Assembly (NCBI GenBank): GCA_051294375.1
Contig: CM119266.1
Span: forward strand, 9,804,538 to 9,868,363
Length of the DNA stretch: 63,826 nucleotides
Direction of reading: 5' to 3'
Source: Paraspadella gotoi
Taxonomy: Eukaryota > Animalia > Chaetognatha
Part shown: positions 1-63,826 of the stretch, piece by piece
How positions within the stretch are numbered: position 1 is the first letter of the stretch
Layout: every line of letters starts with the position of its first letter
Made by a program: the position numbers and the translations under genes
The notes under the pieces: generated by a model
Database searches by the model: none
Told to the model about the DNA's origin: nothing
Seen by the model: the letters and a program-made list of their open reading frames with translations, nothing else

Positions 1-851
1 AAGTATATTTCCTCAGATTCCTCTGAGATTTAAGCTTATCATCTCGGAAACGACCCATGGCTGACCGACCGTGGGCGGACGAAAGCGGGAAGAGAAAATG
101 GGGGGGAGAGGAATGTAAGGTGGGTTCTGGAAGAGAGAGGCCGAGGGTGTGGAAGGGGCCACGGGGCCTCGTTCACCCTCCTTGCGCCATTTCGGTCGAG
201 TTCCCGACCCCGAAAATGGCCGGTGATTCTTTGCGGAAGCCGAGGCGTGGGTGTCGAGAGGAAGCGATATAGTTCGGGGCGAGGGCCAAGCCGCTCGGGC
301 ACGGGGGTCGAACGACCCGTCGAGGCTCCGGCCGAATAAAAGCCGCGATGGGTCCTGCCTTCGCGCCCAACGACGCCGCCGGAAAAAAAAAGAAAAGTGG
401 CGCGCTAACGGCGAGAGGGCGCGACCTCCGAAATCGAGGCTCCTTGACCGGACCGGTGGCGCTGACCGGTTGGACTTTTTTCGGCCACGCCTCACTTTTT
501 TTTGGCGTTTAGCGTCATCATTCGACGGACTAGAATACGGTTTAGATGAGGAAAAGGGATTTTTAATTTTAGTATTTTTCATCTTGAGCCTACTACAAAA
601 ATACATCCTGAAATATTTTATTTCATGGCAAAGCTTTCATTTGTTGCAATAATGGTGAGCCGACTACCTGATAAACAATATTTTTATACAACTGAGAAAG
701 CGGTAAATTGACCGTACATTTTAATATCTTTAAAATATAAATAAATAATCAGCCCATTCCACTTGCCACTCTGTACCTTTCTCAATTCTCAGCCCTTTTT
801 CCGTCTGCTCCTCCCTAAAAATTGGGCGAAGTTTGTTTTAAGAGGAAAATT

Positions 852-889
852 CGATTTCTCAGAAATGAAACCCGATTTCTCAGAAATGA
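852..889. promoter_or_regulatory. Tandem pair of palindromic STAT/GAS-like sites (TTCTCAGAA)
   Basis: cgatttctcagaaatga occurs at 852-868 and 873-889. TTCN3GAA cores at 856-864 and 877-885, upstream of the protease candidate. Confidence 0.45.
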
Positions 890-1135
890 GTTTTTCGTCG
901 CCTTCGTTTTTTTTTTCACGTCCACATCAAAATCCCATTCGACGGCGAAGGCTTCATCATATACAGGGGGAACCCATTTTCTCTCCCTCGCCCCATTTTC
1001 GGTCCCGAGGGTGACGCATTATGCTTCCTCCGCTTTCCCCTCCCGGGTACAGCGAGCTGGGAGTTGGGTTCTCGACCACCCTCTTATTTTTTTTTTCTGG
1101 TGAGGGGGTCCAGGTTCGTACGAAAAACCCAACCA

Positions 1136-1850
1136 AATGGCCTCGTTGAAAACGCGAAATGTCAGAAATCTCGGAAGAATATCAAGAATTCCATTTCTAG
1201 GAAAAGACGTTGAAACCTTTTAATTTACATTTTTGGCCTGACTTGCCTTATTTCAGAAATTCACAAATCTTTTTTGCTTATTTTCAAAACTCACTTTCGT
1301 CTCACACTGCCTTTCTCCCTGAATTGTTCACTTCTCAAATCCCTACTCCTCCCCCTCCTCCTCCTCCTCCTCTTCCTCCTCTCAAAAGGTCATAAACTCC
1401 AGCGACGTCGATGTTATGACGAGGATATTGTTTTGCGCAAATAGGAGGTAAACATTGGCTTCCAATTTTCTCCCAGAAATTAAGCTTGAATTTTCTGATT
1501 TCCGCGCGGGGGCGTCTCTCCCATCAGGCGTCGACGGCCGGGCGTCACGCCTTGGCCCACGGGGAGATTCGAAGTCTCTAAACGGACGGAAAAATTTGGA
1601 CAATTTTTTTCTATCTGTAGAAAGAGACTGGCTATCGGCTTAGTCTAAATAATGTGACGTTTATTAAATTAATTCATTTATTAAACTTATTTTTTCAAAT
1701 TATTTTATTTTGCGCACGGACTAATGTTTAAATATCCAAACTTTTTAAATCCGAGTTAATATCTTTGACGCAAGTCATCATCTTGTATGTCGTATAGTAC
1801 ATATATATTTTAAATAAAAAACAAAAGAATTAATAAGAAATACTTAACGG
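1136..1850 (+). CDS. Putative adenain-like (C5) cysteine maturation protease, multi-exon and frameshifted
   Basis: VINSS (1389-)...GGKHWLPIF (~1445-1471)...KLEFSDF, and later KSSSCMSYSTYIF (~1772-1810), follow the Polinton protease order VNTD..G.HW....EYFDS.G...S..CG.YC..F. It lies upstream of the MCP candidate on the same strand. Confidence 0.45.
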
Positions 1851-2142
1851 TCGTTGTAAGCAAAAAATGGAGTTAAAATTTTTTTTTTTTCTGTTCATTG
1901 GTCATTGGTCAATGTCCAGAGGCCAGCAACTGAACATTGCATTAACTTAATAGTATTTGGGAAATACATTAGCCAAATACACGAGGCCGAAAGCAGCACT
2001 CCTCTACCATTTGGACGATGACTATTTTCCTCGCCCGCTTTCATAAGAACAAACTTCTTTACAACCATTCGGTCGTAAAAACGAACCGAGAGAGAGAGAA
2101 GAGAGTAGAGAGAGAGAGAGAGACGAGGATGAAGAGGAGAGA

Positions 2143-2200
<58 letters not shown>

Positions 2201-2285
2201 AGAAGAAAGAAAGAGAGAATTGAATTCACTTTAAGGATACGAACTCTCAATATTAATACACACACACACACTCTCCTCTCTTCTC

Positions 2286-2354
<69 letters not shown>

Positions 2355-2575
2355 CTTATGGACGGGTCGTGGGCGCGGAGCCTATCATTACCATATAGAA
2401 TATTAACCCAAACGCATTACGATCCCTTCTTCGACTCAAGTCTGGCTTCCCCTCCCTCTCCTCTCCTCTCCTCTCCTTCCCCTCTCCTTCTCTCTCTTTT
2501 CTTCTCCAACGCTCCGTTTGAAGGTGAAATGGAGATTTATGAAAGGACTAAGACACTGTTGGGACTCCCTTTTAT

Positions 2576-2607
<32 letters not shown>

Positions 2608-2890
2608 TCTCTCTCTCTCTTCTGCTCTCGTCTCTCTGTTATCTTTTTTTTTTTCTTCTCTTTTCTCAACTATCTTACCATTCCTCTCTTTTTTTTTCTC
2701 TCTTTGTCTCTCGGCGAGTTTTTATCTGTCCCGCGCATACGTCGAGTCTTTCGTCTCAGGGTCAACCGTTCGTCGTTGTTGTTGTCGTCTTGTTGTCTTC
2801 ATCTGTGCGTCATCGTCGTCGGCTTTAACTTATTTTTTTGGATCGTTTTTATCGTCGCGGTTGACGTGTAACAAGTGTAACACTGTACAG

Positions 2891-5720
2891 TCCTTCTCTT
2901 GTCGACACTGGAGATGAACAATCTACTTGCCTCCGCAGTAAGAGAGACACCAAAACTGATTCCAATCGACATCAAATCAGCCCTCATGTTTTCAACGTCT
3001 GAGGAACCACTTACTTTTGAATTAGACAAAAATCCAGAATTATTTCCATGGCGAATATAAAAATGAATTTAAGTAAAAGTGTTTTATATTCGCCCTAGTC
3101 TAGGTTAGAAATAATAACCTCTGAAAAATAGGTCTTTTTTCAATCTAATTTAAAAAAGTTTGTTTCAAATATTTTCCGGTTTTGTTTTTCGCGACTACGA
3201 TTTAATTTTTTTTTACTTTTACATCCCTAATGGAAATATCATTGACCCTCATGACGCAAGTGTTGTGAACGGGCCGTTTCAAAACTTTAGTCCGTTTACA
3301 AATCACATTCTTTAAAGAAATCCGATATGCATAATTATAACAAAGCACAGAGACACGCAACTCAAGAATAATAAAAATTACAAAATGACGGCGTCCCTTA
3401 CATCCGGAATAGAATAAAAAAAATATAATATAAGAAAGAAATGTTCTACAATATCGATGTAACGCAATGGTCACACATTGAATTCTATCCTCAGATTCGA
3501 CCTCTCGGATTCGTGATCCACAAATTGCTCACCTTTTGCGTCGCCGACTCATGCAATCGTTCCGTCATCAATGCGAATGTCCTCTGTCCGTCGGAGGCAC
3601 GGCGGAGAGCCGGCCAGAAGATGAAAACTCCTGTCCACACAAGTCCATCTTCATTCAAGAGGCTGCCCTCCAAAGCGCCGCGCCGGGTACTGCATCGTCC
3701 CTTGTCTACCATTGGCCACACATAAGAAACCAGGTCAGAAACCGTCGGCTGGGCTGCGCTGTCGGCCTCAACGCTCTGTCCACGTTATCTTTTGTCATCG
3801 CTCCGATTCCAACTATCACGCTTCTCCGTTACACATCTGGCGTCCCGCCCAAATGTAACTCACATCCTGAATGCCATCATCACCAACCCCACATGCGACG
3901 ACAATATTACCACATTGCCCACACTTACACTACCAAACTACAGCAAACAGGCAGAATGACGCAGACGAAAGACCCCACGCGGATCGAGACCAAGTGCGAA
4001 GAACTCCCCCGACCTCAAGAAGCAATATTAACTATAATCCAAGCTACCACAGAGATCGCACCACATCAACACTATATACTCATAAACAACACACACCCTA
4101 CGACACACAAACAGACATCTCAGAACAAAAGACCAGACAACACAACAAACAACAACTGCTACATTACATCACTCAAAAAAAACCCGATACCGACCTCGAT
4201 CGTTTGGAATCGTCCTCAGAACGGTCTTATTGACTCAATCAAAACAACCAAAATAGACGACGAGAGCGGAACAAACGGCCGATTGTTCTCACTGAGTCGC
4301 CGGAAAAAGGTTTCCACCGTGCAAAATTGGCGCATGATCACGCTGACGATTGTGGAAATCCGCCGACAATCTCTCAGAGATCGGTCAAAACCGAAAAACT
4401 GCTGATTTCGCGCGAATCCCTTGGATTTAATTCTCTTTCCGATGTGATTCTTCGACGAGTTTGTGAGAAGAGACAAGAAAAAATATTGCTTGGCCGTGAG
4501 ACTTCTCTTCGGAAAAATCGGCGTTCTGTTGCGGCGTACATGACCTTTTCATCGTCCCGAAATCTTAATTCGTCGAGAGGATGCATCCGCAAAATCGTGG
4601 AGACTTTTCCGGCGGATGATGTCCGATGTAAATCCTTTTTCGTTCCAATTGTCCGTCTTTTTACGAGCAACTCTTTTATTTATCTCTTATCAACTGGAAA
4701 AGACCTGCCAGCCGCCTGCATCTCCGGTCTGTCGGAGACCAGCGGCAAAATCCCTTGCATCGAAGTCATTTCTGACTTCCCCATGATCCTCTTTGCTCCG
4801 AGGTCCCACATGCAGGAGTCCGGATAGTCCGAACACGAGATAGAAACTTCTTCCTTATTCTTTATTTTCTCAATAATTAGAACAACAACCAAGGAACGCG
4901 ATAGCATGACGCCACTCCAAACGACGACGACGACCGACGACGAAACAAATAACTCGATGCGACGATAAGTGCACTCGAGTGAACCGACTGGACGGTACGA
5001 CAATATGACGAGGACGACGCAATGACGACCAACGACGACGACGATGCAACGTCGTCGACCCGTCAACGAAAAAATCGAAGTAAGTCACCAGAGGACAGAT
5101 GCAGGTCAAGAGACTCTCCCGAACGAAATTCTGCCGTCCGAGAATAAGAACATTTGCATTTTCATATCTTGTCTTTCCGTCATGATCTCTCATCCTCTCT
5201 CCTCCATATCTCTCTTCCTCAATCTCTTCTCATCTCATCTCATCTCCTCTCCTCTCTCTCTGCTCTCTCCTCTACCTTCTCTCCTCTGCATCTGCCCGAA
5301 CCTTCACACAATAGACAGCATTTTATTTTATTTTCTCTAAAGACATGAGAATCCAAACAAACTTCCTTTTCTCGTTACCAGCCAGAATCCCTTGGCATTA
5401 AAAAGTGTAGAGAAAGTGAAATAAAGGAAAAATAAAAAAAAAAAGGACGCCAGAAGCCAGAGGTAATTCTTTTCCCCCTTAATTTTCCCTATTTCCATCT
5501 TCTTATCGCGCCTCTTCTCTCTCTCCTTTTTCTCTCTCTCTCTCCTCTCATCTGCCTTCATCTCTCTACTCTCTCCTCTCACTCTTCTTCTCTCTCTTCT
5601 CATCTCGTCTCTCTCTCTCTCTCCCTTCAGCTCCGGGTGCACTGAGATTCCTATTTTTAGGCAATTCCATCTTCAACTTTCGTGCGAATGGATTTTTTTT
5701 CTCTTACGTCCTCTGAGAAG
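2891..5720 (+). CDS. Putative Polinton-type double-jelly-roll major capsid protein (PY/MCP-like), multi-exon and frameshifted
   Basis: Ordered fragments resemble the Polinton MCP pattern as I recall it: EEPLTFELDKNPELF (3001-3045, cf. PIEF.I....Y.DL); PNGNIIDPHDASVVNGPF.KTLVR.QITF (~3226-3310, cf. DG..L..PVNN.LHSLF.QV); FYPQIRPLGFVIHKLLTF (cf. YPY.AY...LL.Y); TFPADDVRCKSFFVP (4603-4647, cf. YP..RV.VK.F.IP); GKDLPAACISGL (4696-, cf. G.LP.R..IG.V). Splice signals at 5463 (gtaatt) and 5630 (ttcag). Similarity is remote and judged by eye. Confidence 0.55.
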
Positions 5721-5841
5721 CGGAAAGGGAAAATGGCACAGCACGCAGAGCAGAGAGAGAGATCGAGAGAGAGACGAGAAGAGAGCGGAGGTGAAGAGAG
5801 AAGTATGTAGAGAGAGAGAGAAAACGAGTACAAGAGAGATG

Positions 5842-5872
<31 letters not shown>

Positions 5873-5875
5873 GAA

Positions 5876-6601
5876 CGAATATAGGACCGTGGAGAGAAAT
5901 ACGAAACCATTAAAGTAATATCAATAAATTCACCCAAATCAGACTTAAATTGACCATGAGAGTACTATGCTTAAGAAAAATGCACTTCGTAGAGTTTAAA
6001 TATGATAGAATTTTCGTAACTTACCTTTTGGTTCCAAACAAATTTTAATCATTAAACCAAATATTATTAAAAACATAATAATCTTTGATTCTTACGGAGA
6101 TGATTTATCGGGTGAATTTAATCGAACGCACATCACCGAAGAAGAGACGAACGAAACATCAATCACGACACGGTCTTGGATGGGACAAGAATCGAACTCA
6201 CGAACAAAGAAGCAAAAAGAGAAAACCAAATCCACAAAGCCTATAAAACTCAGGATAGACTGCTGCCATCTGGCGTGTCGCTTATTTTTTCTCTCTTCCG
6301 ATGCAAAACAACAGAATTCCAATAAAAGAGCCTAACTTGAGCCGAGTATTATCTGCCCTTCTATCGTTGTCGCTCTCCCCGGCACGTGAAGACATTAGAT
6401 GACGGAGAACTCTCCGCCGTGTCTTTCTCTTCTCTTCTCTCTTTGCTCTCTCGTCTCTCTCTGCTCTACTCTCTCTCTCTCTCTCGTCTCTCTCTCTCTC
6501 TCTCTCTCCTCTCTCTCTCATCTCTCTCTCTCTCTTCACTCTCCCGTCTGTTTGGGCGTCTTTCATTATACATTCTTCCGAGCGTTCCTTGCGCGTTCCA
6601 T
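5876..6601 (-). CDS. Small multi-exon gene, possibly a penton/minor capsid (PX)-like protein
   Basis: ATG at 6601 (gagaagATG). Intron ~6025-6094 (gtaaga..aaag). Fragments SILSFIGF, VVIDVSFVSSSV and LYEVHF..STLMVNL.SDLGEFIDI loosely match the PX pattern L..LGF / VY.D.V / Y.P...I.I.I.D..G..I.F. The match is weak. Confidence 0.3.
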
Positions 6602-6619
6602 CTTCTCACCGCCGCCCCC

Positions 6620-6690
6620 CCTCTATATCTCCCGAAAACCCCGTAAGAAGTCGCGTGCGTTCGTTTCTGACGATTGCGCATGCGCAGCGT
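6620..6690 (-). promoter_or_regulatory. Promoter-like region with an NRF1/Ewg palindrome and a TATA-like element
   Basis: TGCGCATGCGCA at 6675-6686 and a TATA-like element at ~6623-6629, just upstream of the minus-strand ATG at 6601. Confidence 0.4.
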
Positions 6691-6891
6691 GGCCGCCCGT
6701 TAAAAAAAACCCTCCAGAAACGCCGCGGCGAATGCGGCCGTCTGCAAAGGGAAAGAAGAAAACGCGACCGGGAATAGTCGCGACGAGTGAACGCGTACAC
6801 GGATAGTTTTGTTACGTGAGAGGAAAACAAGAAGCGGAGACGAGTGGGCGTGGCGCGAAGGTAGCGAGGTGCGGGAATGGGTACGGGGGGG

Positions 6892-7116
6892 CACTCTGAA
6901 GCCATAGTAAAAGGTGGACCCAGCAGAAAATTCACCTACAGCCTCGCTACCCACCTGTACACCACTACACTCTGCAAGCCATAGTAAGGTGGACTAGCAG
7001 AAAATTTCATCACCAGCCTCGCTACCCACCTGGTTAACCACTACACTCTGAGCCATAGTAAGTGTGGACAGTACAGAAAAATTTCATACAGCCTCGCTAC
7101 CCACCTTTAACCACTA
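6892..7116 (+). repeat. Tandem array of three ~75-bp units
   Basis: The unit cactctg..agccatagtaa..gtggac..cagaaaa..cagcctcgctacccacct..accacta starts at ~6892, ~6968 and ~7044. Confidence 0.9.
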
Positions 7117-7712
7117 TAGTGGGGGAGGGTGTAAGGAGATCTGAGAAGGAAGGAAGGTGAGATGAAAGGAAAGAAAAGGGGGCGTTGGTAAGGTAAGGTA
7201 AGTAAAGGGATGAATGAATAAAAGAGGATTAGTTGAAGATGGAAAAAGGTTTGAACGTGGGTAACAGGATGAAAAGAAAAGGTAAGTAAAAAAAAAGGAA
7301 AAAAAAGAAAAGAAAGGAAAAAAAAGAAAAGAAAAATTATTCGGAAAGCGAAGCGAAACTTTCGAAGAGTGCATTCGGAAACTAATAGATTATTAAATGT
7401 GTCGATATACTGTAAATGTAATCATTACAAGTGAATTAAACAACGATATATAACAATCTCAAATCCGAAATCTCCAGATTCTCTCTCTCTCTTTTTCTTA
7501 ATTATCCAGCGTTTCGAGATCCCACGAGTGGGCGTGCCTTCGCTTCTCCGTTCGGCCGTCGGGTGGCGCTCCGACCGCGACGGCCAGTGACAAATGGGAA
7601 TCTCTTAAATGCCAAACGTTTAATGCCCAAATGCTTCTCTTCCTTTTATCCTCTTTTTTTTTTTTTTCCCTTTTTTTTTTTCTCCTAGGGTTCCCTGTCA
7701 GTTTCGTTCTTG

Positions 7713-7749
<37 letters not shown>

Positions 7750-10700
7750 TCTCTCTCTCTCTCTCTCTCCCTTCTCTCTCTTCTCTCTCTCTTCTCCTTC
7801 TCTCTCTCTCTTTTTTAAAGTAATTTCATCCCTTACCTATCTTGTATCTCCCATTTCCTTTTCTTTCTTCTTTAAATCCCTCCTTAATTTATTTAAACTT
7901 TTTCCTTTTCTTTCTCTTACGTCTCGTCATTTGCTTAAAAGTCTTTCTCCCATCCGGCGAACGACCGCCGCTCAGGTATGAAGGACGCTTTCAAGGGGGG
8001 AGGGAGGAAAGGGAAGAAAGAGAGGAAAGGGAAAAGGAGGAAAAGAGGAGAAGGAGTAGGAGAGGAAAGGAGAAAGAAAAGGAGGAAAAGGAGGAAAAGG
8101 AGGAAATGGAGGAAAGGGTGGGGAGGTAGAAATGAATGTGGAAGACGATGGAGGAATGATGAGAATGAAATGAAAAGGAAAACTACGTGAAAGATGACAA
8201 GAGGGGGGAAAAAGAAAGATGGAGGAGAAGAAGGGAGAGGGGCAGAAAAGAGAGAGGGGGAGGAAGGAAGGAGAGAGAGGGAAGGTAAAAAAGGAAGAGG
8301 AATTTATGGAGAGGAAAAGGACGAAGTAAGAGAAAAAAAAGGAAAATTAAAGGGAACATAAAGAGAGAAAAGGAATAAACTAAAAAAAAAACTTAAACAA
8401 GTAAATTAACAAAAAAGACAGAAAAAAGTAATTCTTTTCTAATCTAAGAATAACATAAAAATTTTTTTTCTAGTATTTTTTTAACTATCTATCTTTAACA
8501 CTATATTTTAAAAAATATATTAAAAATCTTCGAAACAAAATTTTTTTTTTTCGTTAAAGTTTCGCAGAAGGACGACCTCCACCAGGTACAATGTCTTGCA
8601 AAGTCTTGCATTGCCTATTGGGCGTTTAAGTGAGCGTGTTTACGAGGCCCACTGGCCAGGCCTTTCCTTGCCCGCGAAACAGCGCCCACTCATAAGAGAG
8701 AGGAAAAGCACCATATATGCACCATGAGAAAATCCGTGGCGCGAAGTAAATGAGAAGTGAAAAGAGAGGGGAGAGAGAGAGANNNNNNNNNNNNNNNNNN
8801 NNNNNNNNNNNNNNNNNNNNNNNNNNNNNNNNNNNNNNNNNNNNNNNNNNNNNNNNNNNNNNNNNNNNNNNNNNNNNNNNNNNNNNNNNNNNNNNNNNNN
8901 NNNNNNNNNNNNNNNNNNNNNNNNNNNNNNNNNNNNNNNNNNNNNNNNNNNNNNNNNGAGAGAGAGCGAGAGACTCTTAACTAGGAGTAATAAAAATTCA
9001 ATGAGACGATGAATTTTTTTTTGTCTTCCAGATCCTTGAAAATCGGTTCCGGTTCCAAGGATCGCCGAGAGTCGGGCGACGACGACGACGACGACGACGA
9101 CGNNNNNNNNNNNNNNNNNNNNNNNNNNNNNNNNNNNNNNNNNNNNNNNNNNNNNNNNNNNNNNNNNNNNNNNNNNNNNNNNNNNNNNNNNNNNNNNNNN
9201 NNNNNNNNNNNNNNNNNNNNNNNNNNNNNNNNNNNNNNNNNNNNNNNNNNNNNNNNNNNNNNNNNNNNNNNNNNNNNNNNNNNNNNNNNNNNNNNNNNNN
9301 NNNNNNNNNNNNNNNNNNNNNNNNNNNNNNNNNNNNNNNNNNNNNNNNNNNNNNNNNNNNNNNNAAGAGACGATAACGACGACGAAAAAGATAACAAAAG
9401 ATAACAAAACTCACTAATAGTAATAACTATGGAAACTGAACGAAAAAAATGACAAAAATACGAGGAAATGGAGAACCATTCCACCATTTCANNNNNNNNN
9501 NNNNNNNNNNNNNNNNNNNNNNNNNNNNNNNNNNNNNNNNNNNNNNNNNNNNNNNNNNNNNNNNNNNNNNNNNNNNNNNNNNNNNNNNNNNNNNNNNNNN
9601 NNNNNNNNNNNNNNNNNNNNNNNNNNNNNNNNNNNNNNNNNNNNNNNNNNNNNNNNNNNNNNNNNNNNNNNNNNNNNNCTACTTAAATCTTCAGAGTTTT
9701 GGTTCTTTCGCAAAAACTAAAGCAAATAGATTCAATAACAACAACAACGACAACGAATCACGAAAGACGCAACTGAATTCACAGTTGATGACTGAAAACG
9801 GATGAGACAGTTACGCGTGACACCAGTCACGTGACCGATAAAATCTTCGTTATTTTGGCGAACTCAATTTGAAGGCCATTATTTAAGTTTAAAAAACAGA
9901 CATTAAACTGAACAGTTATATAATATGATGTTTAAATGTTTTGAAAAATGGTTTGTACGAGACGTCGCCTTTTCCATCTTTGGCCGTGGGTTCGCCAAAC
10001 CGGGATCAGATTGTGCGAATTTGATGTCATCTGGATAATTGAAATAATTCCTGAAAGAAATTCATTAAATTGTAAAATTTTAGATTATGACAATATGTAA
10101 TAAATGGATAAATGCCATACACAGAACGGACCTATGGCAAAGTTGTAAAATTCGAAACAGTTTCAGTCACAATTACGTATTCCCCCCCCAACTCCGCCCC
10201 CCTTTCGTTCCCCTCAGGAATCGATTCTAAACCTTTTTTTTTATTTCAATTTTTACCTCCTTTGTTTTAACTTTCTATTTTTACAACGAAAGTTAACAGG
10301 AGAATAACTTTCCTTCCCATTTACATAACATCGCTGGTCTCGTTCGGNNNNNNNNNNNNNNNNNNNNNNNNNNNNNNNNNNNNNNNNNNNNNNNNNNNNN
10401 NNNNNNNNNNNNNNNNNNNNNNNNNNNNNNNNNNNNNNNNNNNNNNNNNNNNNNNNNNNNNNNNNNNNNNNNNNNNNNNNNNNNNNNNNNNNNNNNNNNN
10501 NNNNNNNNNNNNNNNNNNNNNNNNNNNNNNNNNNNNNNNNNNNNNNNNNNNNNNNNNNNNNNNNNNNNNNNNNNNNNNNNNNNNNNNNNNNNNNNNNNNN
10601 NNNNNNNNNNNNNNAAAAAAAAAGGAAAGAAAAATCTCCGGTTTTCCTTTTTTCCCTTCGATGCGTTTTTCTTTCCCTGCGTTGCGTCGAATCCACAGAA

Positions 10701-10762
10701 CAATTTTTTTCAACCTTCGCTGCCTCCGGCTCTGCCTCCCGCTTAGAGCCTGTTTTTCAAGG

Positions 10763-10799
<37 letters not shown>

Positions 10800-11170
10800 N
10801 NNNNNNNNNNNNNNNNNNNNNNNNNNNNNNNNNNNNNNNNNNNNNNNNNNNNNNNNNNNNNGGGTTATTATCATAATATCACAATTATAGGCTTACCTGT
10901 TTCCATGAATGAGAAAAGTCTTGGTCATTCTCGTTTTTTTTTTCTTCATCTTTGCTGTCGCCGTTCGCCTCGCAATAATCATTATCTTTTTTCATAGTAA
11001 ATTTTATATATTTTCTTTTCTTTTGAGTTTTGAATTCGGTAGAGTTGTCGTTGTTGTTGCTTTCGTCGTCAATGTTATCGTCGCCATCGTCGTCATCGTC
11101 TTAATCATTTTCGTCACATTATTAAATCCTTTCAACGTCGGTGACATTTTCCTGTTATATATATATTATA

Positions 11171-11338
11171 TTATGAAATTGGTACAACCAATATAAAAAT
11201 TATCCATTCATTTAATAAATAAGCTATCTTATAATAATATAATATAATATAATACTTATTGTACTCCGCACTAGAATCAAAATACAAGGAGCTGAATTTT
11301 ATGAAATTGGTACAACCAATATAAAAATTATCCATTAT
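11171..11338 (+). repeat. Direct repeat of a ~38-bp motif whose core recurs at 60159 (+) and 62627-62642 (-)
   Basis: ttatgaaattggtacaaccaatataaaaattatccatt starts at 11171 and at 11299. Confidence 0.8.
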
Positions 11339-14300
11339 ATTATATTTTTTTCTGATTTTCCAAAGAATTCAATTTTTCGTTCTGCAATTCGAGGAGACGC
11401 CTCGATACAAAGACGGCGTCAACAGTTTCCGCGCCCTGCTATGTTACGCGGCGCTCCGCCGTACGGGCCCGAGCGTCACAACCACGCCCATCACAAAAAT
11501 GGCGTTTGTTTACTGCCAATTCGCCATTTTGACGTCCGTTCGAAACTCGGCGGGAGAGGGCGAACCGAGTGGGGAGCAAGGACGTTGAGTGGAGGAAGGA
11601 AGAATATGGATTTGGAAAACCGTCATCATTATCGTCGTCGTGGTCATTGTTGTCATGACAACTAAATTCTGCAGCCCGAATTATTTCAATTTCAAGTTTG
11701 AGAACGACAAAACCGACGCAAGAAGCCGACAAGAAGCCGACGCTTAACCTGTTCCAAGACAATGAGCTTTTTTACTTCGTGTCAGCATGAAATCGCTTGT
11801 ACCTTTCCGTTGNNNNNNNNNNNNNNNNAAAAAAAATCCTTAATTAATTTTTCGATTTTTATGGCGCGGAACGAAAAAAATGACGGTAAACGACGACGAC
11901 GATAATGACGATTACGACTGAGTCAAAGGAATAAGGGACGACGACGATGACAATGACGACTATGACACGACGTCGACGATGACAATTAAAACACGGACAT
12001 TGGCTTGGGAGGAGGGGACGGCGATGATGACAATGACGAATACGAAACGACGCGAAAGATGATGATGATGACTACATAGACAATGAAAATGAAGACTATA
12101 ATGACGTCGACAAAGACGATGACGACAAAGACGAAGACGACGACGACACCGAAAGCGAAAGGGACGACGATGATGATTACGATTACACCAATGACAACGA
12201 CGACAACGACGCCGAGAACGACGACAACGACGACAACGACGACAACGACGCCGAGAACGACGACGACGACGACGACGACGATCCGTACGGCGCCGTCTGA
12301 ATAGTGCTTTATTAGCGAATGCCTTTGGTCTTGACAAGTCGCTTGGGGGCCGGGTCTGATGAAAAAATAATTTACTAAAAAATTTATGAAAAATTTTTTC
12401 GCTTGTTGAAAAAGCTTTAAAAAAACCTGTGGTCGATATTAAATATCGTCTCTCTCTCTCTCTNNNNNNNNNNNNNNNNNNNNNNNNNNNNNNNNNNNNN
12501 NNNNNNNNNNNNNNNNNNNNNNNNNNNNNNNNNNNNNNNNNNNNNNNNNNNNNNNNNNNNNNNNNNNNNNNNNNNNNNNNNNNNNNNNNNNNNNNNNNNN
12601 NNNNNNNNNNNNNNNNNNNNNNNNNNNNNNNNNNNNNNNNNNNNNNNNNNNNNNNNNNNNNNNNNNNNNNNNNNNNNNNNNNNNNNNNNNNNNNNNNNNN
12701 NNNNNNNNNNCGCACTAATGGATTTCCGTTCTCTCTCTTTCTCTCTCGCGACGAAGCGACGGATTCTCGACTCTCGTTCCCCTCAACATCCCCCTCGCCC
12801 CTTTCCCACCCTTCCTTACCCCTCCCAATCCCACTCGGGCGCTGAATCGTCAAGGTGAGGCGAGGTAAGTCCCAACTTTTGTTTGCATAAATGGAAAACG
12901 TAAAGAAATATCCCCGCCTTCTTCGCGCCTTTCCCTTTACGTCTTCGCATTTCGAAACNNNNNNNNNNNNNNNNNNNNNNNNNNNNNNNNNNNNNNNNNN
13001 NNNNNNNNNNNNNNNNNNNNNNNNNNNNNNNNNNNNNNNNNNNNNNNNNNNNNNNNNNNNNNNNNNNNNNNNNNNNNNNNNNNNNNNNNNNNNNNNNNNN
13101 NNNNNNNNNNNNNNNNNNNNNNNNNNNNNNNNNNNNNNNNNNNNNNNNNNNNNNNNNNNNNNNNNNNNNNNNNNNNNNNNNNNNNNNNNNNNNNNNNNNN
13201 NNNNNNNNNNNNNNNCGGGGCGTCGTCGTCGTCGTCGTCGTCCTTCCCCCTTTCCATCCATCCGTCCGTCCGTCCGTCCGTCCGACAAACGACTCGAGGG
13301 TCGACGCTCGGAATCGGAGGAGGGCGCCACCATTGACGCCGTGAATCGGGCGGGTGGGATCGGAGGTGGGTGCGAGGGCCGGAAAGGGGCGTGGAAGGCC
13401 GATCTTCGGNNNNNNNNNNNNNNNNNNNNNNNNNNNNNNNNNNNNNNNNNNNNNNNNNNNNNNNNNNNNNNNNNNNNNNNNNNNNNNNNNNNNNNNNNNN
13501 NNNNNNNNNNNNNNNNNNNNNNNNNNNNNNNNNNNNNNNNNNNNNNNNNNNNNNNNNNNNNNNNNNNNNNNNNNNNNNNNNNNNNNNNNNNNNNNNNNNN
13601 NNNNNNNNNNNNNNNNNNNNNNNNNNNNNNNNNNNNNNNNNNNNNNNNNNNNNNNNNNNNNNNNNNNNNNNNNNNNNNNNNNNNNNNNNNNNNNNNNNNN
13701 NNNNNNNNNNNNNNNNNNNNNNNNNNNNNNNNNNNNNNNNNNNNNNNNNNNNNNNNNNNNNNNNNNNNNNNNNNNNNNNNNNNNNNNNNNNNNNNNNNNN
13801 NNNNNNNNNNNNNNNNNNNNNNNNNNNNNNNNNNNNNNNNNNNNNNNNNNNNNNNNNNNNNNNNNNNNNNNNNNNNNNNNNNNNNNNNNNNNNNNNNNNN
13901 NNNNNNNNNNNNNNNNNNNNNNNNNNNNNNNNNNNNNNNNNNNNNNNNCGAAGATGGCGCCGGGAGAGGTGGGAGTGGCAACCGTAGCAACCGTGGCAAC
14001 CGTGGCACGAACCTGGGACGGGAGTTGACCCAACAACATAGGGCGACGCTGAAAGGACGATAAAAATGTTGGCGGTATAAGCAGACGGGGGCGGGGTGTC
14101 AGCGAATGTCGACTGGGTCTGCGGGGGTAGGGAACAGGGTAAGGGTATTTTTTGCCCTCCAGATGGAAAGGAAAGCACCCAAGTGACCCTGAAGGGCAAA
14201 AGGGAGACTTTTTGGTCGAGAAAAGAAGGAAAGCTTCCACTGTATAAAAATAAAGAAAAGAAAAAAGGAAAAAAAAGGAAATGAAACATTGAAATTCTCC

Positions 14301-14717
14301 CTTCGCCACGATATGGCCGACGGGAATGAGCTTTGACAACGACGACGACGACGACGACGACGACAACATTGCCGGCGACCAAAGATGCCACATCAAAAGG
14401 CTCTCGGGAAACTAAATTAGCCGCATCCAACAAGCCTTCGCTTAGATATATATGTGGTTTTTTTTCTCTCTCTTCTTTTGTTTCTACTTTTTCCCTTTCC
14501 TCTCCTATCCTTTTGTTTTTTTTTCTCTCCAGTTTTTTTTTCCTCTCGACGGAATCGAACGTCAATGCTGCCATCTGAACGGAAGAAGTGAAGAGAAACA
14601 GAGGAACAGCGAGAGATATTGTCGATATGTTGAATATGTGAGAAGTTACAAAAATTTTACAATGGCAGTGAAGGATCGCCGGTGAGATAAAACACAATTT
14701 CTAACAAATTGAGACAG

Positions 14718-14808
14718 AAAAAAAAATTAAAGAATTAAACTTGAAAACTCGGCGGCAAAATTAGGAAAAAAATTAAAGAATTAAACTTGAAAACTCGGCG
14801 GCAAAATT
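14718..14808 (+). repeat. Two tandem ~46-bp units
   Basis: aaaaaaaattaaagaattaaacttgaaaactcggcggcaaaatt occurs twice. Confidence 0.85.
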
Positions 14809-14917
14809 CGAAAAAGAAGAAAAAAACAAAAGTCGACCACTTCGGAAAATGAAGCGGGAGAAATGTAATGAGTCACCGGGGAAAGTTTGGATGGTAGGAG
14901 AATAATGGAGAGCCTTG

Positions 14918-14962
<45 letters not shown>

Positions 14963-16721
14963 TTACGTATTCAAAAAGACTTATGAAAGGAGCAAAACTT
15001 TTTTTTCCTTTCTCCCCCCCCCCGACCGCGACTCATTTTAATTTCGAGAACCGAAAGTGAAACAAAAACTTTTTTACCTAAAAAGAAAAAATCTTTGCTC
15101 ACAGAGAAAATTCTTTTTTTTTTTCTTTTGAGGTAATCACTTTTCACGCGCGGTCGGGCGGAAGAAAAAGGTAAATTAAGGTAAAGTAAGTCACAACGAG
15201 TGAGTTGAAAAGGAAGTGAGACGGTGAAAAAAANNNNNNNNNNNNNNNNNNNNNNNNNNNNNNNNNNNNNNNNNNNNNNNNNNNNNNNNNNNNNNNNNNN
15301 NNNNNNNNNNNNNNNNNNNNNNNNNNNNNNNNNNNNNNNNNNNNNNNNNNNNNNNNNNNNNNNNNNNNNNNNNNNNNNNNNNNNNNNNNNNNNNNNNNNN
15401 NNNNNNNNNNNNNNNNNNNNNGAGAGAGAGAGAGAGAGAGAGAAAATTCTCGTCGACGTCATCGCTACCACAGCAAAGTAAACGTCATAAACGTACATTT
15501 ACAGAGTCTTTGTCAATCCTTATTAGTCGACTCCGATATCATAGTTCATATCATATCATATCATATCATATCATCGCAATTTAAAGTCGTTGAACCAAAA
15601 TCGTCAGCGTCGTCGTCGCCATCGTCGTCGTCGTTCACTATTGGCGGATGGCGTCTGGGATTGCGATGATGATGACGACGACGACGACGACGATGAAGAC
15701 GACAACGACGACAACGACTCCGACTCCATCTAGGTGGGTTCTCCTCCCACGTCGCTCATTAACTCCGACGTTTGATGGAAACGAAATTCTCAATTTCAAA
15801 AAATTCCTCTCTCCTTTCGAATCGAGCGAGAATTTCTACGACGGGCTTTCATTTTCTACGCTTTTTTTTATATTAAAACGAAGAGAACGAATAATAAAAA
15901 TAAATGTCAGTTAGGGCGTTTGAAGGTTTGTCAGTTTCAGATGGCGCTGAACGTCGTGAGGTAGAGACAATCTAAACAAAATGATGACGTGGCGGACGAT
16001 AACGACAAATAAATGACGGCAAGAGGCGGCACCAATGGAAATAATACCGCGGTTTAAAAATAATGATACTATGTCACAAATTATAATTTCTTTTCAAATG
16101 TATCGTTAATCATTATTCGATAAAACTAAGCTAAAACTACTACAGTCGGCAAAGAACGAGAAGCGAATGTGAATTCGGGTGAAATTCTTGACATAAAGAA
16201 TCTTTTGTCTATTTGAATGAACATTGAACATTGAACATTGTTCAATGAACAATCGAGATGGGGTGGAAGCCCGGGGGGGGGGTGGGGGGAGTGGATGACG
16301 GCGTTGGGTGGAAAGATGAAGATGATTGTTGCAGTTGAGAGGAAATGTTATTAAGTCCTGATGTTGTGGTGATTAAGAATTGTCAAGAGTTGTGGAAATT
16401 TGGAATAGTGTCATTTAATAGTCGGTGATGTCAGTTCGTTACGCCTAATTATTTTAAGTTACACTTCGTGTCAACATCGTCCTTTGATTTATACTTTTAT
16501 AATTTTTTCTCTAGGCCACCTGATTTTGACGAAGATTATGCAGAAAAGTTGGGAGAAATATCAATGAATTAAATATGATTGGAAAAAATTGGAAAAAAAA
16601 AATACGCCCGAAATAGAAAAAAAACTAAAACTAAAAAATTGAATTCGACGAAAAAAATCCAGGAGATTCGATGGAGAGAGAAGATAAACCCTTTTATTGC
16701 TTCGGAAAGGCTCAAGCTAAA

Positions 16722-16828
<107 letters not shown>

Positions 16829-17035
16829 AAAAGATCCACGGCTTAGAAATGGGGGATAAGCGAACGGAAAAGCAAAGTCAACGATCGAAAGTAAAAAAAA
16901 ATCCGATTTACGTAGACAACTCGTAACCTAAGGAAGTAGAAGAGGATTCGTCGTTTGACGAAGTCGTTGGGAAGACTCCGCCGCCGTTGCCGCCGCTGCC
17001 GCCGCAGCCGACGCCGCCGCGGCCGCGATGGCCTG

Positions 17036-17395
17036 CTACTTGATCTCCCGCGGCGAGGAGGAGAAGAAGGAAGAGGAGGGAGAAACGGAGAAACCCAAAG
17101 CGGCGATGGAGGAATGTCGATCGATCGCGAGCGACTGGTCAGGGGATTTTCGGAAGATGTTCAGGTATGGGGATCGATGGGAGAAGGGGATCGGGGATAA
17201 AGGGGGGGGAAACTTAATGATGTTTGGGGGGTATGGGGTGAGCGGATCAGGGATGTAAGGGTTCAGAGCATCGGGGATCATGAATCGTGGATCATAGTGT
17301 AAGAGTTTAGGGATCAGCAGTGGAGAAGTCCCTTTACATCGATGTGACACTACTATGCGTTTGCTCGATCGGTTGGATCCAAGGAAATTTGACAA
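17036..17395 (-). CDS. Possible exon of an orphan Pro-rich protein
   Basis: Intact 119-codon frame of non-microsatellite sequence (PKLLHYDPRFMIPDALNPYIPDPLTPYPP..). No family recognised. Confidence 0.3.
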   Translation of the reverse strand: MSNFLGSNRSSKRIVVSHRCKGTSPLLIPKLLHYDPRFMIPDALNPYIPDPLTPYPPNIIKFPPPLSPIPFSHRSPYLNIFRKSPDQSLAIDRHSSIAALGFSVSPSSSFFSSSPREIK

Positions 17396-18702
17396 CTTTT
17401 ATCGATTGCTCCCATAAAATACCTTTTTGACATGAGAAAGAACATTATGTCTGACATTATCGTGATGTAAACATCGTAATCGCAGTTTACGTATTGTATT
17501 GTATTTTGTTGTCAACTGCTCGTTATATTTACTGCATTTCGGTTTGAAGAGTCAACCATAAAATGGCTTCGGTTCAAACCGGTATCGAACGCGAGACGCA
17601 CGGTTGAGAATAGTTTAACTTGCCGGCCTGGAATTAATGTTTGTGAAGTGCCTTGTTTAGCTACACTTGTTCTCTTTTGCGAAACCCTTTTTATTTCTAT
17701 TTTTATTTCTTATTCATCGCGTTTCTACTTTAACTTAAGACGTTTTGAGTTTTTTTCCTCCAGACGGAAATTCGTATTCGAGCGAAGATAAAAAAGTGAG
17801 AAACGAGAATATTCGTGAGAGAGAGGCGGGGCGTGGGCGGCGGAAACGACAGAGACGGAGCAGAGACGAGAGCAGAGAGAGAGGAGAGGGGAGAGAGAGA
17901 GAGAAGAGAGAGGGAGAGAGAGAAAGGAAAAGGATGCAAATTTGTCAGAATTAGTCGCGAACCGTGAGTCGAAATGGATCATGCAAAATTCACGTCTTCG
18001 TTGATGCCAGGCGAATTCCCCCATCTGGCGCAGGCGGGGGGGGGCGGCAGAGGAGTGATAGGTGCGCGGTTAAAAGAGCATGCAGGACAAAAAACCGGAG
18101 AAAGAAAGAGAAAGAAAGAGAGTAAAACGCTTTAGAAAGAAGGAAAGATTGTGACAAAGAGATAAAAATATTTAGAATAAGATGAAAGTCAATGAGAAGA
18201 GACAGACGACAGAAAAAATTAAAAGAAAAAAAGAAGATAAAAAGAAATGAAAGAAAGAAAGATAAGAAAGAAAGAAAGGAAAAAAAGAAAAGAAAGAGAA
18301 AGAAAGATTAAAGAAGAAGGAGAAAGAAAGAAAGAAAGAAGAAGAAGAAAGAAAGACGAAAGAAAAAGAAAGAAAGAAAGAAAGAAGAAAGAAAAAAAAT
18401 AAAGAAGCAAAAAGTAGGAAAAAAACACCCTGCTTGCTTTGCTTTGCTGCTCGCGCCGAAACAAGCGATTTTATCTCCGCGGGACAGACGAAATGTTTTA
18501 CCGCGCGCGAGGAGTTTTGCAAAGGGGGGGCGGAGGGAGGCGAGAGGCTTGGGGGGTTGAGGGGGGGGAGTGGGCGATTTAAGGGCGATGAGTGGTTTCG
18601 ATGAAGAGGAGGAGTGTTAGGCGGCATCGTGTCGCTGACTTGAGGGGGAACCACTTTCGCTGAGAGTCGAGACTCGAAATGGTTTCGAACTCCCGACGGA
18701 GA

Positions 18703-18734
<32 letters not shown>

Positions 18735-18783
18735 CGGCACGACCGACGACGACGACGGCGACGACAGACGACGGAGCGGCTGA

Positions 18784-18815
<32 letters not shown>

Positions 18816-21157
18816 AATCTCTTTTTACCGAAAAAAAAACGAGAGAAAAAACGTTTTTGTTTTTTTTATTTGGACGCAAATCAAATCAGATCTGCAGGTT
18901 TAAATTTGGAAGGAAACCTCATCGGACGTGAAGCTCACAATTCGATTCGTGTGAGGCTAAACGTTTTTGACTCGTGAGCGTTATCAATTTTCTCACAGAG
19001 TAGCTATAATAAATAAGAGTTAAGTGAAACGTAATGAACTTTCATGTAAATAAATCAAATACTTTTTAATCCAAGTCAGAATCGAACTCAAACGAGTCAT
19101 CAATGGAAGATTTACATTCATTTTTCAATTTATTGCATCTCCAAATAGATATATTTGTGTTTTTTTTATAAATTTGATTCAGAACAAAAAATTATCATTC
19201 TCCTCTCATCTTTGAAAACTGCAGCAGCATCAGCATCAGCATAAAATGCAGCAGCAACAACATCAACAATCCCGCCCCATGACTTACCCATTCGTCGTTT
19301 GACTCACTCACGCTTTCGCTCGAATCTCCGCATTATTCACGTCGCTCTTGTTTTTCTTTTTCCCTTCCTTTTTTTTTTCCGGAGCTTTGCTCGGCATCGG
19401 CAAGCTCGACCGCGCGTCGGCAAAACCGTCGGCCAAAAGGCGCCGGCGACGAGGACTCCCGGTCGCGTTATGACGCTGTTTCGTTTGAGTCTCGACTCGT
19501 AACGGGAATTCAGAGCTTCGGGTTCTTTTTTTTTTTCCGACGCGGGAATTCCAACCGACTTTTCTTTTCTTCTTTTTTCTTCTTTTTTTTTTTGGTCGAC
19601 ATTTTCTTTTCTTTTTTTTTTCCTGTTTCGAATACGAAAGGTATTTTTAGTTGCGCCGCGAGTACTCGCGGAGCAACTCTATAAGTCACTTTTCGGTCGG
19701 TCGGTCCGTCAGTCGGTTTATCCCACTTACGTTAAAAACGCTTATAACTTGCCTATAGTTTGTTGCTCATTTGTTAAAAATCAAATCTAAGCGACTAGTA
19801 GCGCCGCCTTTTGTTTTTAAAGAAATCTTATAAACTATAAGTAAAAAGAAAAGTAATGCGGCGCAACACCTTGGAATAACCGTTCCTTGTTATCTTTATT
19901 TCGGGTTTGAAGATAAAGAGAAGGGCGAAGAAAGAGCGAGGGGAGAGAGAGGCATGTCCTAGTGAGCTTTTTCTCTTTAAGATTTCTAGGCTTGGGTTTT
20001 TGTCTCACAGTCTGCTTGTCATATTGTCACTATCTTTTTGTTTGTTTGGTTCTTTTAGCCTTTAGTTTCTTTGTTCTTTTCTTTTCTTTTCATCTTTTCT
20101 TTTCTTTTCTTTTCTCTTCTCTTTATTTATCTTATTCTCCCCTTCTTTACCCAACCCTCCCTCTTCCCCTCCCCCCCTCCCCTTCCATGTCCAACTTTAT
20201 TCCTCTGCCTTGTCTCATCCCCTTGCATTCTTCAATCTTCATGCCTTCGACACACATGCCCTAATTCCACCTTCGTTCAAATTTCCGTCTCTTGGTACAG
20301 AATCTCTTGTTTAGTTTGTTTACATGCTTGTTAGCTGGTTAGCTTGTTCGTTTTGCTTTCCTCCTCTCGTTTTTTGTTCTTTCTTCGTTTCTTTATATTC
20401 GTTCATTTTATCTTTCTGTCTTTATTTCTTTTTCTCTGTCTTTCACTCTGTCTTTCTTTCCAGCTTTTAATCTTCGTAATCTCAACGCTCACTTAAAAAA
20501 AGGCAAAATTCTCATAAATCTCAATTTTTCTTCTCTTCACTGTTCTGCGGATGTAAACAGATTAACGTTTTTTTTTCCACCTTTGCGGATAAGATTAAAA
20601 CGCCTACCTCTCTCCCGTATGTAATTGAACTCAACGTCTTTCCATTCGCGCAAGATGACGATAATCGCTTCGGTCGACATCTAAATTTATAAGAATCTTC
20701 GTAGTTTTTTTTTTTCTCTCATTTTTTCCTTCCGCGTTTGCATCTGACGACGTTCAATTTGGTTGCCACGTCGTAGATACTAGGTAACTAACTGTTGCTG
20801 TTGTTACTAACGTCGCCAACTACATTATGAACGCGTCAACTTTCTCGTAAAATTTAAAAAAATTTCTCATCATAACATCCTTTTATCGTTTCCCCCCCAT
20901 GTTTTTGAAAAAAATCTCCCCCTGGTGGGTGATTCGCCCATTGCTCGTTGTAATACTTTGATCCTCGGAAAACGTAGAAAACCCATAAACTCGAAAACCC
21001 ATCACCATGACAACGGCGCACGCTTTCCCATGTTCCCCTCCCCTTTAAAAAAAAAGTTGTGTCCATTTTTTTGGAGAAAATATTTTTTTAGGTTTCTTTT
21101 AAATTTTACGCCACGTTCGCTCGGGACGGAATTTTTGGACCCTATTTACTCTGATGT

Positions 21158-21193
<36 letters not shown>

Positions 21194-22928
21194 AAACATC
21201 AACAAGGAGCATAAATTAGTTGTCTTCTTTGTTGTCGTCGTCGTTGAATTAACAGTAAAACTGATGGTGCCCAACCATCTTTAAACTCGGTATAGGATAG
21301 TTATCTATTACCAAGATTTTCTTCTATTCCACCAAAGGTGGTCATCCTCACTCTTTCCCAGCCACCCCATCCCACCACTCCAAGCCCCCCACCACCCCCA
21401 ACGCGGAATGCCATTTCCTGCGGGCGATTCTCGTCCACCGCGCCGCCCGCTCCTCCTCCGCGGCCGCCGCCGCCGCACGATTTTTCATTGAAAAACTAAG
21501 GACGCAGCTGCTCGAAGGAATAAACAATCGCCGCATTCGCTCCTACTGTCCTATGAAGTGTATCTGGCTCCTGCAATCGCTCTGCTTGTCTGGCTCCTTT
21601 CATTCTGCTTCTGTAATAATCTTTTCGCCTCTTCTCAAAAGGAGTTTATCTGGCTGTTTGAATCGCCCTGCCTGTTGGGCTCCTCTGATAATCTTTCTCT
21701 CCTCGTCTATTTTGAAAACAAAATAGATCTGGATCCTCGAATCGCCCAACTCTGGCTAAATTTATTCCGCTCCTATAATTCTCTTTTTTTCGCTCCTCCA
21801 ATCGCCGGCTAATCACGGGTTCCAATCTCGAATCTGGCTTCTTTTTTTTTTTTGCCTCCTGCGAATTTGGATACTTTTTTCTGCTCCACTTCCTCTTCCT
21901 CCTCCCTTCAACCCTCCCTTTCCTCTCCTCCTCATCCTCCTCCTCCTCCTCCTCCCAACTCTCTCTTCTCCCCCTCCGCCTCGGTCGCGCCCTCTCAGGA
22001 TTCAGACCCTTCGTCTGTTGCTGATGGAAAGTAAAACAGCAACNNNNNNNNNNNNNNNNNNNNNNNNNNNNNNNNNNNNNNNNNNNNNNNNNNNNNNNNN
22101 NNNNNNNNNNNNNNNNNNNNNNNNNNNNNNNNNNNNNNNNNNNNNNNNNNNNNNNNNNNNNNNNNNNNNNNNNNNNNNNNNNNNNNNNNNNNNNNNNNNN
22201 NNNNNNNNNNNNNNNNNNNNNNNNNNNNNNNNNNNNNNNNNCGCACAGAAAAACCCTAAAAGAGAGAGAAACTTAGAGAGCGAGGAAAAGGGGAGTAAGG
22301 CTAAGGGATAAAGATGAGAAGTGGCGGAAGTGAGTTTTTGGGAAGTTTGGTAAGTTATCATAAAGTAGTATAAAACACCAATAAAGTCATTATGAGTGAA
22401 ACAATATTTAAAAGATAAAAACTTTTAAAAATTTTTAAGTTAACCTAAAAACCTTGATACTTGAAAAAATCTTGGAAATGTTAAGTGTGACCGACGTCGG
22501 ATTTAATAAGGTTTAATCTGAACGTGAAAATCGAATTGCATCCCGAAATTAAATTTAAAATCCGTATGCAACTTAACCTATCGTTTTTATATACCCCATC
22601 TCCAGAACCCAGGAACATAAGATGTTGCTGGAGGACGACCTGCGCGACCTGCTGGAGAGTCACGTGACCGCGGCGAGGGAAAGAGAGAGAGCGGCGGCGA
22701 TGGCGGGTCTCGTGGACGGACGGATGGCTTACCTCAGACAGACGCATCACGACTCGTCTTGGAAAGAGACGGGTGAGAAATGAGGAAGAAAATGATAAAA
22801 ATAACAAATATATATAATAAATAATAAAATTTAAAAAATATACATTATGTATATACTCTCCTTTCGTTGTTTTTGAGGTATTAGGAAAAAACAGTTTTTG
22901 TTTGACAACGATTTATTTGACACAATTT

Positions 22929-22979
22929 AGTCAGACATGTTTCGGCTCATTCATTTAGAGCCTTCATCAGTGTTTGACA
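22929..22979 (-). ncRNA. Mirror-image minimal hammerhead ribozyme on the minus strand
   Basis: Exact reverse complement of 23053-23103 (plus strand reads gacatgtttcggctc...gagccttcatcag). Confidence 0.78.
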
Positions 22980-23052
22980 ATCAATATTTTGTCTCTGTTG
23001 AAGTAAGTTTTTGAGAGACAAAAACTTACTTCAACAGAGACAAAATATTGAT

Positions 23053-23103
23053 TGTCAAACACTGATGAAGGCTCTAAATGAATGAGCCGAAACATGTCTG
23101 ACT
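23053..23103 (+). ncRNA. Minimal type I hammerhead ribozyme (Penelope-like-element type)
   Basis: CTGATGA (23062-23068), extra A, helix II ggctc/gagcc, GAAA (23089-23092), short palindromic helix III ACATGT, and a GTC cleavage triplet (23096-23098). Helix I is weak. Confidence 0.8.
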
Positions 23104-23943
23104 AAATTGTGTCAAATAAATCGTTGTCAAACAAAAACTGTTTTTTCCTAAAAAATATACAGAAATAAAAAACAAAAGATAAATCGACACAAAAAATAAA
23201 AAAAATTGAAATAAAAAGTTGAAAAAGATTTGAAAAAAATGAAAATATCAGTCAAAAAAGGTAAAAGGTAGAANNNNNNNNNNNNNNNNNNNNNNNNNNN
23301 NNNNNNNNNNNNNNNNNNNNNNNNNNNNNNNNNNNNNNNNNNNNNNNNNNNNNNNNNNNNNNNNNNNNNNNNNNNNNNNNNNNNNNNNNNNNNNNNNNNN
23401 NNNNNNNNNNNNNNNNNNNNNNNNNNNNNNNNNNNNNNNNNNNNNNNNNNNNNNNNNNNNNNNNNNNNNNNNNNNNNNNNNNNNNNNNNNNNNNNNNNNN
23501 NNNNNNNNNNNNNNNNNNNNNNNNNNNNNNNNNNNNNNNNNNNNNNNNNNNNNNNNNCGCTTCTTCAAAAGATTCTTTTTCTTTCTTCGGTTCCATTTCC
23601 ATACTGAACCATTTTACCTACCCAGTACCCGCATTTCCACCAGCCAGTCTACAATCGGGTTATATTGATTTTTGGAAATCATTTCTTTGTATGACGTGGT
23701 ACTTGCCTTTGTGAGATATATTCTAATAAAAAGCCTTGTTCGTTGCCATGGTCAACAAGTCTGAACCCCGAAATCCTTTTAATATGCCACACTGTCCAGT
23801 GCCCACTCGGTCCAGAGTTACATCTGATCTTACTCTAACAATCACCTCATTGTGAGATAACTCACCTTTATATAGTCTTCCGACTTTGCCCCATGAGACG
23901 CCATAAAATTCACACACAGAAATCTTCTCTACGAAGGGTAATT

Positions 23944-23975
<32 letters not shown>

Positions 23976-24757
23976 NNNNNNNNNNNNNNNNNNNNNNNNN
24001 NNNNNNNNNNNNNNNNNNNNNNNNNNNNNNNNNNNNNNNNNNNNNNNNNNNNNNNNNNNNNNNNNNNNNNNNNNNNNNNNNNNNNNNNNNNNNNNNNNNN
24101 NNNNNNNNNNNNNNNNNNNNNNNNNNNNNNNNNNNNNNNNNNNNNNNNNNNNNNNNNNNNNNNNNNNNNNNNNNNNNNNNNNNNNNNNNNNNNNNNNNNN
24201 NNNNNNNNNNNNNNNNNNNNNNNNNNNNNNNNNNNNNNNNNNNNNNNNNNNNNNNNNNNNNNNNNNNNNNNNNNNNNNNNNNNNNNNNNNNNNNNNNNNN
24301 NNNNNNNNNNNNNNNNNNNNNNNNNNNNNNNTCTGGTCTTTCCCTTCTCGTCGTCTCTCTCTGTTCCACTCTCTCTCTGTGTTCTGTCTCGTCTTCTGTC
24401 TCTCTCTCTCTATCCTTTCTTCTCTCTCTCCTCTCTCTCTCTCTTCATTCTGCTCTTCTCTTTCTTCTCTACTCTCCTCTCCTTCTCCCTTTCTCTCGTC
24501 TCTCTCTCTCCTCTCCTCTCGAGTCTACTCTCCTCTCTCTCTCTCCTGTGTCTGCTCTGTCTGTTGTCTGTCTGTTCGTCCTTCTCTCTCTTCTCTCTTT
24601 CTTTCTTCTCTCTCTCATCTCTCCTCTCTCTCTGCTTCTTGCTCTCTCTATCTTCTCTCGTCTCTTTTGCTCTTCTCTCTCTTCTCTTCCCTCTCTCTCT
24701 CTCTCTCTCTCTCTTCTCGCTCTCTCTCTCTCTCTCTCTCTACTCCTCTCTCTTCAG

Positions 24758-24996
24758 GCCATGATCCTCCGCCCGGCCGGATACCGCAGCGCACTTGGCG
24801 CGACTTCCACACGACGCTCGACCCTAAAAACGTCGGGAGTCGCCACTCGGTCGCCGGCATCTGTCACTACGTCCCGCCCATCGTGGAACTCCCCAAACGC
24901 GCCGTCATCTACTTGGAGCATCACCAGCTGTTGTATCTGCTGGAGGAGATTTTGGTGGAGATGCTCGTCAGGTTGTTTTCGAGGGTGGGAGGTTGA
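24758..24996 (+). CDS. Probable terminal exon of an orphan gene
   Basis: Follows a (CT)n tract and a ttcag acceptor. GC3-rich open frame HDPPPGRIPQRTWRDFH...RLFSRVGG*. Confidence 0.45.
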
Positions 24997-25520
24997 AAGG
25001 GGGGGGCGTGGAGGTTTTTTTGGAAAGACGTTTGAATTCGTTTCTTTTCTTTTCCTTTCGATTCTTTTCCTTTTTCATTTCCTTTTTTTTTCGGTTCATT
25101 TTCCTTTTCTTTCTTTTCCTTTCTTTTCATTTACTTTCCTCTCTTTTGGGATCCTTTAGTTTCCTTTTCTTTCAGTTCCCGTGTTCCATTGCTAATGTTC
25201 CTTTTCTTTTCCTTTCTTTTCTTTTCTTTTCTTTTCTTTCCTTTTCCTAACTCTCCTTTTTTCCCTTTTCTTCACTCTTCTTTCCTTTCCTTAACTTTCC
25301 TTTCATATCCTTTTTTCTCATTTCCTTTCCTTTCCTTTTCTTTCTTCTCCTTTCCTTTAATATCCATTTCCTTTCCTTCTCATCCTTTCCCATCCTATCC
25401 ATTTTCATCACATTTCATCTCTCAATGTAAAAACCACGAATCACACAAATCATCGTTTCCGCGATGCAAGCGAAACTCCCCCCNNNNNNNNNNNNNNNNN
25501 NNNNNNNNTACAAGAGAGAG

Positions 25521-28338
25521 ATTCGATTCGTGGTGAGGCTAAAGCGTTTTGACTCCCGTGGAGCGTTATCAATTTTCTCACAGAGTAGCTATAGATAAAT
25601 AGAAGTTAGTGAAACGGAATGAACTTTCATGTAATAAATCAAGATACTTTTTAACTCCAGTCAGAGTCGAACTCAAGGAGGTCATGATGAGAATTTAGCA
25701 GTCGCCCATTTGGTCAATTTATTCATCTCCAGGATAGATATATTTTGTTTGTGTTTAATAGGAATTGTGGATTGCAGGAAGCAAGAAGTTATCGATTGCT
25801 CCTCTGCAGTCTTTGGAAAGAGCTTGCAGGCAGCATGCAGCATCAGCATAAGAATCATTCGCGAACGAACATCACAGATCCGCCGGCCATGACTTACCGA
25901 TGTCGTCGTTTGACTCACTCACTGCTTTCGCGTCGAATCTTCCGCATTATTCAGCGGTGTCGGCTTTGTTTTTCTTTTCCCTTCCTTTTTTTTGTTTTCC
26001 GGACGGTGTTGCTCGGCATCGGCAGCTGACGGCGCGGTCCGCAGAGACGTCGGCCAAAGCGCCGGCGACGAAGCTCCCCGGTCGCGTGTATGACGCTGTT
26101 GTCGTGTTGAGTCGTCGACTCGCGTGAACGGGAATCAGAGCTCCGGGTTCTTTTTTTTTTCCGAGCGCGCGGGATCGCCCAACCGGGACTTTTTCTGTTT
26201 CTTCTTTTTTGTCTTCCCTTTTTTTTTTTTGGTCGACGAATTTTCCTGTTGGCTTGTTGTTTTTTCGCTGGTGTTCGAATAGCGAAAAGGTTATTTTTAT
26301 AGTATAGCGCCGCCGAGTACCTCGCGGAGGCAACGTCTATAGATCACTTTTCGTCGGTCGGTCCGTCAGTCGTTTATGCTTCCCATCTACGTGTGAAAAC
26401 GGCTTATAGACTTGCCTAATAGTTTTTGGCTGCATTGTGTTAAGAAAGTCAGAATGCGGTAAGCTGAATCCTATTATGAGCCGGCCGCCTTTTGTGTGTT
26501 GTGAATGAGGAATCTTAGTAAACTATAAGTTTAAAAAGAAAAGGTAATGCGGCGCAACAACCTTGGAATAACCTGTTTCCTTGTTATGCTTTATTTCGGG
26601 TTTGAAGATAAAAGAGAGGGCGAGAGAAAGGGAGCGAGGGGAGAGAGAGGGCATGTCCTAGTGAGCTTTGTCTCTTTAGAGGATTTCTAGGCTTGGGTTT
26701 TTGTCTCCAGTCCTGCTTGTCATGATGTTTGCAGAGGCTATGCTTTTTGTTGTTGGTGTTGGTTGTCTTTGTAGCTTTAGTGTGTCTTTTTTCCTTGTTC
26801 TTGTCTTTTCATTCTTTCCTTTTCGTTTTCTTTTCTCTTCTCTGTTATGTTAGTGCCTGTATTCTCCCCCTTCTTTGACCCAACCCTCCTCTTCCCCCGC
26901 GTCGCCCTCGCCCTTCCCATGTCGGCACGCGTTTAGTGTCCTCTGCCTTGTCTCCGATCCGCCCTTTGTTGGCCCATTCTGGCAGATCTTCATGCTTCGA
27001 CATGACAGCCATGCCGTATAGTGTCCGCGACTCTTGTCGCAATAGTGTTCCCGTCGCTTACAAATCTCCGTTGTTGTAGGTTGTTTAGCGAGCAGTCCTT
27101 GGTAGCTGTTTTTTCGGTTTTCTTTCTCCTCTCCTGTTTTTCGTCTTTCCTTCGTTTGCTTGTATAGTCCCGTGTTCATTTTGATCGTTTCTCTGTGCTT
27201 TATTTCGTTTTCTGCTGTTTTCAGCTCTTTGTCTTTCTGTTCGCCGGCGTATCTCGTAAGTGCAGGAGTAGAAAGAAAGCGCAAAATTCTGTATGAAGAG
27301 TCTCAGGATGTTTTTCGCGGTTGCTCTTCACGTTTGCGGGGAGTGTATAACAGGTGTTGTAGAGCGTTTGTTTTGTTTCCCACGCCTTTGCAGAATTAAG
27401 ATACCCCTACGCTCTCTCCGTATTATTGGTCCAACTCCCCGTTTCCATTCCCGCGCAAGATACGATAACGCGTTGCGGTCGGACATCTAATTTTAGTAGA
27501 CGAATCTGTCGTGAGTTTTTTTTTGTTTTCTGCGTCGATTTGTTTTTCTTCCGCGTTTCATCGGTTACGTACGTCTACTTGTTGTGCCAGCGTGTAGATA
27601 CTATAACTAACTGTTGCTTGTTGTTACTGACGTCGCAACTCCATTATGAACCTCACGTTTCCTCGTAAAATTTAATAGCAGAAAATTTTCCATGCATATG
27701 ACATTCTATCTTATTATCGTGGTTCCCGCGATCCCCCATTTTCTTGAAAAAATAAGTCTCCCTGGGTCGGGCCTGATTCGCCACTTGCATCTTCGTCTGT
27801 ACAGCCATACTGTTCGCATCCTGCGCAAGACGTAGACAAACATCCATACATACGGACGACTCCGCAAAACCCATCCACCAGAATGACAACGGCGCACCGC
27901 TCTTTCCCATGTTCCTGCTTTAAAAAAACAGTTGTTCCATCCTTTTTTGGAGAAATATATGTTTTTAGTTTCTTTTAGGTTTTACGCCGACTTCGTCGGA
28001 CGATTGTTTGGAACGGCTATTTACTCTGGATGTTCGGCGACGAACACGACACGACGACGACGACGAAACATCAACAAGGAGCATAAATTAGTTGTTCTTC
28101 TTTGTTGTCGGATCGTCGTTGATAAGCAGTGAAACGTGATGGTGCCCAACCATCTTTAACTCGGTATAGGATGTTATCGTATTATCCAAGATTTGTCTTC
28201 TATTCGCCACCAAAGGTGGGTCATGCCTCACTCTGTTCCAGCCGACCGGCGCATCCCACCACCTCCAAAGCCCGCCGACCGGCCACCGAACGTAATGCCA
28301 AATTTCCTCGGATTTCCTCGTCCATGCCCCGGCGCCGC

Positions 28339-28372
<34 letters not shown>

Positions 28373-30306
28373 GTCGCACCGCCGCGCGGGCGCCGCCGCA
28401 CGATTATTTCATTGGAAAAACTAAGGACGCGTAGGCAAGCTGCTCGAAAGGATAAACAATCGCCGCATTCGGCTCCACTTGTCCTATGCAAGTGTATCTG
28501 GCTCTGCGTGCCGAAGGTCGCTCTGCTTGTGCTGGCTCCTTTCATTCTGCTTCTGGTAATAATTTTCGGCCTGCTTGCTCAAAGGAGTTTGAATCCTGGC
28601 TTTTGATCGCCCTGCCTGTTGGGGCTCCTCTGATAATTTCTCTCCTCGTCTATTTGAAATCATAATATTAGTCTGGATCCTCGAAATCGCCATACCTGGT
28701 CTAAATTTAGTTCCTGCTCCTATAATTCTCTTTTTTGTTCCTGCTCCAATCGCCCGGGGCTATATTCACGGTTCCAATCTTCCGACTGGTCTTCTTTTGC
28801 CCTCGCGTATTAGGAACTCTGCTCTCTCCCTCTATTCTCTTTCCTCCTGCCTTCAACCCTCGCCTTTCCTCTCGCTCCTCATGCCTCCTCCTCGCTCCTC
28901 CTCCACAAAACTCTCTCTTCTCCCCCTCCGCCTTCGGTCGCGCGCCCTCTCATGGATGTCGCAAGCGCCTTCGCGCGTGCTTGTTGCTGATGAGAAGTAA
29001 AACAGCGAAATCGAGTCCGCCCGCCGGTCGAAAGGTCACCCAACAAAGCAAGCTGGACTCTCAGACTCTCTCTCTTCTCTCTCTCATCTTCTTCTCTCTC
29101 TATTCTCTCTCTCTCAGTCTCTCTCTCTCTCAGTTTCTCTCCTCTCTCTCATCTCTCTCTCTCTCTTCTCCTGCCGCACAGAAAAACCCTAAAAGAGAGA
29201 GAAACTTAGAGAAGCGAGGAAAAGGGGAGTAAGGCTAAGGGATAAAGATGAGAAGTGGCGGGAAGTGGAGTTTTTTGGGAAAGTTTGTAAGTTTATCATA
29301 AAGTAGTAATAAACATCCAATAAAGTCATTATGAGTGAAACAATATTGTAAAAGATAAAAACTTTTAAAAATTTTTTACAGTTAATCCCCTTTAAAAAAA
29401 AACCTTGGAATACTTGAAAAAAATGCTTGGAAAATGTTAAGGTGGTGAGCCGAACGTCCGATTTAAATAAGGTTTCAATCTGAACGTGAAAATCGAATTG
29501 CATGCCCGAAAATTAAATTTAAAATCTCGTATGCAACTTAACCTGATCGTTTTTATATACCCATCTCCAGAACCCAGGAACAAAGATGTTGCTGGAGGAC
29601 GACCTGCGCGACCTGCTGGAGAAGTCACGTGACCGCTGGCGAGGGAAAGAGAGAGAGCGGCGGGCGATGGGCGGGTACCCTCGTGGGACGGACGGATGGC
29701 TTACTCAGACAGACGGCATCAAGACTCGTCTTTGGAAAAGAGACGGGTGAGAAATGAGGAAGAAAATGATAAAAATAACAAATATATTATAATAAATAAT
29801 AAAATTAAAAAATATACATTATGTATATACCTCCCTTTCGTTGTTTTTGAGGAAGATTTAGAAAAACACGTTTTTGTTTGACAACGATTTATTTGACACA
29901 ATTTAGTCAGACATGTTTCGGCTGATTCATTTAGAGCCTTCATCAGTGTTTGACATCAATATTTTTGTCTCTGTTTGAAGTAAAGTTTTTGAAGAAGACA
30001 AAAACTTAGCTTCACAAGCAAAATATTGATTGTCCAAACACTGATGAAGGCTCTAAATGAAATGAGGCCGAAACATGTCTGACTAAATTGTGTCAAATAA
30101 ATCGTTGTCAAAAAAAAACTGTTTTTCCGCTAAAAAATATACAGAAAATAAAAAACAAAAGATAAATCGACACAAAAAATAGCAAAATTGAATAAAAGTT
30201 GAAAAAGATTTGAAAAAATGAAAATATCAGTCAAAAAGGTAAAGGTAGAAAAGTGGAAAGAAAAACGGGAGAGAGAGAGAGAGAAGAGAGAAAGAGAGAG
30301 AGAAGA

Positions 30307-30362
<56 letters not shown>

Positions 30363-30471
30363 AGAGAGGCCATGGTCGAAGCACCTGCCCGAGACGACGT
30401 ACGGTGCAACAGATGCTGGGGGAAAAAAGAAATCTAAAAAGAAAAGGGGAACAAAGAGAGAGAGAGAGAAG

Positions 30472-30529
<58 letters not shown>

Positions 30530-31024
30530 GTGAAAGAGTCTCTTTTGCCAATTATTGGTTCCGCTTCTTCAGAAAAGATTCTTTTTCTTTCTTCGGTTCC
30601 ATTTTCCATACTGATACCATTTTTACCCATACCAGTAACCCCGCATTTCCCAGCCGTCTACAATCGGGTTTATATTGTTTTTGGAAATCATTTTTCTTCG
30701 TATGACGTGGTACTGTGCCTTTGTGATGATATATTCTTAATAACAAAGCCTTGTTCGTTGCCATGGTCAACTAAGTCTGTAACCCCGAAATCCTTTTAAT
30801 ATGCCACATGGCTGTCCAGTGCCCACTCGGTCCAGAGTTACAATCTGATCTACTCTAAAACAATCACCTCATTGTGAGTATAGACTCACCCTTTATATAG
30901 TTCTTCCGACTTTGCCCCCATGAGCACGCCAAAAATTCACACACAGAAATCTTCTCTGACGAAGGGTAATTTGTCTCTCCTCTCTGCTCGTCTCTCTTCT
31001 CCATCCTCTCTCTCTGTGTCTGTC

Positions 31025-31062
<38 letters not shown>

Positions 31063-32390
31063 TTTCCTTGTCTCTCTCTCTCTCTCTTCTCTCTCCTCTC
31101 TCTCTGCTCCTCCTCTCATCTCTTTCTTTCTCTCTCTCTCTCTCGTCTCTCTCTCTCTCTTTCTATCTTTTCTCTCTCTTCGTCTCTTCTCGCTCTCTCT
31201 CGTTGCTCTCCTCTGTGTCCGTGTCTGTCTGTCTGTCTGTTCCTCTGTCTGCTCTCCTCTCTTCTCTCCTCTCTCTTCTTCTCTACTCGTCTCTCTCTCT
31301 CTCTTCTCCTTATTCTTTCTCTCTCCTCTCTTCCTTCTCTCCTTTCTCTCGTCTCATTCCTCTCTCTCCTCTCTCTCTCTACTCTCTCTCTCTCTCTCCT
31401 GTGTCTGCTCCTGTCTGTCTGTCTGTCTGTCTACTTCGCTCTCTCTCTCTCTTTCTTTACTCTCTCTCTCATCTCTCTCTCTCGGTCTCTGCCTTACTGC
31501 TCTTCTTTCTTTCTCATCAGTCTCTTTTGCTCTTTTCTCTCGCTCCTCATCTCTCTCTCTCCTCTCTCTTCCGCTCTCTCCTCTCCTCTCTCTCTCCTTA
31601 CTCTCTGTCTCTCTTCAGGCCATGATCCCTCCTGCCCGCCGGATACCGCAGCGCGAACTGGCGCGACTTCCATCCGACGCTCGACCGCTAAAAACGTCGG
31701 GAGTCGCCAATCTCGGTCTGCCGGCATCTGTCACTACGTCCCGCGCCATCGTTGGAATCCATCCAACGCCGGCGCGTCATCTACTTAGCGAGCATCACCA
31801 GCATGTATGTTTATTCTGCTGCGAGGAGATTTTGTTGGAGATGCCTCGTGCAGGTTGTTTTCGAGGGTGTGGCGGTATGAAAGGTGGTGGGCCGTGGAGG
31901 TTTTTTGAAAAGACGTGTTGAATTCGTGATTCTTTCTTTTGCCTTTGCCGATTCTTTTCCTTTTTCATTTCCTTTTTTCTTTCGGTTCATTTTCCTTTCT
32001 CTTTCTTTTTCCTTTCTTTTCAATTTTACTTTCCTCTCTTTATCGGGATCCTTTAGTTTCCTTTCTTTCAGTTTCGCGTGGTTCATTGCCTAATGATTCC
32101 TTTCTTTTTCCTTTTCTTTTCTTTTCTTTTCTTGTCCTTTTCCTAACTCTCCTTTTTTCCCACTTTCTTCACTCTTCTTTCTTTCTTAACTTTGCCTTTC
32201 ATATCCTTTTTCTCATATTCCGTTTCCTTCCTTTTCTTTCTTCTCCTTTCCTTTAATATCCATTCCTTTCCTTCTCATGCCATTCTTTCCCATCCTATCC
32301 ATTTTCATCACATTTCATTCTCTCAATGTAAAAACCACGAATCACACAAATACATCGTTTTTCCGCCGATGCAAAGCGAAACTCCCCCCC
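25521..32390 (+). repeat. Copy 2 of the duplication (indel-rich, probably an uncorrected long read used for gap filling)
   Basis: Collinear with 18940-25483 but with dense 1-2 bp insertions. It has sequence where copy 1 has N runs. Confidence 0.88.
29857..30132. repeat. Noisy second copy of the hammerhead palindrome (inside the duplicated block)
   Basis: Same sequence with scattered indels; ctgatgaaggctc..gccgaaacatgtc at 30041-30079. Confidence 0.8.
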
Positions 32391-35300
32391 CTTCACTCCC
32401 CCCCATTCCCCCCCCCCACCTTACCCTCCCCCAATTCCTCCCACTCCCTCTCTCTCCTTCTCCCTCCTCCCCCCGGATGCGTCGCATAAATAAGTCGCCA
32501 TAAATAATTCGTGCGAATGCTCATCGTTAATTGCGATCGGATCATCAGTCTCTCTTCTCCGCCGTCTCACCGTGGCGGCGAGATGTCAGGAGTCACTTTC
32601 GGGGGAGGAAAAGGAAAGGAGGAAAAGAGGAAAAAGGAAAAAAAGGAGGAAGAAGGAAGGGAAGAAAAAGGAAAGAAGAAAGGGAATAAGGAAACAGAAA
32701 TTGAGGACCCGGGGAAAATGAGGAGACAAGAAGACAAGAAATAAGAAATGAATAATAAGTATTCTTCCAGCGTAGAAACGAAAGCATAGGCAAGATAATA
32801 AAACCGTCGTAAATGTTGTGGTTGTCGGTAAGGGAAGGAAAGAAAGAGAAAATGTAAGAAGTATCAAATATGGAAATTAAAGGAAACGCCCGGAAGGAAA
32901 GAGGAAAGTAGGTCGACTTTCATTGGAAAGTCTGGCGCCGCATCTGCGATCGACTTCGTCCCCGAGCGACTCGCGACGCCGGGGCCGTCGACACGCGGCA
33001 TCGCGCGTCGTCGATTCGACCGAGTTTTTGGTGAGGCAATTAAGGGGAGAGAGAGAGAGAAATCGAATGATCAAAGTGAAGCGCCATGTTTGTTTTATAA
33101 ACACGGAATAGAATCAGGAAAAGTTCAGAACTTTGGGTTAAATGATATTGATTATAAATAAGCCAAGAGACGGGGATAGCAATCAAGCAATCCTCCTTAA
33201 AAAGTACTGGACCGGAATGTTAATCGAAATGAAATACACTGCCTTAGATAATAAAATCTTAAACTCTAATTACTATTTTTCTATTTCTTCGATTCAGACG
33301 CCCGGCTTCTCCGCGCAAGTATCTCCTAGAGTGGCTCAAGAAAATCCGCGGCCCGATCGATCTGCCGAAGAAGCCTAAGGTGAGGCGGCGCAGGGTTAGG
33401 TAAAGTTCGCAATTAGGTAAGTTGAGCAATTACAACCAATGGATACCTTCGGAAATGGACCAATAATGAAATGGACACGAATGATTAGTTTGATCGATGA
33501 ATGAAAATCGAATCGATTCGATGAAATAAAATCCAAAGAAAATCCTGAACGCGACCGAACGCTGAATCGAACGCGACCGAACGCTGAATCGAGTGATGAA
33601 TGAAGTTGAATGCAGCGAAGAGAAAAATTCAAATATATTCAGAATTGCGGAGAAATTACGTTTTTCTTTTTTATTCTATTTTATTTTCTCTTCGGTTTAA
33701 AGGTTTCGAATGGAAAATTGAAAAAAAAGAAAAAAAGAAAAATACGTGAATATATTTTCTCGCTCGACGAGATTCTTAAAATTTATGTTTTTTTCTGCGA
33801 AGAGCGATTTTTCGCAGGCGCTCATTCTCTCTCTCTCTCTCTCTACTCTCTCTCTCTCTCTTGACAAATAGAGGATTGACAACGTAATTTGAATTCGCAC
33901 GATTTTTTCCCGCAAGCCCTACGCGTATACATTTTTGTCATTTTTATTTATCTATTTCTTTATTTTTGTTCTCGTCCCACCGCCCGAAAAAATTATAAAA
34001 TTAAAGAAGGGAAATAATTGTTTTTTTCGAGAGAAAATTTTTAACTCAGGAAGGCGTCGGGCGGTCGGCTTCTCCTGGCTCGCCGCGCATTACAGCAACT
34101 AAGGCCTTTGGGCGCTTCAGATTCCCGTATTGCCGTGTGATTGAGGGGTGTTTAGGATGGCTTCGCTTGTTTTCATTGCCCACTTCCGGCAAGGGAGGTG
34201 ATTCAGTAACTGATAGTAATAAAAGTAAGGGGAAGTTTTAAAACTTTGTTGTTATTAAGCGATTTTTAAAAATCCTCGTCATTTTTTGCGCATTAATTTT
34301 TTTATATCAGGTAATCTCGATATAAAATATTTTATTTTCGATACATCTTGCCATCAACGTATGCCTTTTGCCCAAATAAGTATGTTAACGCAATCGAACT
34401 ATTTGCCCTTCCGAGATTCTCACTCTTAGGCAGACGTGATCTTGGACAGCCTGACATGGTTTTTGGCTTGTTTTTTTCTTTTCTCCCTCCTTTTGTTTTC
34501 TTGTGACCATGAATTCTTTTGTGGTCTGATGCGCTTACAGGTCGCTTTGCACGATCACAATTTTTCAACGTGTCTCTTTCAGTCCAATCTTATCACTCGA
34601 AATCTTTTAATTGGCGTGGTTATTGGCGACTTCTGCTCATTAATTTCCTCCATTAATTTTCTTCCCCTTTTGCAAGGGGAGCGTTGGGTGCTATCTGCTC
34701 TATCTCGGTCTTTCCTCCCCAAGAAAACCGTAAACTTTAACATTACAACTCTCTCTTCAGAAAATTATTTGGGGAGACTGATCTTTCTCTGTGGAAGTCG
34801 TGAATCTGTGTTCTATCTTCCACCCTCTCTCATCGTTCTCGTCTTTGTGTAGTCGCTCTCCTCTTCTAGTAATCCACAGCGCCACGTTCTCTGTGTTTAA
34901 CTTGATTAGCAATACTTCTTTTCTTAAATTAAATCAACATGTACATAAACCGAACTGATATTGAGACCACACTTAAAAAAATTTTTATTTCCTGCACAAA
35001 ACTGTCGCACGGAAAATTAATTCTCTTCCACCTGTTACTTCGTTTTTCCTGATACTTTTATTTTTTTTTTATCACGAAGGAAAAATCATACTTTAAAAAC
35101 GTTTTATATTTCTTCTTTTTTTTTTATTTGTTGAGCGCTAAATTTCACCGGTTTTAAATATCGGCGGACGGGCGGATAAAAAAAAAAAAAAAAAACTGGC
35201 AATTTTTTAAAAATTATGTTTTTATTATATTAATTTTTTTTATTTTTTAAAATCTTTTTTTTAATAATAATCATCTTTTTTGTCTTCGGAGGATAGTTGT

Positions 35301-38217
35301 CGGAACATTATCTTTCTGTGTGGGTGAGCTGGGTTAGAAAAAGAGAAAGATAGGCTCGGTTGGAAAACGTGTAAAAGAAATTTGTGGTATGTGAGAGAGA
35401 AGAGAGAAATGAGAGAGAGAGAAGAGAGAGAGAGAGAGAGGAGAGAGAGAAGAGAGAGAAAGAGAGAAATTATAAAAAAAAACATTCAAAGAAAATTAAG
35501 GAAAAGAAAAACGGGAGGATAAAGTTTTAATCCATTTCGTCTCATTTTCTTTTTCTGCTTTGCCTCCGAGAAATGGCGCGAGGCGGAGGCTGGGCCACGC
35601 CAACGGCTCATAGGCAGCGCCAAAGCAGACAGCGCCAAACGACGTCGACAGCGTCACGCGCGGGGGCCGCGTCACGTCGCGTCACGCTTCTCTTATTTCC
35701 GAAACAAACCTAATTACCTTTCGACGTCAGATTTTTTTAGGCGGAGAAAAGGAGGGGATGGGAGGAAAGGAAAGACGGAGGAAAGGAAAGAGATAAGAAG
35801 GAAAGAAAGCGGAGGAAAGGAGGAGGTGGGAGGAAAGGAAAGAGTTAAGGAGGAAAGAGAGAGAGCGGATGAAAGGAAAGACGGAGGAAAGGAAAGAGAT
35901 AAGAAGGAAAGAGAGAGAGCGGAGAAAAGGAGGGGATGGGAGGAAAGGAAGGGATGGGNNNNNNNNNNNNNNNNNNNNNNNNNNNNNNNNNNNNNNNNNN
36001 NNNNNNNNNNNNNNNNNNNNNNNNNNNNNNNNNNNNNNNNNNNNNNNNNNNNNNNNNNNNNNNNNNNNNNNNNNNNNNNNNNNNNNNNNNNNNNNNNNNN
36101 NNNNNNNNNNNNNNNNNNNNNNNNNNNNNNNNNNNNNNNNNNNNNNNNNNNNNNNNNNNNNNNNNNNNNNNNNNNNNNNNNNNNNNNNNNNNNNNNNNNN
36201 NNNNNNNNNNNNNNNNNNNNNNNNNNNNNNNNNNNNNNNNNNNNNNAAAAAAAAAATGAAAAAAACAAAAAACTAAAAGGAGAAAAAAAATCGGTGCCTG
36301 TGATTTGTTATAGAGGATTATTATTATTATTATTAGTTTATTACTATTGTTATTAACATCTCTAAAGATCAGAGAGAAACGAATATTTTGTTTATTTGTT
36401 TTAAGCTGATAATGTGATATAGTTGAAGTTAAACCTTCTTATCGTATTCGCTAAAAGAAAACGATCGATATAAATATTTGCTCTCACTCTCTTTCAGTTT
36501 AACTCTTCAATTATCTGGTAATAGAAAAATTTGATCTTAATTCAAAAAGTGATGATTTTCTAAACGCGAGGTCAAAATGAAATGGTGAGGGAGTTAAAAT
36601 TAAAAAGGATTCGGATGGCGGGAAGTGGAAGAGGGTAGGCGTGGGTGAGGTTAGATCTAAGAAGAGTCCCGGGCGGGATCTTTCCTCAGGATCCGTTTTA
36701 TCGCCGTTTTTATGAACATTTCAACCGAAAAAGAGGAGGAAGAGAAGAAGAAGAAAGATGAAAAAGAAAGAAGAGGGTTTATTGAAAAATTATTTAGCGG
36801 AATAAAAATGTCGGGGCGTNNNNNNNNNNNNNNNNNNNNNNNNNNNNNNNNNNNNNNNNNNNNNNNNNNNNNNNNNNNNNNNNNNNNNNNNNNNNNNNNN
36901 NNNNNNNNNNNNNNNNNNNNNNNNNNNNNNNNNNNNNNNNNNNNNNNNNNNNNNNNNNNNNNNNNNNNNNNNNNNNNNNNNNNNNNNNNNNNNNNNNNNN
37001 NNNNNNNNNNNNNNGAGAGAGAGAGAGAAATGAGAAAAGATCAAAGACATTTTAGGTGTGAAGAAAAAAAAGAAGGCAATGCTTAAACGATCTTTTTAGT
37101 AATATATTCTGGCGAAAGGGGCAACTCCTCAAAAGACTATATACTTTTTAAAATACAATTTTGACGACTATTTATATAACTCGAATCGTATTTTTCACCT
37201 ATTTGAGAATGTGTGTAATGTGGTTTTGATTTTTCGGATTGTGTATTTACAAATCAATGATCTCTGGATGTTCCATCGATCAAATAGTTATGTTTATAAC
37301 TTTATTATCTTGTATTGCTTTATGCAAGTTAGTGTAGTATAGTTTAAAGCCATAATTTCCTTTTGACTCGTAAAAGATTGCCCAGAGCATCTCTCAAGGG
37401 CATTTGCGGCATCCGCGGCATCGGCGGTATCGTCCTTACTTGCCTCAGATAGCGATCGAAAAAATGTTTTGTTTATTTTTCTTCTCAATGTCGACAATAA
37501 ATATTGGGTTCTCGTATTGCCTCTTTTTTTTTCTCTCTCTCTTTTCAAAATGTCAGCGGCCTTGAAAAAAAAAGAAGAATATCGCAGTCGAAGAGACAAC
37601 AAATCTGACATCAACGACGACAACAACAACAACAAAAGAATAACAACGATAACNNNNNNNNNNNNNNNNNNNNNNNNNNNNNNNNNNNNNNNNNNNNNNN
37701 NNNNNNNNNNNNNNNNNNNNNNNNNNNNNNNNNNNNNNNNNNNNNNNNNNNNNNNNNNNNNNNNNNNNNNNNNNNNNNNNNNNNNNNNNNNNNNNNNNNN
37801 NNNNNNNNNNNNNNNNNNNNNNNNNNNNNNNNNNNNNNNCGACTGCACCTACACTTACAAGCACGAGCCGCGTCGGCTCGTCAGGGGCAGCGACGACGAG
37901 GACGAGGAAGAGGCCGAGCCCGCCGGGGCGGAGGAAGAGCGGGCCGAGGCTGCGGCGAGAACGGCGGCCGCGGCGGCTGCTGCGGCGAAGCCTTTCGTCG
38001 AGCGACATGATTGGTTGTGGTGGGAACCAGAGCCGGAGCCGGAGAAGNNNNNNNNNNNNNNNNNNNNNNNNNNNNNNNNNNNNNNNNNNNNNNNNNNNNN
38101 NNNNNNNNNNNNNNNNNNNNNNNNNNNNNNNNNNNNNNNNNNNNNNNNNNNNNNNNNNNNNNNNNNNNNNNNNNNNNNNNNNNNNNNNNNNNNNNNNNNN
38201 NNNNNNNNNNNNNNNNN

Positions 38218-38251
<34 letters not shown>

Positions 38252-39494
38252 TCACGAAGTTGACAATGACATAAGTTTAAATATAAACTATTTCGAGAAT
38301 ACGAATTTTAAAAACAAATCTATTTTGACTGAGAATAGTCAAAATTACAACAACGACGACGACGACGAAAACGACGATAATAGCGACGACGAATACTACA
38401 AAAATAATTTCTCCGAAAGAAAAAAAAAAANNNNNNNNNNNNNNNNNNNNNNNNNNNNNNNNNNNNNNNNNNNNNNNNNNNNNNNNNNNNNNNNNNNNNN
38501 NNNNNNNNNNNNNNNNNNNNNNNNNNNNNNNNNNNNNNNNNNNNNNNNNNNNNNNNNNNNNNNNNNNNNNNNNNNNNNNNNNNNNNNNNNNNNNNNNNNN
38601 NNNNNNNNNNNNNNNNNNNCGACGACGACGAATTTGTTCCGACGACTTCCGTTCACATGTGCGTCATCTCGCGATCACGTGATCAAACTCGCTGCGGGAA
38701 TCAATTTATTTTCTCCTCCACCTCCCCTTTCTCTCCGTTTCCCTCTCTTTCCCCCTTCCCTCTCTCCCCTTTTTTTTTATCCCTCTCCCGCCCTCCCTCC
38801 TCCAAATCCCCTTTTCCTCTTCTCAATCATCTCCCCCTTTCCCTCTCTCTCCCTTTCCCCTCTTTCTCTTTCCCCTCTCCCTCCCTCCTCCAATACCCCT
38901 TCTTCCTTCCCTCATCCCATCCCTCTCCCTGTTGATGGTTCGTCGCTGCTCCCTCTTCCCCACCTCTTCCCCTCCTTCTCCCCTCACCCTCTCCCTGCCC
39001 CTTGCTCTTCCTCTCCGTTCTCCAACTCCACCGCCTGCCCCTCCCTCCCTCTCCCCTCCCTTTTCTCCAATTCCCTCCCCTTCCACTCTTCTCTCCCATT
39101 CCCATCCCCATCCCTCTCATCTCCCCTCCCCAATCCCTCCCCTCTCCTCGTCTCCCATCCCTTCCCCCTCGCCCTGCTCTCCCCACTCCCAATCCCCAGT
39201 CCCTCTCCCCTCTGCTCCCCTCGCCCATGCCTCTCTCTCCCTCTCTTCCTCTGTCTCCCAGAAATCAGGAATCTATCTTCAATTTTTTTTTCTCTCACCC
39301 CTTTCCGTGCGTGCTCACTCTCTCTCGGTCTCTGTCTCACTATCTCCCTCTTCTTACCTCTCCCACTCCAACTCGCTCTCCCTCTCTATTCCTTTCTATG
39401 GCTCTATCTCTCTCCCTCTTCCTACCTCTCCCTCTCTACCTATTCTTATGTCTCGCTCTCTCTCTCCCTCCCTCCCTCTCCCTTTTCCTCACAG

Positions 39495-40010
39495 AGGAAA
39501 AACCCAAGAAGACGAGCGAGGAAGAAGACGAAGACGAGGAAAAGAAAGAAGAATCTCGAGAGGAAGAAAAATCGGAGGAAGGCGGAGAAGAGGAGAGGAA
39601 GAAGAGATCGGAGGAAGAAGGAGAAGCAGGGGAGGAAGTGAAAGGAGAAGAGGCCGAGGCTGAAGCCGCGGAATTGGCTAAGGGAAAAGGGGAGGGAACA
39701 TCCGGGGAGGAACCGATGAGGGAGGAAGTGGGAGGAGGAGGAGGAGAAGAAGAAGAGGGAGGGAGCGGTGGAGAGGGAGGAGGGGAAGGAGGAAGCGGTG
39801 GAGAGGGAGGAGGGGAAGGAGGAAGCGGTGGAGAGGGAGGAGGGGAGGGAGGAAGTGGAGGAGGAGAAGGAGGAGAAGGTGGTGGAGGAGGAGAACCGGA
39901 AGCGCCTCCGCCCGAAACCGATTCCGTCAACGAAAGCTACACTCAAGTCGACGCCGCTGCCGACCTGGACGCGCCGGTGAATGTCGAAGGCGCCGATGCC
40001 GATGCCGCCA

Positions 40011-40041
<31 letters not shown>

Positions 40042-40213
40042 TGCCGACGTCGCTGCCGAGGCGGATTTCAACGCCGGCGACGCCTCCAACGCCGACGACT
40101 TCAACAACGAAGAGATCGAGGGAATCCAATACGTCAACAACGACGACGACGACGACGCCAGCGTCTCCAGCTTAGACTACTCAGCATCCAGCTCCTCTGA
40201 AGAAGCGGATTGA
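39495..40213 (+). CDS. Terminal exon of an orphan gene encoding a highly acidic Glu/Gly/Asp/Ala-rich disordered region
   Basis: Long polypyrimidine tract and cacag acceptor (39494), an uninterrupted frame to TGA 40211-40213, (EGGSGGEGGG) repeats at ~39755-39870, and AATAAA at ~40313 and ~40327. Confidence 0.7.
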
Positions 40214-40948
40214 TTGGAGTGGAGCGGGAGTGTGGAGGGGGGGGTTGAGTGGAGTGGATTGTGAGTGGAGTTGGGGTGGGTTATTTTTTTAATTATTAAT
40301 TTGTTAAAATTTAAATAAAAAGAAATAATAAATGCAGTAAGTGGAAGTGGATAAAAGAAAGGGAAATTTCTAAATTAATCGCCAGGAAGATTCTGTTTTC
40401 TCTGTCAATCTAAATTTAGTAAATTTGCGCTCTCTCTCTCTCTCTCCGTCTCATTGGAGAGAAAAATGAGTGAACCTAATCTCTGGAAACGAAAGGAAAA
40501 CAGATAAAGATGAAGGAAAAAGGAAAGGAAAAAAGAGCCAAGCCGGAAGAGAGAGAGAGAGAGNNNNNNNNNNAGAGAGAGAGAGAAAGCTTTTATGATG
40601 ACGCGGGTCATAAACTTGGGCAAACACCGGGAATAGATCTGACCACTAGCGAATTCATTGATCGATTGATGTTAGAACTGAGAATAGAAGTTCGGAGCAA
40701 AAAAAGGCGCGTCTATAAATAGAATTAAATAGTTGAGTATTAGTGGAACTTCAGGTTTGGGGTTTGGGGTGTGTTATTATTTTTCTTAAACCGCGTAATT
40801 AATCATTTATTATCATATTTTTTTGAGAGAGAGAGAAGAGAGAGACGAGGAGAGAGAGGAGAGAGAGAGAAGACCCGAGAGACGGAGTGAAGAGGAGAGA
40901 GATGGAGAGAGGATGAGAGAGAACAATCACATAGTCCTCCAAGACATC

Positions 40949-41608
40949 CGTGTATCTTGGTTCAGTTTCTGTCGCAAAGCTACAAAGAACGTGCAACCGT
41001 TCAAAACATCCTTCGTGTGAAAGCGGACACGGTTCCACAGCGCGTCGTCGTCGTCGCTACGTCGTCGTTCGTCGTCGTCGCGTCTCGTCGCGTGAAATTG
41101 AAAACTCTCGCTCGGATGACACGAAGCAATCAAAATAAAATTTCCAATTATTCAGGAGAAAAACTTTTTTCTTCCCGATATAAAAACAAACGCAAATTTG
41201 AAAATAGAGAACACGAAAGGGAAAACTCTAATTGCCAGTGGGACAGGAAACAAAGAAAAAAGAAAGGAATAACAAAAAAAGGAGGACAGAGAAAAGAAGA
41301 GAGAGAGAGAGAGAGAGAGAATGAAGAGACGAGAGAGCAGAGAGATGAGACCGAGAGAAGAGAGAGAGGAGGGAGAGAGAGAAGAGAGCTCGTAAAAAAC
41401 CTTGGGAAAGGAAAAAGGNNNNNNNNNNNNNNNNNNNNNNNNNTTTGTTATTCCTTTTTTCTTTTTTCCTCCCACTGCATTAGAGTTTTCCCTTTCGTTT
41501 CTCTTTTCAACTTTTCGTTTGTTTTTATATCGGGAAAAAAAATTTTTCCCGATATATTGGAAAATTTTTATTTTGATTCTCGTTCATCGAAGCGAGAGTT
41601 TCAATTTC

Positions 41609-41660
<52 letters not shown>

Positions 41661-41734
41661 TGTGAACCGTGTCGCTTTCACACGAAGGTTGAACGGTTGC
41701 ACGTTCTTTACTTTGCAGAAACCGAAGATACACG
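40949..41734. repeat. Inverted duplication flanking a 25-N gap
   Basis: 40949-41276 is an imperfect reverse complement of 41444-41734. In addition, 40900-40949 recurs directly at 41788-41839. Confidence 0.8.
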
Positions 41735-41745
41735 AGAGAGAAGAG

Positions 41746-41778
<33 letters not shown>

Positions 41779-42353
41779 GAGAGAGAGTGATGGGAGAGGT
41801 GAGAGAGAACAATCAAAATAGTTCCTCCGAAGAACATCCNNNNNNNNNNNNNNNNNNNNNNNNNNNNNNNNNNNNNNNNNNNNNNNNNNCGACCGACATT
41901 TTTCGGTCAAAATCAAACTGTCGTAAGAAGTCGATTCCTGCTCGTCCCATTTCATGTCAATAACATTTGAATCTTTATTTTTATCAATGTTGTGCCAATA
42001 GCTACTACTACGTAGGCAATTAGTGAGTGGGAAGTGGCGAAGACAGGCGCTTCGACAGGCGCTTCGACAGGCGAAAGCGGATAAGCTAAGACAGAGGTCA
42101 TCTCCGTCGCTGTCGTCGTCGTCGTCGTCGTCATCGCCGTCGCTGTCGTCATCGTCGTGACGAGGATGACGCGAGGTCGAAAAGTCAAAACTGAAAGGGC
42201 GAAGGTGAGGTCAAAGAAGTAAGGAAGAAAAGGGCTGGTGATGAGTTCGCAGCCACACGAGTTCATATGTGGGGGAATCCTGCTCTGTAGATATTGATCA
42301 ATGGGCTTAAGCCCTAAGTTAGGAGAGATTGTAATAGATTACTATTTCGTTTG

Positions 42354-42402
<49 letters not shown>

Positions 42403-42414
42403 TCTCTCTCTCTG

Positions 42415-42463
<49 letters not shown>

Positions 42464-44847
42464 ATCTCTCTCTCTCTCTCTCTCTCTTATGAACCTTCGG
42501 CTTTCATATCTTCTTCCCTCCCATTTAGGTTTTCTTTACATTAAAACCTAAAAAAGCGGATCTCGCTAACGACGACTTTTCAGGAGATGGAATTTCTCCT
42601 TCTTTTCTCCTTNNNNNNNNNNNNNNNNNNNNNNNNNNNNNNNNNNNNNNNNNNNNNNNNNNNNNNNNNNNNNNNNNNNNNNNNNNNNNNNNNNNNNNNN
42701 NNNNNNNNNNNNNNNNNNNNNNNNNNNNNNNNNNNNNNNNNNNNNNNNNNNNNNNNNNNNNNNNNNNNNNNNNNNNNNNNNNNNNNNNNNNNNNNNNNNN
42801 NNNNNNNNNNNNNNNNNNNNNNNNNNNNNNNNNNNNNNNNNNNNNNNNNNNNNNNGAGAGAGAGAGAGAGAGAAAATGGGGAATTCGATTATCGATGATG
42901 AAAAGAGGAAAAAAGACTCTAGGGTTGTGACTCGGATTTAAGATGTACGGATTTAGAAATATGTACGGATTTAAGGCTCAGATTTACGTTTCGGATTTGG
43001 GGGGGGGCAATATTAAAAAGGCACCACGATGGGAAGTAACAGTTTTCAGTGAGAGAGAGATCCGTGCAAAAGAAATTCGGGCCACATTTTTCAAAGGGGC
43101 ACCCATTTAAGGTTAAGTTTATATATTTAAATTGATTTTAAGATATGGATTAATCCTATGTATTGGGGATCAGGGTTAGGAATTAGGCCAAGGGATTAGC
43201 GATTAGATCTAAGGATTCTGTTATGGTTTTTGTCAAAGATTATCTCAGTTAAATTAAAATCAAATTGAGTAATTAAGCACAAAAGCGTGTATCGTTGGGA
43301 AACAGTGCCGAAATTGGCGCGACCGATTGGCAAACACCGAAATCAAGAACGAAACGATATTTATTAATAGAGAAGGAGAACGTGGACGACGAAGANNNNN
43401 NNNNNNNNNNNNNNNNNNNNNNNNNNNNNNNNNNNNNNNNNNNNNNNNNNNNNNNNNNNNNNNNNNNNNNNNNNNNNNNNNNNNNNNNNNNNNNNNNNNN
43501 NNNNNNNNNNNNNNNNNNNNNNNNNNNNNNNNNNNNNNNNNNNNNNNNNNNNNNNNNNNNNNNNNNNNNNNNNNNNNNNNNNNNNNNNNNNNNNNNNNNN
43601 NNNNNNNNNNNNNNNNNNNNNNNNNNNNNNNNNNNNNNNNNNNNNNNNNNNAAAAAAAAAAAAAAAAACGGAGTTAAAAAAAATAAATAACATTAAAAAA
43701 AAAGAACAAAATAATTGGGAAAAAAATCGTTTCATTCTCTTAATTCTTAACTTAATCTCTAACCGAATATATATAATATATATTATATATAATATATAAC
43801 TGAATATTCAACTCAAATCCCTAACCTTAAACTTAATCTTAATCTTAATCTTAAGATTAAGATTAAGATTAATCTTAATCTATGTCCCTATTTAATAACC
43901 ATATTCCTTAACCTCATCCTTAACTAAAACACTTTTTTCAAATGCCTAATAATAGCTTATAATATATATAATAATATATAATAATATAATAATATATAAT
44001 AAAAGCTATAATATAGGTTTGATATAAGTTATACCAAACCTAATTCTTATACATAATAGCCAAATTTAGCCATTGCTTCGAAATGCTCGTTTTCGTCTCA
44101 TTTCCTTATTCAATCTTATTTAGTATAAGTACCACAACTTAGGATTAATTCTAGCCCGTGTCATCGCGGGCGTGGAATGAAGGACTCTTGATCCAAACCT
44201 GTCACGGACAACTAAGAATTTATTCGAGCATTGAACCCGGGAAGAGTTAGCGTGACAAATTGAGTTAGTCTGCCATGCTATCGAGTCGAACATTGCGCGT
44301 TTTCCTTTATTTCATTCATTCATTCATTCATTCATTCTTTTTTTCATTCGTTGATTGATTCATTCATCCATTCATACATCCATTCATTCATTTATTCATT
44401 AGACCATTTATAATATATTGATTCTTCTTATTTTCTTAGTCATCATTGCCTATAATATGTTTCACTTTCTCTTACTCCATTTTGTTTCATTCATCGTCAT
44501 TTTCTTCGCTTTTTGATTCATTCATATTTCTTTCATATTTCATTCATATTTCATTCATATTTCATCTTCGTCTTTTTTCTCTCACTTGTTACTGACGTCA
44601 ATTTGTCAAAAAATCTGTCAGAATCGTTGCGATGCAATTCACGACAGGATCCTCGTCGTCGACATTGTTGGAACTGACGTCGTCATCTTTAAGCTCTTTG
44701 TTGACGTATGCAAATGTTCTTGTTAAAAAAATGTAAACGTTCTAACATCAGTTGTCAGCGTTATCGTCGTCGTCTTCGTCGTCGTTCTTACAGACGTCGT
44801 GTTCTCAATCGTTTTCTTGTTATTCATCTCTGTCGAATCGAACGTCA

Positions 44848-44887
<40 letters not shown>

Positions 44888-45199
44888 ACAGGAAAAAGAA
44901 ATAAACATAACACAACGCTTCATGCCGAAGGCGCGNNNNNNNNNNNNNNNNNNNNNNNNNNNNNNNNNNNNNNNNNNNNNNNNNNNNNNNNNNNNNNNNN
45001 NNNNNGTCTCATCTCTCTTCTCTCCTCTGCGTCTCGATCTCTCTAGTGCTCAGTCCGGTCCGATCTCTCTCGTTCAGTCTCTCTCGTCGTCTCTCTCACC
45101 AAACGAGATTAATCTCCATAGACTTTGTTTCTCCATATAAACAAGCGCGTGTACTCACCGTTCGGTAGAAACCAGAAGCTCGCGCTGCGCATGATAATT

Positions 45200-45250
<51 letters not shown>

Positions 45251-47038
45251 CTCTCTCGTCTCTTTTTTTTTCTAAGCTCGTTATGAAGGTTGCGTACGTT
45301 TAGTAGAATAAATCAGCCGCGAGGGTCGCTAGCGTCGCCGGCTGTCGTCGCGATATCCAACAAAAAGGGCAACGCCTCGAGTCTAAGCCCGTTTTCTCGT
45401 ATCCATTCATCTCTATTTTTTTTGTATTATTTTTTTTTGAAGCGTCCACGTGTCTTTATAAAACGCAATTTTTTTTTATAATTCTAAATCATCTAAATTT
45501 CGTGAAATAAATATATTCTAATTTTCAGGCTCTAAAGTTTAGCGGTCGATCGCAAAAACAATTAAAACCGACCGCTTTAATAATACATTTATTTATAAAC
45601 ATTATTTCAGGTATAAAAAACAAATGACGCCTCCTTGAATATCGTTTACTCATCTCTTCGCCGCCATCTTGTTTTCTTCCTCTGAATTTTTCTTTTCTTA
45701 TTCTCGATCCTCGAGGCGGATTATTAGTGGAGGTCGTTGATAAGGAGGAGGAGGAGGAGGAGGAGGAAAAAAGAGAAGTTAAGGAGAATGAAGATGAGAA
45801 TGAAGATGAGAAAGAGAAAGAGACCGAGGTTGAGAAACTTCATAATAGGTGTAGAATGACAAAAAAAAAGTAAATTGACGAAAACTTATTGATAAAGTTT
45901 AATAAAGATGAATACAGATGAATACAGATGAATACAGATGGACATTGGGCAGTTTTCTACAGAGGGAACAAAGCCAGATTGATTTAATATCAGTCCAGGG
46001 GCACAAATGGCACCAGAGAAAATCGGCTCACGGTTTCGGTTTTATGCTGACGGGACGAAGTTCCGAAAGCCAGAAATGGGCCGGTTGACCGTGGGACGGT
46101 TAATGACCGATACGACGACGATGGCGACGACGACGACGATGATAACGACGACGACGACGATAACGACGACGATTTGAGGTCGGTTAATCGTTTGTAATGA
46201 AGACGGAGCCAGGTTTTTATGAAAGGGAGGAGAGGTTAAAGGGGAAGGAAGAGAGAGAGAGAGAGAGAGACGATCGTTACAAAAGGATAATTCTGAGTAG
46301 AAATAAATGTTTACTCTTTTTCAATATGTATGCTACTTCGGAACAGCAACAGAAACAGAAGGGACATTTCATAGAAGAAGAAGAAGGAGGAGAGAGAGAT
46401 AGAGAGGGAAATGAAGAAGAAGAAAACAAAAAAAAAAAAGAGTCAGTACAATCAGTACAAAAAGGATCATTCTGAGAATGAATTAAAATTGAATATATAT
46501 TAATTACAAATGTTAGTAAAAATTTTTAAAAAAGCATATTATTTTTTTCCAAAGAAAAAATAAAAAAGGGTCAATAAAAAATGCCAAAAAAAACCGCCAA
46601 AAAAAACACATTTTTTCATGGCCTTTCTTTTCTTGGAAACCCATACCGTATGGAATAATAATAATAGGGCAGAAGTTTCGTACCGACCACCGACGACCGA
46701 CCGACGAAAATCTGAAAAACCAAGGGGGGAAAGGAAAGGAAAAAAAAAAAAACTCGTGAGCGAGCGGTTTGTTTTTTTTTCACTTTTCCCCCCTTTTTTT
46801 TCGGAGAGAGAGAGAGAAAGAGATAGTAACTAAATTTACTACTACTAATAACTTAGCTTTATTCGTCGGTGGCGTCCATCTTCTTCTTCTCGGCATCCAT
46901 TTTCTTCGTTTAGACCCGGGAGAGAGAGTCGCATTTTTATAGGCAAATTTTTTTTTTTTTTTTTATCTCTGCCGTTTATCTCGCTGTGGCGGTGGTTGAA
47001 GAGATTCGTTAATAGAGTAGGTAAAACGGTGGTTTTAA

Positions 47039-50000
47039 TTAAAAAATAAATAAAATAAAAATTGTTACTACGATAATCGATATCGAATAAAAGTCGTTCG
47101 CTTTTTGGACGGAGAGAGGTCCCGCTGCAGCGACAGCTGCGTCGACGCTGCTAAAAGTTACTCTCTCTTTCCGCTGCATCATTCCGCTCATTCTCTCCGA
47201 GTCCGCTACTACTGCTCCTCCTCCTCTTCTAGGTTGATAAGAGTCGTCGTCGTCGTCGCTTCTCGTCGTCCTCGCCGTCGTCATCGTCCCACTTTCGTCG
47301 GCCATTCTCGTCGTCGTCCATTTTTTTTCGTCATTCTCGTCGTCGTCGTCGTCTCTCTCTTCGGCAATCCAAGATAGCGCGGCTCGATGCGCCAGATGAT
47401 GGTTCAAGGGAAGGGAATAATAGGCTCAGCCAGAAGCGTTTGTCCTATTAATAATATATGTATGTATGTATGTATGTATAATAAATGTAACAAAAAAAAA
47501 CGCGACGACTAACTTCGAAATTGCTGAGGGAAATTTTTTCCATTCGACCTTGAACATGGAATATCCGCCGTTTCTAATTGCGCGAGCCTGTGTCGTCTTG
47601 GGCCGATCGTGACTCAAGACGTCTTCGTACCAACTCGTTATTATTTACGTATTTACAATATTATATAATTTATATATATTTCTCTCTTTCCTCACCGGTA
47701 TTGGTCAAACGTTGAGCCACCAATCTTTTAGTTATTCCTATTACATCTGGCGCTTTTTTCTAATATTTCGATCCTCTCGGGAAAAAGGCCACCTTGCCGC
47801 AGCGGCGGCGCAGCGGTAGGGGTAGCGGCGGGAAAACAACCCCTATCATCGTCGTCGAGGAGGCCTCCCCTAATCGCGGAGCTAGAGGAGGCGGAAGGAG
47901 GAGGGTGGCTTCCCCGACGCCTCGAGAATCCGGCGAGAGAGTTGGGGGGGCCTTGGAAGGCCCCCCCCAACCCTCTTCTCGCGCGGATTTTCCAGGTGTG
48001 ACAAAAATTTTTTTTTCTCCTCCGCCCCCTCTCCTCCTCCCATCTCCTCCCCCCTCCTCGCCTCGAAAAATTTTTTTTTTGGGGAGGGAGGAGGAGGAGG
48101 GGAGGAGGAGGGGGGGAAGGGGAGGGAAGAGAGAGGGAAGATAGGCGGAGGGGAATTGGACGGCGAGTACAGGAGGCGGGGTAAACGAAGAAGAAGGTGG
48201 ACTGAACCTTCCCTCGGGTTATCGTTATTTTCTTTTTTTGGCTTTTTCCTCCCAACAGTCCCCCTTGATTCTGCTAATCTCTAGGTCGTCTTCGTCGTCG
48301 TCCAAATGCCTCCAAGAAGAGGACGAAAAAGAAGAGGAGGACGGTCGCCACCTCCCTTTCTCGATTATCTCGAGTAGATCGACCTCGGGATCGTAATCTT
48401 CTCGAGTGGGCGCCGGGGGTGCCTCGAGAAATAGGGGAGGAATTTCGGGGGGGCGGAGTCGCGATCGACGCCTCGCCCAGGGACCGTGGTCCTCGGGTAA
48501 CTCAAAGGGCCAGGTTCTGCCGCCGCCGGGCCGCCGCAGCCGTCATAGTTTTCCAAAGAATAGCATTTCGGTTTGAGAGAAACGCACTTGTATAAAAAAT
48601 CCGCCCCGGATTCGTCTGACGAGAGAATGAGAGAATGAAAGAGAGAAAGAGAGAGAGAGGAGGGTTCTCACCTTTTAAGCAACCGAGTCTGTTCCTATTA
48701 CGATCCCTCCACATTCGTAATATAGGTATTCTATCCTTGTTTTTCCAACCAATACGGATGGGTTTCTTCCGGGACTATAATTAAGTATATAAAATAATCT
48801 AATAATGATAATATATTAATCAATTATTATTTTACTGTCTTTAACGGTCCAAAATGAAACAGAGGTGGGCCCAATCGCGCCAAAACGAAGCCAGTCGACT
48901 CTCGTATCGGAAAGCCAAGACGAAGGAATCCTAATTAATATTATTATTATTATTAAAACGATTATTATTTTTTTCTTCTTAAAATCAAAATTAAAATCAC
49001 CGTGTCTTTTGTTGCACGCCTCAATGCTCACGTCGGTCTAGCTTCGTTAAACACTCTTCTTTGTATTCATTTGAAAGAATAATATGTTAATAAATTCGAG
49101 TTTTCCAGTATGCGTCCTTAATTAATTAATGAGTTAATTAATTAATTATTAATTCATTATTTTTAAAAATTCTAACCTCCGACCATGATCGCTTGTTCAA
49201 GACGCAAGCGTTTTTCTCGAATTTTAACAAAGATCAAAAGAATCGGAGAGGGTCTCGGCAGCTGTGAAATCGGCGCCGATTCATCGCCGTCTGGCCAATT
49301 TTTTGTCGAAATACAAACGGATATTGTGTTTTCTCGTACGTTTCGATGGTCTATGTATAATATAAAAAAAGTTTGTAACTGGAATATTATATATGAATAT
49401 TACTATAATCAGTTTAACCTTGCGTACAAACTGTTTACGATCGTCTTGTAATGATTCTTTAGGAATGGCGATCGGCTCGGTTTCTTTTTCGGTAAGTAAT
49501 CGACAAAAGGCTTTGACGTAACGTTTCTTTGATCTAACGGTATCCGGCCGTTAATTTTTTCTACCCGTAACCAGTTCTAAACGCCAATTTAAAACCATGT
49601 AATTGATTACGTAATTTCCTTTCTTCCACGCAAGTAATCAATTTAGGATAAGAGCCGAGTCGAATCCGTAACGTTTGGCCAGTCGTATCGTTCGAGGAGA
49701 CAGTTGGTTTTCGGCGCCGGTCCTCTTCTCGCCGAGGGGGGGGGTACGCTCCCAAGCTAGAAGTGCAAATGATCGGGCAAATAATATGTCCACTCTACTA
49801 TGAAGCCACGTTCGCCTCGTGGGTCCAATTCCTTGTAAACGACCGTCTTCGTCATGGCCAAAATATCGGCTAGCTGATTACTCGGGATGGTGAAAAAACT
49901 CCTTTCGCAGAGGGTACGACATCGAATTTACCTAAATATTCAAAAAAAAAAAACGCGGAAATAATAGTTTCCATGTTTTATTTAATTAATATATTATACT

Positions 50001-53000
50001 TAACATAGAGATGGTAAAAATCTTGATAAATAAGTGGGTACTGCCCTCGTCCTCGTAGTCGAAACCCACTTGGTCATTGTTCGCCACGGCGTAGCGCTCC
50101 GGAAACGCGCATATGCCCCCCCGAATCAATACGCTCGAGGTCAAATATTGAAGGGAAAATCGGCTTCGCCGAATAATGGAATTTTCCACTTTGGTCATCG
50201 ACAAAAAAATGTCGGAGACCGATTCCCCGCGAACCGTAGTAATGTGGGTCGGTGAAATGCGTGAAGTTTCACGGTATTTTTCGATGAAATATTCAAAAAA
50301 CGGCTTCCAAGGTCAAGACGTCTATGATGTTATAAAACAGAATAAACTGTCCAAAGTCCGCTAAAGTCAAACATTCGGTAAATGCCGAGCGTCTTTTCGT
50401 AATCTTTCTCGACTACAAATTTCCTTGACATGTCGTCCGTAAATTCATCGATGGAGGGAAGGTCTGGATCGCTCAAGCGGTCAACGAAAATGCGAATATG
50501 GCATTTTTATTTTTTTGTAAAATTTCCATGAAATTTTGACCCTTAGCCTCTCCATAGGTTTCCGCGATTATATTCGGTATACCGGTTTGAAAAGTTCTTT
50601 CAAAGTTTTAAATTTGACCACATTCTACGCAAGGGCCGTGACCACTGGTTCCGACAACAAACGCCCCCCCCTTTTTTCTCTCGATTCCGTAGTCAGATTA
50701 TCGTCGAACAAAAGCCGCGAGGGAGGAAGACTGAAACCTGGTGGTGGTTGGGTTGGGGGGAGAGAGAAGAGATAATTTAATAGTTAATTTAGTTTTATAC
50801 TATTCCTTGTTTTAATAAAATACCTATAAGTACATTTCCACTCTGATTGTACCTTTTTTTGGGAACATTGACAGGTCAATCCCTCGTCTCTTCCTTTCGA
50901 TCTCTGACGATCCATTTCGGAGAAGATTCCGACTTGCGCCTCGTTCGCATCTCGTTGGCCGGAAAAAAGTAATCGTGATCCTGTTCGCTACGAATTCGAA
51001 TTCGATCTACGTCGTCGTCGAACTGATCCTATCGTCGTCATTATCCGTCGTCATCTCGTCGTCCGTCGTCGTCGTAGTCTTTCTCGGGCCTTTGTTTTAC
51101 AAAAATCGCAGTTAAACCTCGAGCAGGATAGAGAGAGAGAGGGGGGGGGGGGGGAAGATAAAGAGTCGTCGAAAATGCGCCATCGTGCGGAGGAGGAGGA
51201 AAATCACCCTTTATGTCGAAGGAGATATAATTCTCTTCATCGAAGATTCCGTCAGAATATTGGTGACGGACTTGACGTTAAAGTCGCTGTTACGATCTTC
51301 AAAAGCGTGAAAGATTGCCGCGGCGTCGAAATTCATGTTATGGAACAGGAGCAACACTTGCGATCTTACGGTATATTTCGCGTTGCAAAAGATTCTTTAA
51401 TAATAAGGAAAAAAAGAAAAAAAGGGGTTTTTTTGTTTTTTTTAAAAAGTAAATTTCCACTCGCTCGCTAACCTGCACATGGTTGCCCTATAATTCCCAG
51501 TACCGCCAACAATGATCCAGCACGCGATGGTTGGTACTCTCGTTCGTGAGACCTCGTGACAACAGTCGCAATGAGTGGCTTCGGTGTGCCTCTTCAACTC
51601 TTTCGTCGGTCAAAATTGGGGATCCGGAAATAAATGGAGCAGGACCGTACAAAAGCTTAGCGTCGTCTCTCAAGGAGGCGATGAATAGCTTGGCGCAATT
51701 CGGACCGATAAAAGATCTCGGAAGAAAATGGTCTTCGGAGAACTCGCGTGTGAACTTTGTAGCATACGAAAGCGGACATATCTCGCTGTAAATTCCAAGG
51801 ACCGCGCGATCTCCAACACTGTTCAAAGCGGTGCAAACTTGACCAATTTGTCACGTGGTTCAAGATGTAAGTCAGTCTTGACCCAAGGATAATGGGATCA
51901 TCTTCTTCGGTCAAAGGTTGTTGACATCCCGGGAGCCGTTCGACCTCTGCCGCCGCTTTGGCATAGGTCTCAAAAATCCGCGTATATCACGTACGGGTGT
52001 CGTAACGAGTAATGATGATGTTTAACTTCATCACGGACCCGGGTTGAGGATATTTGACACCTGCGTTTGTCGAAGAACGCAAATTCGAAAAATGGACAAA
52101 AAGGTATACTCTCGACTCCGTGGAGTAAAGACATCTGAAGGATAGGGGGTGTGGGGGAGAGGGTTAGTGAGAAAAGAAGAAAAAAGAGAAGGAAAAGAAT
52201 AAAAGAACTTGGCCTAGGACAAACGTGTTTGTTCTTTTGTTAAGATGAACCTTGTTTGTCCGAGAAGACGAGACATAGAGTTAATAGTACAAAAGTGGGA
52301 TGACTTTTTGTTGTATAATTTTAACAAATTTACAACCTTAACGTTCGAATTCAAAGTTCCGTTTCGGTCCGATACGTAAAAGGGGAAAAAGAAATGCTCT
52401 TATTTTTCCCCTATCGTTCATCTTGCGCACGTAAGAGTACGCGTTTATCGCCGAGCGAGGGGTTCAGGGCTTCGGATCTTTTTTAGATCCGATATCGAAA
52501 CGGGCAACTTTTCGAGAGGTCGCCGAAATTAATCTCTCGCGGAATGCTTTGAGATATTTACCCGGCCTCGATTTGGAATCGTCGATCTCCGGATGAAGCC
52601 CCGCTAAAATAGCGGAAATCAATAAACAGTTCCTGATCTCTCTCGATCTCACGTTCGTGACTGCTTTTTTTTCCGATTAATGAAATCGGAGTCTTAATGA
52701 CGAGCCGATGACTTTTTTGGACCGCAGATTGTAAAAGAAAGAAGAAGAATGCGGATAAAAGTCAAATCCGCCTGGCTCACGTTTGAAATATAAGAAGCTT
52801 CCTGATAATACAAAAAAAAGAGAGAAATGTAAAATAAAATATTCGCGAGTAAAATGAAGAAGAGAAAAAAATACCTGATCCAATTTGTTTTCAATTGCAA
52901 GGAAAATAGGGCCCATGATACGATCCAAAACCTTCATCAAATCCGTCCCAGATTGATGAGCTCCGATTTGTGGTCGTAATAAATTGCACGTTTCATCGTG

Positions 53001-53721
53001 GTCCGGACGAAGGTAGGTGACCAAGATGCAAACGTGAAATTTTTACAACCGGAACCCGCTTCAAACGTTCCCGTGATGAATTTTTTTTTAATTGTTTTCT
53101 TCAGACGAGAGAGCGCCGTTCTGTAGTCGGCCAGCTCCAAGGTTGGCACGAGTCTGACCGTTTTAACGACATTGCGATATTTGCGGCATCCCCCTGGACT
53201 GACGCGATACATGTCCCCATCATCGGCCGACGTGGAATCGTCATTCTCCTCTTCTTCTCCGTCAACGCTATCTTTTCCTTGGTGATCGACTTTGAACGGA
53301 AATCGATGACCGAGGGTCGACCCCGGTTTGACGCCAACGTCTTGACGTCATCGTCCGTCGTCGTACAGTCATCATCGGTCCCACGACCAAGCCTCAGGCG
53401 AGTCTATCGGTGGCGTCCTCCGCCCCTCTCGCCTATTTCCCTCCTCCAACCTGAGGTCCTCGTTCCTCCAAAACAGATCGACTGCAACAGGGAAGTTGAT
53501 CGTCGTCGACGGGGGGTCCGTTGTCGTTGTTGTTGTTGACGGAACGTCCGCTGTTGCTGTCTGCTCCTCCTCAACAACTTCCAAACCGGTTTTCCCCGGT
53601 TCGCGAACGAAAGGAATCGGCGAGTAGTCGGGAGAGGAGTCGTAGAACAAGGAAAGTTTCGCTTTCGGTATCTTCCTTTCACTCGATTCGTCAACGCTTT
53701 GTCATCGTTAAAAGAAGCCAT
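47039..53721 (-). CDS. pPolB: Protein-primed family B DNA polymerase of Polinton/Maverick (adintovirus) type, multi-exon, with many 1-bp indels in this assembly
   Basis: Manual minus-strand translation, allowing 1-bp shifts, gives the Polinton pPolB motifs in the expected order: KKAVTNV..NCLLISAILAGLHP (~52631); AINAYSY..VNLL..SSHFCTINSMSRL (~52305); KHVCPR|CL; ExoI HPYVIYADF(E) (51990-51973); ATHCDCCH..VLDHCW.TGNYR (~51579-51490); ExoII FHNMNFD (51345-51325); ExoIII YNIIDV (50334-50317); IRGG..RYAVANN; motif A QDF..LY|G (~50026-50005); motif B YKTIVNSLY(G)K|TIE (49450-49419); motif C DT|DS (49006-49001/48930-48925); LGCLK-D|E..LKPKCYS (48577-48557); FE|DKRFW (47444); then an acidic tail. Both ends are approximate. 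Confidence 0.92.
48931..49000 (-). other. Spliceosomal intron (70 nt, GT..AG, phase 0) splitting pPolB motif C (DT|DS)
   Basis: Minus strand reads GAC ACG|gtgatttt...attaattag|GAT TCC TTC. Removing the intron joins D-T-D-S-F in frame. Confidence 0.85.
52135..52213 (-). other. pPolB intron with non-canonical GC-type donor, strong branch point and polypyrimidine tract
   Basis: TGT CCT AG|gccaagt...tcactaac (52170-52163)...cttcag|A TGT CTT. Splicing restores the C-P-R-C zinc-binding motif. Confidence 0.65.
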
Positions 53722-55236
53722 CTGTTTGATTTTAAAAATATTTATTTACAAATTTTTCCAACAAGTCAAACATCATTTCGCCGTTTAAACAAATTTTATC
53801 AGAGTCCATTTCATTAGCGCCTTCTAAAGTTATTCTCTAAATGATAGTTTATAATAGTCATACAAATTTAGTCGAAATTTATTTTATTACAGTCGTATAA
53901 CGATTCTCTAATTATGGGGTAAAAATAGGCTACATGAGGATATAATATTTTTATTACTAGATATTTCTTACTACTCTAATAATTAATTTTTTCAAAAACT
54001 TTGATCAGTTGTAGGATTTGTCATTGTAAGCTAAATCAGTTTCGGAAAATGCCAAAAAGCAACCAGTTTTCAAAGTGTTTAATTAAAAAATGTACATTAT
54101 CGGGGGTCCAGGTGAGATTCCCGTCGGCATTGGCTCAACTTACGATGGATGGATGGAACTTGTGACTCGATTTTGACAAACGTGATGGAGACGTTCGAAG
54201 AGATCGAATTTCCTCCTTGAGAACGGTCAGATGGTTCAAGAGTTGACCCTCCGCGCCGCCAATTCTCTCCGAGGAACAGTTAGTTTGATTTGGAAACGGT
54301 GGAAGGACGAACAACGTCGGTGAAGTATATACACAACGAGTAATATAAACAGTTAATGTGAAAGCATAGCTTTTGCAAGTTCGACAGGATTCAAAAAAAT
54401 TATTTATTTCCAAATTGAAAGCCATTTTTTCTTTAAAAAAATAAAATTAAATAATCATTACGATTGTTTACTAAATTTTCATAGGTTGATTAAGAAATAT
54501 GCGCATCTATGATTGCAAGAACATTGCGGCGGACGACAGAGATTCGACGACGATGTTCATTTGTACATCAGAGTCTCCTAACACCTTTCTACGCATTGTC
54601 GCCATCTATCAAAATTTTCCCCTAAATTTTCTACGTTAAATTTATGGAAAAATGAGCGGTATCTTAATAAATTGATCAGAAAATCTTCCCCTTCTCCAAT
54701 GCCTAACTTCTATACAATTTTAAAATTTTTATAACATATCGTATATGTTTCAAAAAAATATCTCGCAAAGAATGTAAATATTGTCCTATTTCAAAAATTA
54801 AGCTACGAATTCCATTCTTACTGTGTTGATTACCTTCGACGTGTAAATATTCGATGAAAAAGACATAAATTTTAAAGGATTTTAGTACTAATTTTGAAAG
54901 AAGGAAAAGCTTAGATTTTTTTAGGCTGGTCAATGTCCGGATTTGGAAGCTCGTGGTCAAAAAGGAAAAGTTTTTTTCTGTATGTTCTCAAGTCCCGGAT
55001 CGTTCTCGGCATCTACCGGCGGAAAACTATTCTTCCCGATCTCGCGTGAAACCTCGAGACGATGATGAGACGGTGTGGTCCACCACTCGGTATTCGCGAT
55101 GAAACAGATGGTGAGTTTCCATCAAGACTCGAAGCATGAACGTCAGCTTCTGCAAAAAACTCGATCGATGGGCCACGTAACCACCGTTGGAATGGGATCT
55201 ACCCGCAAATTGTTCCATCTCCATCATCTCCGCCAT
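53722..55236 (-). CDS. Unknown coding region directly upstream of pPolB; either an N-terminal extension of pPolB or a separate gene
   Basis: ATG at 55236 (MAEMMEME..). ORF pieces 55027-55236, 54703-54960 and 54135-54425, plus protein-like fragments (ADGNLTWTPDNVHFLIKHFENWLLFG; GANEMDSDKICLNGEMMFDLLEKFVNKYF), run up to the pPolB region with no clear intergenic gap. No family recognised. Confidence 0.5.
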
Positions 55237-56570
55237 GATTATCTTTTCTCAAAAAAACACAAATTTTATACGGAAAGTTAAACCACAAATTTCTTCTACG
55301 AAGATTGACAAATTAAAATTAAAATTAAAATTAAAAGATTAAAGATTTCTCTAATTGTCTTTTAGCCTCTAATTGTCTTTTTAGCCCTCTTATTTGCCCG
55401 CCCACGTCGTAATCGTCCTCGTCATCGGTCATCCTCCTCGTCGCGACAACGGGACTTCTCCTCTTTCGCGAAATCCATCAGCGATTGGAATTCCAAGAGA
55501 GAAAGATAAACGGTTCCCCAGATTTATCATCACCGTCTTGGTTTGACAGTTGCGGCGGTAAAATGGTACAAACTTTAGAAAAAAATATTATTTTTTTATC
55601 AGATAAGTGATTAAATGACAGAAATAAAAATAAAAAAGTACCGCAATTGAACGGTGGTCCTGCGCGAGCGGAGAGACTTGATTCGGCGCTTTCCAATAAG
55701 AAAGCGCCAGCGATAGCGAACGAGAGATAAAGACGCGATCGCCGGTTACGTTATTATACCCAGATGTCTCGCAAGTACTATATATAATAATATTTTTTAT
55801 TTATAAATTTCTTTTTAAAACCGGAAAATAAAAAATTCACTCTGGAAATGGCAATGTCGGTACGTAGGATTGTCTACGTACCGACGGATAAAGCGTCTAA
55901 TTCTGCGAAAGGTAAGCTTAAGCTTATAGATGACCGGAGACGATGACGATGACGAAGAGCCGAGCTGGAACCGCCGGAAGAAGAGTTCGTATTTCTCCTT
56001 CTTTTATGACAACGTGGAGTGGTTTCAGCGGACGATTACGGCGTAGGAGACAAGGGAATCGTCATGGAACTAATTGAGAGGCAAAAAAAAAAAAGTAAGA
56101 AAATTGATTCATTCATTCTTTATTCATTCATTCATTCATTTCATTTATTCATTCATTCATTCATTTATTCATTCATTTCATAATCTTACGGGATCGATTT
56201 GACGTTGTTATATTTGTCGTTTTCAGCCTTAATGGCTTCCAAGGACAAACTAATTAAAAAAATACATAAATATGTAATATATTAAATGTCTCGTGTAATA
56301 AGAAGAGGAAAATGATGGAACAATTTAACTATTTTTTACTTACTGAACTTCTTCATTTCTATCACCGCGGTCCCTCCAGCCCGCTTAGTGCGAGAAAATT
56401 GTGCCATTCTCTTTCTTTTTACCGATGTTCGGCGCAAGTGTTTCACCTTTTTTCTACAAAGAACGAAAAAATTAAATTAAGTTCCGCGTATATTATATAT
56501 ATTCAAAATTACCTTAAATTTAAATTTTTTTTTTTAAAGAATTAATGACATCAAAATTAATTGAACGAGT

Positions 56571-56789
56571 TCAACGTCTCTCGTCGTCACGATTAATTTT
56601 ATTTTCTTTACACCCTTGGCAAAGGGTAAATAAATTAGTCTTACAAGTTGGACATACAGCGTTATCTTTATCATTAATTAATAATTTTTCGTAACAAAAA
56701 ATACAAGTTGGATGGCGCTCCCGACAAACGATGGTGCGCCGCTTGGGCAGAAAAATCTCTCGTAACAGACTGGACAACGCATAGACATA
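56571..56789 (-). CDS. Exon encoding a C3HC4-type RING finger (part of a multi-exon gene, ~55.4-58.5 kb)
   Basis: After the acceptor tttacag (56800): MSMRCPVCYE(1-bp shift)..VCRERHPTCIFCYEKLLINDKDNAVCPTCK, i.e. C-x2-C...C-x3-H-x2-C-x2-C...C-x2-C. Flanking GTAAG donors at ~57196, ~56344 and ~56189. Confidence 0.7.
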   Translation of the reverse strand, partial: YVYALSSLLREIFLPKRRTIVCRERHPTCIFCYEKLLINDKDNAVCPTCKTNLFTLCQGCKENKINRDDERR

Positions 56790-57392
56790 CTGTCGGGTCT
56801 GTAAATAGGTGAGAAAAAAAAGGTTCTTATTTATACCATACTGAAAGCACTTGAAATGTCAAAAGTCAAGAATAAGTGGCTCGGTTTTGTGATTACACCA
56901 GTGTGTAATTTTTATTTTTTTCCCTCTATCTCTGTATTATCAAAAAAATCTTTGGCTACCGTTCCGCCGGCCTTATCGATTCTTTTTAAAAGAAATCAGT
57001 CTCGTTCCAAAATCGTCGTTGTAATAACGTTGTAATAACGGCTAAAAAATGAAAAAACTATCCTTACAACTTCGTTAATCTTTTACTTACTATTAAAGAT
57101 GTTTTTTGCGTGGTGGACCCGATCAGGTAAACTCGTTAGTAATACTTTATTTTATTAATATTGTTTAATAATAAAAAAATCCATTAAGATACTTACGGTA
57201 AAACCGAAAGGGTCAACCGGTGAAGAAAACGCGTCCCCCTTTCTGGTGGACGAAAAAGTCAACGACGATGGTTAAGACGACGACGGTTTCCATCACGACA
57301 CCACCATGGAGCTACGACCACGAGCGAGATGAAAACGAAAAGAAGTGAGCGAGACGAACAAAATGACGATGACGACCAAAAGAGGTAGCCGC

Positions 57393-57558
57393 AACGACCA
57401 GGGCGAATGGAGACGACTGGGGAATTGGCAAACGACCATGGACGAGTTGAGACGACTGAAGAATTGGCGGAACGACCCATGGACGAGTTGAGGCGACTGA
57501 AGATTGGCCAACGACCCATGGACAAGTTGAGACGACTGAAGATTGGCGAAACGATGGA
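57393..57558. repeat. Four tandem ~39-bp units, probably coding (13-aa repeat) within the RING-gene region
   Basis: aacgacc(c)atggacgagttgagacgactgaagattggc starts at 57393, 57431, 57471 and 57510. Confidence 0.85.
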
Positions 57559-58689
57559 AACAAACGATTGGCTCGACAAAGACGGAAGAGACGACGACAA
57601 CCGATGGACCCACCCATCGCCATGGAATCGACGAAACGACCAAAATTGATGAAACAAAAAGCACGAGCGGCAAAATGTATACTTGGACAACGATGATGAC
57701 AACGATGATGACAACGAGGATAACAAATGGATGATGGAATTCATACTACTAGTATGATGGAACAAAATAAAACCGCTTCAAAAATAACTAACCCATGGAC
57801 TAGTTCCATACGGTTATGAGAGATTCGACCCATTTCGTTGGGAATACCAAAACTGTAAACTGCAACACGGAGAATAAAGGAAGAAGGAGATTTAACGATG
57901 AATTTGGTGATAAATTTTTTACAGTCGGGATTGAGCGTAGGAATCTTATTTGGTTTTTTCACCATTTTATTAAAGTAAATAAATTAATTCAACATCAAAT
58001 TAAAAAAAAATCGACCCTCTCCGCCCAAACGAACGTCGAGCATTAATAAATACTAAAAAGAAAAAATAAGAGTATTAGAAAATATAAAGAAACAGGGAGA
58101 GATCCTGATTCCGGGAAGAAGAGGAATTCGATGGCGAAGTGGACCGCAAAAAACCTTCGCATCTCTGTTGAAAAAAAAAAGAAAATTAAGGAGAATTATA
58201 AACTTACCTTTCTGGAAAGTAAAAATAATAAAGGTTTGAGAATTCGGTGATACCATTGTCATCGTCTTCTTCGACGAAGACAATTATCACGAAGAAACAA
58301 CGTTTATAGAACTACATGAGGAAAACCCACTTCATTAAAAACATTTGGAAATATTGATAAAAAGAAAACCAAAATTTGAAATGACGTACGAAACTGACGA
58401 AATAAAGTGGAGAAACTATGAAAGCGAAAGTGAACAAATATTGGTAAAACACTATCTAGCATAGTAATTCCCAAACATTCATTCGTCCTAAAAAAATCCA
58501 AACGCGATGCCGAACTTATTTGAATAAACAATAAGAGAGTGGGGGGTGAATAGAGGGAACTAAAAATTATTTGTTAATTTTTTTTGACCAATTTTATTAC
58601 TATAAACTAGAAAAATATCCGACACTGTGTAGATCTTATCAATAAACAAAAGACGTAAAGAGGTTCGATGAGAAAGAGCACACCTGCGG

Positions 58690-58733
58690 TTTCGCGCGGC
58701 TAAAAAGCGTTACGTCAGCATTTTTTTACGTCA
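58690..58733. promoter_or_regulatory. E2F-like site plus two ATF/CRE-like sites upstream of the minus-strand RING/pPolB cluster
   Basis: TTTCGCGC at 58690-58697; TTACGTCA at 58710-58717 and 58726-58733. Confidence 0.4.
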
Positions 58734-59310
58734 GAATTTTTTCTGGCAGTCGCAGACAGTCAGCCAGATAGAAAAAGATAAGAAAGTCTAGTCGAATCGA
58801 TTCGCTAAAACGAAAGTGCGATTTGTACCGTTCTTATCTGAGTAACTTGATTTAAGCGATAAGTTTCGAGCGGCGCGAATCTTTTATCCTGGTCAAGGTG
58901 TGGTCAAACTGTGACCACGGTCTCAGTCAGCTAAACATCGGCTAAACGATCCGTCGAAATCAAAACGCAGCTGGCGGTTTTCACAGAGTGATAATCAACA
59001 GCTTAGAAAATCGTTACGACAGCTCTTTCTGTGAATCTTGATAAAGCGATAGTTTTTTGAGTTCGAGTGTCCGCAAACCTTATCAAAGATGGCCAGAAGG
59101 TGTAATAGTATATCTTGACGATGACGACGGCGATGATGTCACAGATATGATATCGACGATATCCTGCATAAAGGATGACGTTGACGACGACGCTGTGACT
59201 CTCTCTCTCTCTCTCTCTCTTNNNNNNNNNNNNNNNNNNNNNNNNNCCGCCTCTCCCGACGCCCCCGTCTCTCTCGGCGCCATTCCTGACAAAAACGCAC
59301 CGCGCATATA

Positions 59311-59530
59311 TTCCGGCACCCGATTCCCGGCACCAATGCCCTGACGACCATTTTCCGGCATCCATTTCCCGGCGCCCATCTTTCAGCCTGTTTCCCGGCA
59401 CTAATGTCCGAACGCCAATTTTCCGGCACCCAGTTCCCACACAATGTCCCGGCACCCAATTCCCGCACAATGTCCCGGCACCAGTGTTCCGGTACCCATT
59501 TTCCTCCACCAATGTCCCGGCGCCCATTTC
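59311..59530 (+). repeat. Array of about 16 degenerate ~14-bp units (tttcccggcaccca-like)
   Basis: Recurrent (t/g)tcc(c)ggc(a/g)cc core at ~13-14 bp spacing. Confidence 0.85.
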
Positions 59531-59646
59531 TCGGTCGCGGGGCGCAGTTTCGAGTTGGGACGAATTTTCTTTTTTTCTCCTGAGAAACGAATTATATTTC
59601 CTTTTCTTCTTCTTGAAAAAAATCCCTTTTCGCGTCTTTTTACGGT

Positions 59647-59765
<119 letters not shown>

Positions 59766-60337
59766 AACTCGAAACTGGGTGAAGAAACTCAGTCGTCGTC
59801 AAGCAAGTTTTTTGATCGGCCCCCAGAGGGTTAGGGTTAAAGTCTTAGGGGTGAAGGCGATCGTGAGAGTGGTGAATTAACTCCCAATCCACCTTTAGCG
59901 TTTTAACATTCTTACTCACTGTCTAAGTGTCTATTAAAATCTAATGTCTAATGTCTAATGTCTAATGTGTCTAATAAAATCGCAGAAAATTAATCCGACC
60001 CGAGAGCCAGTTCAGATTGTGAGCTGAAAAATTCCATATCCGATAAGATAAATGTCAATGAGAATGGTACTTATGGTACAAAAAAAAATGAAATTATTAG
60101 TATGAAATTAACAGGATGGTCATTCATGAAAAGTTTCAGAGAAAGCTCTGATCATGGCATGAAATTGGTACAACTTCAATTCCTTCAATAAATAAGCTAT
60201 CTTGCCCGTGGATTTTGGCTTCTTTATCAATAAAGCGGTATAATCTTTTATGAACAGTTTCAACTGTATAAAAGTATAACTTCCTTAGGTATTGCATTGT
60301 ATTGTATTGTATCACATTGTATTGCATTTCATTGCAG

Positions 60338-60529
60338 CACAAACTAAGACGCATATCGCTGCTAATTGGGGCAGTGTTGTCTCGCATTTCGATTCAATCC
60401 CATCGAGAGAGGCGACCTCTTTCCCAACATTCCACACAAAAACCCGATGGCAGAGAATATAAGAAGCCGCTGGCGATTTCGATGGCGGAAGAGGAAAAGA
60501 CGCTCATTCCTGTCGATGGCGTCCGAAGG
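60338..60529 (+). CDS. Probable internal exon of an unidentified gene
   Basis: Bounded by the acceptor ttcattgcag and the donor aag|gtaatt, with one open frame across it. Confidence 0.35.
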
Positions 60530-63500
60530 TAATTGGCTGCAATGGCAGATGGAATTGGCGGGTTTTGTGTGGGGGGNNNNNNNNNNNNNNNNNNNNNNNN
60601 NNNNNNNNNNNNNNNNNNNNNNNNNNNNNNNNNNNNNNNNNNNNNNNNNNNNNNNNNNNNNNNNNNNNNNNNNNNNNNNNNNNNNNNNNNNNNNNNNNNN
60701 NNNNNNNNNNNNNNNNNNNNNNNNNNNNNNNNNNNNNNNNNNNNNNNNNNGTTCTCCCATCGAAATAGTGGGTGAGCTGCGAAGGAATTGGTTCAGGGTG
60801 CGTAATATTGATGACAGGGTGAAGAGAAAAAGANNNNNNNNNNNNNNNNNNNNNNNNNNNNNNNNNNNNNNNNNNNNNNNNNNNNNNNNNNNNNNNNNNN
60901 NNNNNNNNNNNNNNNNNNNNNNNNNNNNNNNNNNNNNNNNNNNNNNNNNNNNNNNNNNNNNNNNNNNNNNNNNNNNNNNNNNNNNNNNNNNNNNNNNNNN
61001 NNNNNNNNNNNNNNNNNNNNNNNNNNNNNNNNNNNNNNNNNNNNNNNNNNNNNNNNNNNNATCTCTGCCTATCATATCTCCATCGGTTCCAGGCTGCGGC
61101 TGCTGCTGTTGCTGAATGCCTCTGCTGCTGCTGCTGTCTGCTTTTGCTGTTCGCTTCTGCTTTCTGCTTCTAGGAAAAATATGTTTTAGTTTTGATATTG
61201 ATTAGTATTTTCAAAAGTCAAAGCAATCGGGTGGGCTCATATATGACGAATAAATTTAAATCATTTCGAGCAAAAACTAAAGTGTAAACATTAGATAAAG
61301 GAACAATATAATTATAAAGGTACGAACTAAAGAGCGAACAAAGACCGAGAAAATTGGGAATAAGGAGAGAACAAAGAGCGAACAAAATCCTGTCTCTCAT
61401 CTCGTTTCTTGAGATTCGAGGTTTTCTTGGTTTCGTCTCCCGAATTCAGANNNNNNNNNNNNNNNNNNNNNNNNNNNNNNNNNNNNNNNNNNNNNNNNNN
61501 NNNNNNNNNNNNNNNNNNNNNNNNNNNNNNNNNNNNNNNNNNNNNNNNNNNNNNNNNNNNNNNNNNNNNNNNNNNNNNNNNNNNNNNNNNNNNNNNNNNN
61601 NNNNNNNNNNNNNNNNNNNNNNNNNNNNNNNNNNNNNNNNNNNNNNNNNNNNNNNNNNNNNNNNNNNNNNNNNNNNNNNNNNNNNNNNNNNNNNNNNNNN
61701 NNNNNNNNNNNNNNNNNNNNNNNNNNNNNNNNNNNNNNNNNNNNNNNNNNNNNNNNNNNNNNNNNNNNNNGACGATAAAAACGAGGCGACAGAAAAGAGA
61801 GAGAAAGAAATGGAAATATAGGGAGAAGGAGGAAGGACGACGTGTTAAAAAAGACAGATATGAGCTAAGAAGCAGAAAGAGAGCTCAGAGAAAGAAATGA
61901 GAACAAGTCTAAAAACGAAATAAGCCTGAGGACAATATTTAAAAAAAGAATTAAAAGAAAGAAAGCGAATGAAAAAAGGAAAGAATAAAAAGAGCATCAA
62001 GAGCAGGACAGAAAATAAGAAGGAAGAACTCGAGGTCCGATTATTAACTTTTATGCCCTCATTCAGTCAGACCTGTGACTCTCCTCAATCTATTTCCTCT
62101 TTCACTTTTCTCCGGGGCCANNNNNNNNNNNNNNNNNNNNNNNNNNNNNNNNNNNNNNNNNNNNNNNNNNNNNNNNNNNNNNNNNNNNNNNNNNNNNNNN
62201 NNNNNNNNNNNNNNNNNNNNNNNNNNNNNNNNNNNNNNNNNNNNNNNNNNNNNNNNNNNNNNNNNNNNNNNNNNNNTCGAGGTTCCGTTGACTCGGAAGT
62301 CGGGAAGAAAAAAGCAAATCTTTGAGAGAAAAATAAATCGTAATTTGTATTCGGTGGGAAAAAAAAAGGGGAAGGGANNNNNNNNNNNNNNNNNNNNNNN
62401 NNNNNNNNNAAAAAAGGGAAGAAAGGAAAAGAAAGTAGTAAGCTCGACATGGAGAAAGTCGGAAGAAATAAAATGTCGAATGTAGGAATATTTCTGGTAG
62501 CACATTATATGAAGTAGGTCCAATATTATAAAAAATTTTTGATAATATTTTTTCCCAGACTTTAACATGCTATGTCAAGTTAACGAATCCCTACTTCTTA
62601 CTGAAAAATTACATATATTTATATTGGTTGTACCAATTTCATATAATAAAAATATTATTAAATTTGAACAAACAGTATAAAGTTATAAACTATCCATTCA
62701 TTCCATAACCGTACTCCACAACAGGGTATTATGCAATCGTTAAAACTATATCGATTCATCGTAACTTTGTACTAGCTGCAATCATTTTTTAAAAATTCAT
62801 CTACAAGAAATTTATCGTATTATTTTACAGAAAAAAACCTCCAACACACATGGACGGACCGACTGAAAATTGTTTTTTAACGAGTCGCTCTTCGAGAGCG
62901 ATCAAAAGACGGAAAAAAAGAGAAAAGAAAAAAGAAAAGAGAAAAAGTAAAAAAAGAAAAGAAAAAAGAAAAGAGTTCTTGATTTCCTCCCTAAAGTAGC
63001 AACACAATTTCTCGCCTTCATGCATAAAACGAGAATTCGAGATCCGACGAAACCAGGACCCAAAATAGTGAGGAGGTTTGAGAAGTGATGGGGGGNNNNN
63101 NNNNNNNNNNNNNNNNNNNNNNNNNNNNNNNNNNNNNNNNNNNNNNNNNNNNNNNNNNNNNNNNNNNNNNNNNNNNNNNNNNNNNGTAGACGGGATAGGT
63201 AAGGCGGGAAAGAAGAGATCAGGTGTGGGGGTTAATAATCGAGAAGGATGAATGGTAAGTTAAGGAGAAAAGAGATTTGAAGAGATGCGCGAAAAAGAGG
63301 TGACCTTTTAGGGTGAGTACAGATGAAATGCAGATAAATACAGATGGTTGAAGACGAAGGGCGCCTAATGGTTGAAATTAGCGAAAAAAAGGAGACATTG
63401 ACGTTCGGTTGGAAAGAGATTATTTCCTACCTTCCAGTTAACTTTATGTTACTTCCTCTTTTTCTTTATTACTTCCTTTATTTCGAACTGTTTCTTCTCT

Positions 63501-63826
63501 TCTATCCTGTTACTTCTCCGTTATTTTTTTAATTCCTAAGTTCTTCCCTTTTCCTACCTCTTACTTGCCCCGCGTTCTCGTTATATCTCCCTCGTTCTTT
63601 AATCATTATTTTCTTCCCCTGTTCTCGTTATTTCCCCTTTACCTATCTATTACTTCCCCCTGTTTTGTCTCTGTTTCCTTCTGTTATTTTCATCTCCCAG
63701 AGCGAGACTTTTTACCTTTTGTTTCTTACGAACCTCAGACCTGGATTCTTTTTTTTTTCTGAAGCCTAAAGGCGATTAGCAGGCGGCAGAGACGTAAAAT
63801 AGTCGGAGACGGAATCACCGAGAGAG

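Follow-up and report, generated by a model that had tools for sequence, protein, structure and literature searches.

In the Paraspadella gotoi window (the whole stretch of 63,826 nucleotides that was analysed), we identified a gene for a protein-primed DNA polymerase (pPolB) on the minus strand at 47039..53721. It is probably the pPolB gene of a very divergent, likely multicopy Polinton-like element, in which 13 (perhaps 14) short GT/GC-AG segments are likely removed by the host major spliceosome. Aligned with a profile of 133 Polinton pPolB sequences by a method that allows for splicing and frameshifts and was given none of the proposed introns, the gene scored 122.7 bits. The same profile gave 16.5-20.5 bits with 20 block shuffles, 17.8-18.9 bits with the other strand, the reversal and the complement, and 17.6-24.8 bits with the 17 other tile-strands of the window. 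The original prediction, that the pPolB motifs stand in order on the minus strand, was thus borne out by a significant match to the Polinton profile that no control approached (at most 24.8 bits). When introns were forbidden, the score dropped to 70.3 bits, a loss of 52 bits. Homology spans 52798 to 47427, corresponding to columns 211-1231 of 1261, and the exonuclease I-III motifs and the polymerase motifs A, B, C and KxY follow one another in order, although a break falls within some of them. Among 192 near-invariant profile columns, 105 matched, 71 differed, 13 fell at breaks and three were missing. The protein is 24-28% identical to the references, whose resemblance to each other is 37-55%. 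These references belong to a Polinton-type family: of 129 loci retrieved (some of them the same contig), 71 have an rve-integrase cluster, 34 an A32 ATPase and eight a double-jelly-roll capsid cluster.

Another check proposed for the gene, a match to DNA_pol_B_2 (PF03175), which is a mark of the Alpha class, failed, as none of 37 stop-free exon pieces and three read-through frames matched this or any other Pfam polymerase family. We judged it a poor test. PF03175 is matched by just three of 14 intact reference polymerases from the same subfamily, so the failure refutes nothing. A PDB sequence search returned two chance matches only, and phmmer with one 1,100-residue read-through frame found no match among 1.84 billion ORF-called proteins. 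With a piece of exon 6, a word-seeded protein search restricted to longer proteins gave 31 candidates, none of which scored. Individual exon pieces used as queries against viral and metagenome contigs found no relative, and exon 4 met with low recognition and no lead in the ESM Atlas. By sequence comparison, the gene is a very divergent Polinton-type pPolB with no close relative among the databases searched.

All 13 of the predicted segments were confirmed on the minus strand, with lengths of 56-90 nt and GT..AG ends in 12 and GC..AG ends in one. U2-type anatomy, with GT/GC-AG ends and a pyrimidine- or AT-rich, G-poor body, was present in every segment. Their base composition is 27% G+C and 9% G, compared with 48% G+C and 24% G in the exons. 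There are 17 G-poor islands in the gene, 13 of which are these segments, and a 14th at 48058-48176 lies inside the candidate intron starting at 48207. The lengths of nine introns are not multiples of 3, and the donor is preceded by G in 10 of 13 introns and by AG in seven. The branch-point motif CTAAC or TTAAC occurs in three introns; matches to the looser YTRAY lie mostly in AT-rich introns, and five introns have none.

The predicted gene consists of 14 exons, with uncertain start and stop. Exon 1 (52875..53721), preceded just upstream by a further GT-AG segment (53722-53771), encodes an acidic, low-complexity N-terminal region without a profile match (9.7 bits versus up to 12.2 in shuffles). 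Intron 1 (52802..52874, 73 nt, GT-AG), at the start of the homologous part, is proposed from composition and was recovered only at the loosest setting. Exon 2 (52214..52801) matched columns 211-383 with 40.2 bits (shuffles up to 17.7) and has the Cys and His motif positions filled; these columns may represent an OTU-like domain, a name that came from no tool. Intron 2 (52135..52213, 79 nt, phase 2), which has the GC donor and CTAAC 33 nt before the acceptor, splits CPR/C and was exact in all settings. Exon 3 (51473..52134) carries the exonuclease I motif (YADF), the DHC motif of an endonuclease-VII-like insert and an insertion of about 40 codons near 51819-51936. Intron 3 (51395..51472, 78 nt, phase 2), also exact in all settings, is followed by exon 4 (51208..51394) with the exonuclease II motif (HNMNFD). 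The weakest case is intron 4 (51118..51207, 90 nt), which has a pyrimidine-rich end but 58% G+C and a length that is a multiple of 3, so that it could be coding. Intron 5 (50738..50823, 86 nt), with stops in all frames, lies inside a lineage-specific insertion (~50550-51100) without homology. Exon 6 (50005..50737) contains exonuclease III, the RGG motif and polymerase motif A as far as LY. Intron 6 (49932..50004, 73 nt, phase 0) in motif A and intron 7 (49351..49418, 68 nt, phase 0) in motif B (K/TIE) were both exact in all settings. Three introns of low G+C content follow: intron 8 (49117..49176, 60 nt, 10% G+C, phase 1); intron 9 (48931..49000, 70 nt, 11% G+C, phase 0), which splits the catalytic motif C (DT/DS) and was exact only at loose settings; and intron 10 (48775..48835, 61 nt, 10% G+C), of which the donor but not the acceptor was recovered. 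The D codon of KDE is interrupted by intron 11 (48616..48671, 56 nt, phase 1), after which the KxY motif stands at ~48577. The next ~780 nt without homology (47760..48540) comprise a low-complexity coding-like stretch and then the candidate 14th intron, which has its donor at 48207 and would end at 48062 (146 nt) or else at 47760 (448 nt, with G+C-rich hairpins, z -5.6). Intron 12 (47634..47695, 62 nt, phase 2) and intron 13 (47445..47513, 69 nt, phase 0, splitting FE/DKR) complete the set. As for the motif-internal junctions predicted originally, CPR/C, DT/DS, KD/E and FE/DKR could be read directly, whereas LY/G and GK/T are not literal in the window.

Exact blind recovery by the aligner was achieved for four of the 13 introns at the strictest setting and for 8, 9, 10 and 10 at four looser settings, at which it also made other skips (8 extra where 10 introns were exact). 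With no splice rule at all, free gaps fell within 7 nt of both intron ends for seven introns and had the same length for four. We regarded an intron as best supported when blanking a splice dinucleotide cost 5 bits or more, which was the case for introns 2, 3, 6, 7, 8, 11, 12 and 13. Homology support was weak for introns 1, 4, 5, 9 and 10, and blanking the acceptor of intron 9 even raised the alignment score. As a specificity control, the same aligner was run on 80 of the 129 ordinary Polinton pPolB loci (L025-L104), which were picked by best tblastn score and are therefore biased toward intronless genes. It made no skip in 56 of them; 29 of the 31 skips in the remaining 24 were multiples of 3, and only one lay past column 660. 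An introner origin was rejected, as the best local scores among 78 intron pairs were 25-30 (~13-15 matched bases), between similar low-complexity tracts. Boundary repeats of the introns measure 0-2 nt per side, with one exception of 5. The intron anatomy is thus confirmed in the DNA, and from these sequence features the gene is likely spliced by the host.

The original prediction also held that the motifs join once the segments are removed. The segments are indeed present, but splicing alone does not suffice, since the best alignment path for the window copy needs 31-51 frameshifts as well. These frameshifts are probably long-read errors, because contigs of three sequencing runs from three studies (X4, X9 and X2), which cover most of the gene including introns, share substitutions and indels against the window. 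Five of nine listed indel places within the gene are within 10 nt of an aligner frameshift, three of them within 4 nt. We infer an intact natural copy of the gene, of which the window copy would be an error-laden version. In X9, long pieces on the gene stretch have a depth of 1054-1595, and contigs joined only through simple repeats 59-98; this ~15-fold difference suggests many copies of the gene, although depth itself is not copy number. Unbranched contigs of 2.2-2.3 kb in X2 and X4 suggest that the copies are near-identical. A second version of the intron 12 region occurs in X4 and X9, its alignment ending within intron 12, and X2 has no cover over ~47570-48130. Of the sequencing runs that contain the stretch, none is listed as RNA, and no spliced read was seen. 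Contigs of X4, which was guessed to be RNA, read through the introns unspliced, and upstream DNA is covered at an equal depth of ~20-25; the run behaves like DNA and, if it is RNA, counts against splicing. A joint in X4 that skips 47628-47693 was rejected as a splice junction, as its ends differ from those of the intron and it also stands in the DNA run X9.

The gene sits in a compact, microsatellite-poor block of 12 kb: dinucleotide microsatellites make up 0-0.4% of 47039-59190 versus 3.3-3.8% of the flanks. The microsatellite-free neighbourhood at 53722..59190, with small ORFs, is probably part of the same element. Its small genes seem to be spliced as well, to judge from five or six further G-poor GT-AG segments picked by eye (55573-55641 -, 56095-56226 +, 56250-56343 -, 56454-56512 -, 57127-57188 + and 58165-58207 -). 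An automatic scan counted 2.4-2.9 such segments per kb in 43.6-59.2 kb and ~1 per kb elsewhere, but is too noisy to count introns in the flanks. RING-like zinc finger pieces lie at 56574..56858 on the minus strand (zf-RING_4, E 0.002, below the Pfam cut-off). A stretch of 47 residues at 56319-56459 (+) marginally resembles an A32-like ATPase with 28.2 bits versus at most 22.0 in 30 shuffles, as one of 29 profiles tried; it lacks a Walker motif, gave nothing in Pfam and coincides in part with what is likely an exon of the opposite strand. With a splice-aware profile, the flanks and the rest of the window gave 15-23 bits for rve integrase, within controls, in a search limited by errors and N gaps. 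A narrow 8-sequence profile for the double-jelly-roll major capsid protein found no match in the two flanks (15-18 bits). Among the reference clusters, none could be assigned to the adenain-like protease or the minor capsid protein. No terminal inverted repeat was found around the block within the window, depth did not map the element ends, and the neighbours match no tested Polinton gene cluster. A search with a host-like exon gave no homologue, and 16 other pieces received no name from Pfam. Judged by its sequence, only the polymerase is identified as Polinton-type, and the element itself is a putative member of the Polintons. The block at 45-59 kb has the appearance of a single error-rich long-read fill, which makes its joins to the flanks putative.

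We propose that host RNA polymerase II would transcribe the gene in the nucleus, where the introns would be recognised by their shortness, their scarcity of G and 3' ends rich in pyrimidines or in A and T. Translation of the joined exons would yield a polymerase very roughly 1,600-1,900 residues long. It would have a probably OTU-like region at the N-terminus, a proofreading exonuclease that carries the endonuclease-VII-like insert, and motifs A, B, C and KxY. To judge from its family, the enzyme would use protein priming to replicate a linear DNA form of the element. Because such DNA-to-DNA copying involves no reverse transcription step, gained introns would not be purged and could accumulate like a ratchet. 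With so little resemblance among them, the introns were probably gained long ago. Core polymerase motifs are interrupted by five introns or more, so that without host splicing the element would be unable to replicate. A bolder version of this explanation, which we consider less likely than not, is that the gene comes from an active, protein-primed DNA virus or self-copying element that lives in an invertebrate and has all of its genes spliced, the polymerase with its 13-14 introns as well as the small accessory genes. It would have ~15 copies per host genome or replicate freely in some individuals, and its virion and integration genes would be too divergent or fragmented for profiles. Such an element would represent an intron-rich branch of the Polinton supergroup that has stayed hidden from screens based on ORFs and is trapped in the nucleus by its introns.

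The original prediction offered an intron-rich mobile lineage or a long-domesticated pPolB, and the former fits better with the X9 depth, the compact block and the spliced-looking neighbours. Domestication, in which a Polinton polymerase became a single-locus host gene and gained introns like any other, is unlikely. It would account for the long divergence from all 133 references and explain why the window yielded no integrase, no capsid and no terminal repeat, and old host genes are typically intron-rich. However, a single locus agrees poorly with the ~15-fold depth in X9 and the second version of the 3' end, and the whole viral domain layout is kept in a compact microsatellite-poor block, while host-like exons elsewhere in the window are, by eye, separated by kilobase introns. 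Rather doubtful, too, is a decaying endogenous element that no longer replicates and gained introns after integration as a sign of assimilation. Passages of PMC12768974 take introns in endogenous nucleocytoviruses as a sign of decay, and according to parts of PMC12166617 most introners in dinoflagellate eupolintoviruses arrived after integration. The frameshifts, the 71 deviating near-invariant columns and the missing hallmark genes in the window would agree with decay, but the indels against the window common to three runs point to read errors, the near-identical copies suggested by X2 and X4 speak against it, and catalytic motifs kept in order at ~25% identity imply long selection on the spliced product.

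We consider it improbable that the gene was joined into the scaffold by an assembly error and belongs to a co-sequenced organism, to a free virus or to some larger DNA virus so far unknown. The block is error-rich and has no N gaps between gappy flanks, a clear scaffold artefact exists elsewhere (~19-25 kb is repeated at 25.5-32.3 kb), the neighbours resemble no tested Polinton cluster, and depth is far above background in one run. Nevertheless, all nine sequencing runs containing the stretch, from three studies and two years, bear the same organism code, and the style of introns and repeats (CT tracts, GAC runs) resembles that of the flanks. It is very improbable that the segments are AT- or pyrimidine-rich insertions or slippage products with chance GT/AG ends. 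The unspliced X4 contigs and the weak homology support for five segments would allow it, but splice-type ends in 13 of 13 segments, the narrow length range, strand-specific G-poverty, rule-free gaps coinciding with seven segments and the blind recovery of the GC donor argue against it.

If the gene is spliced as we propose, the consequences reach beyond this locus. Surveys of Polintons and adintoviruses look for long ORFs free of introns, filter on that basis and count copies with interruptions as fossils, as parts of PMC8097293 describe; entire lineages would escape them, and they would be wrong about which copies are alive. Indeed, the ORF-called search with the read-through frame came back empty, and the splice-aware profile found the gene at once. 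The gene would also be a compact test case for intron gain, since 13 introns would have been gained where its relatives are without any, and in an element without a reverse-transcription step. It would allow tests of the ratchet idea and of proto-splice-site preference, as well as a comparison of intron positions between independent lineages.

Our literature search, which covered few subscription papers, encountered no report of an intron-rich Polinton polymerase; an earlier mention may exist elsewhere, for instance in Repbase entries. The premise that Polinton core genes are described as intronless proved correct in passages of PMC8097293 and 10.1101/2022.07.12.499685, where 'intact' vertebrate Mavericks are defined as intronless, long insertions are treated as decay, and nematode Mavericks have introns in cargo genes only. 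Vertebrate and nematode Mavericks share the polymerase type of the window gene, but their core genes are stated there to be intronless, unlike the 13 intron-like segments found here. The OTU-PolB 'Beta' class (Starrett et al., PMC8502044, in part) is said to miss PF03175, as do most of the 133 references and the window gene, which matches these intact pPolBs over ~1,020 columns. The window gene and these Beta-class-like references have the same motif order and endonuclease-VII-like insert, in a comparison set that is one subfamily with no Alpha-class set. It differs from them in its 13-14 introns, in three or more lineage-specific insertions, and in that no integrase, capsid or terminal repeat was found nearby. 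Dinoflagellate eupolintoviruses with introners likewise have spliceosomal introns inside Polinton-type elements, but as far as passages of PMC12166617 describe them, these are young, repeated transposons that mostly arrived after integration, in contrast to the short introns of the window, which are mutually unlike except for low-complexity tracts and concentrated in one essential gene. Mirusviruses, in the portions of PMC12768974 that bear on this point, are unrelated large viruses with another polymerase type and introns enriched in virion genes, and the word polinton is absent from its main text. Nonetheless, they are nuclear DNA viruses whose essential genes need the host spliceosome, and the ratchet or 'evolutionary trap' argument made for them applies to the window gene.

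The gene predicted on the minus strand at 47039-53721 belongs to the Polinton-type protein-primed DNA polymerase (pPolB) family. Direct searches with pieces of the window (Pfam on exon pieces and read-through frames, as well as protein, PDB and ESM Atlas searches) returned no polymerase match, because breaks interrupt the exon frames at intervals of a few dozen codons. We gathered references independently of the intron model: a short motif scan yielded 24 viral loci, an alignment was made from 13 of the polymerases they encode, and 120 of 460 homologues were then retrieved. These references are Polinton polymerases, since rve integrase, A32 ATPase and double-jelly-roll capsid genes are present at their loci. 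Only three of 14 reference polymerases matched PF03175 and eight of 14 contain an endonuclease VII insert, which fits the divergent 'Beta' class as passages of PMC8502044 describe it. One reference polymerase of 1,854 residues (L017:3831-9392) weakly matches PriCT_2 at its C terminus (E 0.0009). The 133-sequence reference profile matched pieces of the window in collinear order, with no match to exon 1. A Viterbi aligner, which permits frameshifts and GT/GC-AG jumps, has no composition model and was blind to the proposed introns, scored the gene at 122.7 bits versus 16.5-24.8 bits for controls; the C-terminal part by itself reached 47.3 bits versus at most 20.3 across 30 shuffles. As the original prediction claimed, the pPolB motifs follow in order (exonuclease I, II and III, the DHC insert motif, polymerase A, B and C, and KxY), and 105 of 192 near-invariant profile columns are matched. 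Identity to the references is 24-28% along the optimised path, compared with a median of 55% among the references.

The 13 intron-like segments proposed within the gene lie where they had been placed, measure 56-90 nt and have splice-type ends (12 GT-AG and one GC-AG). Nine have a length not divisible by 3, and the donor is preceded by G in ten. They contain 27% G+C and 9% G, compared with 48% and 24% in the exons. The coding strand has 17 G-poor islands, of which 13 correspond to these segments and another falls inside a candidate intron starting at 48207; equal G-poverty occurs in just 11% of the gene's 463 GT-AG segments of the same length range. Compared with one another, the 13 introns are not copies of each other. 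The G+C-rich stretch at 47760-48207 contains strong hairpins (z -5.6) and could represent either a long intron or a small element inserted there.

Forbidding introns lowered the aligner score by 52 bits. The strictest setting recovered four of the 13 segments exactly, including the one with the GC donor, and looser settings recovered 8, 9, 10 and 10; the remaining skips span insertions specific to this lineage, near 51819-51936, 50550-51100 and 47760-48540. When the splice rule was switched off, the aligner still placed gaps that matched seven of the 13 to within 7 nt at each end, four of them with identical length. Blanking the splice dinucleotide cost at least 5 bits for eight segments, the other five being weakly supported. 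The segment splitting motif C (DT|DS, 48931-49000) is weak by score, yet the motif reads directly across the junction. Among 80 ordinary pPolB loci, a control set biased towards intronless genes, 56 had no skips, and 29 of 31 skips elsewhere were in-frame.

The scaffold is eukaryotic and gappy, with 5,769 N and abundant CT/GA and GAC microsatellites in the window. The gene lies in an N-free stretch (45006-59221), where single-base errors are abundant, as expected of long-read fill. One 6-7 kb sequence is present twice (18900-25500 and 25500-32400, at 75-94% identity). Errors are frequent in the second copy, and the duplication is most likely an artefact of gap filling; a MITE-like 232-nt self-inverted repeat (98%, 22881-23151) recurs within this block. 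An inverted repeat pair of ~80% occupies 40949-41734 (40949-41243 versus 41470-41734), and a 236-residue ORF rich in Glu/Gly and Ala/Asp (39503-40210, plus strand) is without Pfam match. Host-like exons with long CT-ending introns at 17036-17160, 22621-22770, 24760-24970 and 33300-33410 (plus strand) gave zero matches in database searches. The last two are reminiscent of a dimerisation/docking domain.

In sequencing run X9, long pieces on the gene stretch have depths of 1054-1595, contigs joined solely via simple repeats 59-98, and depth remains elevated out to either end of the 8 kb covered. The 3' end of the gene also occurs in another, diverged form that aligns in pieces only, at 46830-47700 (depth 83-90 in X9, 13-21 in run X4). 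Together, these observations suggest that some 15 similar copies exist or that the element replicates freely, although depth is not a copy number. Dinucleotide microsatellites make up 0-0.4% of 47039-59190 versus 3.3-3.8% of the flanks. Small ORFs beside the gene are broken by five or six further short G-poor GT-AG segments; one of these ORFs is RING-like, its zinc finger pieces (56574-56858, minus strand) adjoining the polymerase and followed by two GT-AG segments. A stretch at 56319-56459 (plus strand) marginally resembles A32 packaging ATPases in their C-terminal half and overlaps a likely opposite-strand exon. At 57410-57554 there is a coding-like 39-nt tandem repeat of 3.7 copies, inside a small ORF preceded by a 62-nt GT-AG segment. 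Integrase and capsid were not found in the gene's flanks with 29 profiles of Polinton neighbour genes, nor in the remainder of the window with ten profiles, and no terminal repeat around the block was found in the window. Tandem repeats of 13-14 nt, G+C-rich and immediately outside the compact block (59313-59534), could mark one end of the element, a putative Polinton that would work like one.

We consider it probable that the gene is part of a multicopy Polinton-like element resident in the nucleus, with the host's major spliceosome removing the introns from the polymerase transcript. The gene would be transcribed, and the element would be copied DNA-to-DNA by protein priming; introns gained long ago at AG|GT-like sites would have accumulated because such replication offers no route for intron loss. 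The intron-rich mobile lineage of the original prediction fits better than its other alternative, a domesticated gene, which appears unlikely: the depth contrast suggests multiple copies or free replication. About as unlikely, if marginally less so, is a decayed endogenous copy with a broken frame. Contigs from three runs (X2, X4 and X9), of three studies, cover the greater part of the gene and have substitutions and indels in common relative to the window (112 gap letters in 2.3 kb, for example), and an aligner frameshift lies within 10 nt of five of the nine listed indel places, so that the frame breaks are probably read errors and an intact natural copy presumably exists.

A free virus or another organism mis-joined into the scaffold is improbable; the gene is present in the DNA of all three studies. 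Least credible of all is that the segments are not introns. Contigs of X4, the sole run guessed to be RNA, continue through introns and upstream DNA at a single flat depth, which would be evidence against splicing were X4 RNA; this depth indicates that X4 behaves like DNA.

Printed descriptions agree with the earlier statement that Polinton pPolB genes are normally intronless: passages of PMC8097293, crediting Kapitonov and Jurka 2006, describe intact vertebrate Mavericks as lacking introns, and nematode core genes are termed intronless in part of 10.1101/2022.07.12.499685. Our literature search, over partial texts, found no report of an intron-rich Polinton polymerase, and term searches found no spliced pPolB in 10.1101/2023.08.22.554363, PMC8502044, PMC9683012, 10.1101/2024.01.15.575659, 10.1101/2024.03.25.586562, PMC11131425 or 10.64898/2026.07.28.741278. 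According to excerpts of the respective papers, dinoflagellate eupolintoviruses carry young introners (PMC12166617), Polinton-like viruses carry group I introns (PMC12220804), and mirusviruses are intron-rich, for which a ratchet argument was made (PMC12768974). Set against the printed picture of Polintons, a pPolB gene apparently riddled with introns is surprising.
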